Source: a virus (taxonomy: Duplodnaviria > Caudoviricetes). From it: a stretch of 53,935 nucleotides of DNA. The translations under genes and the position numbers were made by a program. Of this stretch, positions 1 to 53,935 are shown piece after piece. The notes beneath the pieces are model-generated. The model was not told the DNA's origin. It searched no databases and was given only the letters and a program-made list of their open reading frames with translations. Position 1 is the stretch's first letter. Every line of letters begins with the position of its first letter. The stretch is taken from IMG/VR virus record IMGVR_UViG_3300048836_000129, positions 1-53,935 of that record; one strand, 5' to 3'.

Positions 1-415
1 CCTTTTGTGCTTTTCTCAGAGGGCAATTGATAACTGGCATGATAAAGGTGGGTTTCAAATCCCAAATGATGAAGAAGGGTCACGGCATCATGATTTAACT
101 GACGCTTTCGCTCTTTTTTCTCCTTTTCCTTTGCCGGTTGTCTTGCCGAATTACTCTGAAACAGCTATGGAGTTGCGAAATACGACAGGTGGTGTTAAAA
201 TCTCCTTGACTTCGGACGCAATTACAATCACGAATAGTACAACGGTTGTAACGGTCGCAAACAACGGAACGGTAACAGTTACGGGGGATATCACAGCGAC
301 TGGAAATATGGCCGATATGGTTGGGACAATGGCAGATATAAGAACAGCTTATAATTCACACACCCATAGCGAAACAGGGTCAACCACAAGCGTCCCCACG
401 CCGTTGATGGAATAA
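1..415 (+). CDS. Baseplate central spike protein (5'-truncated)
   Basis: Beta-repeat C-terminus ending in an HxH apex motif (SHTHSETG); directly upstream of wedge genes; ORF runs off the window start. Confidence 0.8.
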   Translation, partial: LLCFSQRAIDNWHDKGGFQIPNDEEGSRHHDLTDAFALFSPFPLPVVLPNYSETAMELRNTTGGVKISLTSDAITITNSTTVVTVANNGTVTVTGDITATGNMADMVGTMADIRTAYNSHTHSETGSTTSVPTPLME

Positions 416-417
416 AT

Positions 418-792
418 ATGGCGTTTACATGGAAAGTCACAAATGATGATTTGACCATAAAAGATGGTAAATTCGAAATTGTTTCCAAAAAGGACGAGGT
501 CGCCCAGAGGCTTAAAACCGCACTGCTCCATGAATATGATGAATATTTTTTAAATTATACCAATGGCGTCCCCTGGTATCAATCAATTTTAGGGTCAAGG
601 AATACAAAAAACGCTGAATTGATTTTTAGAAAAATAGCCCTTGATGTCCCTGGGGTTATATCTGTTATCGGGTTAAATACGAATACATCGAATGGGCGAA
701 CAACCGTTGCGCTTACAGCAGAAGTTCAAGACGGTGATTATATCACGTCTACCGTAACAACGAATATATCGGGCCAATTAATAGGGGAATAG
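418..792 (+). CDS. Baseplate wedge / sheath initiator (gp25-like)
   Basis: 124 aa with EYFLNYTNGVPWYQSILG and VPGVISV motifs; lies between spike and baseplate J. Confidence 0.75.
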   Translation: MAFTWKVTNDDLTIKDGKFEIVSKKDEVAQRLKTALLHEYDEYFLNYTNGVPWYQSILGSRNTKNAELIFRKIALDVPGVISVIGLNTNTSNGRTTVALTAEVQDGDYITSTVTTNISGQLIGE

Positions 793-2013
793 ATGGCTGA
801 TTATGGAATAACAGATAGCGGGTTTGTTCTCAAAAGATTGGCCGATATTCTTCAAGACATGGCCGATTCTCTTTCAACAGTTACCGATCCTGTTAGCGGA
901 GAATATTTAACTCCAGACCTTTCAGACGAAAACGATCCCATTGTAAATATCATCAATGCTTTTTCCGATTCGCTTTCCACGATATGGGAAAATCTCCAGA
1001 TTGCAAACAACCAATTCGACCCAGATAAGGCGACAGGCGCGGCATTAACGGGGCTGGTACAGCTAAATGGGCTCGAAAGAACAGCCGGAACTTATGGAAC
1101 TGTAGCGGTTACGATGACCGGGACTCCCGGCCTTGCAATTGCCGCAGGGAAACAAATTTCGAACCTTGCCGGAACGATTGTTTTCGAACTTCCTGGATTT
1201 ACATTTGATGGTTCAGGGAATGCTACTGAAATCGCAACGAGAACAGAATATGGAACCGAAACCGCCGGGGCTGGTGAAGTTGTTTCAATCCTAACACCTG
1301 TTTCGGGTTGGGATACCGTAACAAATGCTCTTGCATCTGTGGCCGGATCTCTTGAAGAAACAGACACAGAACTAAGGGCAAGACGTGCGGTGAGTACGGC
1401 ACTTCCGTCATCTTCCCTTGTTGAAAGTATGCACTCTGGATTATCGGCACTTGATGGGGTGACATTCGTATCGGCTTATATCAATTCAGACATGACAACC
1501 GACTCACGGGGGATAGCCGCGAAACAATACGGCATTGTTATCCAGGGTGGTGATGATGACGAAATAGCCGAAACAATTTTCAATCGTTCGTCAATGTACA
1601 GTTACTATGGGTCCACCACGGTCACAATCTATGATAATCTTGGTCTTTCTCACGATATAAAATTCTCCAGGCCCACGGAAGTTCCTGTGTATGTCGAAAT
1701 AGAGATTGAGATAATAAATCTTAGTATTTGGCCCACAGATGGACCGGATCAAATCAAAGAAGCCATTCTTCTTTATACTTCATCTGGTGCCGCAGGCCTT
1801 GGAATATCGAGTCTTTATGATCAAGACGGTTACACCCCGGGCCAAACAGTTTATGCGAATGAATTGTATATCCCCATAAACACAGTGCAAGGCATGAAGG
1901 TAAATAGCGTTTTTGTCGGCCTTTCAGTTTCTCCCACGGGGAATACAGCGACGATAGATTGGGATGAAATAGCAAGTTTTGACGCTGATAATATCTTGAT
2001 CACGGTGGCTTAA
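793..2013 (+). CDS. Baseplate J/gp47-like protein
   Basis: MADYGITDSGF start; ATGAALTGL, G..EETDTELRAR and IQGGDDDEIAETI motifs. Confidence 0.9.
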   Translation: MADYGITDSGFVLKRLADILQDMADSLSTVTDPVSGEYLTPDLSDENDPIVNIINAFSDSLSTIWENLQIANNQFDPDKATGAALTGLVQLNGLERTAGTYGTVAVTMTGTPGLAIAAGKQISNLAGTIVFELPGFTFDGSGNATEIATRTEYGTETAGAGEVVSILTPVSGWDTVTNALASVAGSLEETDTELRARRAVSTALPSSSLVESMHSGLSALDGVTFVSAYINSDMTTDSRGIAAKQYGIVIQGGDDDEIAETIFNRSSMYSYYGSTTVTIYDNLGLSHDIKFSRPTEVPVYVEIEIEIINLSIWPTDGPDQIKEAILLYTSSGAAGLGISSLYDQDGYTPGQTVYANELYIPINTVQGMKVNSVFVGLSVSPTGNTATIDWDEIASFDADNILITVA

Positions 2014-2696
2014 TGAATGAAATCCAGATAACCACTGAAGATTTAGCCACACGAGCCCACGGAACCATTCTAAACCAGTGGAAAGACAAGACTGTTTTCG
2101 TTGATCTCATAAATAAACTTGCTACAGAATTTCAGTTTTTACTTGATACAATACACGATGTTATAAAGAAAAGAACATTGTATAGTTCTGAAGGATGGAT
2201 TGTAGATGTTCTCGGGAAAATTGTAGGCCAGAAACGCGAACTTATCGACGCCGGAGCTTATACGTGGTTTGCTTTTGATACCCCTGGAAAAGGTTTTGAT
2301 CAGGCTCCGATGTGGGTTTCAACGGCACCTTTAACCGGGAATTATCTTGCTGGAGACGTTGACTATAAACGATTGATAGAAGGGAAAATATACCGTAACC
2401 ATATTAAATATGGATCTATTCCTGAAATACAAGAGTTTATAAGGAAATCTTTTGGTATCGAATCATCCGTTGAACTTGTTGATATAATGACAGTTCGTAT
2501 ATGGGTAGAGGAATCAACCGATGATAACACAATAAATTTTATTGGACGATATACAACAAATGGGATTGACTCAGATAGACGGTATTTTATTCCATTGCCC
2601 GCAGGTTACCAAATCTCTGAAGTTGTAAGATATCATGAATCGGTTACATTTGGTGGGGATTCCACTCTTTTTGATGGCAGTTCGGTTTACTGGTAG
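2013..2696 (+). CDS. DUF2612-like baseplate wedge protein
   Basis: Follows baseplate J; DVLGKIVGQKR, WFAFD..GKGFDQAP and D.DYKRLIEGKI motifs. Confidence 0.75.
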   Translation: MNEIQITTEDLATRAHGTILNQWKDKTVFVDLINKLATEFQFLLDTIHDVIKKRTLYSSEGWIVDVLGKIVGQKRELIDAGAYTWFAFDTPGKGFDQAPMWVSTAPLTGNYLAGDVDYKRLIEGKIYRNHIKYGSIPEIQEFIRKSFGIESSVELVDIMTVRIWVEESTDDNTINFIGRYTTNGIDSDRRYFIPLPAGYQISEVVRYHESVTFGGDSTLFDGSSVYW

Positions 2697-2707
2697 GAGA
2701 AAAAATC

Positions 2708-3544
2708 ATGTCTGACAGGTCTGAAATAATTGGTGGAATTTGGGCGGAAGGTGCATCTAATGCCCCGTCGTCCCCCGTAGAGGGCGAAACTTATGCCAAA
2801 AGTAATATGTCGGAATCCGACATTATTAATGCTTATGGATACAAATCAACTCCCGACGTAGCAAAATTCAACGAGATTTTACGCAGAATAACAACGATTT
2901 TAACCTTACTTGAATCCAATGGGGTTCTGCCATGGTGTCCAAATACTACATATGAACAAGGCGGCCTTTGCATTGGATATAACGGCTTTACATACAGATC
3001 TCTTCTTGGCGCGAACACAAATAACAATCCTGTAACAACAGGGAGCCCTTGGTGGGACATGATTACCTTGCTACAGGCATCCGAGTCCTTGGCAGGGAAA
3101 GCAAGACTCGCCACATTATCGGAAGTTTTGACCGGCACCGGGACAAACACAATAGTTACACCTGTGAATCTTGATCAAAAAATAGACCAAGAGATCTCAG
3201 CCATAAACGAATCTTGGCAAACAATGACACTTTCAAATAGTTGGGTTGCCGATTATGCGCGGTATCGAAAAATAAACAATGGGACTTCGGTACAAATCCA
3301 GATCCAGGGGCTTGACGGTGCATCTGCCACATCGTCCGTTTTTTTTACATTCCCGTCAGGGTATCGACCTATTTATGGTGCAAGCCTTTTACATTTGCAT
3401 CCTATTCCAGGATCAATAACGGCTGGAAACGACATAACAAAATGGTATGACTTTTACATAACGAAATCAGATGGGACAATTCGCGGCCTCAATGCGGCTT
3501 CATCGGGCTATGAATTTAATATTGATTTTATATTTAACATTTAA
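2708..3544 (+). CDS. Tail fibre protein (proximal)
   Basis: Baseplate-anchoring N-terminus, W...TTYEQG...YRSL repeat, ASESLAGKARLAT fibre repeat, C-terminal FTFPSGYRP receptor-binding-type domain. Confidence 0.75.
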   Translation: MSDRSEIIGGIWAEGASNAPSSPVEGETYAKSNMSESDIINAYGYKSTPDVAKFNEILRRITTILTLLESNGVLPWCPNTTYEQGGLCIGYNGFTYRSLLGANTNNNPVTTGSPWWDMITLLQASESLAGKARLATLSEVLTGTGTNTIVTPVNLDQKIDQEISAINESWQTMTLSNSWVADYARYRKINNGTSVQIQIQGLDGASATSSVFFTFPSGYRPIYGASLLHLHPIPGSITAGNDITKWYDFYITKSDGTIRGLNAASSGYEFNIDFIFNI

Positions 3545-3553
3545 GGGACATCC

Positions 3554-5971
3554 ATGAGAAAATTAGCCCTTTTAATCTTGTTAGTATTGATTCCGTCAAT
3601 CTGCTTTTCTGGAACGGCAAATACTGTTCGAACAGATGCTCAAACAACAGACCAAGTTCCTGTATATCGCCCATCTCTCGGCGGATCTCTTGGCTCTTCA
3701 AACCCAAATGCTTATTTTAGGCTCTCTCTTGGCGATATCATTGAGGATCTTGTTGGGGAAATTGGCGGGTCTATAAATACATGGCTATCCGGATCTGGCG
3801 CACCTTCGGACGCGACAGGAAATGATGGCGATTATTACCTTGATACGGTGTCAAGTGCATACTATGGGCCGAAAACATCCGGTTCTTGGACGGGGACGGG
3901 CCCTATATCTCTTATTGGGCCAACTGGTGCCACAGGCCCCCAAGGCCCGAAGGGTGACACCGGGGACACCGGCCCTCAGGGGTTGAAGGGTGACACCGGG
4001 GACACCGGCCCACAGGGTCCGAAGGGCGATACCGGGGACACCGGCCCGGCTGGTGCGGATGGAATCGGAGTTCCAGCCGGAGGCACAACGGGGCAAATTT
4101 TATCCAAAAAAACCGAAACGGACTATGATACCCAATGGGTCAATCCGACAGGAACCGCTGACGCTGTTTCATTTACACCGGATGGAAACATTGAGGCTAC
4201 AACAGTACAAGGAGCAATAGCAGAACTCGATGGAGAAAAACAAGCGAATATAGGTTATACGCCTGAAAACACATCAAACAAAGCTACTGATCTAACAACG
4301 CCGGATAATACTAAATATGCTACAACACTCGCAATTTCAACGGCTCTCGGATTAAAAGAAGATGCTGACTCCGATATAACAAAGGCGAACGAATCTGAAA
4401 CAATAACCGGGACATGGGCTTTCCCAGATTCGGCATACAATGTGTCAACATGGGATGGAGTCAATACGGCTGTCACAAAAAACTCATTCCGTGATTATAT
4501 GTTCAACTTTGATTCAGACGGAGATGGTCTTTTTACAGATGAGTCATGGTTTCCCACTGTTTTTGATCCAGCCTCCCCAGGGACAATAGGCGGAACAACT
4601 CCTGGCATCGGGTATTTCACTACTTTAAGCGCTTCCGAATATACATCAAGCGCGGCAGATGGCGACCGTGGAATAATCCTTCCAGAGAATACATCAAAAA
4701 CACCGGGCACTGGCCTTGTGGAAATATACAACGAAGCCGGTCAATTAAAATATTCAGAAAATGGCGTTGAAAAAGATTTCCTTGAAATCGACGACTCTTC
4801 ATCGGCTTTAACAACCACCTATTCATCATCGAAAATTCAAGAGCTTATATCTGGGGTTTCTGGAGCCGCTGGCTATGTCTCGCCGCCGACCTATTCAGAT
4901 GATCCGGGAACAGATGGTCAATATTCGTGGGATGAAAGTTTTTTTTATGCTCACAAAAACGGATCATGGGATAAATTTGCGGTTACTTGGGCTGGCATGA
5001 GTCCAGCACCGACGGTTCCGACACTAACAAGTCTAACAATTCCATCAAGTGGTGATACAGCAACCGCCGTATTTTCAGAGGCTGTTTCATTTGGGGCTGG
5101 CGGATCTGGCGGCTGGACGCTCAACAATCCATCAAACGCGATGACCTACGCAAGTGGGTCAGGAACAGACACGATTGTTTTCAATCTTGCATCGACAATC
5201 TTGTCAACAGACACGCCGACTGTTTCATACACCCAGCCGACAAACGGCTTTGAATCTTCGGACGATGGGGTTGATCTTGCCTCTATACCGAGTGCGAGTG
5301 TTACGAACAACAGCACACAGACTGGCGTGGATTATTCAGATATTCTTCTTTACTGGGGTGCTGAAAATTCGTCAACCGCTGATAAGCCTGCCGGACTTAC
5401 AGCAACGACATCAACTCTTACATACCAAACAAGCCCAAAACTGGCCGGGTCGTATAGTGCAAAATACACGTCGTCGGCGTATGACCGTGTGCAATGGACT
5501 AACACATCAGATGCAATTTTTGACCGTGATGGGGGACGAGTTGGTTTATGGATTACAACAGGATCGACAATAACGGATGATGCCACGTATTTTGAAGCTG
5601 CCTATGATGCAACTAACTATGTCCGGCTTCGGAACCGTGGAAATTCTGGATTAGAAGTTTTGTGGAAAGGGGATGGCGTTACGTACCAAGCATATTTTAC
5701 GGCTGGAATATCCCCCTCCACCTCATATTACGTTGAGTTTTCATATGGGGTAACAGGAGTAAGAATAATGATTAATGGAGTGTCACAATCTCTTTCTGAA
5801 ATCGGACAATATACTGCCATGACGGGCGCTACTGAGAATGGCACCGTATCGGTTGGGGCGGCAGTATCTCTACCTTCATCCCCAGAGGGCGGCAGCTATG
5901 ACCAAATCATTATTTCTAACGACCCAGATAGAGATATATACGCAATTCGGGCCGAAACAAACATGGAGTAA
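3554..5971 (+). CDS. Collagen-repeat fibre-like protein with signal peptide and Ig-like and LamG/ConA-like domains
   Basis: N-terminal MRKLALLILLVLIPSICFS; GSGAPS..GNDGDYYLD; Gly-X-Y repeats; GGTTGQIL.K fibre motif; C-terminal beta-sandwich ending YDQIIISN. Confidence 0.7.
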   Translation: MRKLALLILLVLIPSICFSGTANTVRTDAQTTDQVPVYRPSLGGSLGSSNPNAYFRLSLGDIIEDLVGEIGGSINTWLSGSGAPSDATGNDGDYYLDTVSSAYYGPKTSGSWTGTGPISLIGPTGATGPQGPKGDTGDTGPQGLKGDTGDTGPQGPKGDTGDTGPAGADGIGVPAGGTTGQILSKKTETDYDTQWVNPTGTADAVSFTPDGNIEATTVQGAIAELDGEKQANIGYTPENTSNKATDLTTPDNTKYATTLAISTALGLKEDADSDITKANESETITGTWAFPDSAYNVSTWDGVNTAVTKNSFRDYMFNFDSDGDGLFTDESWFPTVFDPASPGTIGGTTPGIGYFTTLSASEYTSSAADGDRGIILPENTSKTPGTGLVEIYNEAGQLKYSENGVEKDFLEIDDSSSALTTTYSSSKIQELISGVSGAAGYVSPPTYSDDPGTDGQYSWDESFFYAHKNGSWDKFAVTWAGMSPAPTVPTLTSLTIPSSGDTATAVFSEAVSFGAGGSGGWTLNNPSNAMTYASGSGTDTIVFNLASTILSTDTPTVSYTQPTNGFESSDDGVDLASIPSASVTNNSTQTGVDYSDILLYWGAENSSTADKPAGLTATTSTLTYQTSPKLAGSYSAKYTSSAYDRVQWTNTSDAIFDRDGGRVGLWITTGSTITDDATYFEAAYDATNYVRLRNRGNSGLEVLWKGDGVTYQAYFTAGISPSTSYYVEFSYGVTGVRIMINGVSQSLSEIGQYTAMTGATENGTVSVGAAVSLPSSPEGGSYDQIIISNDPDRDIYAIRAETNME
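3935..4042 (+). repeat. Three 36-bp tandem repeats encoding collagen-like GPQG(P/L)KGDTGDT
   Basis: Direct inspection: units of ggccc.ca.gg...gaagggyga.accggggacacc. Confidence 0.9.
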
Positions 5972-5974
5972 AAC

Positions 5975-7360
5975 ATGATAAAAAAAATACTCATCTTGAT
6001 ACTACTTGCCCCTTCGGTTTGTTTTGGCGCTATATCTGAAGTGTCCATTGTTGGCGGTAGTTTCACAATAAGCGGATCAGATTTTGGGAGCAATTCAGAG
6101 GGCGAATGGCTTGGAGACAACATAGAGGATGGTGTTGAAGGTGAACCTTTTACGAAAACATCATGGAACAATTATTACAATAACAAGGCTACTTATTCGG
6201 ACACTGATAAACATAGTGGATCTAAATCAATTTTATTTGATTTTTATGATAATGTATACGCGCGTGCCCTTGTTTTTGATTACGGGGCAACGGAAGTAAC
6301 TGAATCCTACATGACAGCGTGGGTAAAAATACAAAAGAATGATGATGCTCACACATTTCAATGGAAAAATTGGAAAATTAAAGACACTCCGGGTTACGAT
6401 TTTCAGACAACTATATACGGAGAGAATTGGCACTATGACACAACGGGTTGGGGCAACACAAGCGTTATGGTTATGCGAAATACTATAACGGACCAATCTT
6501 CAAAACGTACTGTTGTTAAAGATGGTTTTCTCTTAAATGAGTGGCAAAGATTGGAGGCTTATTATAAAAAAAGCAGCGCACTCGGTGTTAATGATGGGGT
6601 TTTTGAATGGCGGCGCGTAGGCCGTGCCAGTGGAGAGGTTATTGTTTCAAACTATAATATCATAACACATGACTCAACAAACGAAAACCAATTGTATAGA
6701 TATATTTTTCTTGGGCATTATTATGGGAATCTTTTGAATAGCGACAGCTCTCCTTATGCTGGCATAAGGGACGCAGAGATATATTATGATGACATCTATA
6801 TTAGCAGATCAAGATCACGTATAGAAATCGGCAACCACGCCGTATTCGCGAACTGCACTCACCGCGAAATACAACCAGCCATTACATGGTCTGATACCGG
6901 CATAACCGGGACATTCAACCAGGGAAGTTTTAATAACGGCGACACGGTTTATTTCTTCGTGGTTGATGAGGACGGTATTCCGTCTGATGGTTATCCAGTG
7001 ACGATTGGTGGAGATCCGTCAATCGCGAATCCGATTGTCGAAATACTCACAGAATCGGGCCAGACCACAGCGGCATCAGTTTTCATAATAACGGGAACCG
7101 CAACAGCCGATACAGGCCAAACGATTTCAGGTGTGACATGCTCTGGCCAGACGGTAACGCCCAATGATGGAACATGGGACGAACAGGTTGAGTCGTTTAC
7201 TTGTCTTGCGAATCTTTCTCTCGGGGAAAACGTTCTGATTTTTATAGGATCAGATGGGACAAGAACAGGAAGCGATTCAATAACAATCACAAGAACCATC
7301 CCCGGAGAATATACAACCCGAGGCGCTGGTTTTTCAATAAAAGGTTGCACTTTAAAATAA
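5975..7360 (+). CDS. Signal-peptide protein with jelly-roll (polysaccharide lyase/LamG-like) and Ig-like domains
   Basis: MIKKILILILLAPSVCFG; WQRLEAYYK...DGVFEW and IYYDDIYIS motifs; C-terminal Ig-like ITGTATAD...LSLGENVL. Confidence 0.6.
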   Translation: MIKKILILILLAPSVCFGAISEVSIVGGSFTISGSDFGSNSEGEWLGDNIEDGVEGEPFTKTSWNNYYNNKATYSDTDKHSGSKSILFDFYDNVYARALVFDYGATEVTESYMTAWVKIQKNDDAHTFQWKNWKIKDTPGYDFQTTIYGENWHYDTTGWGNTSVMVMRNTITDQSSKRTVVKDGFLLNEWQRLEAYYKKSSALGVNDGVFEWRRVGRASGEVIVSNYNIITHDSTNENQLYRYIFLGHYYGNLLNSDSSPYAGIRDAEIYYDDIYISRSRSRIEIGNHAVFANCTHREIQPAITWSDTGITGTFNQGSFNNGDTVYFFVVDEDGIPSDGYPVTIGGDPSIANPIVEILTESGQTTAASVFIITGTATADTGQTISGVTCSGQTVTPNDGTWDEQVESFTCLANLSLGENVLIFIGSDGTRTGSDSITITRTIPGEYTTRGAGFSIKGCTLK

Positions 7361-7370
7361 GGAGTAAAAA

Positions 7371-9119
7371 ATGGCCGTTGAGCTTGACACAGACGGGAAT
7401 AAAGCAATTGACATAAACCTTGGTGGCACAAATGCAAAAACAGCGAGTGAAGCTCTTTCTAATCTCGGAGGCCAGCCGTATGATGCTGATTTGGATATTC
7501 TTTCAAGCGGGACATTTAGTCAAAAAAGGGCATTAATTGAGGCATTTGCAAAGCCAGTTCTCGGAGTCGATGCCCTTAGAACCACAATGGCTGATTTTGA
7601 TGGCGATGCAAGATATCTAACATATCATACATCAATTGGAGATGGCGGCCATGGAATGGTTGTATGGGACTCAACATCGACAGCAGCAGACGATAACGGT
7701 GTTACGATAGCCGTAACGGGTGTTGCAACTGGAAGATGGGTTAGGCAGTTAAACGGTTTTGTAACGCCGGAAATGTTTGGTTGTGACGGTATTGACGACC
7801 ATGTTCAGATACAGGCGGCTGTTAACACTAAAATGAATGTTATCGGTGGCGGGCCAACAAAGACTTACAACATAGGCGAAAAAATAATATTACCTCCGTT
7901 GGATAATACAACTCTGTATCGAAAGCAGCAAATCATCGACTTTAGAGGCGCAACGATGTATGCCGCTTCTGAGATTGATGCATGTTTTGAGCTCACATCC
8001 GGCCCATGGCCGTTAAACAACACCAGGAAACGAATCCTCAATGTCATATTTCGCGGCTTTATCAACGACTGCATCTTGTTGACAGGTAATCATCACTGGG
8101 GTCACGAGTTCGCCTTTTTATCCACTGTTGGTGGACCTGGCGTTGGGGCTTTCAATTCGGTCGTGCACATTCAAAATACATTGATGGGGTCTGGCGCAAA
8201 TCCGGGCCTTATCAGCATTCACGATATCTGGGGGCTTTCTTCAACAACACTTTCCGTTATCAAGATGAGTAGTGACAACCCTGTCCAGATTGATGATCTA
8301 ACTGTAAAGCGCGTTTATGTGGGCGATATACCTATTGTGGACGGGACCAAAACCGTATTGATTTATGCACACGTCGAAGACTGCTATGGTCAAAGCCACG
8401 GCGTTAATCTTGCCAATGACGGCAGTTATATGACTAAATCTACCATTGAGGGTATTTATATTGAAGCGAAGAACGCCGATACTTATGGCTTTAATGGTAT
8501 AGGGATCAATAATGTCTTCGATAGAATTAATATGTACGTCCCAGATCATACAATTCAGACAGGATGTCAGGCTGTTAGGCTTTTATCCGGAACACTCGGA
8601 AAAAGCAACGACAATAGCATAGGACCGGTATCACTCATATCGTCGGCCTTGGGCGTAGCTCCGTATGCGACAGTGCCATACCCTATTGTTTATATTCAAG
8701 CCGGCTATAGGAATAAGATAAAAGGTATCAATCCGGACTATCTTGTAAACGCTGTGGAATACGGGAGCACGGACTATTCCGCTTTTACGGGAACCGTTAG
8801 TATTGATAGCCCGAAAAACGTGAATAAAAGCGCAACATACAATTTAACACTAAACGATAACGGATTCACTTTTACAAATGACTCGGCAACGGCCAATGTC
8901 CTACTATACCTCCCGTCGGCGCAGGTTGGGCTTAAGTACACTTTTTATAGAACGAATGCAACATACACCATACGAGTGCTAAACTCATTTGGGCATACCA
9001 TTAACGGGATCGGAACGTCCATCACGTTATCCGCGCAGTACGATTGTATTACTCTTGAGTGTATAAAAACGGGTCAATGGACTATAACGGCGCAGAATAA
9101 CGCGCCTACAACCCCATGA
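7371..9119 (+). CDS. Tail spike / depolymerase (beta-helix)
   Basis: GGTNAKTASEALSNLG; GDGGHG..WD...ADDNG.TI...GRWVR; VTPEMFG...DDHVQIQAAVN, typical of pectin-lyase-fold spikes. Confidence 0.8.
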   Translation: MAVELDTDGNKAIDINLGGTNAKTASEALSNLGGQPYDADLDILSSGTFSQKRALIEAFAKPVLGVDALRTTMADFDGDARYLTYHTSIGDGGHGMVVWDSTSTAADDNGVTIAVTGVATGRWVRQLNGFVTPEMFGCDGIDDHVQIQAAVNTKMNVIGGGPTKTYNIGEKIILPPLDNTTLYRKQQIIDFRGATMYAASEIDACFELTSGPWPLNNTRKRILNVIFRGFINDCILLTGNHHWGHEFAFLSTVGGPGVGAFNSVVHIQNTLMGSGANPGLISIHDIWGLSSTTLSVIKMSSDNPVQIDDLTVKRVYVGDIPIVDGTKTVLIYAHVEDCYGQSHGVNLANDGSYMTKSTIEGIYIEAKNADTYGFNGIGINNVFDRINMYVPDHTIQTGCQAVRLLSGTLGKSNDNSIGPVSLISSALGVAPYATVPYPIVYIQAGYRNKIKGINPDYLVNAVEYGSTDYSAFTGTVSIDSPKNVNKSATYNLTLNDNGFTFTNDSATANVLLYLPSAQVGLKYTFYRTNATYTIRVLNSFGHTINGIGTSITLSAQYDCITLECIKTGQWTITAQNNAPTTP

Positions 9120-9210
9120 GGCTTCACATAATGAAACCATTCGATAACATTTGCCATGCGTGTTTGACTGCGAGTATGTGTTTCATGCCGCATATTTTTG
9201 AGCTTGCAAA

Positions 9211-9597
9211 ATGAATATTTCAAAATTAATAAAAGAATCGTCAGAAAAATACAATCTTGAATTAAACAATGGATTGTATTTTTTTGATGACGCAACTCTT
9301 GGAATGATCATAAATTCCTGCGGGCCGAAGGGAATCGGGGATAAAATTGTACCAGATTCAATTCTTGGAGTTCGAATCACAGTGGCTTGTCAGATCCATG
9401 ATTTTGATTATTTCGTCGGTCAGACGTTCGAAGATAAGAAGAACGCTGACCGACGATTTCTTGAGAATATGAGAAAGATCATTGAGTATGAGTCAAAGTT
9501 CTGGCCCTTGAAATATATCCGGTTAAAAATAGCAAAGGGATATTACGATGCCGTTAAATACGCTGGATATGAAGCATTTCAAGACAAGTCACTTTGA
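9211..9597 (+). CDS. Phospholipase A2-like / DUF1353-like protein
   Basis: NSCGP...ACQIHDFDY...ADRRFLENM (CxxHDxxY...D catalytic pattern). Confidence 0.6.
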   Translation: MNISKLIKESSEKYNLELNNGLYFFDDATLGMIINSCGPKGIGDKIVPDSILGVRITVACQIHDFDYFVGQTFEDKKNADRRFLENMRKIIEYESKFWPLKYIRLKIAKGYYDAVKYAGYEAFQDKSL

Positions 9598-9777
9598 TTT
9601 ATTGGGGTCAAGTTCCATCTCAAGATTGTCAATAAAATCACTGAATTTATCCTCTTTTTCATAACCTTCACAATGATGAACGGTGCATGTCGCCCGGCTT
9701 TTGCATGATCTGCAAATTTCGGGAAATGCACCAACACTTTCTTGTGCCATATCAAGTGGCATGTATCCTGTTGTCAT
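9589..9777 (-). CDS. Hypothetical Cys-rich protein
   Basis: ORF coupled to upstream minus-strand genes; CxxC...C...C. Confidence 0.5.
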   Translation of the reverse strand: MTTGYMPLDMAQESVGAFPEICRSCKSRATCTVHHCEGYEKEDKFSDFIDNLEMELDPNKSK

Positions 9778-10067
9778 TTTTCAATCTCCTGTTCTTGGCA
9801 TTCTTCTATGTAATACAGATCATTTTTAAAAACAACAAAATCCAACTCTTCCAATGGGTAAATATCACACCAGTCATCATATTTACCACCAATCCAAATA
9901 TCAGTTCCAAACCAATTTAATATAATTAAATACATATCATCATAGAACACACAATGACATTTTTTCAAAAAATCATGAATGACACCGCCTTCGATTTTTA
10001 TTTCATTCGATTTTAGAACGGATATAAAAGTTTCTACTGTTAGGCTGTATGGCTTGCAATCATCCAT
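9774..10067 (-). CDS. Hypothetical protein
   Basis: ORF; start moved to MDDCK, which follows GGAGG and abuts the upstream stop. Confidence 0.55.
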   Translation of the reverse strand: MDDCKPYSLTVETFISVLKSNEIKIEGGVIHDFLKKCHCVFYDDMYLIILNWFGTDIWIGGKYDDWCDIYPLEELDFVVFKNDLYYIEECQEQEIEK

Positions 10068-10246
10068 TATTTTTCCCTCCATGCTATAACGTTTTCAAGA
10101 CCTATTAAATCCCAGCCTTTTTTGACTGTGTATTTCCGTGAAACTTTGTGATGGCCCGGGACATCAATGATGTATACGAGACATCCGTATAGACCGTCTA
10201 TTCCAGGTTCATCATAACCGGGTTTAAATTCTTTTGGTAAGTTCAT
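10067..10246 (-). CDS. Small hypothetical protein (59 aa; not in ORF track)
   Basis: Manual translation MNLPKEFKPGYDEPG...VIAWREK; overlaps both neighbours (ATGA/TAATG coupling). Confidence 0.55.
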   Translation of the reverse strand: MNLPKEFKPGYDEPGIDGLYGCLVYIIDVPGHHKVSRKYTVKKGWDLIGLENVIAWREK

Positions 10247-10461
10247 TTTGGTTCACGCGATTTTGAAAGCCTTTCGGCCATTTCACGTTTTTGATCATCT
10301 GAAAGAACTCGTTTTACCCTAAACGGATTCTTTCCAAATCTGTAATCATAAAGAGGGCATGAGTTTTCACCTCCGCATGATTCAACATCTTTCCAAGACC
10401 CTACACATTGAACGCAATGTTTCCTGATGCTTTTTAACGGGCTCACATATTCTTTTTCCAT
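10243..10461 (-). CDS. Small Cys-rich phage protein
   Basis: SPLKSIRKHCVQC...CPLYDYRFGKNP; GGAGG RBS; first gene after a promoter. Confidence 0.7.
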   Translation of the reverse strand: MEKEYVSPLKSIRKHCVQCVGSWKDVESCGGENSCPLYDYRFGKNPFRVKRVLSDDQKREMAERLSKSREPK

Positions 10462-10485
10462 AATCCCTCCTTTTTATTTCAAATC

Positions 10486-10513
10486 AATTTATCACACAGG
10501 GCGAAAAAGTCAA
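10486..10513 (-). promoter_or_regulatory. Sigma70-type promoter, extended -10 (leftward)
   Basis: TTGACT-N13-TGA-TAAATT on the minus strand. Confidence 0.65.
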
Positions 10514-10526
10514 CACAATAATTTTT

Positions 10527-10548
10527 TCACAAAACAAACTTTTTGTGA
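10527..10548. promoter_or_regulatory. Inverted repeat, candidate operator between divergent promoters
   Basis: TCACAAAA-N6-TTTTGTGA abutting the rightward -35. Confidence 0.5.
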
Positions 10549-10576
10549 TTGACATTTAAAACCGTTTTGATATTGT
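10549..10576 (+). promoter_or_regulatory. Sigma70-type promoter, extended -10 (rightward, recombination operon)
   Basis: TTGACA-N13-TGA-TATTGT, followed by AAGGAG RBS. Confidence 0.7.
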
Positions 10577-10597
10577 ACTTTTTAAAGGAGATCCGAC

Positions 10598-10858
10598 ATG
10601 GACAAAAACGCTCAGATTAAAAAACGGTTTATTAAATTCTTAAAAGACAATGGAATTTTTTATCTTTATAGATTTAATACCATGAAATGGCATGGGAAGA
10701 AAATAAAAACCATGCCTGAAAGATTATTTTATTTTTTCCCGTGGTCTACGGCTGAAATGTTCGGATATTTCAATTCCATCGAGAGTTATGATTTCTGGGA
10801 AAAACAACATGAAAAATGGATCGAAATTTTAAAGGAGGAATTTGACTATGCACGATAA
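10598..10858 (+). CDS. Hypothetical protein (paralog of the C-terminal half of 22792..23169)
   Basis: RFIKFLKDNG...FW....EKW..ILK; good RBS. Confidence 0.7.
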   Translation: MDKNAQIKKRFIKFLKDNGIFYLYRFNTMKWHGKKIKTMPERLFYFFPWSTAEMFGYFNSIESYDFWEKQHEKWIEILKEEFDYAR

Positions 10859-11489
10859 TATGAAAATATGGGAGAATCTAAAACAAGTCCCCCCTACATG
10901 CGCCAAACAAATTCAAGCAGGGCGACTGAAAGGTATGACCGATATAAAACCACAATGGCGAATCCAGGCCATGACAAACCAATTTGGGCCATGTGGCGTT
11001 GGTTGGAAATATACTATTGATAAACAATGGATAGAGCAAGGTTCAGACGGGAACGTGTTCGCTTTTGTTAACATTTCGTTGTATTTTAAGCATGATTCAA
11101 AATGGAGTGACGCCATACCAGGGACGGGTGGATCAATGCTTATAGTCAAAGAAAAAAATGGTCTACATAACAACGATGAATCATACAAGATGGCCCTTAC
11201 AGATGCTCTGTCTGTTGCCATGAAATCTATAGGAGTGGCCGCCGATATATATTTAGGCGCATTCGATGGATCAAAATACAATAACACATCTGATCTTACA
11301 AACGACCCCATAGAAAAAATAAGTTTAAAACAAGTCTCTGAATTGACAGATCTTATTCTTGAATCTGCATCGAATGAATCTAAATTTTTGGGATATATGG
11401 GGGTTGAAAATATTGAAGATATAACAACTAATAACTACGAAAAAGGCAAAAAAGCGCTTTTAGCCAAAATAGAAGGGATGAAGAAATGA
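10842..11489 (+). CDS. Rad52/Sak-like single-strand annealing protein
   Basis: FGPCGVGWKY, GTGGS, YKMALTDALSVAMKSIGVAADIY; adjacent to an exonuclease. Confidence 0.8.
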   Translation: MTMHDNMKIWENLKQVPPTCAKQIQAGRLKGMTDIKPQWRIQAMTNQFGPCGVGWKYTIDKQWIEQGSDGNVFAFVNISLYFKHDSKWSDAIPGTGGSMLIVKEKNGLHNNDESYKMALTDALSVAMKSIGVAADIYLGAFDGSKYNNTSDLTNDPIEKISLKQVSELTDLILESASNESKFLGYMGVENIEDITTNNYEKGKKALLAKIEGMKK

Positions 11490-12091
11490 TCATCATCCGA
11501 GACATCGAACAGGGAAAGCCAGAATGGGACCAACTCCGTCTTGGAATCCCCACAGCTTCAAAGTTTGGAGATATCATCACGGCAGATGGCAAGCATTCAA
11601 AAAGCCGTCAAGCTTATCTTTATCGCCTTGCAGGTGAGCGTATCACAGGTCAGGTTTACAAGGGATGGCATGGGGACGTTTTCGACCGTGGTCATGAGAT
11701 GGAACAGGAGATTAGAGAAACATACGAATTTATAAAAGATTGCAACGTTGAAACCGTGGCTTTTATTTATAAAGACGAAATAAGAAGATTCGGAGTTTCT
11801 CCAGATGGAATTATGATCGATCTTAAAGGTGGTTTCGAGGCAAAGTCAGCCGCACCGAATGTTCAGGCTGAAAGACTTCATAAAGGCTGGACAGGCGCGG
11901 AACACCACAGGCAAGTTATGGGCTGTCTGCTTGCTACTGGATTTGAATGGTGGGATCTTGTTTCATATTGCCCCGGCATGAAACCGGTAATCAAAAGATT
12001 CTACCGTGATGAAAAGTTTCTTGAAATCCTTGAAAATGAAATCAATATATTTTGCGATGAACTTGACGAGATCGTAAGGGCCATATCATGA
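11486..12091 (+). CDS. YqaJ/lambda-type exonuclease
   Basis: QGKPEWDQLRLGIPTAS, RGHEME, SPDG...FEAK, QVMG motifs. Confidence 0.9.
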   Translation: MIIIRDIEQGKPEWDQLRLGIPTASKFGDIITADGKHSKSRQAYLYRLAGERITGQVYKGWHGDVFDRGHEMEQEIRETYEFIKDCNVETVAFIYKDEIRRFGVSPDGIMIDLKGGFEAKSAAPNVQAERLHKGWTGAEHHRQVMGCLLATGFEWWDLVSYCPGMKPVIKRFYRDEKFLEILENEINIFCDELDEIVRAIS

Positions 12092-12321
12092 AAAAACTTG
12101 ATTATAAAATGACCGGTGATGTTCTGAACGGGATGACCCTTGAAGCAGCAGCAGATAAACACGGATACGCCTCAAAACAATCGGCACAATATACTTTCCG
12201 TTTGACCGTTGTCAAATTTTTTCTTCCATCTGAAAGGTCTGAAATTGATAAAAACAACCATGATTTGAGATGGTTAAGAAAAAGGTATAAACAGACACAA
12301 AATGAATATTTCAAACTTTAA
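12088..12321 (+). CDS. Hypothetical protein, possibly HTH
   Basis: GMTLEAAADKHGYASKQSA helix-turn-helix-like segment; ATGA coupling. Confidence 0.5.
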   Translation: MKKLDYKMTGDVLNGMTLEAAADKHGYASKQSAQYTFRLTVVKFFLPSERSEIDKNNHDLRWLRKRYKQTQNEYFKL

Positions 12322-12331
12322 GGAGAAGAAA

Positions 12332-12697
12332 ATGAAAACTATGAATTATGAATTAAAAAAAACAAAAAATGGATACATGTATAGTGGTTCTCTCAATCTT
12401 GAAGGCTGCATCGGCTTGACATCTTTGCCTGAGAATCTTTCCGTGGGTGATTCTATCGATCTTGAGGGTTGTACCGGATTGACCAATTATCCGGCTGTCC
12501 ATAACTGCGGCAATGAAAACAGAACAATCTATATTAAGAAACAAAATCCTAAATTAATACATATAGGATGTTTTGTGGGGACCAAAAAAGAGGCAATCAA
12601 CGCTGTAAAGCTAAAATACGGTCACGATTCAAATGATTATGTGGCCAAAATAAAAAAATGTTTCAAAATTGCAGAGTCAAAATGGGGAGGTAAATAA
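12332..12697 (+). CDS. Short LRR-like repeat protein
   Basis: LNLEGCIGLTSLPENLSVGDSIDLEGCTGLT plus IHIGCFVGT tail; AAGGAG RBS supports a start at 12332. Confidence 0.6.
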   Translation: MKTMNYELKKTKNGYMYSGSLNLEGCIGLTSLPENLSVGDSIDLEGCTGLTNYPAVHNCGNENRTIYIKKQNPKLIHIGCFVGTKKEAINAVKLKYGHDSNDYVAKIKKCFKIAESKWGGK

Positions 12698-12700
12698 AAA

Positions 12701-13357
12701 ATGGAAACAATCGGAATGTTCAAGCTGAATAAGATAAAAGAAACAAATCTAAAAATCGCGTCAAGGATCGGCGTTTCAGATCCTATGATTAGTTATTATA
12801 AGAAGGGAATTAAACGCCCGACGAAAGACAGAATTATTTCCAAGTTCGAAACGATTTACAATATAAAACCCGAGGACTGGGTTGTTTTAAGAGACGAGAA
12901 AAAACCAGCTCCATCATCAAATCCGGAATTGCGAGAAAATGCTATCAAAAATAAAGAAAATAGAAAGAATGAAACCGTAAAAATATCTATTCCTCATTTT
13001 CTTGACCAGTTTTCAATCCTTGAAGGTTGCCAGTGCCCGGTTTGCCATTTTTATAATTATGATCCTGGTCGAGATGTTTGTAAATTAATGGTCCGGGATA
13101 TCACGGGTATTGATTGCCGGAACGAAAAAGTCGTTTTCATCAAAAAAGAGATCTGGGCAGAGTGCAATCATTCGAATACGATACCGGGTTGCGTTGTTCG
13201 CCACAAAACAAGTCATTTAAAATCGAATGTTATTCATGTCATGCCTCAAGATACCGGAGAATATAAATATGATGTAATCGTGAAGCGAGTTGACAACGGA
13301 GCTATACAGAAATGGAACATGATGAATCTTGAAGTTTTGGAGGAGTTAAATATATGA
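12701..13357 (+). CDS. XRE-HTH domain protein with C-terminal extension
   Basis: IASRIGVSDPMISYYKKGIKRP. Confidence 0.65.
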   Translation: METIGMFKLNKIKETNLKIASRIGVSDPMISYYKKGIKRPTKDRIISKFETIYNIKPEDWVVLRDEKKPAPSSNPELRENAIKNKENRKNETVKISIPHFLDQFSILEGCQCPVCHFYNYDPGRDVCKLMVRDITGIDCRNEKVVFIKKEIWAECNHSNTIPGCVVRHKTSHLKSNVIHVMPQDTGEYKYDVIVKRVDNGAIQKWNMMNLEVLEELNI

Positions 13358-13569
13358 ACATAATAAATTATGTCTTATCAATTGCTTGCGGATTGATTAT
13401 TGGGGTTACATGTATATTGGCCGCCCACATGTTAACAGATACTATCCCGGTTGTTTATTGGTCCACATCAAAAGACGAATGCGTGAAAGTTTATGACGGA
13501 TATCAAATAATCGAATGCAGTGAGTTCGATTTTTATGATGCAAAATATGAAAGGATTTGGGTCAAATGA
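13354..13569 (+). CDS. Small membrane-anchored protein
   Basis: N-terminal hydrophobic helix; PVVYWSTSKDECVKV. Confidence 0.6.
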   Translation: MNIINYVLSIACGLIIGVTCILAAHMLTDTIPVVYWSTSKDECVKVYDGYQIIECSEFDFYDAKYERIWVK

Positions 13570-13766
13570 ATAATTGCAAAAAATGCGCTGTCTTTGTGTA
13601 TGAACACAAGGAACGTGGCGACATAAAAGCCGTAAGCCTTAATGATGCCCAAAAATATGATTCCAGTCCAGAATGGTGGCTTATAGGTTCAATTCATGCA
13701 CCGGCCTACATCGAGCATACTTTGAAAGAAAACCACGATCTAATCGCCAAAATGAAGGGTGAATAA
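13566..13766 (+). CDS. Hypothetical protein
   Basis: ORF in coupled chain (ATGA overlap). Confidence 0.5.
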   Translation: MNNCKKCAVFVYEHKERGDIKAVSLNDAQKYDSSPEWWLIGSIHAPAYIEHTLKENHDLIAKMKGE

Positions 13767-14173
13767 TGCCTACACCAAGATCAATTATCAAGGAAATGCA
13801 AATCAAAAAAGCCCGTGAAATGATGGAAGATGAAAACATTTGCAGTAATGACCTTTTGGCTTGCATTATGATCGCGGATGGGATATCAACAAGAAGGATG
13901 GCTGAAATGATAGACGTAACACCTACAGCCATTGTTTTTTGGTGTGATAAATCACAGAAGCCACGGCTTGAGAACAGGAAAAAATTATTCGATCTGTTCG
14001 GTATATCCATGACAAAATGGAAAAGCCGAACGAAAGGACGGTTCAAAATGACCTGTGATAAATGCAAAAAAGAAATGATCATTATAGACTGGAAAGATGG
14101 GAAAACCCAGTCTGAAACGATTTATGAATGCCCTGAATGTAAACACAAAGTCAGGGAATTTAAGAAAAAATAG
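13766..14173 (+). CDS. XRE-HTH protein with C-terminal Zn ribbon
   Basis: ISTRRMAEMIDVTPTAIVFW; CDKC...CPEC. Confidence 0.65.
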   Translation: MPTPRSIIKEMQIKKAREMMEDENICSNDLLACIMIADGISTRRMAEMIDVTPTAIVFWCDKSQKPRLENRKKLFDLFGISMTKWKSRTKGRFKMTCDKCKKEMIIIDWKDGKTQSETIYECPECKHKVREFKKK

Positions 14174-14330
14174 GGCAGACTCCTGCAACGGAGCCGACTG
14201 ATGCTAAGTTCCTGAACTACGTTACAATCAGTCAACATGTCATCCCCGTTTTTCCCAAACAATTCTTGGTTCTGCCCGTAACACATATGCGCCAGGATGA
14301 GAGATGATATAATTTTAAAAAAATTATATA
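14173..14330 (+). ncRNA. Candidate structured RNA (omegaRNA/HEARO-like leader)
   Basis: Complementary pairs GGGCAGA/TCTGCCC, CTCC/GGAG, GACTGAT/ATCAGTC, GTTAC/GTAAC, TCATCC/GGATGA; CTAAG...ACTACGTT motif; 3' hairpin before the RBS. Confidence 0.5.
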
Positions 14331-14341
14331 GGAGAAGTAAA

Positions 14342-15349
14342 ATGAAAATTTATAACATTCCCACAGGGAAAATCGCAATAATGGATGGAGAAAAAGGAAA
14401 ACTTGAATTTCTTTCAATTGGTGATTATGGCGCAATAAATAATGTGAAAGCTGATTTTCTCGGATTAACAAAAGAAATTGATGGTGTTCCGAATGGAAAA
14501 ATAATGCCGCTTGAAGAAAAATGGGTTGTTACAATTTCTTCTCAATACTCATGTGCATCGAATTGTAAATTCTGTGATGTGCCAAAAGTTAACAATGGCC
14601 GCGCTATTAATGCGACATACAATGATTTGAAAAATCAAGTTGTCAATGCTTTGAAATTTTATCCAGAAGTTCAAGCAACAAAAAGATTGAATGTTCATGT
14701 TGCAAGAATGGGAGAACCTACTTGGAATAAAAATGTAATAACTTTTGGAAAAGATTTGTTGAAAATCGTAAGACCCTATATCAATAGATCGCACGTGCAT
14801 CCTGTTATATCAACTATGTTGCCAAAGAAAAATAAAAAACTCATGGAATTTTTAAATGAGTGGACAATTGAAATTAAAAATGAAAAATTTCGCGGTGCCG
14901 CCGGGCTTCAATTTTCTATCAATTCAACCAATGATGATCAAAGAAATGATATGTTTAATGGATCTTCATTGTCTCTTAATGAGATTTCAGAAATTGGTAA
15001 AAACTTAATTGATCCAATTGGCAGGAAATATGCTTTGAATTTTGCGCTTGCGGATGATTATGAAATTGATGCCAAAAAACTTAAATCTCTTTTCAATCCG
15101 AATAAATTTATGGTTAAAATTACTCCTTTGCATAAAACAAAATCATGTGATGAAAATAAAATCACGACTACAGGAGGATATGAATATTTCACACCTTATA
15201 AAAAAGTCGAAGAAGATTTGAAAAATGAAGGATTTGAGGTTCTTGTTTTTGTTCCTTCATATGACGAAGACCTCGGAAGAATTACGTGCGGAAATGCTAT
15301 TCTATCTGGAACAAAACCAGAAGTTGAACATAGTGTGGAATATATTTGA
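14342..15349 (+). CDS. Radical SAM protein, RlmN/Cfr-like
   Basis: ISSQYSCASNCKFC (CxxxCxxC), MGEP, ISTM, SINS...RNDM and C-terminal TCG; AGGAG RBS. Confidence 0.8.
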   Translation: MKIYNIPTGKIAIMDGEKGKLEFLSIGDYGAINNVKADFLGLTKEIDGVPNGKIMPLEEKWVVTISSQYSCASNCKFCDVPKVNNGRAINATYNDLKNQVVNALKFYPEVQATKRLNVHVARMGEPTWNKNVITFGKDLLKIVRPYINRSHVHPVISTMLPKKNKKLMEFLNEWTIEIKNEKFRGAAGLQFSINSTNDDQRNDMFNGSSLSLNEISEIGKNLIDPIGRKYALNFALADDYEIDAKKLKSLFNPNKFMVKITPLHKTKSCDENKITTTGGYEYFTPYKKVEEDLKNEGFEVLVFVPSYDEDLGRITCGNAILSGTKPEVEHSVEYI

Positions 15350-15768
15350 TTATGAAAAAACACATAAGATATTGCAACCCAAAACAAGGCCGGTTTAATT
15401 GGGAAAAAAGCCTAAATGACCTTCCAGAAAAACTTTCAAAATACGGAAGGGTAAAAGTAACTTTTGAAAAATATATTCCGATGAAAAGCCTTGACCAGCT
15501 TGGTTATTATCATGCCGGGATTCTCCCATTCCTTGAAAAAACACTTTTCAATGAAACAGGAATGGTGAAAGACGAATGGCACGAAGCATTAAAGGAAAAA
15601 TTGGGCTTGAAAAAAATATCGAAATGTGGCACGTTTCAAATCACTGTTTCTCATAAAGACTACACCGAAAAAGACATGTCCGACTACATAAACAGAGTGA
15701 TCGGATTTGCAAAAGATTTTTTTGGAGTAATCATCCCACCACCAATAACCATGGAGGAATATTTATGA
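15346..15768 (+). CDS. NinB-like recombination accessory protein
   Basis: KSLDQLGYYHA...HEALKE...S.KD.....MSDYINRV...GV.IP.P pattern. Confidence 0.55.
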   Translation: MIMKKHIRYCNPKQGRFNWEKSLNDLPEKLSKYGRVKVTFEKYIPMKSLDQLGYYHAGILPFLEKTLFNETGMVKDEWHEALKEKLGLKKISKCGTFQITVSHKDYTEKDMSDYINRVIGFAKDFFGVIIPPPITMEEYL

Positions 15769-15974
15769 TCTCGCTTGGAAAAGTTTTTGAACCTGTCGGA
15801 TATCCGCCAATGTGCAAATGCGGAAGATATGTTAGGCCGGAATTTTTAAACGAAACATCAAAACCGGCATATTGCCCAAATGTCCACCAAACAATCGGAA
15901 TTTTTTACAAGCCGTCGAAACCCGCCAAAGATGGCTTGTGTGATGTTTGCCATGATCTGAAATCAAGGAGGTAG
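15765..15974 (+). CDS. Hypothetical Cys-rich protein
   Basis: CKCG...LCDVCH; coupled ORF. Confidence 0.5.
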   Translation: MISLGKVFEPVGYPPMCKCGRYVRPEFLNETSKPAYCPNVHQTIGIFYKPSKPAKDGLCDVCHDLKSRR

Positions 15975-15976
15975 TT

Positions 15977-17350
15977 TTGGACTATCATGATTTTTTATTT
16001 AAAAAAAGGATAGTGCATAATCCTTCTGGTTTTGAGGTTGATACTTTTAATCCACTATTGATGGATTGGCAAATGGCATGTGTTCGATGGTCTTTATTTA
16101 AGGGGAAATCAGCATTGTTTGAAGGTACTGGACTTGGCAAAACAATACAATCTCTTGAATGGGCGTTTCATGTCAACAGGCATACAAATAAACCAGTCTT
16201 GATACTGGCACCTCTTGCTGTTTCAAAACAAACGAAAAGAGAGGGCGAGAAATTCGGATATGATGTAAATGTATGCAAAGATTCAAATGATCTTAAAAAT
16301 GGAATAAATGTAACAAACTATGAAAAAATAAAAAATTTCAATATTTCAGATATCGGTGGAATTATTCTGGATGAATCAGGGATACTCAAGGATTTCGCAG
16401 GCAAAACAAGAAATTATCTTATTGAGGTTTTTTCAAAAACCCCATATAAATTATGCGCCACGGCCACACCTTCGCCTAATGATTATACAGAACTTGGTGG
16501 AACATCGCATTTTTTGAACATTATGACTCGGTCTGAAATGCTTTCAATGTTTTTTGTGAATGATACAAAAGATACGGGTAATTGGAGATTGATGGGCCAT
16601 GTTAAAGATCATAGGTTCTGGGAGTTTGTTTCATCATGGGCGTTGATGATTTCGTCTCCATATGATATAGGATTCGATGGTTCAATGTATGATTTGCCAG
16701 ATCTCATATATCATAATCATGTAATCCCATATTCCGGTGAAAATTCATCTCTTTTTGTCGAACCAGCAAAAACAATGCTCGAAAGGAATCATGCAAGAAA
16801 AGAGTCTCTAAAAGAAAGATGTGTTCGTGCCGCTGAAGTCGTAAATTCATCAACTGATAATCATATAGTATGGTGCAATTTAAACGACGAAAGTTCCGAG
16901 CTTAAAAGACTCATAAAAGATTGCGTTGAGGTCAAGGGATCTGACTCAGAAATCCACAAAGAACAATCCATGCTTGATTTTCAAGACAACAAGATAAAAG
17001 TCCTTATCACAAAACCGTCTATTTGTGGCCATGGTATGAATTGGCAGAATTGTAACAATATGTCATTTGTTGGACTGTCTGATTCATTTGAGGAGATGTA
17101 TCAAGCAGTTAGAAGATGCTGGCGTTTCGGTCAAAAAAAACAAGTGCATGTAAATATCATAACAGGAGAAAGAGAGGGGCTTGTCGTAGAAAATATCAAA
17201 AGGAAAGAAAGGGATATGGAAATAATGAAGTCCGGTATGATTTCCCATATGAAAGAAATAATGAGAAAAGATATACTGAAGACGACAAGAAATGAAACCA
17301 AATATGAAACAAAAACAAAAATGAATATTCCATCATTTATAAGGGGATAG
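15977..17350 (+). CDS. SNF2-like SF2 helicase
   Basis: GTGLGKT, DESG, TATPSPN, QAVRRCWRFGQ; GGAGG RBS before TTG. Confidence 0.9.
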   Translation: MDYHDFLFKKRIVHNPSGFEVDTFNPLLMDWQMACVRWSLFKGKSALFEGTGLGKTIQSLEWAFHVNRHTNKPVLILAPLAVSKQTKREGEKFGYDVNVCKDSNDLKNGINVTNYEKIKNFNISDIGGIILDESGILKDFAGKTRNYLIEVFSKTPYKLCATATPSPNDYTELGGTSHFLNIMTRSEMLSMFFVNDTKDTGNWRLMGHVKDHRFWEFVSSWALMISSPYDIGFDGSMYDLPDLIYHNHVIPYSGENSSLFVEPAKTMLERNHARKESLKERCVRAAEVVNSSTDNHIVWCNLNDESSELKRLIKDCVEVKGSDSEIHKEQSMLDFQDNKIKVLITKPSICGHGMNWQNCNNMSFVGLSDSFEEMYQAVRRCWRFGQKKQVHVNIITGEREGLVVENIKRKERDMEIMKSGMISHMKEIMRKDILKTTRNETKYETKTKMNIPSFIRG

Positions 17351-17352
17351 CA

Positions 17353-19272
17353 ATGGAAATAATCGATCAAACAATTACAGACAACTTTGCAATGTATCAC
17401 GGAGATTGCGTTGAGGTTATAAAGGGAATACCAGACAATTCAATCCATTATTCAATTTTCTCGCCCCCGTTCGCGTCGTTGTTCACATATTCAAATTCTG
17501 ATAGAGATATGGGAAATTGCAAAACTGATGAAGAATTTAATACCCACTTTTCATTTCTTGTAAACGATCTATACCGTGTTATCATGAATGGACGTCTTGT
17601 TTCTGTGCATTGTATGAATATTCCAAGTATGAAAGAAAGAGACGGAGTGATTGGGCTAAAAGATTTCAGGGGTGATATAATCCGGTTGTTTCAAAAGGCT
17701 GGTTTTATATATCACTCAGAAGTTTGTATTTGGAAAGACCCCTTGATTGAAGCCACGAGAACAAAATCTCTTGGTCTTATGCACAAACAAATCCAGAAAG
17801 ACAGCTCCATGTGTCGCCAAGGTCTCCCAGACTATATTTGCACGTTCAGAAAGCCCGGAGAAAATCCTGAAAGGATTGGACATCCTAATGGGTTCGAATC
17901 ATTCCATGGAGAAAATGAACCTACAGAAAAAGGGATAAAATACAGTCACAATGTTTGGCGACGATATGCTGATCCCATCTGGCTTGACATTGACCAAACA
18001 AAAACTTTGAATTATAGAATGGCAAGAGACAAGGAAGATGAGAGGCATATTTGTCTTTCTGAAGGTTCCCTTGTTTTATCAAACGAAGGTTTTAAATCTA
18101 TCGAATCCATAAACATCGGGGATCTTGTACTAACACACAATGGGGACTGGAAACCCGTTATAGCCAAGGAGTACACTGGATTCAAAGAGGTTGTAAGGAC
18201 TAAAGCCACTGGCGTACCTAATCTTATAACAACTCCTACACATAAAATATGGTCAAGATCTTTGCAATATAAATATCATCCAACAAAGAAGTTTAATGAC
18301 CCCGAATGGAAAGACGCTAAAGATCTTGAAAAGTGCTATGTGAATCAAAAACTTCCACCTGTAATAAGTGAAGAAATTTTGACGGATAGAGAATGGTGGG
18401 TAGTGGGTCGGTTTCTTGCGGATGGCCATGTCGGAACACGAAATGATTTTTTCATAAGTGTTGGGAACCACAAATATCAGGAGTTTGAAGACAATGTTGG
18501 GATTGATTTTTTTGGGAATAAACATATCATAGGCAATTCAACTCAATTCAGATTAAAAAAAGTTTCAAACAATTTGAAAACAATCCTTGAAAAATGCGGA
18601 AAACTTGCCCACGAGAAACATGTCCCTATTGAGGGCATTTGTTTGAATGAAAGACAATCGGAATTTTTGTTGTCAGGTTATTTATCAGGCGATGGCCATG
18701 TAGATAAACATGGAAAAACACATGCTACTTCTGTCTCAAGGGCTCTTTTGCTTGGAATGTCCATTGTTATTCAAAGATGCAAAAACAAGATTGTATCTAT
18801 TTACCCAGGAAGAAAACCCGGGTATAAAATCATTGAAGGAAGAAAAGTCTATAAAAGACAAGAATGGATAATGCTTATTCCTAAGGATAATGCACATCAT
18901 TCATTCGGGAAAATTGTTGAAGATGGGGCATGGAAAAGAGTGTCAAAAATTCAAGATGCTGGTTTTTCTCATGTGTGGAATATTAGAGTTCTTGATGATG
19001 AATCTTACACGGCTGAGGGGTGTATTGTTAAAAATTGTCCCCTACAACTACAAACAATAGCCCGTTGCGTTGAATTATGGACAAACAAAGGCGATACCGT
19101 TTTAAGCCCCTTTGGTGGAATAGGGTCTGAAGGTTATCAGTCTCTTTTAATGGGAAGAAAATATATAGGTATTGAACTTAAAGAATCATATTATAAACAC
19201 GCCGTGAAACATCTCATGCAAGTCGAAAACAGACCAAAACAACTTGATTTATTTGGAGAGGAAATCATATGA
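17353..19272 (+). CDS. N4-C/N6-A DNA methyltransferase (intein-containing)
   Basis: GDCVEVIK, catalytic FSPPF, SAM-binding SPFGGIGS, GIELKESY. Confidence 0.9.
   Translation: MEIIDQTITDNFAMYHGDCVEVIKGIPDNSIHYSIFSPPFASLFTYSNSDRDMGNCKTDEEFNTHFSFLVNDLYRVIMNGRLVSVHCMNIPSMKERDGVIGLKDFRGDIIRLFQKAGFIYHSEVCIWKDPLIEATRTKSLGLMHKQIQKDSSMCRQGLPDYICTFRKPGENPERIGHPNGFESFHGENEPTEKGIKYSHNVWRRYADPIWLDIDQTKTLNYRMARDKEDERHICLSEGSLVLSNEGFKSIESINIGDLVLTHNGDWKPVIAKEYTGFKEVVRTKATGVPNLITTPTHKIWSRSLQYKYHPTKKFNDPEWKDAKDLEKCYVNQKLPPVISEEILTDREWWVVGRFLADGHVGTRNDFFISVGNHKYQEFEDNVGIDFFGNKHIIGNSTQFRLKKVSNNLKTILEKCGKLAHEKHVPIEGICLNERQSEFLLSGYLSGDGHVDKHGKTHATSVSRALLLGMSIVIQRCKNKIVSIYPGRKPGYKIIEGRKVYKRQEWIMLIPKDNAHHSFGKIVEDGAWKRVSKIQDAGFSHVWNIRVLDDESYTAEGCIVKNCPLQLQTIARCVELWTNKGDTVLSPFGGIGSEGYQSLLMGRKYIGIELKESYYKHAVKHLMQVENRPKQLDLFGEEII
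18052..19035 (+). mobile_element. Intein with LAGLIDADG homing endonuclease (328 aa)
   Basis: RHI|CLSEGSLV start, block B TPTH, VGRFLADGH and LSGYLSGDGH, end YTAEGCIVKN|CPLQL; removal restores RHICPLQL. Confidence 0.92.
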
Positions 19273-19634
19273 ACATTTACCTTGCAAGCCCATACAGCCA
19301 TGATTCACGCACGATACGCGAAACACGATTCCAGAGCATCTGCCATGTCGCAGGTGTTCTAATGGAATGCGGATATACCGTATTTTCACCGATAGCCCAT
19401 AGCCATACGATTTCAAACTATATCGGGAATCCGACTGAAACAGATTTTTATTTGAAACAAGATGTGACATTCCTTGAAAAATGGGCAGATGAAATGTGGA
19501 TCATCGAGCTTGACGGCTGGGAAGAATCAAAGGGAATCAAGAAGGAGATTGACTTTTGCGTCAAACATGATATACCAATTAAAAGGTATGGGTTTGACGA
19601 AATAATGTTCTTAAAATCAAAGACAATGAGGTGA
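19269..19634 (+). CDS. DUF1937 / nucleoside deoxyribosyltransferase-fold protein
   Basis: IYLASPYSH, VFSPIAHSH, GWEESKGIKKEI. Confidence 0.75.
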   Translation: MNIYLASPYSHDSRTIRETRFQSICHVAGVLMECGYTVFSPIAHSHTISNYIGNPTETDFYLKQDVTFLEKWADEMWIIELDGWEESKGIKKEIDFCVKHDIPIKRYGFDEIMFLKSKTMR

Positions 19635-19638
19635 AAAA

Positions 19639-19860
19639 ATGAACAGAAAAATAAAAAAGCTTGAATGGGAAAACCATTTGTTCAGTGTTGAAACTGCAAA
19701 TGGGCATTTCGGCAAATATTATATCTATAAAAATCCGCTGAACAGGCATTTCAGAGTTGAATTTAACAAACACTTTCTTTCAGAACATGCGGATCTTGAA
19801 TCAGCAAAAACCATCGCCCAGAATGATTTCGAGCGGCGAGTTATGGAGTGTTTCGAATGA
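19639..19860 (+). CDS. Hypothetical phage protein
   Basis: KIKKLEW...LESAKTIAQNDFERRV; GAGGTG RBS. Confidence 0.6.
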   Translation: MNRKIKKLEWENHLFSVETANGHFGKYYIYKNPLNRHFRVEFNKHFLSEHADLESAKTIAQNDFERRVMECFE

Positions 19861-20108
19861 ATAAAAAATTAACAAATATAATGAAAGATAAGTGGTGTTT
19901 TTTATATCCAAAAAGAGACACAATGGAAGTAGACTTTATGCTTGGCTTTGAATCAGCTTGTGAATATTTAATCCCATTACTAAGAAAAGCGTCAATAGTC
20001 GTCCACGCTCATGCAGAAACCACACATTTGTTCGATGGTTTAAAGGGCCGGACACCAGATAATGAATGGGATATTCTTTCAAAAAAAATTTTTGAGGTGA
20101 TTGAATGA
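19857..20108 (+). CDS. Hypothetical protein
   Basis: Coupled ORF. Confidence 0.5.
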   Translation: MNKKLTNIMKDKWCFLYPKRDTMEVDFMLGFESACEYLIPLLRKASIVVHAHAETTHLFDGLKGRTPDNEWDILSKKIFEVIE

Positions 20109-20485
20109 CCGACGATGATCATGATTTTACAACAATGAAAAGCCATAAGATCCGCAAAGATGCATACAACAAGGATTTTATGGAAATACCATTGCCGAAA
20201 ATAAGGTGTAAGCGGCACCATTGGAAAAGTGGATGGGTTTGTGAAAATTGCGGAATGAAACGTGCTGACTACGAGCATTGCCGTAGTTTGGATAGGGCGA
20301 AGTATTACATCGTGAACTATGGAGAAAACGAAACTCGCAAGTTTGGACACTTGCACCACGCAAGAGAATTTGCTTTTGCGTACTGGCACGATGGTCATGA
20401 AGATTTTAAGGCGTACAACATTGTGCGTGTGTCGAACATGGGAAGGAAAATTATTCACCAACAAACAGGAGATAAACTGAAATGA
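20105..20485 (+). CDS. Hypothetical protein
   Basis: Coupled ORF with GAGGTG RBS; HHW....CENCG. Confidence 0.55.
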   Translation: MTDDDHDFTTMKSHKIRKDAYNKDFMEIPLPKIRCKRHHWKSGWVCENCGMKRADYEHCRSLDRAKYYIVNYGENETRKFGHLHHAREFAFAYWHDGHEDFKAYNIVRVSNMGRKIIHQQTGDKLK

Positions 20486-20742
20486 ACGAGACAGTATTAC
20501 AATACGCCGAAGAGCTGCTGAAAAGATACAATGGGACGCCTGATGAATGGGAGCATTTGCAGGCCATAAAAGCCAGGCTTATATCCGCATCTCCTGAAAT
20601 GCTTAAAGACGCATACAACAAGGGATTCCATGAAGGATATTCTCAGGGATTCGATGATGGATATCTTCACAATACAAGGCCACTTTCTATTTTACTTGTC
20701 TTTATTTCTTTTGCCCTTGCATTTGTTTCAATACTAAAATAA
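20482..20742 (+). CDS. Hypothetical protein with C-terminal transmembrane helix
   Basis: AYNKGFHEGYSQGFDDG repeat and hydrophobic tail. Confidence 0.55.
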   Translation: MNETVLQYAEELLKRYNGTPDEWEHLQAIKARLISASPEMLKDAYNKGFHEGYSQGFDDGYLHNTRPLSILLVFISFALAFVSILK

Positions 20743-20753
20743 AGGAATTATAA

Positions 20754-21449
20754 ATGAAGATTGTAAAACCATCTGTTGAATTATTTCCGATAACTAATGG
20801 CCATGAGAAAAAAGATTTAAATAAAGAGTGGCGATCCAAGGAATGTTCTGTTGATGGTTGTAATAGAAAAGTTCATGTTAAAAAGTATATTCTATGCCAA
20901 AAACATTATGACCAAATGCGCCATAATGGCAAAACAACACGGCTAACAAATACAGATCTAAATGAGTTTATATTTGAAGACGGTGTATGTAAGATTATTA
21001 TCAGGGATAGAAGCCAAAATGAAATTTGTAACGCAATTATAGACACATGCGATTATGACCGAGTTAAAGAGTATAAATGGTCACTGTCAAAAAAATATGT
21101 CTACAACAAAAAAATGGGATGGTTACATAGATTTATTTTAAGAAAAGATTGCAACATTGACCACATAAACAGAAACGGACTTGACAACAGAAAATGTAAT
21201 TTGAGACCAACAAATGTGTCATTAAATGCGGCGAACTCTAAATTGAACTCAAGAAACAATAGCGGCTACAAGGGTGTGTCATGGTTTAAAAACGCAAAAT
21301 TATGGAGGGCATATATAACAGTAAATGGTAAATTCATAAGTCTTGGCTATTATAAAAAACAAAAAGAAGCGGCAATGGCATACGATAAAGCAGCATTAAT
21401 ATATTTTGGAAATCATGCGGCGACGAATAAGGAGCTTGGATTGTTATGA
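20754..21449 (+). CDS. HNH-AP2 homing endonuclease
   Basis: DHINRNGLDNRKCNLR (HNH); SGYKGVSW...WRAYI...LGYY...AAMAYD (AP2); N-terminal CSVDGC. Confidence 0.9.
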   Translation: MKIVKPSVELFPITNGHEKKDLNKEWRSKECSVDGCNRKVHVKKYILCQKHYDQMRHNGKTTRLTNTDLNEFIFEDGVCKIIIRDRSQNEICNAIIDTCDYDRVKEYKWSLSKKYVYNKKMGWLHRFILRKDCNIDHINRNGLDNRKCNLRPTNVSLNAANSKLNSRNNSGYKGVSWFKNAKLWRAYITVNGKFISLGYYKKQKEAAMAYDKAALIYFGNHAATNKELGLL

Positions 21450-22036
21450 AGATATTGAGTCAATCTGTAAAACTTGAAAGCGTGACCGAAAACCCAGAAC
21501 GTCTCATTGAAAAACACGGCCGGATTTGTTGGGGGTCATATGATAAAATGACGGAAAATTCAGCTCATGAATTCATATCAAAACTGATCCGTCTTGGTCA
21601 CCATTCTGTCATCGAACACGCCAATGCATCATTTAAAATTGTAGCTGATAGGGCAATATGTATGGAAATTGTAAGGCACAGAATTGCTTCATTTAGCATG
21701 TCATCAACAAGATATATACGATACAAAGACGATGTCCCATTTATTGAGCCTCCAGATTTAAACGAAGAACAACGGAGAGAATGGATAGAAGCGTGTGTTT
21801 TTTCTGAAAAAAAATATAAAAAGCTTTTATCAACTGGATGTTCACCACAAATAGCAAGATCTGTTTTGCCAAATTGCACAGCCGCAGAGCTTGCTATGAC
21901 GGCCAATTTTCGGGAATTTCTCCATTTTGTAAATCTCAGAAGTTCAAAAGCGGCACATCCTCAGATCCGGCCTATTGCCATTGAAATCAATAACATCCTG
22001 GCCGACCATGCCCCTTCAATCTTTGAAAAAATGTAA
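21446..22036 (+). CDS. thyX: FAD-dependent thymidylate synthase
   Basis: GHHSVIEHA, RHRIASFSMSSTRY, ARSVLP, NFREFLHFVNLR, AHPQIR. Confidence 0.92.
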   Translation: MKILSQSVKLESVTENPERLIEKHGRICWGSYDKMTENSAHEFISKLIRLGHHSVIEHANASFKIVADRAICMEIVRHRIASFSMSSTRYIRYKDDVPFIEPPDLNEEQRREWIEACVFSEKKYKKLLSTGCSPQIARSVLPNCTAAELAMTANFREFLHFVNLRSSKAAHPQIRPIAIEINNILADHAPSIFEKM

Positions 22037-22078
22037 TACATCGTGGCCCCTAACCGGGCCACAAAAAAAGGATTTTTT

Positions 22079-22501
22079 ATGGAAACACTACATTCTACAT
22101 CTGGCCCGTCCGATGAAAGGTGCATTGAGTTTGACAACAAAATGACGGGAAAATACGATAAAGAACCATTTCAAAAACTCGGATACAATTCAATCCATAT
22201 GTGCCTACGTGATAAGATCATGAACGGAGAAAACATCAAGGAAATATCAGATTCAACGGGATTGATCGCGGATACCATAAAAAACGCAGCGGTGCGAATG
22301 TATATGCGGATCAAGCCCATTAAGCGAGGTACCGTAAGCATAAATCAAATGCCATGGGGCAAACAAGACAGGCGTGGTCCTGGGCCATATCCAGAACACC
22401 CTTGTTCTGTTCCGTCATGCAAAAACATGACGACTCATAGATTCCTATGTTCCGATTGTTTTTTCAAAAACGGAGAACTTGAAGAAACGGATTATTTATG
22501 A
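22079..22501 (+). CDS. HTH plus Zn-finger hypothetical protein
   Basis: NIKEISDSTGL; CSVPSC...LCSDC. Confidence 0.55.
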   Translation: METLHSTSGPSDERCIEFDNKMTGKYDKEPFQKLGYNSIHMCLRDKIMNGENIKEISDSTGLIADTIKNAAVRMYMRIKPIKRGTVSINQMPWGKQDRRGPGPYPEHPCSVPSCKNMTTHRFLCSDCFFKNGELEETDYL

Positions 22502-22764
22502 AGAAAGTAAAACGTCTTTCAAGATCAATCCTGTTGAAATTATTTGAAAAAGTTCATGAACGGGATAACTACACATGTCAGATTTGTGGTAAAGAAAAAT
22601 ACGGTCTTGATTACCCACACCATGTCTTATTTAAAAGCCGTGGAGGATCAGACACAAACGAAAATTTAATAACTCTTTGCATGGAATGTCATCGGAAAGT
22701 ACACGATGAAAAAATCAATATAAAGGGAGAATATCCAAATTTTGAAATAATTCATAAATCATGA
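22498..22764 (+). CDS. HNH endonuclease
   Basis: RDNYTCQICG...HHVLFKSRGGSD..ENLITLCMECH. Confidence 0.9.
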   Translation: MKKVKRLSRSILLKLFEKVHERDNYTCQICGKEKYGLDYPHHVLFKSRGGSDTNENLITLCMECHRKVHDEKINIKGEYPNFEIIHKS

Positions 22765-22791
22765 CATTTGTCAAAAAAAGAAAGGTGAAAA

Positions 22792-23169
22792 ATGAAAATT
22801 ATAGAACAATTCGAACAACTTCCAAAATGTTGCCAGACATGCAAAAGTATTTTGAGAACCGTTAGAATCCCGGTTTACCATTGCGCGTTAAAACAACATT
22901 TCCCCACGAAAAAGCACTCATGCAAACGTGAAAAAATGAGGATTGTTCCAAGATTTAAAAAATTCCTAAAGGACCATGGGGTTTATAACATGTATGTAAT
23001 GAACTGCGATCCTGTTTTTAATGGGAATAGTACTAAAATTAAAGATCCATCGCTTTATCTTGCAAAAGCTTTCCTGTTCAGAAACACGTCTCAAGGATGG
23101 GAATTCTGGGTTGACCTTTGTTTTGAATGGGACAAGGTTTTGAAAAAAGAATACAATATTTTGGCGTAA
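22792..23169 (+). CDS. Hypothetical protein (Cys-rich N-part; C-part paralogous to 10598)
   Basis: CCQTC..C..C followed by RFKKFLKDHG...FW...EW..VLK. Confidence 0.55.
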   Translation: MKIIEQFEQLPKCCQTCKSILRTVRIPVYHCALKQHFPTKKHSCKREKMRIVPRFKKFLKDHGVYNMYVMNCDPVFNGNSTKIKDPSLYLAKAFLFRNTSQGWEFWVDLCFEWDKVLKKEYNILA

Positions 23170-23170
23170 C

Positions 23171-23199
23171 TTGACAGATGTTTCATGGCGTTGTATTAT
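23171..23199 (+). promoter_or_regulatory. Sigma70 promoter for the replication operon
   Basis: TTGACA-17 bp-TATTAT. Confidence 0.65.
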
Positions 23200-23231
23200 T
23201 TGTGATAATGATAACAAGGAGAATGACAAGG

Positions 23232-23405
23232 ATGAATGATTTTATTAAAAATTTGAGAATTTTTAGGGCTGGGAAAAAAATGTCACAGACAGATGTAGCG
23301 ATAGCTTGTAAGGTTTCGCTTACAACTTACCAGCTATGGGAGCGAGGCGTAACAGAACCAAAGCCTGAAAACATGGAAAAACTCATAAAACTATTTAAGG
23401 GGTAA
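23232..23405 (+). CDS. Cro/XRE-family HTH regulator
   Basis: LRIFR....MSQTDVAIACKVSLTTYQLWERG. Confidence 0.85.
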   Translation: MNDFIKNLRIFRAGKKMSQTDVAIACKVSLTTYQLWERGVTEPKPENMEKLIKLFKG

Positions 23406-23408
23406 TGA

Positions 23409-24017
23409 ATGAAAGATATAGAGATAAGCGAGGGAAAACTTGAAGATATGGTTTTTGAGATTCTTAAAAATCCAGATAAATATCCTGATAAATTTAATTT
23501 TCTTGAACATTCTGACATTGTTTTTAGACAATTAAATTTAAGCAATTATGGGATACCTGATATTGTAACAATATCTTATGATATTTATTTTGGATACAAT
23601 GTAAATGTTTATGAATTAAAAAAAGATGTTGTTGGAATAGATACTCTGATTCAAGCTCTTAGATATAAACAAGGAATAAGATCTCTACTATATGAATTTC
23701 AAGAAGAAAATTTGCCTATAAATATTTTTTTAATAGGTTCAAGATTCGATTCATCTAATGGATTATTCCAGCAAATATCAAAAGCTACAACCTCGGATAA
23801 TGAATGTGTAAGAGTTGCAGAATATGATATCGGAATAAACGGAATTCTTTTCACGGAAAAAAAAACAGAACCATTAAAAATAACAACGAATTTTAATTTA
23901 AATAAAATAAAGTCATGTATTAGTTATGATGAGCATGAAACACAATATTTTTGGTATAAAAAAATTGATTCATGCCCAGACGAGATTTCAAGTATACTCA
24001 AAAAAATATTTGAATAA
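23409..24017 (+). CDS. PD-(D/E)XK nuclease-like protein
   Basis: E..LEDMV, RQL.L..YGIPDIV, VYELKK, QALRY; very AT-rich. Confidence 0.6.
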   Translation: MKDIEISEGKLEDMVFEILKNPDKYPDKFNFLEHSDIVFRQLNLSNYGIPDIVTISYDIYFGYNVNVYELKKDVVGIDTLIQALRYKQGIRSLLYEFQEENLPINIFLIGSRFDSSNGLFQQISKATTSDNECVRVAEYDIGINGILFTEKKTEPLKITTNFNLNKIKSCISYDEHETQYFWYKKIDSCPDEISSILKKIFE

Positions 24018-24028
24018 CTGGAAAAATT

Positions 24029-24805
24029 ATGGACCGTGGATATATCGCTATATGGCGAAAAATACAGGATCATGCATTCTATAAGGAAAAAAGACAATAT
24101 TCAAAATTTGAAGCATGGGTTGACATGTTAATGGAGGCCCAACATTGTGAGACAGAAAAAGATGTTGTTATAAAAATGCGAGTTTTTAAAAGCGGTTATG
24201 GTGAAAGCCTAAAAAGCATTCGAACATGGGGATCACGTTGGGGTTGGGGCGAGGCAAAGGTCAAAAGATTTTTTGATTTACTTGCAAAAATGAATCAAAT
24301 CCGTTATAAAAACGAAACAGTTACAACACGCATAACTATATTGAATTATTCATCATATGATCCAAAGCGTAACAGTTATGAAACACGACCGAAACGGGAC
24401 CGAAACGGGACCGAAACGGGACCGAAGACAGACAAGAATGGAAAGAAAGAAAAGAATGGAAAGAATGATATATTATCTGATTCTCACGAATCAGACCAAA
24501 ATGTGAAGGGGGATTATCCAGAATCATTTTTGAAATTTTGGGAAGCATATCCGAAAAGGGAGGGTATAGGAGCAGCATATAAAGCATATCAAAAAATAAA
24601 AGCGCCACGCCCAACATTAAAAACTATTCTTGATTCAATTGAAATACATAAAAAAACAAACAAATGGCAGAATAAACAATATATCCCGCTTGCTTCAACT
24701 TTTTTAAATCAGCGCAGATGGGAAGATGAATTTAGTGACGATGATTTTTCAATACCAAGGAATAAAGAAACACAAAACAAACTAAAATTCAACTTTAAGG
24801 GATAG
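24029..24805 (+). CDS. Phage replication initiator (lambda O/DnaD-like)
   Basis: GYIAIWRKI N-terminus, ITILNYSSY, F.KFWEAYPKR, STFLNQRRWEDE; internal iterons. Confidence 0.85.
   Translation: MDRGYIAIWRKIQDHAFYKEKRQYSKFEAWVDMLMEAQHCETEKDVVIKMRVFKSGYGESLKSIRTWGSRWGWGEAKVKRFFDLLAKMNQIRYKNETVTTRITILNYSSYDPKRNSYETRPKRDRNGTETGPKTDKNGKKEKNGKNDILSDSHESDQNVKGDYPESFLKFWEAYPKREGIGAAYKAYQKIKAPRPTLKTILDSIEIHKKTNKWQNKQYIPLASTFLNQRRWEDEFSDDDFSIPRNKETQNKLKFNFKG
24387..24466 (+). repeat. Putative replication origin: 11-bp iterons plus purine-rich tract
   Basis: GACCGAAACGG x3 plus a partial copy (24387-24426), then AAGAATGGAAAGAA x2 inside the initiator gene. Confidence 0.7.
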
Positions 24806-24810
24806 ATTCC

Positions 24811-25068
24811 ATGGAAGAAAAAACCTTTGAATCATGTATTACCGATCTTTTTGAAACATATGGCCTGAAAGAACTTTCTGAAAAGCGTTTGGATCAATAC
24901 TGGAAGCATCTTAAAGATTTCAAAGATGACGAATTCGTCGATATCTGCGAACGAATCATCCTTTCAGAGCGTTATTTCCCGGCCATCTGTGTTTTTTTCG
25001 AGACACAGCGTAAAATCAAAGAAGAAACAAGCTATCCAATTCTTGAACCGGCTCCGAGGGACTTCTAA
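24811..25068 (+). CDS. Putative helicase loader
   Basis: Between initiator and DnaB; YW..LKD.....F...C..II....YFP.I pattern. Confidence 0.55.
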   Translation: MEEKTFESCITDLFETYGLKELSEKRLDQYWKHLKDFKDDEFVDICERIILSERYFPAICVFFETQRKIKEETSYPILEPAPRDF

Positions 25069-26315
25069 TGTCAACCGAAAAATTGTTCAATGTCGATGTT
25101 GAAGAATCTGTTTTATCGTCGTATCTATATGAAAACGAATCGTTTTTCAATTTCCAGGCAAAGGAAAAATATTTCACAGGTCACAGGATTCACATTTTCA
25201 ACGCCATTCTTGATCTTTTAAAAAACGGGTTTCAAGCCGATCTCGTGACGGTTGCTTCAAAATTGAATGGAATCGTAAAGGCATCATACATTTCAGATGT
25301 GACCGAAAGACCCGTTTCATTAAACCTTGATTATCACATAGGGGTCTTGAAGAATTGCTCTATGTTGCGAGATCTTCATCAAGCCTATACCCAAGGCAGG
25401 GCCATGTGTGAAAATGGTCTGGAATCTTCTGAAATCATGCAAAACGTCATGGGCATGATTGATATCAATGAGGAAGATTCATATCAGGAATCAATGTCCG
25501 AAATTGCGCTTGCAGTCTCCAGCGATTTGGAGCAATCTGGAAAGGATAAAACATTTCCCGGGTTAAAGACAGGATTGAAAAACCTTGATTGGTCAATAGG
25601 TGGGCTTAGAAAACAGGAACTTATAATTGTGGCGGCACGTCCGGGTCATGGAAAGACGGTTTTTGCAATGAACACGGCGCGCAATCTTGGGTTTGGGAAA
25701 AAGAGCGGGTTGATTTTTTCCCTTGAAATGCCGAAAAAAAAGCTTGTTCAACGTATGATTTGTGATATAGGTGATATCGAATCAAATATAATCATGCGCC
25801 ATGACATAGGGCCGGAGCATTGGACTTTTATCAATGAATCTCTGGAAAAGATATCAGAGTTTCCGATTGAAATAAATGACAGATCAAATCACACGATTGA
25901 CACAATCTACATGGCGTCAAAAAAATCAAAGATGGTCAACGATATAAAGTTCATAATTATCGACTACTTACAACTTATAAGGGGGTGGAACAAAGACGGG
26001 CAAGGACCAAAAGCTGAGATAACGAGACAGCTCAAAATGATGGCTAAAGAGCTTGATATTCCTGTGATTGTTCTTTGCCAGCTAAACCGTGAAATTGAAA
26101 AACGTGAAAAGAAGATCCCGAGGATGTCTGATCTCAGAGACGCCGGATCAATCGAACAAGACGCTGACGTGATTCTTTTCACCCACGTAGAACATGACAT
26201 GGGTTTGGCAAAGATTTTCATCGGAAAAAACCGGGAAGGAAAGACCGGAGAGGTTGACGGTATTAGATGGGAAGGCCAGTATTTCAGGTTTTCACAGCAA
26301 AATACAGGATGGTAA
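25068..26315 (+). CDS. dnaB: Replicative DNA helicase
   Basis: AARPGHGKT, FSLEM, IDYLQL, QLNREIE, SDLRDAGSIEQDAD, KNREG. Confidence 0.95.
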   Translation: MSTEKLFNVDVEESVLSSYLYENESFFNFQAKEKYFTGHRIHIFNAILDLLKNGFQADLVTVASKLNGIVKASYISDVTERPVSLNLDYHIGVLKNCSMLRDLHQAYTQGRAMCENGLESSEIMQNVMGMIDINEEDSYQESMSEIALAVSSDLEQSGKDKTFPGLKTGLKNLDWSIGGLRKQELIIVAARPGHGKTVFAMNTARNLGFGKKSGLIFSLEMPKKKLVQRMICDIGDIESNIIMRHDIGPEHWTFINESLEKISEFPIEINDRSNHTIDTIYMASKKSKMVNDIKFIIIDYLQLIRGWNKDGQGPKAEITRQLKMMAKELDIPVIVLCQLNREIEKREKKIPRMSDLRDAGSIEQDADVILFTHVEHDMGLAKIFIGKNREGKTGEVDGIRWEGQYFRFSQQNTGW

Positions 26316-26323
26316 AATAACCA

Positions 26324-26351
26324 TTGACTTTATCATCAAGTGTGATAGAAC
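26324..26351 (+). promoter_or_regulatory. Extended -10 promoter (same family)
   Basis: TTGACT-N13-TGA-TAGAAC, followed by GGAGG RBS. Confidence 0.5.
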
Positions 26352-26587
26352 GTAGTGAAATAAATTAATCGGAGGATTTTATGGCAAAGTCAGATTGGAA
26401 AGCCCAGGTCAAAGGTGAAAAATGTTCCCAAGAATTTGAAATTAGCGTTGTAAGAGGTTGTTGAAAAGGTTTGACGTTAATATCAAGCCAAATTTTAACG
26501 TCAACGTTATTTGAGTCTCACGGATTAACAACAAAAAATGTTGTGGCTCATGAAGCGTGGTTTTGTGAGACACAAGAAGGACAAGCC

Positions 26588-26893
26588 ATGATCGAATTTA
26601 AAACGAATTACACGGAAAAATTCATAAACATAACACCTGATAACAACTTCAATTATCAACTTGCAAACCAATATGGCCCATGGGTAGCGACCGTTAGCAA
26701 CAAATCCGATATGGATTTGTTGCTAACGTCGCCAAAAATGGCCGAATACATGATGGAACGGGCCGAATATCTCAACGAAATAACATCAAGCCCCGATGAC
26801 AGCCAATTCAACGATGCGACGAAACGCAACAAGGCCGAATTGAAACGCATCCTCGGAATCCTCAAGGAAGCCGGGGTGGAGGTTGTGGAATGA
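26588..26893 (+). CDS. Hypothetical protein
   Basis: Likely start MIEFK after AAGGA; DMDLLLTSPKMAEY resembles the common phage A.LIAAAPEL motif. Confidence 0.5.
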   Translation: MIEFKTNYTEKFINITPDNNFNYQLANQYGPWVATVSNKSDMDLLLTSPKMAEYMMERAEYLNEITSSPDDSQFNDATKRNKAELKRILGILKEAGVEVVE

Positions 26894-27249
26894 AACGAAG
26901 AAAGCCTGTGGTTGGTGAAGAATTGTGGCTTGTCAAAAAAACATATTGCCATAATGAAACACCAAGATCATTCCCTTGCAAGGTTGTTTCTGTAGGTAAA
27001 AAATATTTCAAGGTATCAACAGAGTCCCGATATCATGAAGATAGCCAATTTCACATTGATTCATGGATTGAAAATAATAAATCGAACTACCACGATGTCA
27101 TATATGAATCAAAACAAGAGTATGATGATATTATTGAATATCAAAATTTAAGTCATGATATCCGAGACTATTTTGGTTCATATGGTAAGATTTCTTTGAC
27201 TCTTGAAGATCTTCGTAAAATAAAAGAAATTATTTGGGGTGAACGATGA
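26890..27249 (+). CDS. Hypothetical beta-barrel phage protein
   Basis: PVVGEELW...VVSVGKKYFKV. Confidence 0.6.
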   Translation: MKRRKPVVGEELWLVKKTYCHNETPRSFPCKVVSVGKKYFKVSTESRYHEDSQFHIDSWIENNKSNYHDVIYESKQEYDDIIEYQNLSHDIRDYFGSYGKISLTLEDLRKIKEIIWGER

Positions 27250-27662
27250 GAGAAATTCTATTCAGAGGGAAAACACCCGGTGGATGGTGGGTTTATGGCG
27301 ATCACATCAAGGATCGAATTCAGACCGATGGAAAACCGAATGAATATATCATCATAAGGTTTTTCAATGTTTTCGAAGGAGAGAATTTTGAAGATTATGA
27401 ATTCATAATCCCGGAAACCATCGGCCAATACACCGGCCTGAAAGACAAGAACGGAAAGATGATTTTTGAGGGTGATGTTGTATGCGGTATCAACGGATCA
27501 TTTAATGGATGCCCATGTGAATGGGGTCCATTCCCTATTGAATACGATGAATCTGAGGCAAAGTTTAGAGTTCCGTTGTGGGGGACACATGAAAATAATG
27601 ACAGAACTCATTGGTTTGAAATCATCGGAAACATCCACGACAATCCTGAATTATTAAAATAA
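27246..27662 (+). CDS. YopX family protein
   Basis: MREILFRGK, QYTGLKDKNGKMIFEGDVV, EIIGNIHDNPELL. Confidence 0.92.
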   Translation: MREILFRGKTPGGWWVYGDHIKDRIQTDGKPNEYIIIRFFNVFEGENFEDYEFIIPETIGQYTGLKDKNGKMIFEGDVVCGINGSFNGCPCEWGPFPIEYDESEAKFRVPLWGTHENNDRTHWFEIIGNIHDNPELLK

Positions 27663-27806
27663 TTATTGACCGAAACACCAATATCTTGTATAGGTATAAC
27701 ATGAAAAAACAATCCGTTGTATATAAATGCAATCCAGAACATACGACTGATTATACCTATCTAAAAAACGCCCTGTTCTCATGGATATGGCTATACAGGA
27801 TACCTG

Positions 27807-28223
27807 ATGGAATTAGATTTCGAAGCGATGGACAGCGCCCTAAAGGGGAATGTTGTAGCCCCTGACGGATATTCTTATATTTCGGAGTTTGTTTTTGAGC
27901 AAACGATGAACGGGAAGAATATCCCAGAGATTCACAGGATGATTCCGCATAGATCAATCGAGTCAATTCGTGGAATCGTTAACAAGTGCGGATTCCAAAA
28001 AAAGAAAAATCCTTCGAGAAAAAAGAAGTCAATCGCGGACTGTATCAGATCACGGGGAGATGTTGAAATACCAAAAGGGTATAAGGCTTGTTCGAATTGT
28101 GGAAATCCTTTTAAACGAACTCCACAAAGCTGGATGTTATGTGATACATGTAAGAAAATACCTGACAGCGATTATGAAAGATATTCACCAAATCACAGAG
28201 AATTGTTTGATGTGGAGATATGA
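27807..28223 (+). CDS. HTH plus Zn-finger hypothetical protein
   Basis: RSIESIRG; CSNCG...LCDTC. Confidence 0.55.
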   Translation: MELDFEAMDSALKGNVVAPDGYSYISEFVFEQTMNGKNIPEIHRMIPHRSIESIRGIVNKCGFQKKKNPSRKKKSIADCIRSRGDVEIPKGYKACSNCGNPFKRTPQSWMLCDTCKKIPDSDYERYSPNHRELFDVEI

Positions 28224-28447
28224 TGGAAATAAAAGATTTGATAGAATGGCTTGAAACACAAAATGGCGCATCATTGATATCTGACGATAATGGACATTGG
28301 GCTTGTGTTTTCGATGGATTTCAAAACATTCCAATGGATGATGGCCCGTGCGATATTCAAACAACATTTTTTATAAAAAAAGAAGAATGGAAAAATACAA
28401 TTAAAGAAGCTATTGAATGGGCGAAAAACTATGAATCACGCGAATAA
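28220..28447 (+). CDS. Hypothetical phage protein
   Basis: LISDDNGHWAC..DGFQN; coupled ORF. Confidence 0.6.
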   Translation: MMEIKDLIEWLETQNGASLISDDNGHWACVFDGFQNIPMDDGPCDIQTTFFIKKEEWKNTIKEAIEWAKNYESRE

Positions 28448-28886
28448 AATTTTTACTGTTTCGCTTGCAATTTGCGGCGGCATGGCCCTTGTTATGCAAA
28501 AAACAGACAAGAAAAATGAAACATTTCAAAATGACGTAAAGGATCTTTACGATTATTCCATGGATTGCGCCGTGAAATTGAGGGGAAAATTCTCAAAAGG
28601 CCAGTTGCCAGAGATAACTGAAAAAATAAATCTTCTTATGGATCAAGGCCTTGAACAGATTGAAAACCATCAAGCTTATGTTTCTTTCATGGCACTCGTT
28701 TTTTCAGAGATTTCACGGCACACCAACAAAGGATCTGATAGAAATATACAGTGTGAAAACATCATAGAAAGACTGAACAAAATTTACGGCTATTATGATC
28801 TTGATGGGAAAGTTCATCCTGAACACGATCATAAGGCCATGGAATTAATGGAACTTTTTCAAGAATGTTTCGGGGAGATTGGATAA
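28431..28886 (+). CDS. Hypothetical protein
   Basis: Coupled ORF, helical. Confidence 0.55.
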   Translation: MNHANKIFTVSLAICGGMALVMQKTDKKNETFQNDVKDLYDYSMDCAVKLRGKFSKGQLPEITEKINLLMDQGLEQIENHQAYVSFMALVFSEISRHTNKGSDRNIQCENIIERLNKIYGYYDLDGKVHPEHDHKAMELMELFQECFGEIG

Positions 28887-29306
28887 ATGGTAAACAAAGT
28901 TACATTGATTGGGTCATTGGGAAAAGATCCCGAAGTAAATCATACTCCTTCCGGTACTTCAATTTGTAGTTTTTCGCTTGCCACATCTGAAAAATGGAAA
29001 GACAAAAACACCAGAGAACAAAAAGAAAAAACCGAATGGCACCGCATCAAAGCTTTCGGAATGATCGGCGACTTATGCGGAAAGTACCTGAAAAAGGGCT
29101 CAAAGGTTTTCATTGAGGGGAAAATCTCCTATTCATCATATGAAAAAGACGGTCGAACGATTTACCAGACTGATATTATCGCCAATGAAGTAAAATTTCT
29201 TGATTCAAAGCCGAAAGAACGTGACTATGGGAACAAGCCACAAGGCCCGAACAGGGAAAACTATGATGGTTATCAGCCGCCCCCTGACGATGATATCCCA
29301 TTTTGA
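28887..29306 (+). CDS. ssb: Single-stranded DNA-binding protein
   Basis: NKVTLIG.LGKDPE, TEWHRI, KGSKVFIEGK, C-terminal DDIPF. Confidence 0.95.
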   Translation: MVNKVTLIGSLGKDPEVNHTPSGTSICSFSLATSEKWKDKNTREQKEKTEWHRIKAFGMIGDLCGKYLKKGSKVFIEGKISYSSYEKDGRTIYQTDIIANEVKFLDSKPKERDYGNKPQGPNRENYDGYQPPPDDDIPF

Positions 29307-29308
29307 TC

Positions 29309-29752
29309 ATGAGCAAACACAACAACAAAATCACAGAAATTGACGGAATAAAATTCAAGTCCGATCTTGAGGCAAGATATTATCTCTTGTTGAAAGACAG
29401 GCTTGAAAAGAGTGAGATATTCGACCTTGTATTGCAACCAAAATTCGAATTGATACCTGGATATATCCAGAACGGGAAAAAGATAAGGCCGGGTCATTAT
29501 GTAGCTGATTTTCAGTTTGTTGAAAAAAGACGAGAAAACGGTCAGACGCATGGTGTTTTGGTGGTTGTCGATACAAAAGGGTTTTTTGATTCTTTGGGAA
29601 AGTGGAAAATAAAACATTTCCAATACTTAAACCCGAGAATCGAATTCAGATTAATTTCATATTCAAAAAAAGATGGGGGATGGATAGATTATTATGACAT
29701 GCAAATGCTCCGAAAAAAAAGAAAAAAAACAAAACCGCGCGGCAATAAATGA
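29309..29752 (+). CDS. DUF1064 nuclease (putative resolvase)
   Basis: DGIKFKSDLEARYY, LQPKFEL, YVADF, VVDTKG. Confidence 0.85.
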   Translation: MSKHNNKITEIDGIKFKSDLEARYYLLLKDRLEKSEIFDLVLQPKFELIPGYIQNGKKIRPGHYVADFQFVEKRRENGQTHGVLVVVDTKGFFDSLGKWKIKHFQYLNPRIEFRLISYSKKDGGWIDYYDMQMLRKKRKKTKPRGNK

Positions 29753-29960
29753 ACCAAGCCCAAAAGGTGTTGGTAAATTCGTACTTCCATCTGTCATCGA
29801 AGATTTGAACGCAAGATCTGAAATGGGTGAGCGGAAATATGGAACAAAACTCAGAATAAACAATGGACGCGATTCTTTGATGGACGCATATCAAGAAGCT
29901 CTTGACCTTGTCGTGTATTTAAAACAGGCTATTATGGAAAGAGAGGATAATTTAAAATGA
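29694..29960 (+). CDS. All-alpha NTP pyrophosphatase-like protein
   Basis: R...G.RKYGT.L....GRD.L.DAYQEALDLVVYL. Confidence 0.55.
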   Translation: MTCKCSEKKEKKQNRAAINEPSPKGVGKFVLPSVIEDLNARSEMGERKYGTKLRINNGRDSLMDAYQEALDLVVYLKQAIMEREDNLK

Positions 29961-30382
29961 ATAATGTACCGACCCCAGAAGAAATTCACGAACTTTCAAA
30001 GTCAAAGGGATGGTGGGAGAGTTCAAGGTCAGAAATTGAACTTGATGCCCTTGCCCATTCCGAGCTTTCCGAGGCCCTTGAAGAATTTCGGAACCAGAAA
30101 GAAGGATGGGAAGATAGATTGTATGTTGAACTTGCTGATTTTTATATAAGGACAATGGATCAAATCGTAGCAAGCTCTGAAAACCTTATTCGAAACGAAT
30201 ATGATGGTACAATACCGCAAAGAATTGGGATACTCCATGACAGCATATCTTTTGAGAGCCCAGACAAAAGAATTTCTAAACTGCTTGAATTGTTTGATCA
30301 TAAAAAACTATATGAAGCAATAGCAAAAAAACACGAGTACAACAAAACACGCCCATATAAACACGGGGGGAAGGCCTGTTAA
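29957..30382 (+). CDS. MazG-like nucleotide pyrophosphohydrolase
   Basis: KGWW, ALAHSELSEALEE, ELADFYIR, KHEYNKTRPYKHGGK. Confidence 0.85.
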   Translation: MNNVPTPEEIHELSKSKGWWESSRSEIELDALAHSELSEALEEFRNQKEGWEDRLYVELADFYIRTMDQIVASSENLIRNEYDGTIPQRIGILHDSISFESPDKRISKLLELFDHKKLYEAIAKKHEYNKTRPYKHGGKAC

Positions 30383-30383
30383 C

Positions 30384-30560
30384 ATGATGTGCTATAGAGA
30401 TCGGACCTTTTGCAGTTTTTATGTTGATTGCGCTGTAAAAGACTGCGACCGTGCTTTGACTCCAGAAATTGAAGATAGGGCGCAAAAGATCGGAATGCTA
30501 ATATGCGAATTTGCAGAACAACCTAAATGTTTCAAGGCGAAAAAAGATGAAATGCCCTAA
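30384..30560 (+). CDS. Small Cys-rich protein (58 aa; not in ORF track)
   Basis: Manual translation MMCYRDRTFCSFYVDC..DCDRALT; fills the gap between coupled genes. Confidence 0.6.
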   Translation: MMCYRDRTFCSFYVDCAVKDCDRALTPEIEDRAQKIGMLICEFAEQPKCFKAKKDEMP

Positions 30561-30738
30561 GTGTGGATCTGAAATGCACTTTTTTTATGGCAATATGTGG
30601 GATTATGACATGTGGCGTTGTATGAAATATGATCCCACAAAACAATTAGGAAAACGGCATTGTGATGGTTGTATTGAATTGGATCAAACAACCATCATAA
30701 ACGCAGATGGATCGACAGAGGTTATAAAATATGAATAA
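30547..30738 (+). CDS. Zn-ribbon small protein
   Basis: MKCPKCGSEM. Confidence 0.55.
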   Translation: MKCPKCGSEMHFFYGNMWDYDMWRCMKYDPTKQLGKRHCDGCIELDQTTIINADGSTEVIKYE

Positions 30739-31222
30739 TAAAAAACAAGTTGTTGAAACGATAAAAAAAACACTGGACGAACTGACGTTCGTGTCTGGAA
30801 TCCATTTCAACGGCGAAAATGCCGTAAAACTCATGATTATGACATCTGCTCATGAATCGTTATTATTCGAACATAAAATTCAAATAGGCGGTGGCCCTGC
30901 CCGAGGAATATTCCAGATGGAGCCGCCAACATATTACGACACATGGAAAAATGTGATCAATATCAGGCCGAAACTTAAGAACGCCCTGAAAAAGATGAAT
31001 ATCCAGATGAACAGCGCGAGTCTTATGGATGATCGACACGCCACAATTATTGGAAGAATCCAATACTACCGTTTTTCGGAGGCGATTCCAGATGCAAATG
31101 ATCTGTGGAGTCTTGCCGCATACGCCAAAAAATATTGGAATACACAAAAAGGAAAGGCCACGGTAAATGATTATTACGTGGCCTATAAAAACTTGATGAA
31201 TATTATCAAGCATGATGGTTAA
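30731..31222 (+). CDS. Putative endolysin (lysozyme-like fold)
   Basis: TSAHES (catalytic Glu), GGGPARGIFQME, YAKKYWNT..GK. Confidence 0.7.
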   Translation: MNNKKQVVETIKKTLDELTFVSGIHFNGENAVKLMIMTSAHESLLFEHKIQIGGGPARGIFQMEPPTYYDTWKNVINIRPKLKNALKKMNIQMNSASLMDDRHATIIGRIQYYRFSEAIPDANDLWSLAAYAKKYWNTQKGKATVNDYYVAYKNLMNIIKHDG

Positions 31223-31242
31223 AGATAACATACGAAGAAGTT

Positions 31243-31560
31243 TTATATTTCCCAACATGCAAGCGCATAATTATCCCTGAAATCATGCCTGATAAACCAA
31301 AACGAACTTACCATATTGCGACCTCTTGTAACTCTATCAAGAGGCCAGCCCATAGATTTACATGCTGACATAGCTTCTTTTTTATAGCAATATGTTAATG
31401 CCATCGAAGGGTTCTTGAAATATGTTTTTCCTCTTTTTGTATAGAAGGAAACAAGCTGCCTAATCACATTTCCTTTTTCATCGAGATATACAGCCATTCC
31501 CTGCTCTTCAAATTCTCGCAACATATTCACATCCTTCCCGCCAAAGCGGATTAAGCCCAT
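31243..31560 (-). CDS. Hypothetical protein
   Basis: ORF in inverted cassette. Confidence 0.55.
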   Translation of the reverse strand: MGLIRFGGKDVNMLREFEEQGMAVYLDEKGNVIRQLVSFYTKRGKTYFKNPSMALTYCYKKEAMSACKSMGWPLDRVTRGRNMVSSFWFIRHDFRDNYALACWEI

Positions 31561-31581
31561 GATCTCTGAACCTTTTTTTGT

Positions 31582-31605
31582 TCCCCTATCGGTTAGGATA
31601 GGGGA
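31582..31605. terminator. GC-rich hairpin (possible terminator or RNA-stability element)
   Basis: TCCCCTATC-N6-GATAGGGGA; only a weak U-tract on the plus strand. Confidence 0.4.
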
Positions 31606-31618
31606 TTGGTTTATATGC

Positions 31619-31804
31619 TTAAACCGTCAAAAATTTAGACCAATCTGATCTTATTTCTGGCTGGTCAATCACTTCATGGGCGATAAGTGCGCCAGATGCT
31701 TTGTCAGTGTAAATGCGTATAGCTGTTCCATTGATTTTAACAGTTCCTACGTTTGCAATACCTGATGGCGCAAGTACGTGCGCACATTCTTCTTTTGTTT
31801 CCAT
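31619..31804 (-). CDS. Hypothetical protein
   Basis: ORF downstream of a promoter; true start may lie slightly upstream. Confidence 0.45.
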   Translation of the reverse strand: METKEECAHVLAPSGIANVGTVKINGTAIRIYTDKASGALIAHEVIDQPEIRSDWSKFLTV

Positions 31805-31881
31805 GGCTTTTTTATGTCATTTTTTGTTATCATATTCGTTCTCCTTTGTTGTTTTTGTTAATTCCCTCACTCTTTGATTAC

Positions 31882-31909
31882 ATCTTACCACTTTCAGTTT
31901 TAATGTCAA
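31882..31909 (-). promoter_or_regulatory. Extended -10 promoter (same family)
   Basis: TTGACA-N13-TGG-TAAGAT. Confidence 0.7.
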
Positions 31910-31928
31910 GTATTATTTTATGTTTTTA

Positions 31929-32396
31929 TCATAAAATAATTGATTCATAAATTTGACGATGGTCGATGTGGTTCAGAATCTCAATTCCATACATGCCCTT
32001 GATTTTCTTGATGTTTTCCACTGGAGTTATCAAGACCTTGGAGTCAAGATAGTCAATAAAATCATTTTTTGAAAAACCAAAAGACTTGATATTTTTTAAA
32101 ACATCTTTGAAATCTGTGTTCTGGATCATAAGTCCGGATATTTTATCCAGATTCCCAAAATCCAAAACCGGCCCCAGGTGTATTTCGAAACAGTCGTCCT
32201 TTTCGATGATTTCGGTAATCTGACATGTCATCCATTGCGACTTTGTATTCCGGCCATTAACGATCCTGGCCGTGGAATATTTCCGGAACGCCAGACGAGA
32301 ATACCAGTATGGAGATTTGTCGCGGTATTCAATTGTTTTATCGCCACATAGGATGGCCTCGAAATGGTGTCGGTGGATCGGAATTGTGAGTTGCAT
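31929..32396 (-). CDS. ASCH-domain protein
   Basis: FEAILCGDKTIEYR...YWYSRL. Confidence 0.75.
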   Translation of the reverse strand: MQLTIPIHRHHFEAILCGDKTIEYRDKSPYWYSRLAFRKYSTARIVNGRNTKSQWMTCQITEIIEKDDCFEIHLGPVLDFGNLDKISGLMIQNTDFKDVLKNIKSFGFSKNDFIDYLDSKVLITPVENIKKIKGMYGIEILNHIDHRQIYESIIL

Positions 32397-32597
32397 TTAT
32401 GATATCCTCCTAACACAATAAACCTTCTCGGCGGTTTCAGTTTTCGGCCATACCATGATGGCCTGTTCCGATGTGAATTTTTTCCCCTTGATCCCGGCGA
32501 TGTATGCCGAAATCTTTTTAGGATCAATCCCCCGGTAAAACACCTCGCCCATTACAGGCAAGGCCGAAAGCTCTTGGCGATCAATTTTTGTTTTCAT
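32397..32597 (-). CDS. Hypothetical protein
   Basis: GAGG RBS; abuts the ASCH gene. Confidence 0.6.
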   Translation of the reverse strand: MKTKIDRQELSALPVMGEVFYRGIDPKKISAYIAGIKGKKFTSEQAIMVWPKTETAEKVYCVRRIS

Positions 32598-32687
32598 GGT
32601 ATCCTCAGAAAGATGTTATTTCTTTGTATTTCAATTCCAACAATATCTTTTTTATCATATATTTCAAATACCTTTATCATTTAAGCC

Positions 32688-33017
32688 TCACATGAATAGA
32701 TCGCAAATTTTCATCATATTATATTTTTTTATTCCAGTTTTCCAGGAATAATAAGGGGAAGTGATATAATTGGCGCATGGAACATTAAGATCACCAAATA
32801 TTGAAAAAGGGCATTTTTTGCAATCACCTTTGTAAAAAATACATGCAAAACATATATTTTCATATCTTGCTATCGCTGTAATATTTGATTGATATTTTTC
32901 ATTATATCCATTTTCAATCATATCGTTCCAATGCTCAACAACAAGGTCTTTCATTTGTTCTTCTGTCAGCGTTTCAATATCGTAGTTTTCTTTTATCCAA
33001 TCAAGCTTTGTTTTCAT
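32688..33017 (-). CDS. Cys-rich hypothetical protein (paralog of 42569..42811)
   Basis: CFAC....DCKKCPF. Confidence 0.6.
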   Translation of the reverse strand: MKTKLDWIKENYDIETLTEEQMKDLVVEHWNDMIENGYNEKYQSNITAIARYENICFACIFYKGDCKKCPFSIFGDLNVPCANYITSPYYSWKTGIKKYNMMKICDLFM

Positions 33018-33035
33018 TTTTTATTTCCCATTTAA

Positions 33036-33275
33036 TTATTCGTGGTCAAGTGATTGAATTGTATGAAGCTGTGTCCACCTTATATTTTCCATATTCATGA
33101 GATCTTTAATAATATTAAGATCAGATTCTCTTTCAACATCAAAATGATAATACACTGGAGAAAGCCAATCTCTTGATTCAATCCAGTTATAAACGTAATC
33201 ATTTTTTATTGCCGAATGAACATCTACCAGTTTATAAATATCGTGGTTATGAATTTGAAATTTTCCTTTTGTCAT
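33036..33275 (-). CDS. Hypothetical protein
   Basis: Coupled ORF with GGAG RBS. Confidence 0.55.
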   Translation of the reverse strand: MTKGKFQIHNHDIYKLVDVHSAIKNDYVYNWIESRDWLSPVYYHFDVERESDLNIIKDLMNMENIRWTQLHTIQSLDHE

Positions 33276-33553
33276 TTTCTTTCTCCTTTCAATTGTAACT
33301 CAGCCCTTTCCCTTGCCACAGCATAAAGAGGATGGCACCCAAACAATACAACTTTCCCGCAATCAAAATAGTCTTCCAAGGTATTTGTTTCGTTTTCATA
33401 TTCCTTGAATATTTTTCCAAGATTTCGATCATAAGCCTTGGCGTATATTGTGACGCATTTTCGACCGTCAATTCTATTATCAAGAGAATATAAAACCCTT
33501 GCTTTTATTTTGGTTTCTGTATCCGTTACATTGTGCTTATTGAATTTTATCAT
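33272..33553 (-). CDS. Hypothetical phage protein
   Basis: MIKFNKH...EDYFDCGKV..HPLY; AGGAG RBS; first gene after a promoter. Confidence 0.65.
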   Translation of the reverse strand: MIKFNKHNVTDTETKIKARVLYSLDNRIDGRKCVTIYAKAYDRNLGKIFKEYENETNTLEDYFDCGKVVLFGCHPLYAVARERAELQLKGERK

Positions 33554-33588
33554 TTTCAGCTCCTATTATTGTTCGTTCATTTGCCTCC

Positions 33589-33616
33589 ATATTACCACAA
33601 CCGTTTCCCATGTCAA
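33589..33616 (-). promoter_or_regulatory. Extended -10 promoter (same family)
   Basis: TTGACA-N13-TGG-TAATAT. Confidence 0.7.
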
Positions 33617-33649
33617 CCATTTTATTCAAAAAACATAAAAATAATTTAT

Positions 33650-33679
33650 CTTGAATAAAAACACATGTAAGGCTATAAA
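33650..33679 (+). promoter_or_regulatory. Putative late promoter
   Basis: CTTGAATAAA.A.ACATG motif shared with 43706; TTGAAT-17-TATAAA. Confidence 0.5.
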
Positions 33680-33717
33680 ATAACTAATAATAATCAAAAA
33701 TGCCTTTGGGGGGATAT

Positions 33718-34041
33718 GTGGAAAAATGGCTTATTGTAATTGGCGGGGTTTTCGGTACTGGAATAGTCGTTTATATCGTCCAGAGGTGGATTCAAGGGCT
33801 CGAAAAGAGTTTTCAAGATGGCCTTTTGCTCTTGAGCCAAAAACTTGATTTATCAATTCAATTAGTTAGGGAAACAATCCACCCTCTCCAGAAACTCGCC
33901 GAAAAAACAGCCTTTGAACTCGATACGGAAAAAGAAAAACGTATTATGTGCGTCCTGAATAATAAAGACATATATGCACTTAAAACAGAGCATCAGGCCC
34001 TTGAAAAAGAAGTCAATAAAATAAGGACTATGATAAAATGA
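33718..34041 (+). CDS. Single-TM coiled-coil protein, holin-like candidate
   Basis: WLIVIGGVFGTGIVVYIV helix followed by coiled coil; head of the late operon; start uncertain (GTG 33718 or ATG 33700). Confidence 0.5.
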   Translation: MEKWLIVIGGVFGTGIVVYIVQRWIQGLEKSFQDGLLLLSQKLDLSIQLVRETIHPLQKLAEKTAFELDTEKEKRIMCVLNNKDIYALKTEHQALEKEVNKIRTMIK

Positions 34042-34107
34042 CCGCGTTTGCTTGCATTTTTATTTTTTGTGTGATAGCCTTAGCCATATGGGAACTTGAT
34101 CATCATG

Positions 34108-34290
34108 ACGATGATACGATTTGAAAATGAATCTATAAAAAAAGCCGTTGACCATATCTCTAAAACAATCTCCGCATGGTCCGATGGTGATTATATCCCG
34201 GATGATTTCATATTGGGTGAAATCGAAAACGCCATGGATAGTTTAAAAATGGAGATTAAATCTTATGATGATGAAGTACATGACCCATGA
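34108..34290 (+). CDS. Hypothetical protein
   Basis: ORF; start uncertain. Confidence 0.4.
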   Translation, partial: TMIRFENESIKKAVDHISKTISAWSDGDYIPDDFILGEIENAMDSLKMEIKSYDDEVHDP

Positions 34291-34558
34291 CGGAGAGGTC
34301 GGCGGATATTTTGATATTGCCGAAATCGTATTATGGAAAAGAGGTGCAACAGATCCTCATATCATGATTGATAAAAATGGAGATATTAAAAAGCTTCCAA
34401 AAAGAACAAAGCCAGTGAGAAAAAAGGCAAAAGAACCACACAGATATAAAGCCAACAACAAAATGGCCAAACCGGACCCGATTTCAAGATGGTTTTTCGC
34501 CGTCACAGAAAACTATATCAATTCACTCCACAAACTCATAACATGGGATTATCAATGA
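34265..34558 (+). CDS. Hypothetical protein
   Basis: Coupled ORF. Confidence 0.5.
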   Translation: MMMKYMTHDGEVGGYFDIAEIVLWKRGATDPHIMIDKNGDIKKLPKRTKPVRKKAKEPHRYKANNKMAKPDPISRWFFAVTENYINSLHKLITWDYQ

Positions 34559-35088
34559 AAAAGATCATCGTATTTATCGCAATTATCGGACTTTCAGCTT
34601 GCTCGAAAAAGAACATTGAAACATCTGCCCAAGTATCAATGATCGACGGGAAACCAGCCGTGACCATCACAGTACAGCCCAAAAGCGAAACAAAACCCCA
34701 GATATCAATCACTGAAGATGATGTACGCCGGGCACTGGAAACAAATGAACCTCCTGTTCCGGTTGAATTTGATATTTTTTTCGATTTCGATAGCGCCAGC
34801 CTGAAACCCGAATCAATGGATATGCTTGAATCAATTTCCACCATGCTGAAATTCTATTCAGGGCTTGAATTGATTATTGAGGGGCATACCGACGAACGAG
34901 GAACGGAAGAATATAACATCGCCCTTGGTGATAAACGTGCGGCGTGCGTCAAAAAATACCTTGAAAAACTTGGAGTCAATACCGATAAATATCAGGTTGT
35001 TAGCTATGGAGAAGAAAAACCGTTCGCCGATGGAAATACAGAGGAATCATACAAATTAAACAGACGAGTTCACGCTCATTCAAAATGA
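34555..35088 (+). CDS. Pal/OmpA-like peptidoglycan-binding lipoprotein
   Basis: Lipoprotein signal MKKIIVFIAIIGLSA|C; IFFDFDS, IEGHTDERGTEEYNIALGDKRA, SYGEEKP, NRRV. Confidence 0.9.
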   Translation: MKKIIVFIAIIGLSACSKKNIETSAQVSMIDGKPAVTITVQPKSETKPQISITEDDVRRALETNEPPVPVEFDIFFDFDSASLKPESMDMLESISTMLKFYSGLELIIEGHTDERGTEEYNIALGDKRAACVKKYLEKLGVNTDKYQVVSYGEEKPFADGNTEESYKLNRRVHAHSK

Positions 35089-35163
35089 ATAACACCCGGC
35101 AACACTATGATTGGATAATATGCGTTCGCAGGTTGTCGGGTTATTTTTAACGGTAGGTGTTTT

Positions 35164-35595
35164 ATGAAGACCAAAGAACCAAAAAAGAAAATGGGAAGGC
35201 CACCGAAGGAAATCAGCAAAAGCATATTCGAGGAACTATGCAAAATCCAATGCACCGAAGAAGAGATAGCCGGTGTGTTTAGTTGTTCGGTAGATACCAT
35301 ATACCGATTCTGCAAAAAAACGTATGATAACAAAAGTTTTGCGGATGTTTTTAAACAGTTTTCATCCCATGGAAAGTCTGCCATACGTAGGCAGCAGTTT
35401 CACATCATGAACAACGGAAACGCAGCTATGGCCATATGGTTAGGGAAACAATATTTGGGTCAAAAGGAGCAACCGGAGATTACGTTATATGATGGTGGAG
35501 AGGCATTGACCCCAGATGAACGGGCACGGCTTACCAGGATGAGGATGCAAACGGAACTTTCCCCGCTTGACAATTTATGCGAAAGTAATAAATGA
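35164..35595 (+). CDS. terS: Terminase small subunit
   Basis: MGRPPKEI, CTEEEIA HTH, GNAAMAIWLGKQYLGQ; upstream of terL. Confidence 0.8.
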   Translation: MKTKEPKKKMGRPPKEISKSIFEELCKIQCTEEEIAGVFSCSVDTIYRFCKKTYDNKSFADVFKQFSSHGKSAIRRQQFHIMNNGNAAMAIWLGKQYLGQKEQPEITLYDGGEALTPDERARLTRMRMQTELSPLDNLCESNK

Positions 35596-35696
35596 CGTTT
35601 TTTTATTGTTCTTTTGAAACCGTTGATATTATTTGATAAAAACGTATAGTTGAACTGTGTGCGGTTAACATTGCCCACGGGCGGGATACCTAAAAA

Positions 35697-36311
35697 ATGA
35701 TTGAATCGAATCGGAAAAAAATAGCGGCATTATTTGTCCAGCCCGATGGTTGCTATATAAATATACCTATTATTGATATGTGGCCAGAGTATAGAGACGC
35801 GAGAAAATATTATGGAGACATGCCGGTTATAGCGCATCCGCCCTGCCAGTTATGGGGTAAAATGGCAAAAATAAACTATAAAAGATGGGGTGGAGATCAT
35901 AACAAGCCCGGAAATGATGGTGGGTGTTTTAAATTCGCTCTTGACACAGTTAATAGAGTCGGTGGCGTCATAGAACATCCTGCCCAGACATACGCATGGA
36001 ATGAATATGGATTGTCAAAACCTGAAAAAAATAAATGGGTTAAAAGCGGCATAGGATGGGTTTGCGAAGTATGGCAGTCTGCATATGGCCATAAAGCAAA
36101 TAAAGCGACATGGCTTTATTATGTTGGAAAATCAAAACCATTTGATATTATATGGGACCGTCCGAAAGGATCACATCAGATAGGGCATTATGATCAGCGC
36201 GGGAAAAGTTCAAATAAGCCCACTCTAAACAAAAAAGAAAGCAACGCAACCCCGATAAAATTCAGAGACGAACTCATAAAACTTGCTTTGTATTCTTGTG
36301 ATGTCCTATGA
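35697..36311 (+). CDS. Short atypical C5-cytosine methyltransferase-like protein
   Basis: DAR.Y, IAHPPCQ (motif IV), VIEHP (motif VI), YGH.A.KATWL (motif VIII-like). Confidence 0.65.
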   Translation: MIESNRKKIAALFVQPDGCYINIPIIDMWPEYRDARKYYGDMPVIAHPPCQLWGKMAKINYKRWGGDHNKPGNDGGCFKFALDTVNRVGGVIEHPAQTYAWNEYGLSKPEKNKWVKSGIGWVCEVWQSAYGHKANKATWLYYVGKSKPFDIIWDRPKGSHQIGHYDQRGKSSNKPTLNKKESNATPIKFRDELIKLALYSCDVL

Positions 36312-36490
36312 CGAAAGAACAAGCCGAGTTTGTCAGAGAGTTGAGGGTTGACCGTGGATGTTCTTGGCGCAGGCTTCATGAATTATATTGTGAAAGATAT
36401 GACAAGGAAAACATGTGGCCGGGCAACCAGATAGAGGGCCGTGATTTGTGTGTTGAGGCTTCTGTTATTCTTGAAGTTGAAATTGAATAA
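36308..36490 (+). CDS. Small HTH-like protein
   Basis: VRELRVDRGCSWRRL; ATGA coupling. Confidence 0.55.
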   Translation: MTKEQAEFVRELRVDRGCSWRRLHELYCERYDKENMWPGNQIEGRDLCVEASVILEVEIE

Positions 36491-36514
36491 AAAAAGCCCT
36501 GATCAAGAGGCTTT
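36488..36514 (-). terminator. Rho-independent terminator (minus strand, possibly bidirectional)
   Basis: AAAGCCTCTTGATCAGGGCTTTTTTT on the minus strand. Confidence 0.7.
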
Positions 36515-36718
36515 CCGCATTGGTTGCGGCGCGTCGAATGACCAGGGCTTGCCATATTGCCAGCGCTGACAACATGGGGGGGCATGAAGCCCATGGCGTA
36601 ACACGACTATAAAATGCCGTGACATTGGTCATGGAACAATTAAAACGGCGCTTGTTTTGCCAGGCGGGCACAAACGCCAAAGCCAATATTTCAAAAGCTT
36701 AAATCACATAAACCATAC
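36488..36718 (-). ncRNA. Candidate ~230-nt structured small RNA
   Basis: GC-rich non-coding island with several helices, bounded by a near-consensus promoter and a terminator on the minus strand. Confidence 0.55.
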
Positions 36719-36724
36719 AGATTT

Positions 36725-36753
36725 AATATAAAGTTTTTAAAAAAATAAGTCAA
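36725..36753 (-). promoter_or_regulatory. Sigma70 promoter for the candidate sRNA
   Basis: TTGACT-17 bp-TATATT. Confidence 0.6.
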
Positions 36754-36761
36754 CATAAAAA

Positions 36762-38255
36762 ATGATCAATCTAATAGATTTCTGGAGAATACAGCGAAAA
36801 CAAACCGGGCAACAGACGATCATCCGGCCGTGCCATATGTTCAAGGCAAAGGCGCTGACGGATCTGGTTCTCGGAAAGTTGCCAACTCCGAATCTAATGA
36901 TCCTTGAGCCCCCACGAATCGGCAAGACGGATCTTGGGGTAAAAGCCTTTGTACCGTGGTCCTGGAGCTACTTTCCGGATTCGGAATATATCATTGGGGG
37001 ATATGGCGCTGACCTTCCGACAGAAAGCGCCGTCCACATCCGGAATACATTATCATCGCCATGGTATAAAAGCATGGTGGGTTCAGATTGGGGCTGTAAT
37101 GTAGCATTGAGGGGCGCTAAAGCTTCAGGCCGATCTGATTATTTTAAGACTCTTGAAGGTGGCGTATTAAAAGCTGTTGGTCGCGGTGGTAGTGCCACAG
37201 GATTTGGTATCGGTAAACTTCGTCCTGAATTCGGAGGTTGCGGAATAGCCGATGACTTGCTAAAGGCGCAAGAGTCAACAAGCGCACCCCTTAGAAAAGC
37301 GGCGAACGTTTTTCTAATGAGCGCTTTGATGACACGAAGGAATCGTCTTGATGATCCTTCCACGCCCATTGTATTAATCATGCAGAGGCTTCACCCAGAT
37401 GATCCAGCGGGCCACCTCCTTAAAACAGAACGACACAGATGGACCATTGTACAGATCCCGGCGCACAATGAAAAAGGTCAAAGCATTTGGGAAGAGCGTA
37501 TAAGCTCAAAAGAACTCCAATACATGAAGGAATACGCGCCTGACGTTTATCATGCCCAATACATGCAGGAACCTATCGCAGACGGATACAACATTTTCAA
37601 AGCCGAATGGTGGGGATTGTGGGATGACCGGAAGGCAGTTGAGAAAAAGATAACCTGGAAATTCATAACCGGTGACACGGCGTTTAAAGCCAAAGATTCA
37701 TCGGACTATTCTGTTTTCCAGTGCTGGGGTGCTGAAAACACCCGTGGTTTGTATCTCATGGATCAGATCCGGGGCAAATGGGAATTCCCTGAGCTTGTCA
37801 AGAGAATCAAGGAATTCAAGAATAAGCATACAAGAAACGAAATGGGCATAACCCCGGCCACCGAACTATGGATCGAAGATAAGGCCAGCGGAACGTCCCT
37901 TGTTCAAACATTGAGAGCTGAAGGAATACCATGTAACGCATGGGGCGACAAAGAAAGCGATGGCGTTTCAGGCGATAAAGCGGCCCGTGCAAAACAAACC
38001 ACATTGACATTGCAGCAAGGACGTGAGTTTGTACCTGACCCACGGATGCCGGGTTATGAATGGGTTGACATATTCGTCGGTGAACATGTCGCTTTCACGT
38101 CGGACGATTCACACGCATATGACGATCAGGTAGATACCCGGTCGATGGCAAACCTTATATGGCAAAAACGAGGCGGCGGCGTTGGTCCGCTTCCAACATG
38201 GAACAATTTAAGGAAATACGCGAATGGCCAGGAAAAAATCTACCGTCTCGAATAG
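36762..38255 (+). CDS. terL: Terminase large subunit
   Basis: Walker A PPRIGKT, Walker B IADDLLK, IMQRLH..D, nuclease DTAFK / IEDKASG / DDQVD. Confidence 0.93.
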
Positions 38256-41226
38256 GATTCAAAACGCTTCTTTTACATCTTACTCAGGGGGGCAACTCGG
38301 AGACGGCGACCGTGGTTCTTATCACATGTTGCCGAATTATACTGGCAACCCCTATGACTCCAATGATTACATTTTCAGATGGCGTCAATACTGCCACCTC
38401 TATGAAATCTCATGGGAAGCCAGAAAGATCATCCGCATTCCGATTGAAGACGCCATGCGGAAGGACTGGGAAGTCAAAGGTATTGAAGAGGCAAACGCTA
38501 ACCAGATCAAAACGCGCCTTGACCAGCTTGGTTTTAAGCTTTCTTTAATGCGCGCCATGATCCTTGAGCGTCTTCTTGGTGGATGCCTTCAGTTTTTCGG
38601 AATTGAAGATAACCGAGACGAACCGGAACGTGAATATTTACCACGGAATGGATACCGGACCAGATTCATAAATACCGTGCCCATTTCGAGGATTGCCCGT
38701 GTTGATTGGGGAACCGATCCCCTGAAAGCTGACTACATGAGACCGGAAAAATTCCTTGTGAACGGCGTCCAGGTCCACACGTCCAGATGTTTGGTCTGGG
38801 ACGGCGAACCGCTGTTTGATCCTTATGATTTCGCATTGACCAATTTTAGATCAAACATTTCAGGCTTCGGCCCTTCAAAGCTTGCGCCTATCTGGGATGA
38901 TATCGTAAGAGCTACAGGAATCAGGCAAGCGGCTTTCCAGATGGCCCAGATGAACAACTCCATAATCGCAGCTCTTGAAGGATACCAGGATTTAAGGGGG
39001 ACTGTCCCTGGTCAGAACAAGCTATCTGATATAAAGAAGCTTGTTAATGAGCTGTCAGTTTATAAAGCGGCAATCCTTGACAAGGGGAAAGTCGATGTGA
39101 CAACCCTGGCTGCTTCATTTGGATCGGTCCCGGAAATGATGATCACATCACTCCAGATCCTTTCAGCGGCTTCCGATATCCCGGCGACACGATTTATAGG
39201 TCAGGCACCTGGAGGATTAAACGCCACGGGCGAATCAGACCTTGAGAATTATTACAACGTCATTGACGCAATCCAAAAACAGAGAATGGAACCGAGGCTT
39301 AGAAAAACGTATGACATTATCGGATGGCAGATGTTCCCAAATTCATGGGCCGAAGACCGTAAAAAACTTGAGTTTGAATTTCCCCCATTGTGGAACCTCA
39401 GCGAACTGGAAGAGGCTGACAGAACATCGAAAATCATTGACAACATGGCGAAGCTTCTTGAAAACAGGCTTATCACAGAAGAAAAGGCCATTGAAGAACT
39501 GACGAAAAAGAACGTTGTCGGAGTTACGCTTGATGATATGGATATGTCGTCCTTGAAAGATACCGGCCTTTTTGATGAACAACCAAACCCGAAAGAATCA
39601 ATCGAAAAATTAAAACAATTTCCTGTGAAAAATTCAAATCCTGAATCATTATTGATAGTTGCGGCAGGTGGAAAGCCCGAAGATTTTGACGCACGTCAAT
39701 TTAAAATGGGAATGGAAGTCGAAAGGGAACACAAAGACGTCACGCATGGTGATGAAATTCAAACGGCGAAAATAGTTCTTGCACACCTACGAGAAAAGCC
39801 CGATTATTATACAAGACTTCAGAAAGTTGAAAATTCTGAAAAATGGATAACTGTTAAACCTAATGGGCCAGATGCAAAAGGTTCTCATGTTCAATTAGAT
39901 GATGACGGGAAAGTGACGGCCGGCCTTGGTGGTGGTTTTAATGGAAAACATATCTCGGAAATAAATAGTGCGTCAAAAAAAGAAACCATTCCAAAAGATA
40001 AATATTCAGATCCACAACAATATGAATCTGACCCAGAACTATCTCAAGCTGTAAAAGATGCGGCGCAGGCTGGTTTTGAGAAATATGGTGCCGGGAAAAT
40101 GAGCCGTGGAGATTTCAAACAAAAAGTAAGGAGTGGAGAAATCCCCGAAGCTGTCAAAGAGTATCATGGAAAAATTGTTGAAAGTCAAAGAATAAAAAAA
40201 GAAGGGTACGAAGCCGCAAAAAATATCAATATGCCTGATGGATATTCAATAAGTGAAAGAAATAAAGACGAAATAGCTATCCACGGAAAATATGATGAAC
40301 AACTCCATAAAAGAATTAAAAGGGCTGGAGGATATTGGGCGCAAATATCTGAATCTGGGCCTGAAAAAGGATGGGTTATAGCCAAAGAAAAAGGGAAAGA
40401 TCTCGAAAAGGCTGTCAGCAATGCTAAAAAAGCAAATGAAAAAATAAAAACAGACGAACAAGAAAAGAAAAAAGCTGAATCTGAAAAGAAGCAAAGAGAT
40501 GAAAAGGAAAAGAAAGAAAGGTTTTCCAAAGAATCTGAAGACAATAAAAAGAAAGAGGCCGAAAAGAGAAAAGAATTTGAGCGGACTCACGAATTAAAAA
40601 TGATTCCAACAGGAAAAACAATTAGAAGAAAAATAACAGACGATGATCCTTCTATTTATGGGCATGAACTACTTGGCCATGAGGGTGAAATGTGGGATTT
40701 TCCTGAAATGAAAAAAGAATGGGTCAAGAAAAATTCTATCCAAAACAAAATCGACCTTGACCCATTACCAGAGCCATCACAAAAACAAATCGAATCTGGA
40801 AACTACAAAAAACACCATCTGAAGTTGTATGGATTCGATATTTCGATTGAGAATCCGAAGGGTTCAAGGCGCTCAGGGATAGATCTTAATGGTGAAGCAT
40901 GGTCCGTTAAAATGCCAGCTCACTACGGCTATATAAAGCAGTCAGAAGGAGCCGATGGAGACCATTTAGATGTTTATATAGGCCCAAATGAAAACAGCCA
41001 AAAGGTTTTTGTGATTGACCAAACCGACCTATCGGGAAACTTTGACGAACACAAATGCTTTTTAGGTTGCAACAACAAGGAACAGGCCGAAAAGCTTTAT
41101 CTGAAAGGCTTTAGCGATGGAAAAGGGAATCTAAGGCTTGGAAGGATGATTGAAACGGATATAGACGGTTTCAAAGAATGGCTTTCAAACGGAGACCAGA
41201 AAAAAAGATTTGCTGAGTATTTTTGA
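38224..41226 (+). CDS. Portal protein (DUF1073-type) with C-terminal DUF5661-like, KWITV and inorganic-pyrophosphatase-like domains
   Basis: [31 protein letters not shown] (portal); MGMEVEREH...[16 protein letters not shown]; GNYKK...ISIENPKGS...HYGYI...[12 protein letters not shown]...FDEHK. Confidence 0.88.
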
Positions 41227-41230
41227 AACA

Positions 41231-41268
41231 AAAAGACCCGTGCATTTTTGATAATGCACGGGGCTTTT
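41231..41268. terminator. Bidirectional terminator
   Basis: AAAAG..CCGTGCATT-N6-AATGCACGG..CTTTT between convergent transcription units. Confidence 0.75.
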
Positions 41269-41551
41269 ACAGGAAAGAATCACGTTTCGCCTTATGAATC
41301 ACCGTCTCTAATATTATTCATGGCATGTATGTTGCGCTATATGGTTAAATTTCAGCCGAATTATATACCGGGAGCATTTATGATTTCACGGTGAATCGGC
41401 ATCTTATACAGTGTCGCCCATTTCTTCTTCACTCCAGACATTGATTGAGAAGTCGCGGCGGAGCATGAAAATAGTTGCCGATAGACGCCTATCGTCTACC
41501 GGGTTGAAAAGAACGTCATGCCCATTTTTAATAAGCGAAGACACGACATTC

Positions 41552-41959
41552 TTAATCCTCCAATCCCTGTTCCCACCTTGATAAATCATCCTCATCCCAC
41601 CACGCCTGAATGATGTCACAGGCACGGCCACAGGCAACGGGTGTCAGCTTTGACAGACAGCTTTCGGAGATTGCGGCGCAAACGGCGTCAACGTGTTCTG
41701 AAAAAAGCTCCCAGATCCGTTCGTAATAGTATCCTGAAGTAAAAAACTCTTCCCTCATACTGATACAATCCGCACAGGTCTTAAATTCGTCGAAAGATCC
41801 ATCCCAGAACCCGGATGTTTTTTCGTATTTCTCGCCCTTGGAAATAATCCGCTTACACTCGCAACACTTGTGTTCCTTGATTGCCTTTATGGTTTTTGTC
41901 TTGAAAAAAGACGGCCCATCCTCGTCAATATCAACGTCAACTTCACATGAGCATTCCAT
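41552..41959 (-). CDS. Cys-rich (Zn-binding) phage protein
   Basis: KAIKEHKCCEC.R.I.KGEKYE...TC.DC; GGAGGTG RBS. Confidence 0.75.
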   Translation of the reverse strand: MECSCEVDVDIDEDGPSFFKTKTIKAIKEHKCCECKRIISKGEKYEKTSGFWDGSFDEFKTCADCISMREEFFTSGYYYERIWELFSEHVDAVCAAISESCLSKLTPVACGRACDIIQAWWDEDDLSRWEQGLED

Positions 41960-42009
41960 TATGCACCTCCATTTACCTCAAGAAATTTTTCAATCTATGA
42001 TTCAGTGTT

Positions 42010-42126
42010 TTAGTCGTTCATCCCTGAATATCTTGGACCAATGACAGCGGCTTCAATAGAGAACATGGCCTTTGAACGAGCGCCCGCATCGTCGATTCCA
42101 ACATCAATTTCGCATGAGCATTCCAT
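42010..42126 (-). pseudogene. 38-codon ORF duplicating the RBS and N-terminus of 41552..41959
   Basis: MECSCEIDVGIDDAG versus MECSCEVDVDIDEDG; shared GAGGTG.ATAATGGAATGCTCATG. Confidence 0.55.
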
Positions 42127-42180
42127 TATTCACCTCACCTAAAAATAGAAAGAGCAAGCATGGCTACACCCCCGTGGTTT

Positions 42181-42327
42181 TTAATCCTCTTCACATTCGG
42201 ATTTTAGTTCATAATCTTTGATTTCTCTTAAATACTCTTTTTTTTCCGTTAAATCATACCACCATCGGTTGAGTTTATAATCAAGATATTCAAACAAGCC
42301 ATCTATAGGGGTTTTTTGAGTTTTCAT
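42181..42327 (-). CDS. Small hypothetical protein
   Basis: MKTQKTPIDGLFEYLDY...; start uncertain. Confidence 0.4.
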   Translation of the reverse strand: MKTQKTPIDGLFEYLDYKLNRWWYDLTEKKEYLREIKDYELKSECEED

Positions 42328-42334
42328 ACTTGAT

Positions 42335-42547
42335 TCATTCATCTTCGAATTCGGCTTTGTACGCCGCCTCAACATCCGAGAACTTGATTTGGCCCTGGAT
42401 ATAATCGCACAGCGCCTCACTCGCGCAACCATCGACCGAAAGAACCATGAAATCGCACATGAACGGCTTCGGTTCTCCGATGGTCGGATCTGCCGGTGCG
42501 ATTTCGACTTCTATATCTATCTTCATTCCATTGAAATTGTAAATCAC
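42335..42547 (-). CDS. Hypothetical protein
   Basis: AAGGAGG RBS before GTG. Confidence 0.6.
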   Translation of the reverse strand: MIYNFNGMKIDIEVEIAPADPTIGEPKPFMCDFMVLSVDGCASEALCDYIQGQIKFSDVEAAYKAEFEDE

Positions 42548-42568
42548 GTTATCCTCCTTTTTTTGGCA

Positions 42569-42811
42569 TTAAAAATCCCGATAAGTCAGCTCTTCATCCG
42601 TTTCAGGGTAGTAGTCGATGAAAAGCTGAGCGATTTCGATGGCGTCTTGTCGAGTGCCTCTACCTTTAGAAAATTCACGAAACGGGCCATTTTTAATACA
42701 GAATTGTTTATATTCGATCTCAAAAGGGCATTCTCGGCATGATCTAATATGCGCTTCGCACGCGAAACATGATCCGAATGGCATATATTTGTTAATTAAA
42801 AAATACAACAT
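42569..42811 (-). CDS. Cys-rich hypothetical protein (paralog of 32688..33017)
   Basis: CFAC....SCRECPF. Confidence 0.55.
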   Translation of the reverse strand: MLYFLINKYMPFGSCFACEAHIRSCRECPFEIEYKQFCIKNGPFREFSKGRGTRQDAIEIAQLFIDYYPETDEELTYRDF

Positions 42812-42923
42812 TTCACATTAGTTCCGCATATTTTATCGCCCATCTTTTCAGCAATTTCATTCCACGTCTCGATACATGCGTCATAGTGCCAAGCCTTTGA
42901 CATTTCTTTTCCGTTTATTTTGA

Positions 42924-43130
42924 TCATTTTTCCCCCAACTCTCGGATGTCGTTGATGTACTGCAAAACCAAGTCTTGATTGGCCAAAATAAAATATGATA
43001 AATCTTCGCAGAAGTCTGACGACATAGATTTAGAAGCCTTGCGAACAAATTCATATGAAATTGCGGCTTTTTTTGTATCGAAAACCCGACCGTCTTCAGT
43101 CTCCCATCTTGTTACCTTTATTTCTCTCAT
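42924..43130 (-). CDS. Hypothetical phage protein
   Basis: WETEDGRVFDTKKAAISYE; AAGGA RBS. Confidence 0.65.
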   Translation of the reverse strand: MREIKVTRWETEDGRVFDTKKAAISYEFVRKASKSMSSDFCEDLSYFILANQDLVLQYINDIRELGEK

Positions 43131-43163
43131 GTCCTTCTCCTTTATTAAAATTAAAGATGTTTC

Positions 43164-43191
43164 AACTTATCAAAACATGGCAAAAAGTCAA
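43164..43191 (-). promoter_or_regulatory. Extended -10 promoter (same family)
   Basis: TTGACT-N13-TGA-TAAGTT. Confidence 0.65.
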
Positions 43192-43622
43192 GGGAATATA
43201 AAATTAAAAATGCGGTCAAAAAACTTCATGCTTTGAATTTTTTTGAATATCATTTTATAATTGTTATTTTCTTGTTTTATTTCAATCAATTCATCTTTCA
43301 GATGTTTGATTTCGAAAATATAACGATCAATTTTCTGTTTGAGATCATCTATTTCCAAACATTTATCTTCAATTATTTCAAGTGGTAGATTTAGATACCT
43401 TTCAACATTTGGTAACCATGCAATAGAATATTTTTTTATTTCACCACCTATATTGATTGAAAACATCCTGCCACTTACCTCTGTCACTTTAATAGGGTCA
43501 GATTTAAAATAACCCGGATCATACATTCTCATTTCTTCGGTCTGGAAATATTGAAACCTGTCGCCCCTGAACCGCTCTATTTCAATTGATTTCACCACTA
43601 TCATTTCTTCCATGTTTTTCAC
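43188..43622 (-). CDS. Hypothetical coiled-coil protein
   Basis: AT-rich ORF after a promoter. Confidence 0.6.
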   Translation of the reverse strand: MKNMEEMIVVKSIEIERFRGDRFQYFQTEEMRMYDPGYFKSDPIKVTEVSGRMFSINIGGEIKKYSIAWLPNVERYLNLPLEIIEDKCLEIDDLKQKIDRYIFEIKHLKDELIEIKQENNNYKMIFKKIQSMKFFDRIFNFIFP

Positions 43623-43649
43623 CCATTATTTTTATGATTAATATTTAAA

Positions 43650-43677
43650 ACCATATCAAATGGCATGGAAAAGTCAA
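43650..43677 (-). promoter_or_regulatory. Extended -10 promoter (same family)
   Basis: TTGACT-N13-TGA-TATGGT. Confidence 0.65.
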
Positions 43678-43705
43678 CAAAAATAATCACCAATAAAAAT
43701 AAACC

Positions 43706-43737
43706 CTTGAATAAACATACATGCCGGATTATATAAT
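43706..43737 (+). promoter_or_regulatory. Putative late promoter for the head operon
   Basis: CTTGAATAAACATACATG; TTGAAT-17-TATATA(AT). Confidence 0.5.
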
Positions 43738-43767
43738 GAAATATAAAATCAATAAAACCGGTGGTAT

Positions 43768-44682
43768 ATGGCTATTATTATTGATCGAAAACAGATCGAA
43801 AAACTTGAGCGAACAAAAAAGGCAAAAAAGGCGAAGGTCCAAAAGCCACCGGCCAAAGCTGAACGCAATTTCCAGAAGGAGATTGAAGCGAGACTCGCCG
43901 CTATTATAGGGCCGATCATTGAAGATTTGAAAACAATGATTGAACGGAAGGCTTCTCCTTCTGAAATAGCCATATATCTTGAAGACGCTCTGCGAAATGC
44001 TGAAATCCATGTCAATCATTCTGTAAACGGTATCATTGATATATGGAAAAGCGAAATGGACGAACTGACAAGGGAACAGTTCACGAGATCGCTCACGCAG
44101 ACTCTTGGCGTTGATATTACAGCAGTTCTTGACGAACCGAGGATAAAAGAAGCTCTCGAGATTGGTGGGCGAGAGGCCGCTAATCTCATTGTGAATATGC
44201 CCGGCGAATTTATTGATGGTGTGGCCAAGGCTGTGGCCGATAATTTCCGGGGCACACCACTGCCGGAAGGAAGAACGCTCTTTGAACAAATCATGCACCT
44301 TGGAGATGTTTCGAAATCAAGGGCGAAACTCATAGCCCGTGACCAAACGACCAAAATGCAGGGTCTTTTAAACAAGGAGCGACAACAAGAAATAGGCGTC
44401 ACGATGTATATTTGGCGCACCATGAAAGACAGGAGAGTGGTAGGGAACCCGGCTGGATTCTATCCCAAAGGAACACGCCTACATAGAAAACACTATCTCA
44501 TGGAAGGCAAGCATTGCCGGTGGGATGATGCAACGGTTTATTCTGACGATGAAGGCAAGACCTGGAAGAAAAGGACGCCGGACATGCCCCATGTTCACCC
44601 AGGGGTTGATATCCAATGTCGGTGTATAGCCGAAGCCGTCATTGATATAGACCAAATCATAAAATACGCGAACGCCGCATAG
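43768..44682 (+). CDS. Minor head protein (SPP1 gp7/Mu gpF family)
   Basis: RAKLIARDQTTK, YIWRTMKDRRV, HPGVDIQCRC. Confidence 0.9.
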   Translation: MAIIIDRKQIEKLERTKKAKKAKVQKPPAKAERNFQKEIEARLAAIIGPIIEDLKTMIERKASPSEIAIYLEDALRNAEIHVNHSVNGIIDIWKSEMDELTREQFTRSLTQTLGVDITAVLDEPRIKEALEIGGREAANLIVNMPGEFIDGVAKAVADNFRGTPLPEGRTLFEQIMHLGDVSKSRAKLIARDQTTKMQGLLNKERQQEIGVTMYIWRTMKDRRVVGNPAGFYPKGTRLHRKHYLMEGKHCRWDDATVYSDDEGKTWKKRTPDMPHVHPGVDIQCRCIAEAVIDIDQIIKYANAA

Positions 44683-44690
44683 GATGCAAA

Positions 44691-44849
44691 ATGCCTGAAG
44701 GTTCAAAAGAGAAATCGGCAAAAATCGCACAAGCGCAAACAGGAGAATCTTTGAAAACTGGCGAACCGATCAAAAATGAGAGCTACGAAAACGGCAGAAT
44801 GCGCGCAATGAATGAAATCGACGAGAAAATGAACTCATGCAGAAAATAA
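44691..44849 (+). CDS. Small putative head/internal protein (52 aa; not in ORF track)
   Basis: Manual translation MPEGSKEKSAKIAQAQTG...IKNESYENGRMRAMNEIDEKMNSCRK; AGGA upstream; fills the gap between head genes. Confidence 0.55.
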   Translation: MPEGSKEKSAKIAQAQTGESLKTGEPIKNESYENGRMRAMNEIDEKMNSCRK

Positions 44850-46027
44850 CGAACAAATATTCCTTTGCATCTGAAGACAGACCCAGGTGGGAAAAGACAC
44901 CAGATGGTTTTCTAAGGTGTAAGGCCCGTGTCTTGGCGTCAAGGATCATGCCCTATGCACGGCATGAACTTGAAGGCATTCCAGACGATTTCATTGGCGA
45001 CCATGTGAACATGTATGTTGCTCCTGATTCAATGGCATGTCCCGATGCAATCAGGAGTCTTGAGGGTTGCCAGATCACAATTGGGGACCATCAATGGTTG
45101 ACGCCTGATACTGTCAACGGATTTTCAAAAGGGTCTGTTGCTGGAACTCCGATTGTGGATGGCCCCTATTTAATTTGCGATTTGCTTGTAACAAACGAGG
45201 ACGCAATAAAGTCAATCGAAACAGGTGAACTCCCGGAGATTTCGGCAGGTTATACCGCTGAAGCAATCTACGAGCCCGGGGAAATTGACGGTCAAACCTT
45301 TGACGCACGTCAAACGTCATTAAGATTTAATCACATTGCCGTGATCCCCCGTGGGCATGGCAGGGCTGGCGAAGATATTCGAATCATAAACAAAAAGAAA
45401 GGACAAAAAGACATGTCAGAAACAAAAGATCCGGTTATCGCGCCGGTCAGGGTCATGTTGAAAAACACCGGCAGATACGTGAACACCGATGAAGAAGGCG
45501 CAAAGGCCATCGCTGATGAAGGCGAAAAGCAGGAAAAAAGCCTTGAAAAAACCATGAACGAGCTTGAGGGGAAGAACGGCGAACTTGAAACCCTCCAGGC
45601 CGAGATTGATGAACTCAAGGGCGCTCTTGCCGCTTACAAGGAAAAACTTGATGAACTTCTTTCTGAAGAAGCCGTTGAGGAAAAGGCCTTTGAGATGATC
45701 GCCGAACAGGAAGACGCTGAGGAAATCATTCAGAATAGCGACATGGAAGAGGACGAAGACAAAAAGAAAGAGTTCATGAACTCAATCAAACGTCTTCATG
45801 GCGCGAAACTCCATAAAGCCGTCCTTGGCAAGGTCGGAATCAAAATTGAAAACATGAGTGATGCCGAAATTAAAGGCGCTTTCAAGGCCCATGTTCAGAT
45901 TTGCAAGATCACAAACAAAAAACCCGTTGTTTCCGGGACGAAAATCATGAACGCTGTTTCCCATACGGATGGTTCAAGAACCGTTCAGGCAAGAACGCCC
46001 CATGAAATGCTCGGATTCAAAAAATAA
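44837..46027 (+). CDS. Prohead protease/scaffold (DUF2213 family)
   Basis: TPDGFL, ITIGDH, EISAGY, NHIAVI..GRAG; acidic coiled-coil C-terminal half. Confidence 0.88.
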   Translation: MQKITNKYSFASEDRPRWEKTPDGFLRCKARVLASRIMPYARHELEGIPDDFIGDHVNMYVAPDSMACPDAIRSLEGCQITIGDHQWLTPDTVNGFSKGSVAGTPIVDGPYLICDLLVTNEDAIKSIETGELPEISAGYTAEAIYEPGEIDGQTFDARQTSLRFNHIAVIPRGHGRAGEDIRIINKKKGQKDMSETKDPVIAPVRVMLKNTGRYVNTDEEGAKAIADEGEKQEKSLEKTMNELEGKNGELETLQAEIDELKGALAAYKEKLDELLSEEAVEEKAFEMIAEQEDAEEIIQNSDMEEDEDKKKEFMNSIKRLHGAKLHKAVLGKVGIKIENMSDAEIKGAFKAHVQICKITNKKPVVSGTKIMNAVSHTDGSRTVQARTPHEMLGFKK

Positions 46028-46039
46028 GGAGAAAATAAC

Positions 46040-46660
46040 ATGAGTTTTTCTAATGGTTTTCGTGGAACTGTAGGCGGGTCAATCCAGACAACCTACTATG
46101 ATGACATGGGTAAGTCAATCCCTGGTATGCTTATGAGTGCCAGTGATTACAATATGACCGACACCTATTTCATCGGTGAAACGGCTGGTATCGGTGCTGG
46201 TATCGGAGTCCGTCTGACCGATGCAACCGACGCTTTCGGCTTTCAGATTCCATCCCTGGCCGCTAAACTGCCCGAGGGCGACGAGGGTGAAAACGATTTC
46301 GGCGGAGTGATTGTTTTCGATCAGGCCATGCAGTCCGATGAAAACGGCGAAAACGGATGGGCTTATCGCCGTCCTTGCCGTGTTCTTCGTCCTGTTCGTA
46401 CCGGTGGCCGGATTGCAGTTCGCGTTGCCGTTGCGGTAGACCCCACCACAGATACCGTCAACTGGGTAATTGATGCAGATGACGCCGGAACATATGCGCT
46501 CGGCTCATTCGTTCCCACGGCTCTCGGTGGTGGCGCGGCTGGCGTGTCCGTTCTGCTTTCAGCCGCTCGATGGGTGTCTGCTGCTGATGCTGGTGGAATC
46601 GCTGTTATCGAATTTCTCGGTAACTCTTCCGCTGTTTACAATTCTAACAGCTCTCTGTAA
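46040..46660 (+). CDS. Head decoration/cement protein
   Basis: Between protease and capsid; Gly/Ala-rich; V...GRIAV motif; strong RBS. Confidence 0.75.
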   Translation: MSFSNGFRGTVGGSIQTTYYDDMGKSIPGMLMSASDYNMTDTYFIGETAGIGAGIGVRLTDATDAFGFQIPSLAAKLPEGDEGENDFGGVIVFDQAMQSDENGENGWAYRRPCRVLRPVRTGGRIAVRVAVAVDPTTDTVNWVIDADDAGTYALGSFVPTALGGGAAGVSVLLSAARWVSAADAGGIAVIEFLGNSSAVYNSNSSL

Positions 46661-46678
46661 TGGAAAGGAGTAAATAAA

Positions 46679-47632
46679 ATGAGTTATTCTTATACTCAGG
46701 GCAATGCGGGAACCGTTACAGCGAGCGAGCTTGTTGTTTCGATTTTCGATCAGATCGAGGCGGGTTTTTACGATGTGAAGATCCCCAAAGTCATGTGGAA
46801 AGAGGTTATTCCGGCTGGTTCTGTGAAAACTGACGCGAATCCCGGAGCAATGAACTACGGATACCGTGGCCGCGACAAACGTGGCGTGGGTCAGTTCGTA
46901 ATGGGCGACACTCGGAATATTGCCCGTGTCGGCCAGACTGTTACCCAGGTGCTTGTTCCCATGAATGACGCCGCTGTTGGTGCCGTTGTTCTTGATTCCG
47001 ATGCCGAACGATACCAGTATGGATACCAGTCAAGCCTTTCTCAGGATCTGGCGTCTGTAATGCGTACCGCATCCGAGAAACATGTTGAACGCGATACCAT
47101 GTTCGGGAATGATCTTGTCGGCTATGAAGCTTTCATCGATTATTCAACTGTTACCGTTATCCCTGCAACCGCATGGACCGGAACAGATCCTACGGCATGG
47201 GTGAAAGCCGTACAAGATGCCATCGTTACCCAGTTCAATGCAACCAAAAATGAACATCTTGCCGATACGGTATACATGCCGCCCTCAAAGATGTCCATGC
47301 TGCTGACTGGTATGGTGATCGGAAGCGCCGGGCTTGCAATGACCGGTCTGGAGTTCTTGAAAAACAATAACATGTACACCACGATGACCGGGAAGCCCCT
47401 GAACATTCAGCCTCTCCGGTATCTTGGCGGTGCTGGTACGGCTGGAGCTGACAGGCTGATTCTCCTTGATACCAAAGAGGAAAACATGCTTCTGCCTTTC
47501 CCCAAGCCGTTTCAGCTTGCGACCCCTGTTCCCATTCCTCTGGGCGTAGAAGTCCTTGCAGTGTATAAGTTCGGGTCTTTCAACCTGAGATACCCGAAGG
47601 CAATGTACTACGTTGACGTGGCCGCATCATAA
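46679..47632 (+). CDS. Major capsid protein (DUF2184/HK97 fold)
   Basis: 317 aa; ADTVYMPP, LEFLKNNN, GAGTAGADRL, LRYPKAMYYVD; highly-expressed codon bias. Confidence 0.88.
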   Translation: MSYSYTQGNAGTVTASELVVSIFDQIEAGFYDVKIPKVMWKEVIPAGSVKTDANPGAMNYGYRGRDKRGVGQFVMGDTRNIARVGQTVTQVLVPMNDAAVGAVVLDSDAERYQYGYQSSLSQDLASVMRTASEKHVERDTMFGNDLVGYEAFIDYSTVTVIPATAWTGTDPTAWVKAVQDAIVTQFNATKNEHLADTVYMPPSKMSMLLTGMVIGSAGLAMTGLEFLKNNNMYTTMTGKPLNIQPLRYLGGAGTAGADRLILLDTKEENMLLPFPKPFQLATPVPIPLGVEVLAVYKFGSFNLRYPKAMYYVDVAAS

Positions 47633-47662
47633 CCAATAACTTTTTAGCGAGGAGGGCTAAAA

Positions 47663-48064
47663 ATGGCACGAGTTAAAAAAACAGCGGCGGAGGATAAAAC
47701 CGAAGCCGCTGAACCAAAAGTAATTAAAGTTCAGTCCGCACCAAAAGAAATCAGAGTCGCGAACCACATGCGGAGAGATATTGAATTTCCCATGAGCCGT
47801 GGTTATATTCTGACAGGGCACCTTACTCTTTTTTCAGGCACAGTGAACACTCTTGACCAGGACCAGTGGGACAGGATCAAAAACGATCCAATTGTACTGG
47901 CAATGCTGAAAAGCGGAGCGCTTGACGTTGTAAAATCTAACGCCGATTCCGTACCAGTTTCCAACGAACGCCTTTCAAACCTTGAGATTCCGGACGACCT
48001 GAAATATGATTCCGAAATACAGGGCGATGTAAGCGCAAAAGTGGTGCAGCAGCAGTATGTCTAA
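47663..48064 (+). CDS. Head-associated hypothetical protein
   Basis: Follows MCP; GAGGAGG RBS. Confidence 0.65.
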   Translation: MARVKKTAAEDKTEAAEPKVIKVQSAPKEIRVANHMRRDIEFPMSRGYILTGHLTLFSGTVNTLDQDQWDRIKNDPIVLAMLKSGALDVVKSNADSVPVSNERLSNLEIPDDLKYDSEIQGDVSAKVVQQQYV

Positions 48065-48449
48065 TACAGCTCCAACATATAGTGAGTTTGTCGCAAAATA
48101 TCCTATTTTTGCCACGGCTGATCAATCTATTGTTGAATCCCAGATTGATTTGACAACAAGGTTTTTGGATGCCAACGCATGGGGCAATTATTATTCGGAT
48201 GCCGTTGAATACGATGTCGCGCACAATATCACTATAATGGTCCAGATGCAATCAGGCTTAACCGGCGGTCAGCAAGCGGCCGCCGGGCCTATTTCCTCTG
48301 TATCTGCCGCCGGAATGTCAACAAGTTTCGAGTCCGTATCAAAATCAACCGATACAGACTCGGAATCCTGGTACAAAAAAACCGGATACGGTCAGATGTT
48401 TTTACGTTTACGAAGTTCCGTGATGGGTTATGGTACATTGTCCGTATGA
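48057..48449 (+). CDS. Head-tail adaptor (DUF4054-like)
   Basis: F...YP.F, VAHNI, ISSVSA..MSTSF, WYKKTGYGQMF. Confidence 0.85.
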   Translation: MSNTAPTYSEFVAKYPIFATADQSIVESQIDLTTRFLDANAWGNYYSDAVEYDVAHNITIMVQMQSGLTGGQQAAAGPISSVSAAGMSTSFESVSKSTDTDSESWYKKTGYGQMFLRLRSSVMGYGTLSV

Positions 48450-49420
48450 AAATATTCATGACAATCCCAGGTTTTGCACCACATGGTGGAATCCGTGTCA
48501 TAATTGAATGGGCTAATAGATTATGCCGAAACAACACGGTTTTCCTGTTTAATAAACGCTGGGAACCCGTAAATTGGATAAACATAGATAAACGTGTCGT
48601 AAAATGTCAATCTGATAAATACCTCAAAGATTCAGATTGTCTCATTATCACATCCCCACACCACATAGATTTAGAAAATCATCCGTTAGCACCTGAAAAG
48701 AAATTCATCTTCATCCAAATGCTTGAGCATTTGTTTCAGCCAAAAAATATTCATTGGGTGAGTCAATGCAAGCGGTTCTATCTTTCAAAAAACCCATTGA
48801 TTTCAATATCTAAATGGAATATTGAGCGTATTCAGAAGATGGGCCGTAAAGGTGAAATTTTCTATATAGGAAACGGAATAAATATAAAAGATTTCCCTAT
48901 ACGGAAAGCAAAAAAAGATAAAAAAACGATCCTTGTTGAAGGATGGGAAGCCACAAACCCTTCAAAAGACTATCATAGAATGGCCCACAAAGCCTGCATG
49001 AAGCTGAAAAAACAAGGGTTCAAAATCATGGCCTATTCTCAAGTTCCACTTAAAACTTATCCTGAATTAGTCGATGAATATTATCACTGCCCGAGTAATG
49101 CAAGGTTGAACCAGCTTTATGAACAAGCCTCGATACTCATAAAAGCTACAAAATACGATGCACGGTCCACGTCTCCTATTGAGGCCATGACGAAAGGAAC
49201 TCCTACAGTGAGGGGAATAATTCAGGGTGATGACGACCTAATCCACCTTGTTAATTCTTACAGGTGCGATTATAATGATTCGCAAATATATGAAGGCGCA
49301 ATAAGGTTATTGACTGATAACGAGTTATATTCAAAGCTTTCAAATAATTGTATTAACTATGTAAAAGAAAATACATGGGAAGCTTGGATGCCCAAAATTG
49401 AGGAGATTTTGAAGGCATGA
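48446..49420 (+). CDS. Glycosyltransferase, GT-B fold (GT4-like)
   Basis: HGGIRVIIEWANRL, ISKWN, IGNGIN, LYEQASIL, PIEAMTKGTP. Confidence 0.85.
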   Translation: MKIFMTIPGFAPHGGIRVIIEWANRLCRNNTVFLFNKRWEPVNWINIDKRVVKCQSDKYLKDSDCLIITSPHHIDLENHPLAPEKKFIFIQMLEHLFQPKNIHWVSQCKRFYLSKNPLISISKWNIERIQKMGRKGEIFYIGNGINIKDFPIRKAKKDKKTILVEGWEATNPSKDYHRMAHKACMKLKKQGFKIMAYSQVPLKTYPELVDEYYHCPSNARLNQLYEQASILIKATKYDARSTSPIEAMTKGTPTVRGIIQGDDDLIHLVNSYRCDYNDSQIYEGAIRLLTDNELYSKLSNNCINYVKENTWEAWMPKIEEILKA

Positions 49421-50052
49421 GCAAAACCGTTATTTTATCAGTTGTATATACAGAACCAGAATGGAATCAGACTCTTGAACGTATTGAGTGTTGCCATGAT
49501 TTCGACAAAGTTTTTGTTGATCGTGGCGGTGTAGGGTCTTTGGCGAAAGCCTACAATGACGGATTTAAGCAGATTCCATCAAATACCGACTATGTATGGT
49601 TTGTTTCAAATGTTTTGTTTGATCCTGAGATTTTAAAACGGCTTATCGGGAAAATGGGCGAAACAGGCTTTGCAGCGATTCATCCAAGCTTTGACAATTC
49701 CGATCATCTTTTTTGCAGATCAAACGGAAGCGATGATGTTCTTTCTGTCCCGTTCGTTGAGTTCACGGCTCCGATAGTTCGTTACGATGTCTTTAAAAAT
49801 CATATGCTTGACGAGGATATGCCCTATTGGGGCCATGATCTTGACTGGGGCAATCGTGTCAGGAATGCCGGATACAAGATAGGTGTTGATCATGGATGCA
49901 AGATTGGCCATGAATATATCCGCAATGCTGGATCGGAATGGCCGGACACGATTATCAGGCGAGAACTTAGAAAAAAAACAGATGGGCAAACAACAAGAGC
50001 CCTTGAAAGAAAATATGGGAAAAAATGGCGGGAGCTTTTAAAATGGACGTAA
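49417..50052 (+). CDS. Glycosyltransferase, GT-A fold (GT2-like)
   Basis: SLAKAYNDG, YVWFVSNV, LDEDMPYWGHDLDWGNRVRNAGYKI...IGH. Confidence 0.75.
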   Translation: MSKTVILSVVYTEPEWNQTLERIECCHDFDKVFVDRGGVGSLAKAYNDGFKQIPSNTDYVWFVSNVLFDPEILKRLIGKMGETGFAAIHPSFDNSDHLFCRSNGSDDVLSVPFVEFTAPIVRYDVFKNHMLDEDMPYWGHDLDWGNRVRNAGYKIGVDHGCKIGHEYIRNAGSEWPDTIIRRELRKKTDGQTTRALERKYGKKWRELLKWT

Positions 50053-50654
50053 AAGAAGTCTGGGCAAAAAACGATTATTACGACATGGCTGAACCATATA
50101 TGGATGCCCAATGGGATGAAATTATCTGGCCTAAGATAAAAGATCTTGATTTTTCAAATGTCATTGACCTTGCCGCCGGTCATGGGCGTAATAGTATGAA
50201 GCTGGCCCCCATTTCCAAAAAACTCACTATCGTTGACATTTGCCCGGAAAATATTGAATTTTGTTCGAACAGATTTAAAGACCTGAACAATATTAATTTT
50301 GCCGTTTGCGATGGCAAGACAATCCCGGTAAAATCAAAGAGCGTTTCCCTTATGTATTGCTTTGATGCAATGGTGCATTTCGATTCGGATACAGTTGAAT
50401 CCTATATAAAAGAGATGTCCAGGGTTTTAAAAAAAGGCGGGAACGCTTTCCTTCACTATTCTAACTGGTCAGGATTCTGCAATGATGACTGGAGATACAA
50501 TCCGCACGCCAGACATTATATGACGCAGGATTTTTTCAAGGCATTATGCCAAAAGTACGGGTTGACCATTCTTTCAACAGAGTTTCTAACATGGGGCGAA
50601 GATCCGGATTATAGATTTGAAGATCTTGACGCCGTTTCCGTCTTGGTGAAATGA
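50043..50654 (+). CDS. Class I SAM-dependent methyltransferase
   Basis: VIDLAAGHGRNS, VDI, CFDAMVHF, RVLKKGG. Confidence 0.9.
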   Translation: MDVKEVWAKNDYYDMAEPYMDAQWDEIIWPKIKDLDFSNVIDLAAGHGRNSMKLAPISKKLTIVDICPENIEFCSNRFKDLNNINFAVCDGKTIPVKSKSVSLMYCFDAMVHFDSDTVESYIKEMSRVLKKGGNAFLHYSNWSGFCNDDWRYNPHARHYMTQDFFKALCQKYGLTILSTEFLTWGEDPDYRFEDLDAVSVLVK

Positions 50655-51205
50655 TGCCAGGAATTGTGATCAGAAAAAACAAAGCGGTTTATTGGCCTAT
50701 CCCGAAGAATGCTTGCACGGCTATAAAACTACATCTTTGCAATTATATAGGGATTCCGGCTGGAGAAAATCCCCATGATGCACCGTTCGAATGGACTGAT
50801 GGCGTTATAGATGGATTTGATAATTTCGCAATCGTTCGGAATCCATATATCAGACTGTTTTCATTATGGAAAAATAAATGTATTATTGATGAAAGCCTTG
50901 ATATGAATGTATTTTCACGGTGGACAGATATTTTTTATCATGGAATATCTTTCCATGATTTTGTTCGGGGAATTGTATCAATTCCTGTGATGGAATCGGA
51001 CCCGCATTTCTCACCGCAGGTTATGCAAATGCCCGCTGATTGCGAAACAGTTAGGCTTATGGATATCAAGGCATTCATGAGGGGCATTCTTCCGATTGCA
51101 AACGATAGCGGCGATGATGACTGGAGAGAACATTACACCCCAGAACTCAAAAAAATCGTATCAAACCACTACAGAGAGGATTTCATTCGATTTGGATACG
51201 TGTAA
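50651..51205 (+). CDS. PAPS-dependent carbohydrate sulfotransferase (Sulfotransfer_2-like)
   Basis: IPKNACTAIK (5'-PSB), VRNPYIRLFSLW (3'-PB), HFSPQ, YREDFIRFGY. Confidence 0.88.
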   Translation: MMPGIVIRKNKAVYWPIPKNACTAIKLHLCNYIGIPAGENPHDAPFEWTDGVIDGFDNFAIVRNPYIRLFSLWKNKCIIDESLDMNVFSRWTDIFYHGISFHDFVRGIVSIPVMESDPHFSPQVMQMPADCETVRLMDIKAFMRGILPIANDSGDDDWREHYTPELKKIVSNHYREDFIRFGYV

Positions 51206-51620
51206 AACCATATTGATTGATTGCGATGGCGTTTTAACAAATGGCAATCTGACCATTGACCATAACGGTGAAAAGCTTTTTAAGCAGTTTCATGTCCGAG
51301 ACGTTCGGGCAATCCGGGAGCTTGTGGCAAATGGATATGAGGTTGTAATCATTTCCGCTGACGACTGGCCCGGAATATTTCATTATGCTGAAAAAGTCGG
51401 TGCCGTTGTGCATATCGCCAAAGATAAATCGAACATCCCGTTTGAAAACTTTATAGCCATTGGTGACGACGCATGGGACGTTAAAATGTTGCGTAATGCT
51501 ACAATGGCATTTTGTCCCAACGATGCCGACAGGTCAGTTTTGCGAGTAAACGGAATCTATCGCCTTGAAAAAGATGGTGGTAAGGGCGTAATATCTGAAA
51601 TGATTGGTTACATTCTATGA
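51192..51620 (+). CDS. KdsC/YrbI-like HAD phosphatase
   Basis: IDCDGVLTNG, KQFHVRD, IGDDAWD, PNDA, GGKGVISE; probable TTG start. Confidence 0.85.
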   Translation: MDTCKTILIDCDGVLTNGNLTIDHNGEKLFKQFHVRDVRAIRELVANGYEVVIISADDWPGIFHYAEKVGAVVHIAKDKSNIPFENFIAIGDDAWDVKMLRNATMAFCPNDADRSVLRVNGIYRLEKDGGKGVISEMIGYIL

Positions 51621-52345
51621 TGGATGTTGTTTACACAATCGGAAATTTCGGGAAGCATGGAGACGGATTTGAACTCAGATATTCCTTGCGTTCTCTTGAA
51701 GAACAAGATTGGGTTAGGAATATCTATATTCTCGGTAATTGTCCTGATTTTTTGAAAAATGTAAAACATATTCCATGCCCTGACCATTACAGAAAAAGCA
51801 AAGATGCCAACATAATCAATAAGGTTTTGATGGCGTGTTCATATGATGTATCCGATGATTTCATCGTGAATAGTGATGACCATTATATTTTAAAGAAAAT
51901 AGATCGTGAAGAACTCGGACCATGGATTGAAAATTCCAATGTGAAAGAACAGGCCCTAAAAAAACGATTTTCATCGACATGGGCATTGCGCCTGATTGAG
52001 ACAGAAAACTGGTGCAAGAAAAACGGATATCATGGTGGCATATTCCAGAGTCATATTCCGTATGTTGTTAATAAAACGAAATATCAGCGCACTATGTGTT
52101 CCGTACCATGGGCACAAGATAACGGTTTGCTGACCCATGTATATCAAATGATCGAATGCCCGGAAGCTGAAATTGAGCCGGAAGGGTTCACGGTACGAAT
52201 CCACGAACAATTGACAAATATCAATACCGTGGATTCAATGCTAAAAAAGGCTACATTTCTGAACCACAATGATCATGGATTGAGCAACGCCTTGAAAGAT
52301 TGGCTTATTCAAAGATTCCCAAAAAAATCAAAGTGGGAAAAATGA
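51617..52345 (+). CDS. Stealth-family sugar-1-phosphotransferase-like protein
   Basis: MDVVYT (CR1); ELRYSLRSL...WVRNIYIL...PDFL and DDFIVNSDDHYI (CR2). Confidence 0.8.
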   Translation: MMDVVYTIGNFGKHGDGFELRYSLRSLEEQDWVRNIYILGNCPDFLKNVKHIPCPDHYRKSKDANIINKVLMACSYDVSDDFIVNSDDHYILKKIDREELGPWIENSNVKEQALKKRFSSTWALRLIETENWCKKNGYHGGIFQSHIPYVVNKTKYQRTMCSVPWAQDNGLLTHVYQMIECPEAEIEPEGFTVRIHEQLTNINTVDSMLKKATFLNHNDHGLSNALKDWLIQRFPKKSKWEK

Positions 52346-52836
52346 GCGCAAAAGTAAAACGCAAAAATCCCGATGCAATGAAACAACGCCTTGGAGTTTT
52401 ACGCGAAATAGCCACAAACGAGGTTGCGCTCGGATTTCCAAAAGGGAAAGCTCAGGCGTATTCAGGAAATGAACACCCCGGCTTTGAGGAAGAATGCCCA
52501 CAGGAAGTCGCAACCGTGGCGGCTAAAAATGAATACGGCATAGGAGTACCTCGAAGGCCCTTTATGTCGGCGTCACGGAATCAAATAGAATCCGAATGCA
52601 CACCCATAATGAAGGCCATGAGCCGAACAGGTGCAAGCGTGAAAGCGGCCTTGAATCTCATGAAAGCATCGGGAGAAAAGGGAAAATCAGTAATTCAGAA
52701 AAAAATCATTGACTTTTCTACTCCACCAAATAGCCAGAAAACGATAGATCTGAAGGGTGAAAACAATCCCCTTGTATGGACTGGCCACATGGTAAGATCC
52801 ACAACCTATGTTGTAAGAAAAAAAGGTAGATCATGA
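52342..52836 (+). CDS. Neck/tail completion protein (HK97 gp10-like)
   Basis: VA.VAA.NEYG..VPRRPFM, PPNS.KTI..KG.N.PLV.TG.M..S. Confidence 0.85.
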   Translation: MSAKVKRKNPDAMKQRLGVLREIATNEVALGFPKGKAQAYSGNEHPGFEEECPQEVATVAAKNEYGIGVPRRPFMSASRNQIESECTPIMKAMSRTGASVKAALNLMKASGEKGKSVIQKKIIDFSTPPNSQKTIDLKGENNPLVWTGHMVRSTTYVVRKKGRS

Positions 52837-53297
52837 GCCTTGTTCAGATGTCATATTTTTCAAGCCTTGCGATAAGCTTTTACGAAATAGACGTTAATGT
52901 TTCGGATTATCAGTATGTTACGCAAGACGGCGAAGATAAAAGGGTTTTGTTCCAAGAGCGAACAATAAAGGCCGCTGTAGATCCTTCAAGATCAAAACAG
53001 ATGGAACGTATCTTTGGTGGATCTATAGGCAACGGGGATATCGGCGTTTACACATTAGATACCCTTTATATTTATGATTCAACAAACATCAATGAATTTG
53101 TCGGAATGAATTTTAATTTCGGGAACGATAATTTATTGTTTGCCGAGAATGAATCAGGAGATATAGGCCCAACTGGTCAGAGCTATGTTTATTATCAGGG
53201 CTTGATTTATAGAGTTTCAGAGGTTGCACAATGGGGACCGCAAATAAACGCCCGTGTTTATCTCTGCAAGCGGCATATGAAACAAGATGGACTGTAA
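52833..53297 (+). CDS. Head closure/neck protein
   Basis: Position; beta-barrel pattern IKAAVDP, YYQGLIYRV...W. Confidence 0.6.
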   Translation: MSLVQMSYFSSLAISFYEIDVNVSDYQYVTQDGEDKRVLFQERTIKAAVDPSRSKQMERIFGGSIGNGDIGVYTLDTLYIYDSTNINEFVGMNFNFGNDNLLFAENESGDIGPTGQSYVYYQGLIYRVSEVAQWGPQINARVYLCKRHMKQDGL

Positions 53298-53431
53298 AGG
53301 ATAAGGCCCATGATTTATACGTATGGCGAAGACGGCGATTATATAATTCCAGGAAGATGGGGCGATGGTCAACAAGAACAAACATGCAATGCAAGTGTTT
53401 TGATTGGTACGAACATGCTTAGGATTTAATT

Positions 53432-53935
53432 ATGAGCCGTGGGACATCCATACAAGAAATGTATACGACAATAGGGGCTATAATTTTAAGCTCAACAGGC
53501 CGCCCATGGTGGAAGCGTGGAGGGAAACAGGTCAAGTCTAATCAGCCATATTCCACTATATGGTTGAGCCCTTCGCGCCCATTAATGCACCAAGTTGTTG
53601 AGACATTAAATGATTCATCAATGTATCAAATCCCATGGATGCAAGGTATCATTGAATGTCAGGTTGAATTTTTCGGAAGCCGAGACAATGACACTCACAT
53701 GGATGCAGCCGAAAGGTTGAGAACATCGTTTTATCTTGCCGATAGAGAATGGGACTTGCACGAAATAGCAGGTATTTCAGGAGCTATTGAAATCGTCGAC
53801 ATTTCAGGGATGTTTCGTGAAGATATTGAGCCGAGATCTCAGGTAAGATTCAATTTATTCTGCAATCTGTCAACGGTCCGAGCTTTGGAAGGGCATGAAA
53901 TTTCGGATATTGATAATGTTGATGTGACAGTGACG
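53432..53935 (+). CDS. Tail terminator/neck protein (3'-truncated)
   Basis: Manual translation MSRGTSIQEMY...PYSTI...QVEFFG...AAERLR...EPRSQVRF, open to the window end. Confidence 0.65.
   Translation, partial: MSRGTSIQEMYTTIGAIILSSTGRPWWKRGGKQVKSNQPYSTIWLSPSRPLMHQVVETLNDSSMYQIPWMQGIIECQVEFFGSRDNDTHMDAAERLRTSFYLADREWDLHEIAGISGAIEIVDISGMFREDIEPRSQVRFNLFCNLSTVRALEGHEISDIDNVDVTVT

Follow-up and report, generated by a model that had tools for sequence, protein, structure and literature searches.

A candidate minus-strand RNA gene at the terS-terL junction of an uncultivated tailed phage

The phage and its terS-terL junction

The DNA analysed here, referred to as the window, covers an IMG/VR virus record of 53,935 bases from end to end, with an estimated completeness of 78%. 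PHROG and Pfam scans of the window describe a tailed phage with several modules: baseplate and fibre genes (1-9100) are followed by a replication and nucleotide-metabolism block (10600-31200), a few genes on the minus strand (31243-33553) and a late block that lies entirely on the plus strand and includes an OmpA-like gene, terS, a 204-aa gene, a 60-aa gene, terL, a portal fusion and head genes. Near-identical DNA is contained in wastewater and activated-sludge runs from nine studies. The best TerL match in the phage database is about 37% identical and there is no cultured relative; TerL relatives of 50-62% identity are plentiful. Some of them (L006 426-3011; P0050 and P0076) are 847-861 aa long and carry PF14890, which we take to be the intein-splicing domain, and this suggests that the terL of sister phages has an intein inside. 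Two further features of the late block are worth recording. The portal fusion (38224-41226) encodes 1,000 aa, with the portal at residues 55-409, a DUF5661 and a C-terminal 'InPase' domain at residues 854-987, and its C-terminal third also matches minor-head and DarB-like families. Within the head module, a stretch of 2.5 kb (41226-43768) holds a minus-strand ORF (41552-41959, matching PHROGs of unknown function) and small ORFs on either strand, and looks like an accessory insertion separate from the one described below.

The putative small terminase subunit is encoded by terS at 35164-35595 on the plus strand (PHROG terS families, E 3.4e-7 and 1.5e-5), and terL, identified by the PHROG and Pfam scans, follows at 36762-38255 on the same strand. 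On sequence comparison, the DNA between them (35596-36761) reads as a strain-variable insertion of about 1.2 kb, since in relatives terS homologues stand directly before terL. This arrangement is found in two of the 11 close loci examined (L163 and L006), which were drawn from three collections. Of nine close relatives, eight have a plus-strand ORF that adjoins or overlaps the start of terL and leaves no gap, and for the ninth the upstream DNA is too short to judge. The variability of the junction is directly visible in one activated-sludge DNA run, where contigs leave the window sequence at 36445 and rejoin it at 36736 or 36763, so that at least two alternative sequences replace the region just before terL. 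A further contig of the same run joins 35696 to 36308 with a 4-base overlap, and in it the 204-aa gene is precisely absent (35697-36307). The terS-terL junction is a hot spot of cassette exchange that breaks assemblies.

At the head of the insertion lies a plus-strand promoter-like site, TTGATA-16-TATAGT (35623-35650, 10 of 12 consensus positions). It is followed on the plus strand by the 204-aa gene (35697-36311), which matches phrog_12600 and whose product is predicted to have a C5-methyltransferase-like fold. The structure model of this protein has a pLDDT of 88 and its best PDB matches, all of them weak, are uniformly C5 cytosine DNA methyltransferases, led by M.HaeIII (E 2.5e-3, TM 0.38); an invariant PPCQ motif fits these matches. 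Model and motif point to a relationship with the C5 cytosine DNA methyltransferases, and 204 aa is unusually small for a putative enzyme of this fold. The family is very large (more than 5,266 matches), tightly conserved and not represented by a Pfam model, and the matches listed are 66-77% identical, barring two near-identical forms. Neither this protein nor the terS product gave any match in NCBIfam or PADLOC. The homologue in Ralstonia phage PQ43W carries no annotation and lies within the replication block.

The second gene of the insertion (36308-36490, plus strand) encodes a protein of 60 aa, whose exact sequence occurs on 13 contigs and whose cluster at 90% identity has 23 members. By inspection the protein is charged and has no hydrophobic stretch, and it has no family match in PHROG, Pfam, NCBIfam or PADLOC. 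Between its stop codon and the terL start codon there is a gap of 271 nt (36491-36761), which is the subject of the present work. The start of terL has an A-rich leader (36735-36762) with no Shine-Dalgarno sequence, while most genes of the phage have GGAG-like sites.

Promoter, terminators and predicted fold of the gap

Three signals are found in the gap, all on the minus strand. An earlier note on this DNA, made by reading the sequence, had described a promoter, a G+C-rich body and an intrinsic terminator on this strand, adjacent to and divergent from terL, and these elements are indeed present. The promoter, TTGACT-17-TATATT (36753-36725), matches the sigma-70 consensus at 10 of 12 positions; its -35 hexamer is 9 nt from the terL start codon at 36762 and transcription is predicted to start at about 36718. 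It ties for the best match in the 6 kb scanned (33000-39000). As a class, promoter-like sites are no commoner there than in shuffled sequence (16 found, 15.3 +/- 3.3 expected), and thus the gap promoter by itself is not beyond chance.

The second signal is a hairpin, hairpin 1, of 12 pairs (36678-36647, -15.5 kcal/mol; with its tail 36678-36635). Since its U-rich tail follows directly (36646-36635), it looks like a first, weaker terminator, and a short RNA form of about 80 nt ending there is possible; a weak Rfam alignment also places a terminator hairpin at this site. The third is a long terminal hairpin (36550-36494, -29.2 kcal/mol) that abuts a U7 tract (36495-36489), the two forming an intrinsic terminator at 36489-36550 whose tract overlaps the stop codon of the convergent 60-aa gene. 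In the minimum-energy fold the terminal hairpin spans 57 nt and encloses an inner hairpin (36529-36515). Among the 208 T runs of at least six residues on both strands of the whole window, this terminator ranks fourth by the energy of the preceding hairpin, and a consensus terminator scan missed it because its loop is longer than 8. No T-run follows either terminator-like hairpin on the plus strand, so both are predicted to terminate minus-strand transcripts only. The promoter, the U-tailed first hairpin and the hairpin with its U7 tract are in the correct order, on one strand and within 271 nt. The best terminator candidate of the window lies elsewhere, at 22031-22073 between a thymidylate-synthase-like gene and the next ORF, and is a clean two-way terminator, in which A and T runs stand on either side of a perfect G+C-rich hairpin.

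The predicted RNA body of about 230 nt (36488-36720, minus strand) falls outside the Rfam families, has no conserved reading frame and has an unusually stable predicted fold. Its minimum free energy is -83.5 kcal/mol (z -3.32) and none of 200 dinucleotide shuffles is as good, versus a z of -1.86 and 11 of 200 shuffles for the plus strand. When the folding energy of 233-nt segments from both strands of the phage (n=2,686) was regressed on composition, the minus strand came out among the lowest 0.22%, versus the lowest 3.1% for the plus strand, making the region the second most extreme fold locus of the phage. The strongest residual belongs to 9241-9640 on the plus strand (z -3.9 to -3.3 over several segments), which lies within and just past an unannotated ORF (9211-9597) and before a block of small minus-strand ORFs. 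The asymmetry between the strands is due to five G.U pairs among the 54 robust pairs of the RNA, which would be mismatches on the plus strand, as the earlier note had remarked of its wobble pairs. The G+C content of 36490-36640 is 52% versus 40% overall, in the top 2.8% of 150-nt segments, and the roughly 40 nt at the 5' end of the RNA are A/U-rich and mostly unpaired in the centroid.

The structure model, derived from the window sequence itself, contains three further hairpins on the minus strand between hairpin 1 and the terminator. Hairpin 2 (36602-36621) has six pairs and hairpin 4 (36552-36577) has 11 (-12.9 kcal/mol), while hairpin 3 (36580-36592) is doubtful, having four pairs and a 3' arm within a variable run of seven C. 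A set of four helices and a crossing pair had been proposed in the earlier note. All of them are complementary, including the crossing pair 36533-36/36604-07, but the ensemble backs only two of the helices, 36647-55/36670-78 and 36515-19/36525-29, with probabilities near 1; the first forms the upper part of hairpin 1, a feature on which the note laid no stress, and the second is the inner hairpin of the terminator. The other two are rejected as part of the main structure: 36538-44/36626-32 has an ensemble probability near 0, and so does 36573-78/36590-95, which moreover sits in the variable C-run. Imposing all four helices yields -68.1 versus -83.5 kcal/mol, at a cost of 15 kcal/mol.

Natural variants and searches for relatives

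A collection of 15 billion proteins includes the flanking 60-aa, 204-aa and terS proteins as called genes but none of the five ORFs of the gap. A search of protein collections with the 73-aa minus-strand frame of the gap did return five spurious 'proteins' (P0154, P0274, P0275, P0276 and P0277), which occur on eight contigs and are minus-strand readings of the RNA region. Of these, P0154, P0274 and P0275 were threaded onto the window and P0276 and P0277 were read against them by eye, a procedure that shows residue-altering changes only. All five start at ATG 36756, have about 60 residues in common and then continue in three different frames. The divergence is explained by the run of seven C at 36576-36583, which in the variants is shorter by two, shorter by one, or carries a C>G change. 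In the frame common to the variants, the window copy is interrupted by two stops and differs by 7 nt. No reading frame is therefore conserved, which argues against a protein product and agrees with the earlier view that the gap has no credible ORF.

Read as RNA, the same variants leave much of the unit intact. At visible positions, the promoter hexamers, both arms of hairpin 1 and hairpins 2 and 4 show no more than two single changes; for the promoter, the hexamer codons are intact in all five variants, which however were recovered via that same stretch. The stems of hairpin 1 are unchanged at visible positions while its apical loop is 7 nt longer in all five, and the terminator is unchanged at visible positions in one lineage. 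The two single changes preserve pairing. In hairpin 2, 36606 T>C (three of the five variants) turns a G.U into a G-C pair, next to a loop change at 36610, and in hairpin 4, 36573 G>A turns a G.U into an A-U pair in four variants, the residue change of the fifth permitting it among three options. Visible changes outside the robust pairs are found at 36719, 36693, 36629, 36610, 36585, 36537, 36530 and 36522. The inner terminator pair 36527/36517 is changed on both sides across the variants, with 36527 G>T in P0275 and P0277 and 36517 C>G in P0274 and P0276, each position being invisible in the frame of the other two. Other changes nearby are common to all four, and an exchange of G-C for U.G would be the simplest reading, the two sides being seen in different contigs. 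A change at 36544 affects an outer terminator pair, which would be lost unless the partner 36500, a position outside the variants' coverage, were changed as well.

The changes in the C-run strike both helix 36573-78/36590-95 and hairpin 3, neither of which is conserved. In a rough simulation in which 13 visible substitutions, eight of which fall outside robust pairs, were placed at random, the probability of at most one broken pair was 0.073 and that of a pair altered at both positions yet remaining canonical was 0.072; the C-run zone, where hairpin 3 is damaged, was excluded from this count. The variation thus agrees with a conserved fold for four of the six helices, in a way that is suggestive only and no proof.

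Four sequencing runs were compared as contigs rather than reads, and contigs give neither strand nor ends. The one match from an RNA library, in the X18 metatranscriptome, is a low-depth contig of 211 nt over 36470-36680, for which DNA carry-over is possible and which does not count as evidence of transcription; it carries the loop insertion of the variants and nine changes relative to the window.

Searches for relatives of the RNA, whose family the earlier note did not recognise, returned no match beyond the near-identical variants. With Rfam 15, no part of the window reached a gathering threshold, and at E up to 10 the region 36300-36900 gave only weak, terminator-driven alignments, the best being the 23S-methyl motif (E 0.56, 21.8 bits versus a threshold of 50); the alignments of MicC and of a toxic-sRNA model involved nothing but the terminator. 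Scans for tRNA and tmRNA genes and for tandem or dispersed repeats found none, apart from one weak direct-repeat pair, and the best further copy of any part of the gap within the window is a 14-mer. No homologue was returned by blastn of 36400-36850 against 50,697 phage records, by blastn of the gap against 72,556 plasmids, by blastn and nhmmer of the gap against 161 loci (best E 0.18) or by two exact-pattern scans of IMG/VR, whose output may leave out near-identical records. A covariance model built on the single sequence (R1) and run over the window and 199 of 252 loci (those other than L201-L253) reached a best foreign E of 1, and no RNA homologue was found in these 199 terL-anchored loci. 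The same holds for a DNA search of the full records behind L007, L163 and L005, for the loci anchored on the 60-aa protein (L244 and L245) and for the one anchored on the 204-aa protein, that of Ralstonia phage PQ43W (L243), where no similar RNA is present. A tblastx comparison of the gap with all loci matched nothing but the N-terminus of terL, and a pseudogene remnant was rejected, there being no translated similarity to the sequence upstream of terL in relatives. Because homologues are limited to near-identical variants, no deep covariation is available. A non-exhaustive full-text search of the literature turned up no published account of an RNA gene located at a terS-terL junction.

Possible roles of the RNA unit

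We consider it fairly probable that the gap holds a transcribed non-coding RNA gene. The suggestion of the earlier note that it forms a stand-alone minus-strand unit is the best reading of the sequence, with most of the specific functions then offered finding no support. Its product is a plausible candidate for an orphan phage sRNA, with a strand-specific fold above background, apparently non-coding, optional among strains and of no described family, its general kind being already known. That such a gene exists and, in addition, has a cis-acting role is a more tentative proposal, which we prefer and set out here.

According to the cis-acting proposal, the sigma-70-type promoter would fire away from terL and give rise to an independent ncRNA of about 230 nt, the transcript ending at two tandem terminators at the stop codon of the convergent 60-aa gene. 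Promoter and terminator scans found no plus-strand terminator and no plus-strand promoter of at least 9/12 in 35651-36761. Since none lies between the insertion promoter and terL, plus-strand transcripts from this promoter or from further upstream would be expected to continue across the gap into terL. Along its whole length the RNA is complementary to the plus-strand inter-gene stretch before terL, and RNA and promoter may act together in cis as an insulator. In particular, head-on transcription and occupancy of a promoter so close to the terL start codon (9 nt) would hinder read-through, while antisense pairing with the read-through RNA could lead to cleavage of the duplex. As an outcome, early or cassette transcription would enter the late packaging operon to a limited extent or in a reshaped manner. 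If terminated as predicted, the RNA shares only about 3 nt with the 60-aa coding sequence and ends about 44 nt short of the terL start codon, so that any antisense effect would depend on the presumed plus-strand read-through.

Such an insulator or antisense role would be similar in kind to that of lambda OOP RNA, a short phage RNA of about 77 nt that starts at a sigma-70 promoter of its own, ends at an intrinsic terminator, covers tens of bases at the 3' end of the cII coding sequence and acts by pairing. An own promoter and an intrinsic terminator opposite the neighbouring genes are likewise found here, as sequence signals, and the unit is convergent to a protein gene. In contrast to OOP, the gap RNA is about 230 nt long, overlaps the neighbouring coding sequence by some 3 nt and would pair with read-through RNA before terL; no sequence or model similarity between the two was found. 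The 6S RNA of lambda offers a second comparison. This short PR'-tR' transcript of about 200 nt points into the late genes and is a substrate of Q antitermination, and it resembles the gap unit in combining a promoter (constitutive in lambda) with a terminated RNA of about 200 nt at the entry to a late operon, whereas the gap unit points away from terL.

A third comparison concerns the antitoxin role suggested earlier. The antisense RNAs of Bacillus prophage type I systems, RatA/txpA and SR4/bsrG, are about 180-220 nt long and have a short hydrophobic toxin as partner. They resemble the gap RNA in being phage-borne, of similar size and convergent with a small gene (60 aa here) with which the terminator region is in common, but the overlap with the mRNA is only predicted here and the 60-aa protein is charge-rich, with no hydrophobic stretch of the kind found in type I toxins. 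A type I partnership thus finds no support. A type III system of the ToxIN kind is disfavoured as well, as the region has no tandem repeat array, only the one weak direct-repeat pair.

A different possibility is that the RNA is real and acts in trans as a payload of the cassette, either as an Hfq-type regulator of host or phage mRNAs or as a decoy (sponge) that binds a host protein or part of a defence system. The unit stands alone, with a promoter of its own and seven U after the terminator hairpin, as for Hfq-type RNAs, and its A/U-rich 5' end of about 40 nt is largely unpaired in the centroid. A strain-variable accessory insertion that also carries a DNA-methyltransferase-like gene is, in addition, a usual site of host-directed functions. 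However, the best duplex between the RNA and the start regions of the 89 ORFs of the phage, the only genes covered by this comparison, is no better than that of shuffled RNA (25% of 60 shuffles are as good), and the RNA resembles no known sRNA family. We regard a trans-acting role as unlikely.

It is also unlikely, in our estimate, that the gap holds no dedicated RNA at all and is instead a recombination scar, regulatory DNA or a terL 5' leader left by cassette insertion, its signals being incidental or remnants of a lost minus-strand operon. This explanation would fit the chance density of promoter-like sites, the alternative sequences that other strains carry at this insertion hot spot, the confinement of homologues to near-identical variants and the variation statistics, which are not significant. 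On the other hand, two U-tailed hairpins that occur on the minus strand only and lie downstream of the neighbourhood's best promoter match are hard to obtain by chance. The minus strand, unlike the plus strand, ranks within the lowest 0.22% of the genome for its fold, and the unit is kept in five variants on eight contigs, with changes mainly in loops.

Very unlikely is a small protein, encoded either by a minus-strand frame of 80-98 aa from ATG 36756, of which the window copy would be a decayed form, or by a 40-aa frame (36625-36503). The longer frame is open in all five variants recovered, and its first 50 or so residues, rather hydrophobic, are identical among them except in P0275 (one substitution) and P0277 (a one-residue insertion and a substitution). 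The openness is uninformative, since a protein database can show open forms only, and the three different frames after about residue 60, together with the two stops and the frame change of the window, speak against a product. The ATG falls inside the -35 region, upstream of the predicted transcription start, and has no Shine-Dalgarno sequence. HMMER searches of 1.84 billion representatives found only near-identical forms of the 73-aa frame, and the ORFs of the gap, besides going uncalled as genes, have no PHROG or Pfam match.

Even less probable is a packaging element, whether a prohead packaging RNA of the phi29 kind, for which Rfam includes a family, or a pac/cos recognition region of the terminase. 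The link to packaging was an idea of the earlier note and is favoured only by the position beside terL; the phi29 RNA is likewise a structured phage RNA of similar size, but phi29 is a phage of another kind. The Rfam alignments at E up to 10 include none to a packaging-RNA model, TerS, TerL and portal are encoded here by ordinary genes, the gap is missing from relatives whose TerL is 50-60% identical, and direct-repeat arrays like terminase-binding sites are absent. In particular, as variants in one DNA run replace the whole region, an RNA that is optional among co-occurring strains cannot be a core part of the packaging machinery. Finally, a self-cleaving ribozyme or other catalytic RNA, also suggested earlier, is hardly credible, since nothing beyond a structured, G+C-rich body speaks for it, no Rfam ribozyme model matched at E up to 10 and the central C-run varies in length between strains.

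Returning to the cis-acting RNA, a bolder form of the proposal is that it represents the first member of a class of phage RNAs that ride mobile cassettes at the terS-terL junction, where they would gate transcription of the packaging operon or double as decoys of host defence. We think this quite improbable; if true, an optional cassette would bring its own RNA 'valve' and so avoid deregulating the late genes that it interrupts. The weight of the finding is modest, as it concerns one orphan locus known from sequence alone. To our knowledge, roles have been established for only a few phage-encoded small RNAs, hardly any of them from uncultivated phages. If real, the unit would show how a cassette placed between the two terminase genes is made harmless or useful, and it may provide a design rule for phage mosaicism, in which a head-on promoter and an antisense RNA block read-through from a cassette and thus constitute a natural insulator part.
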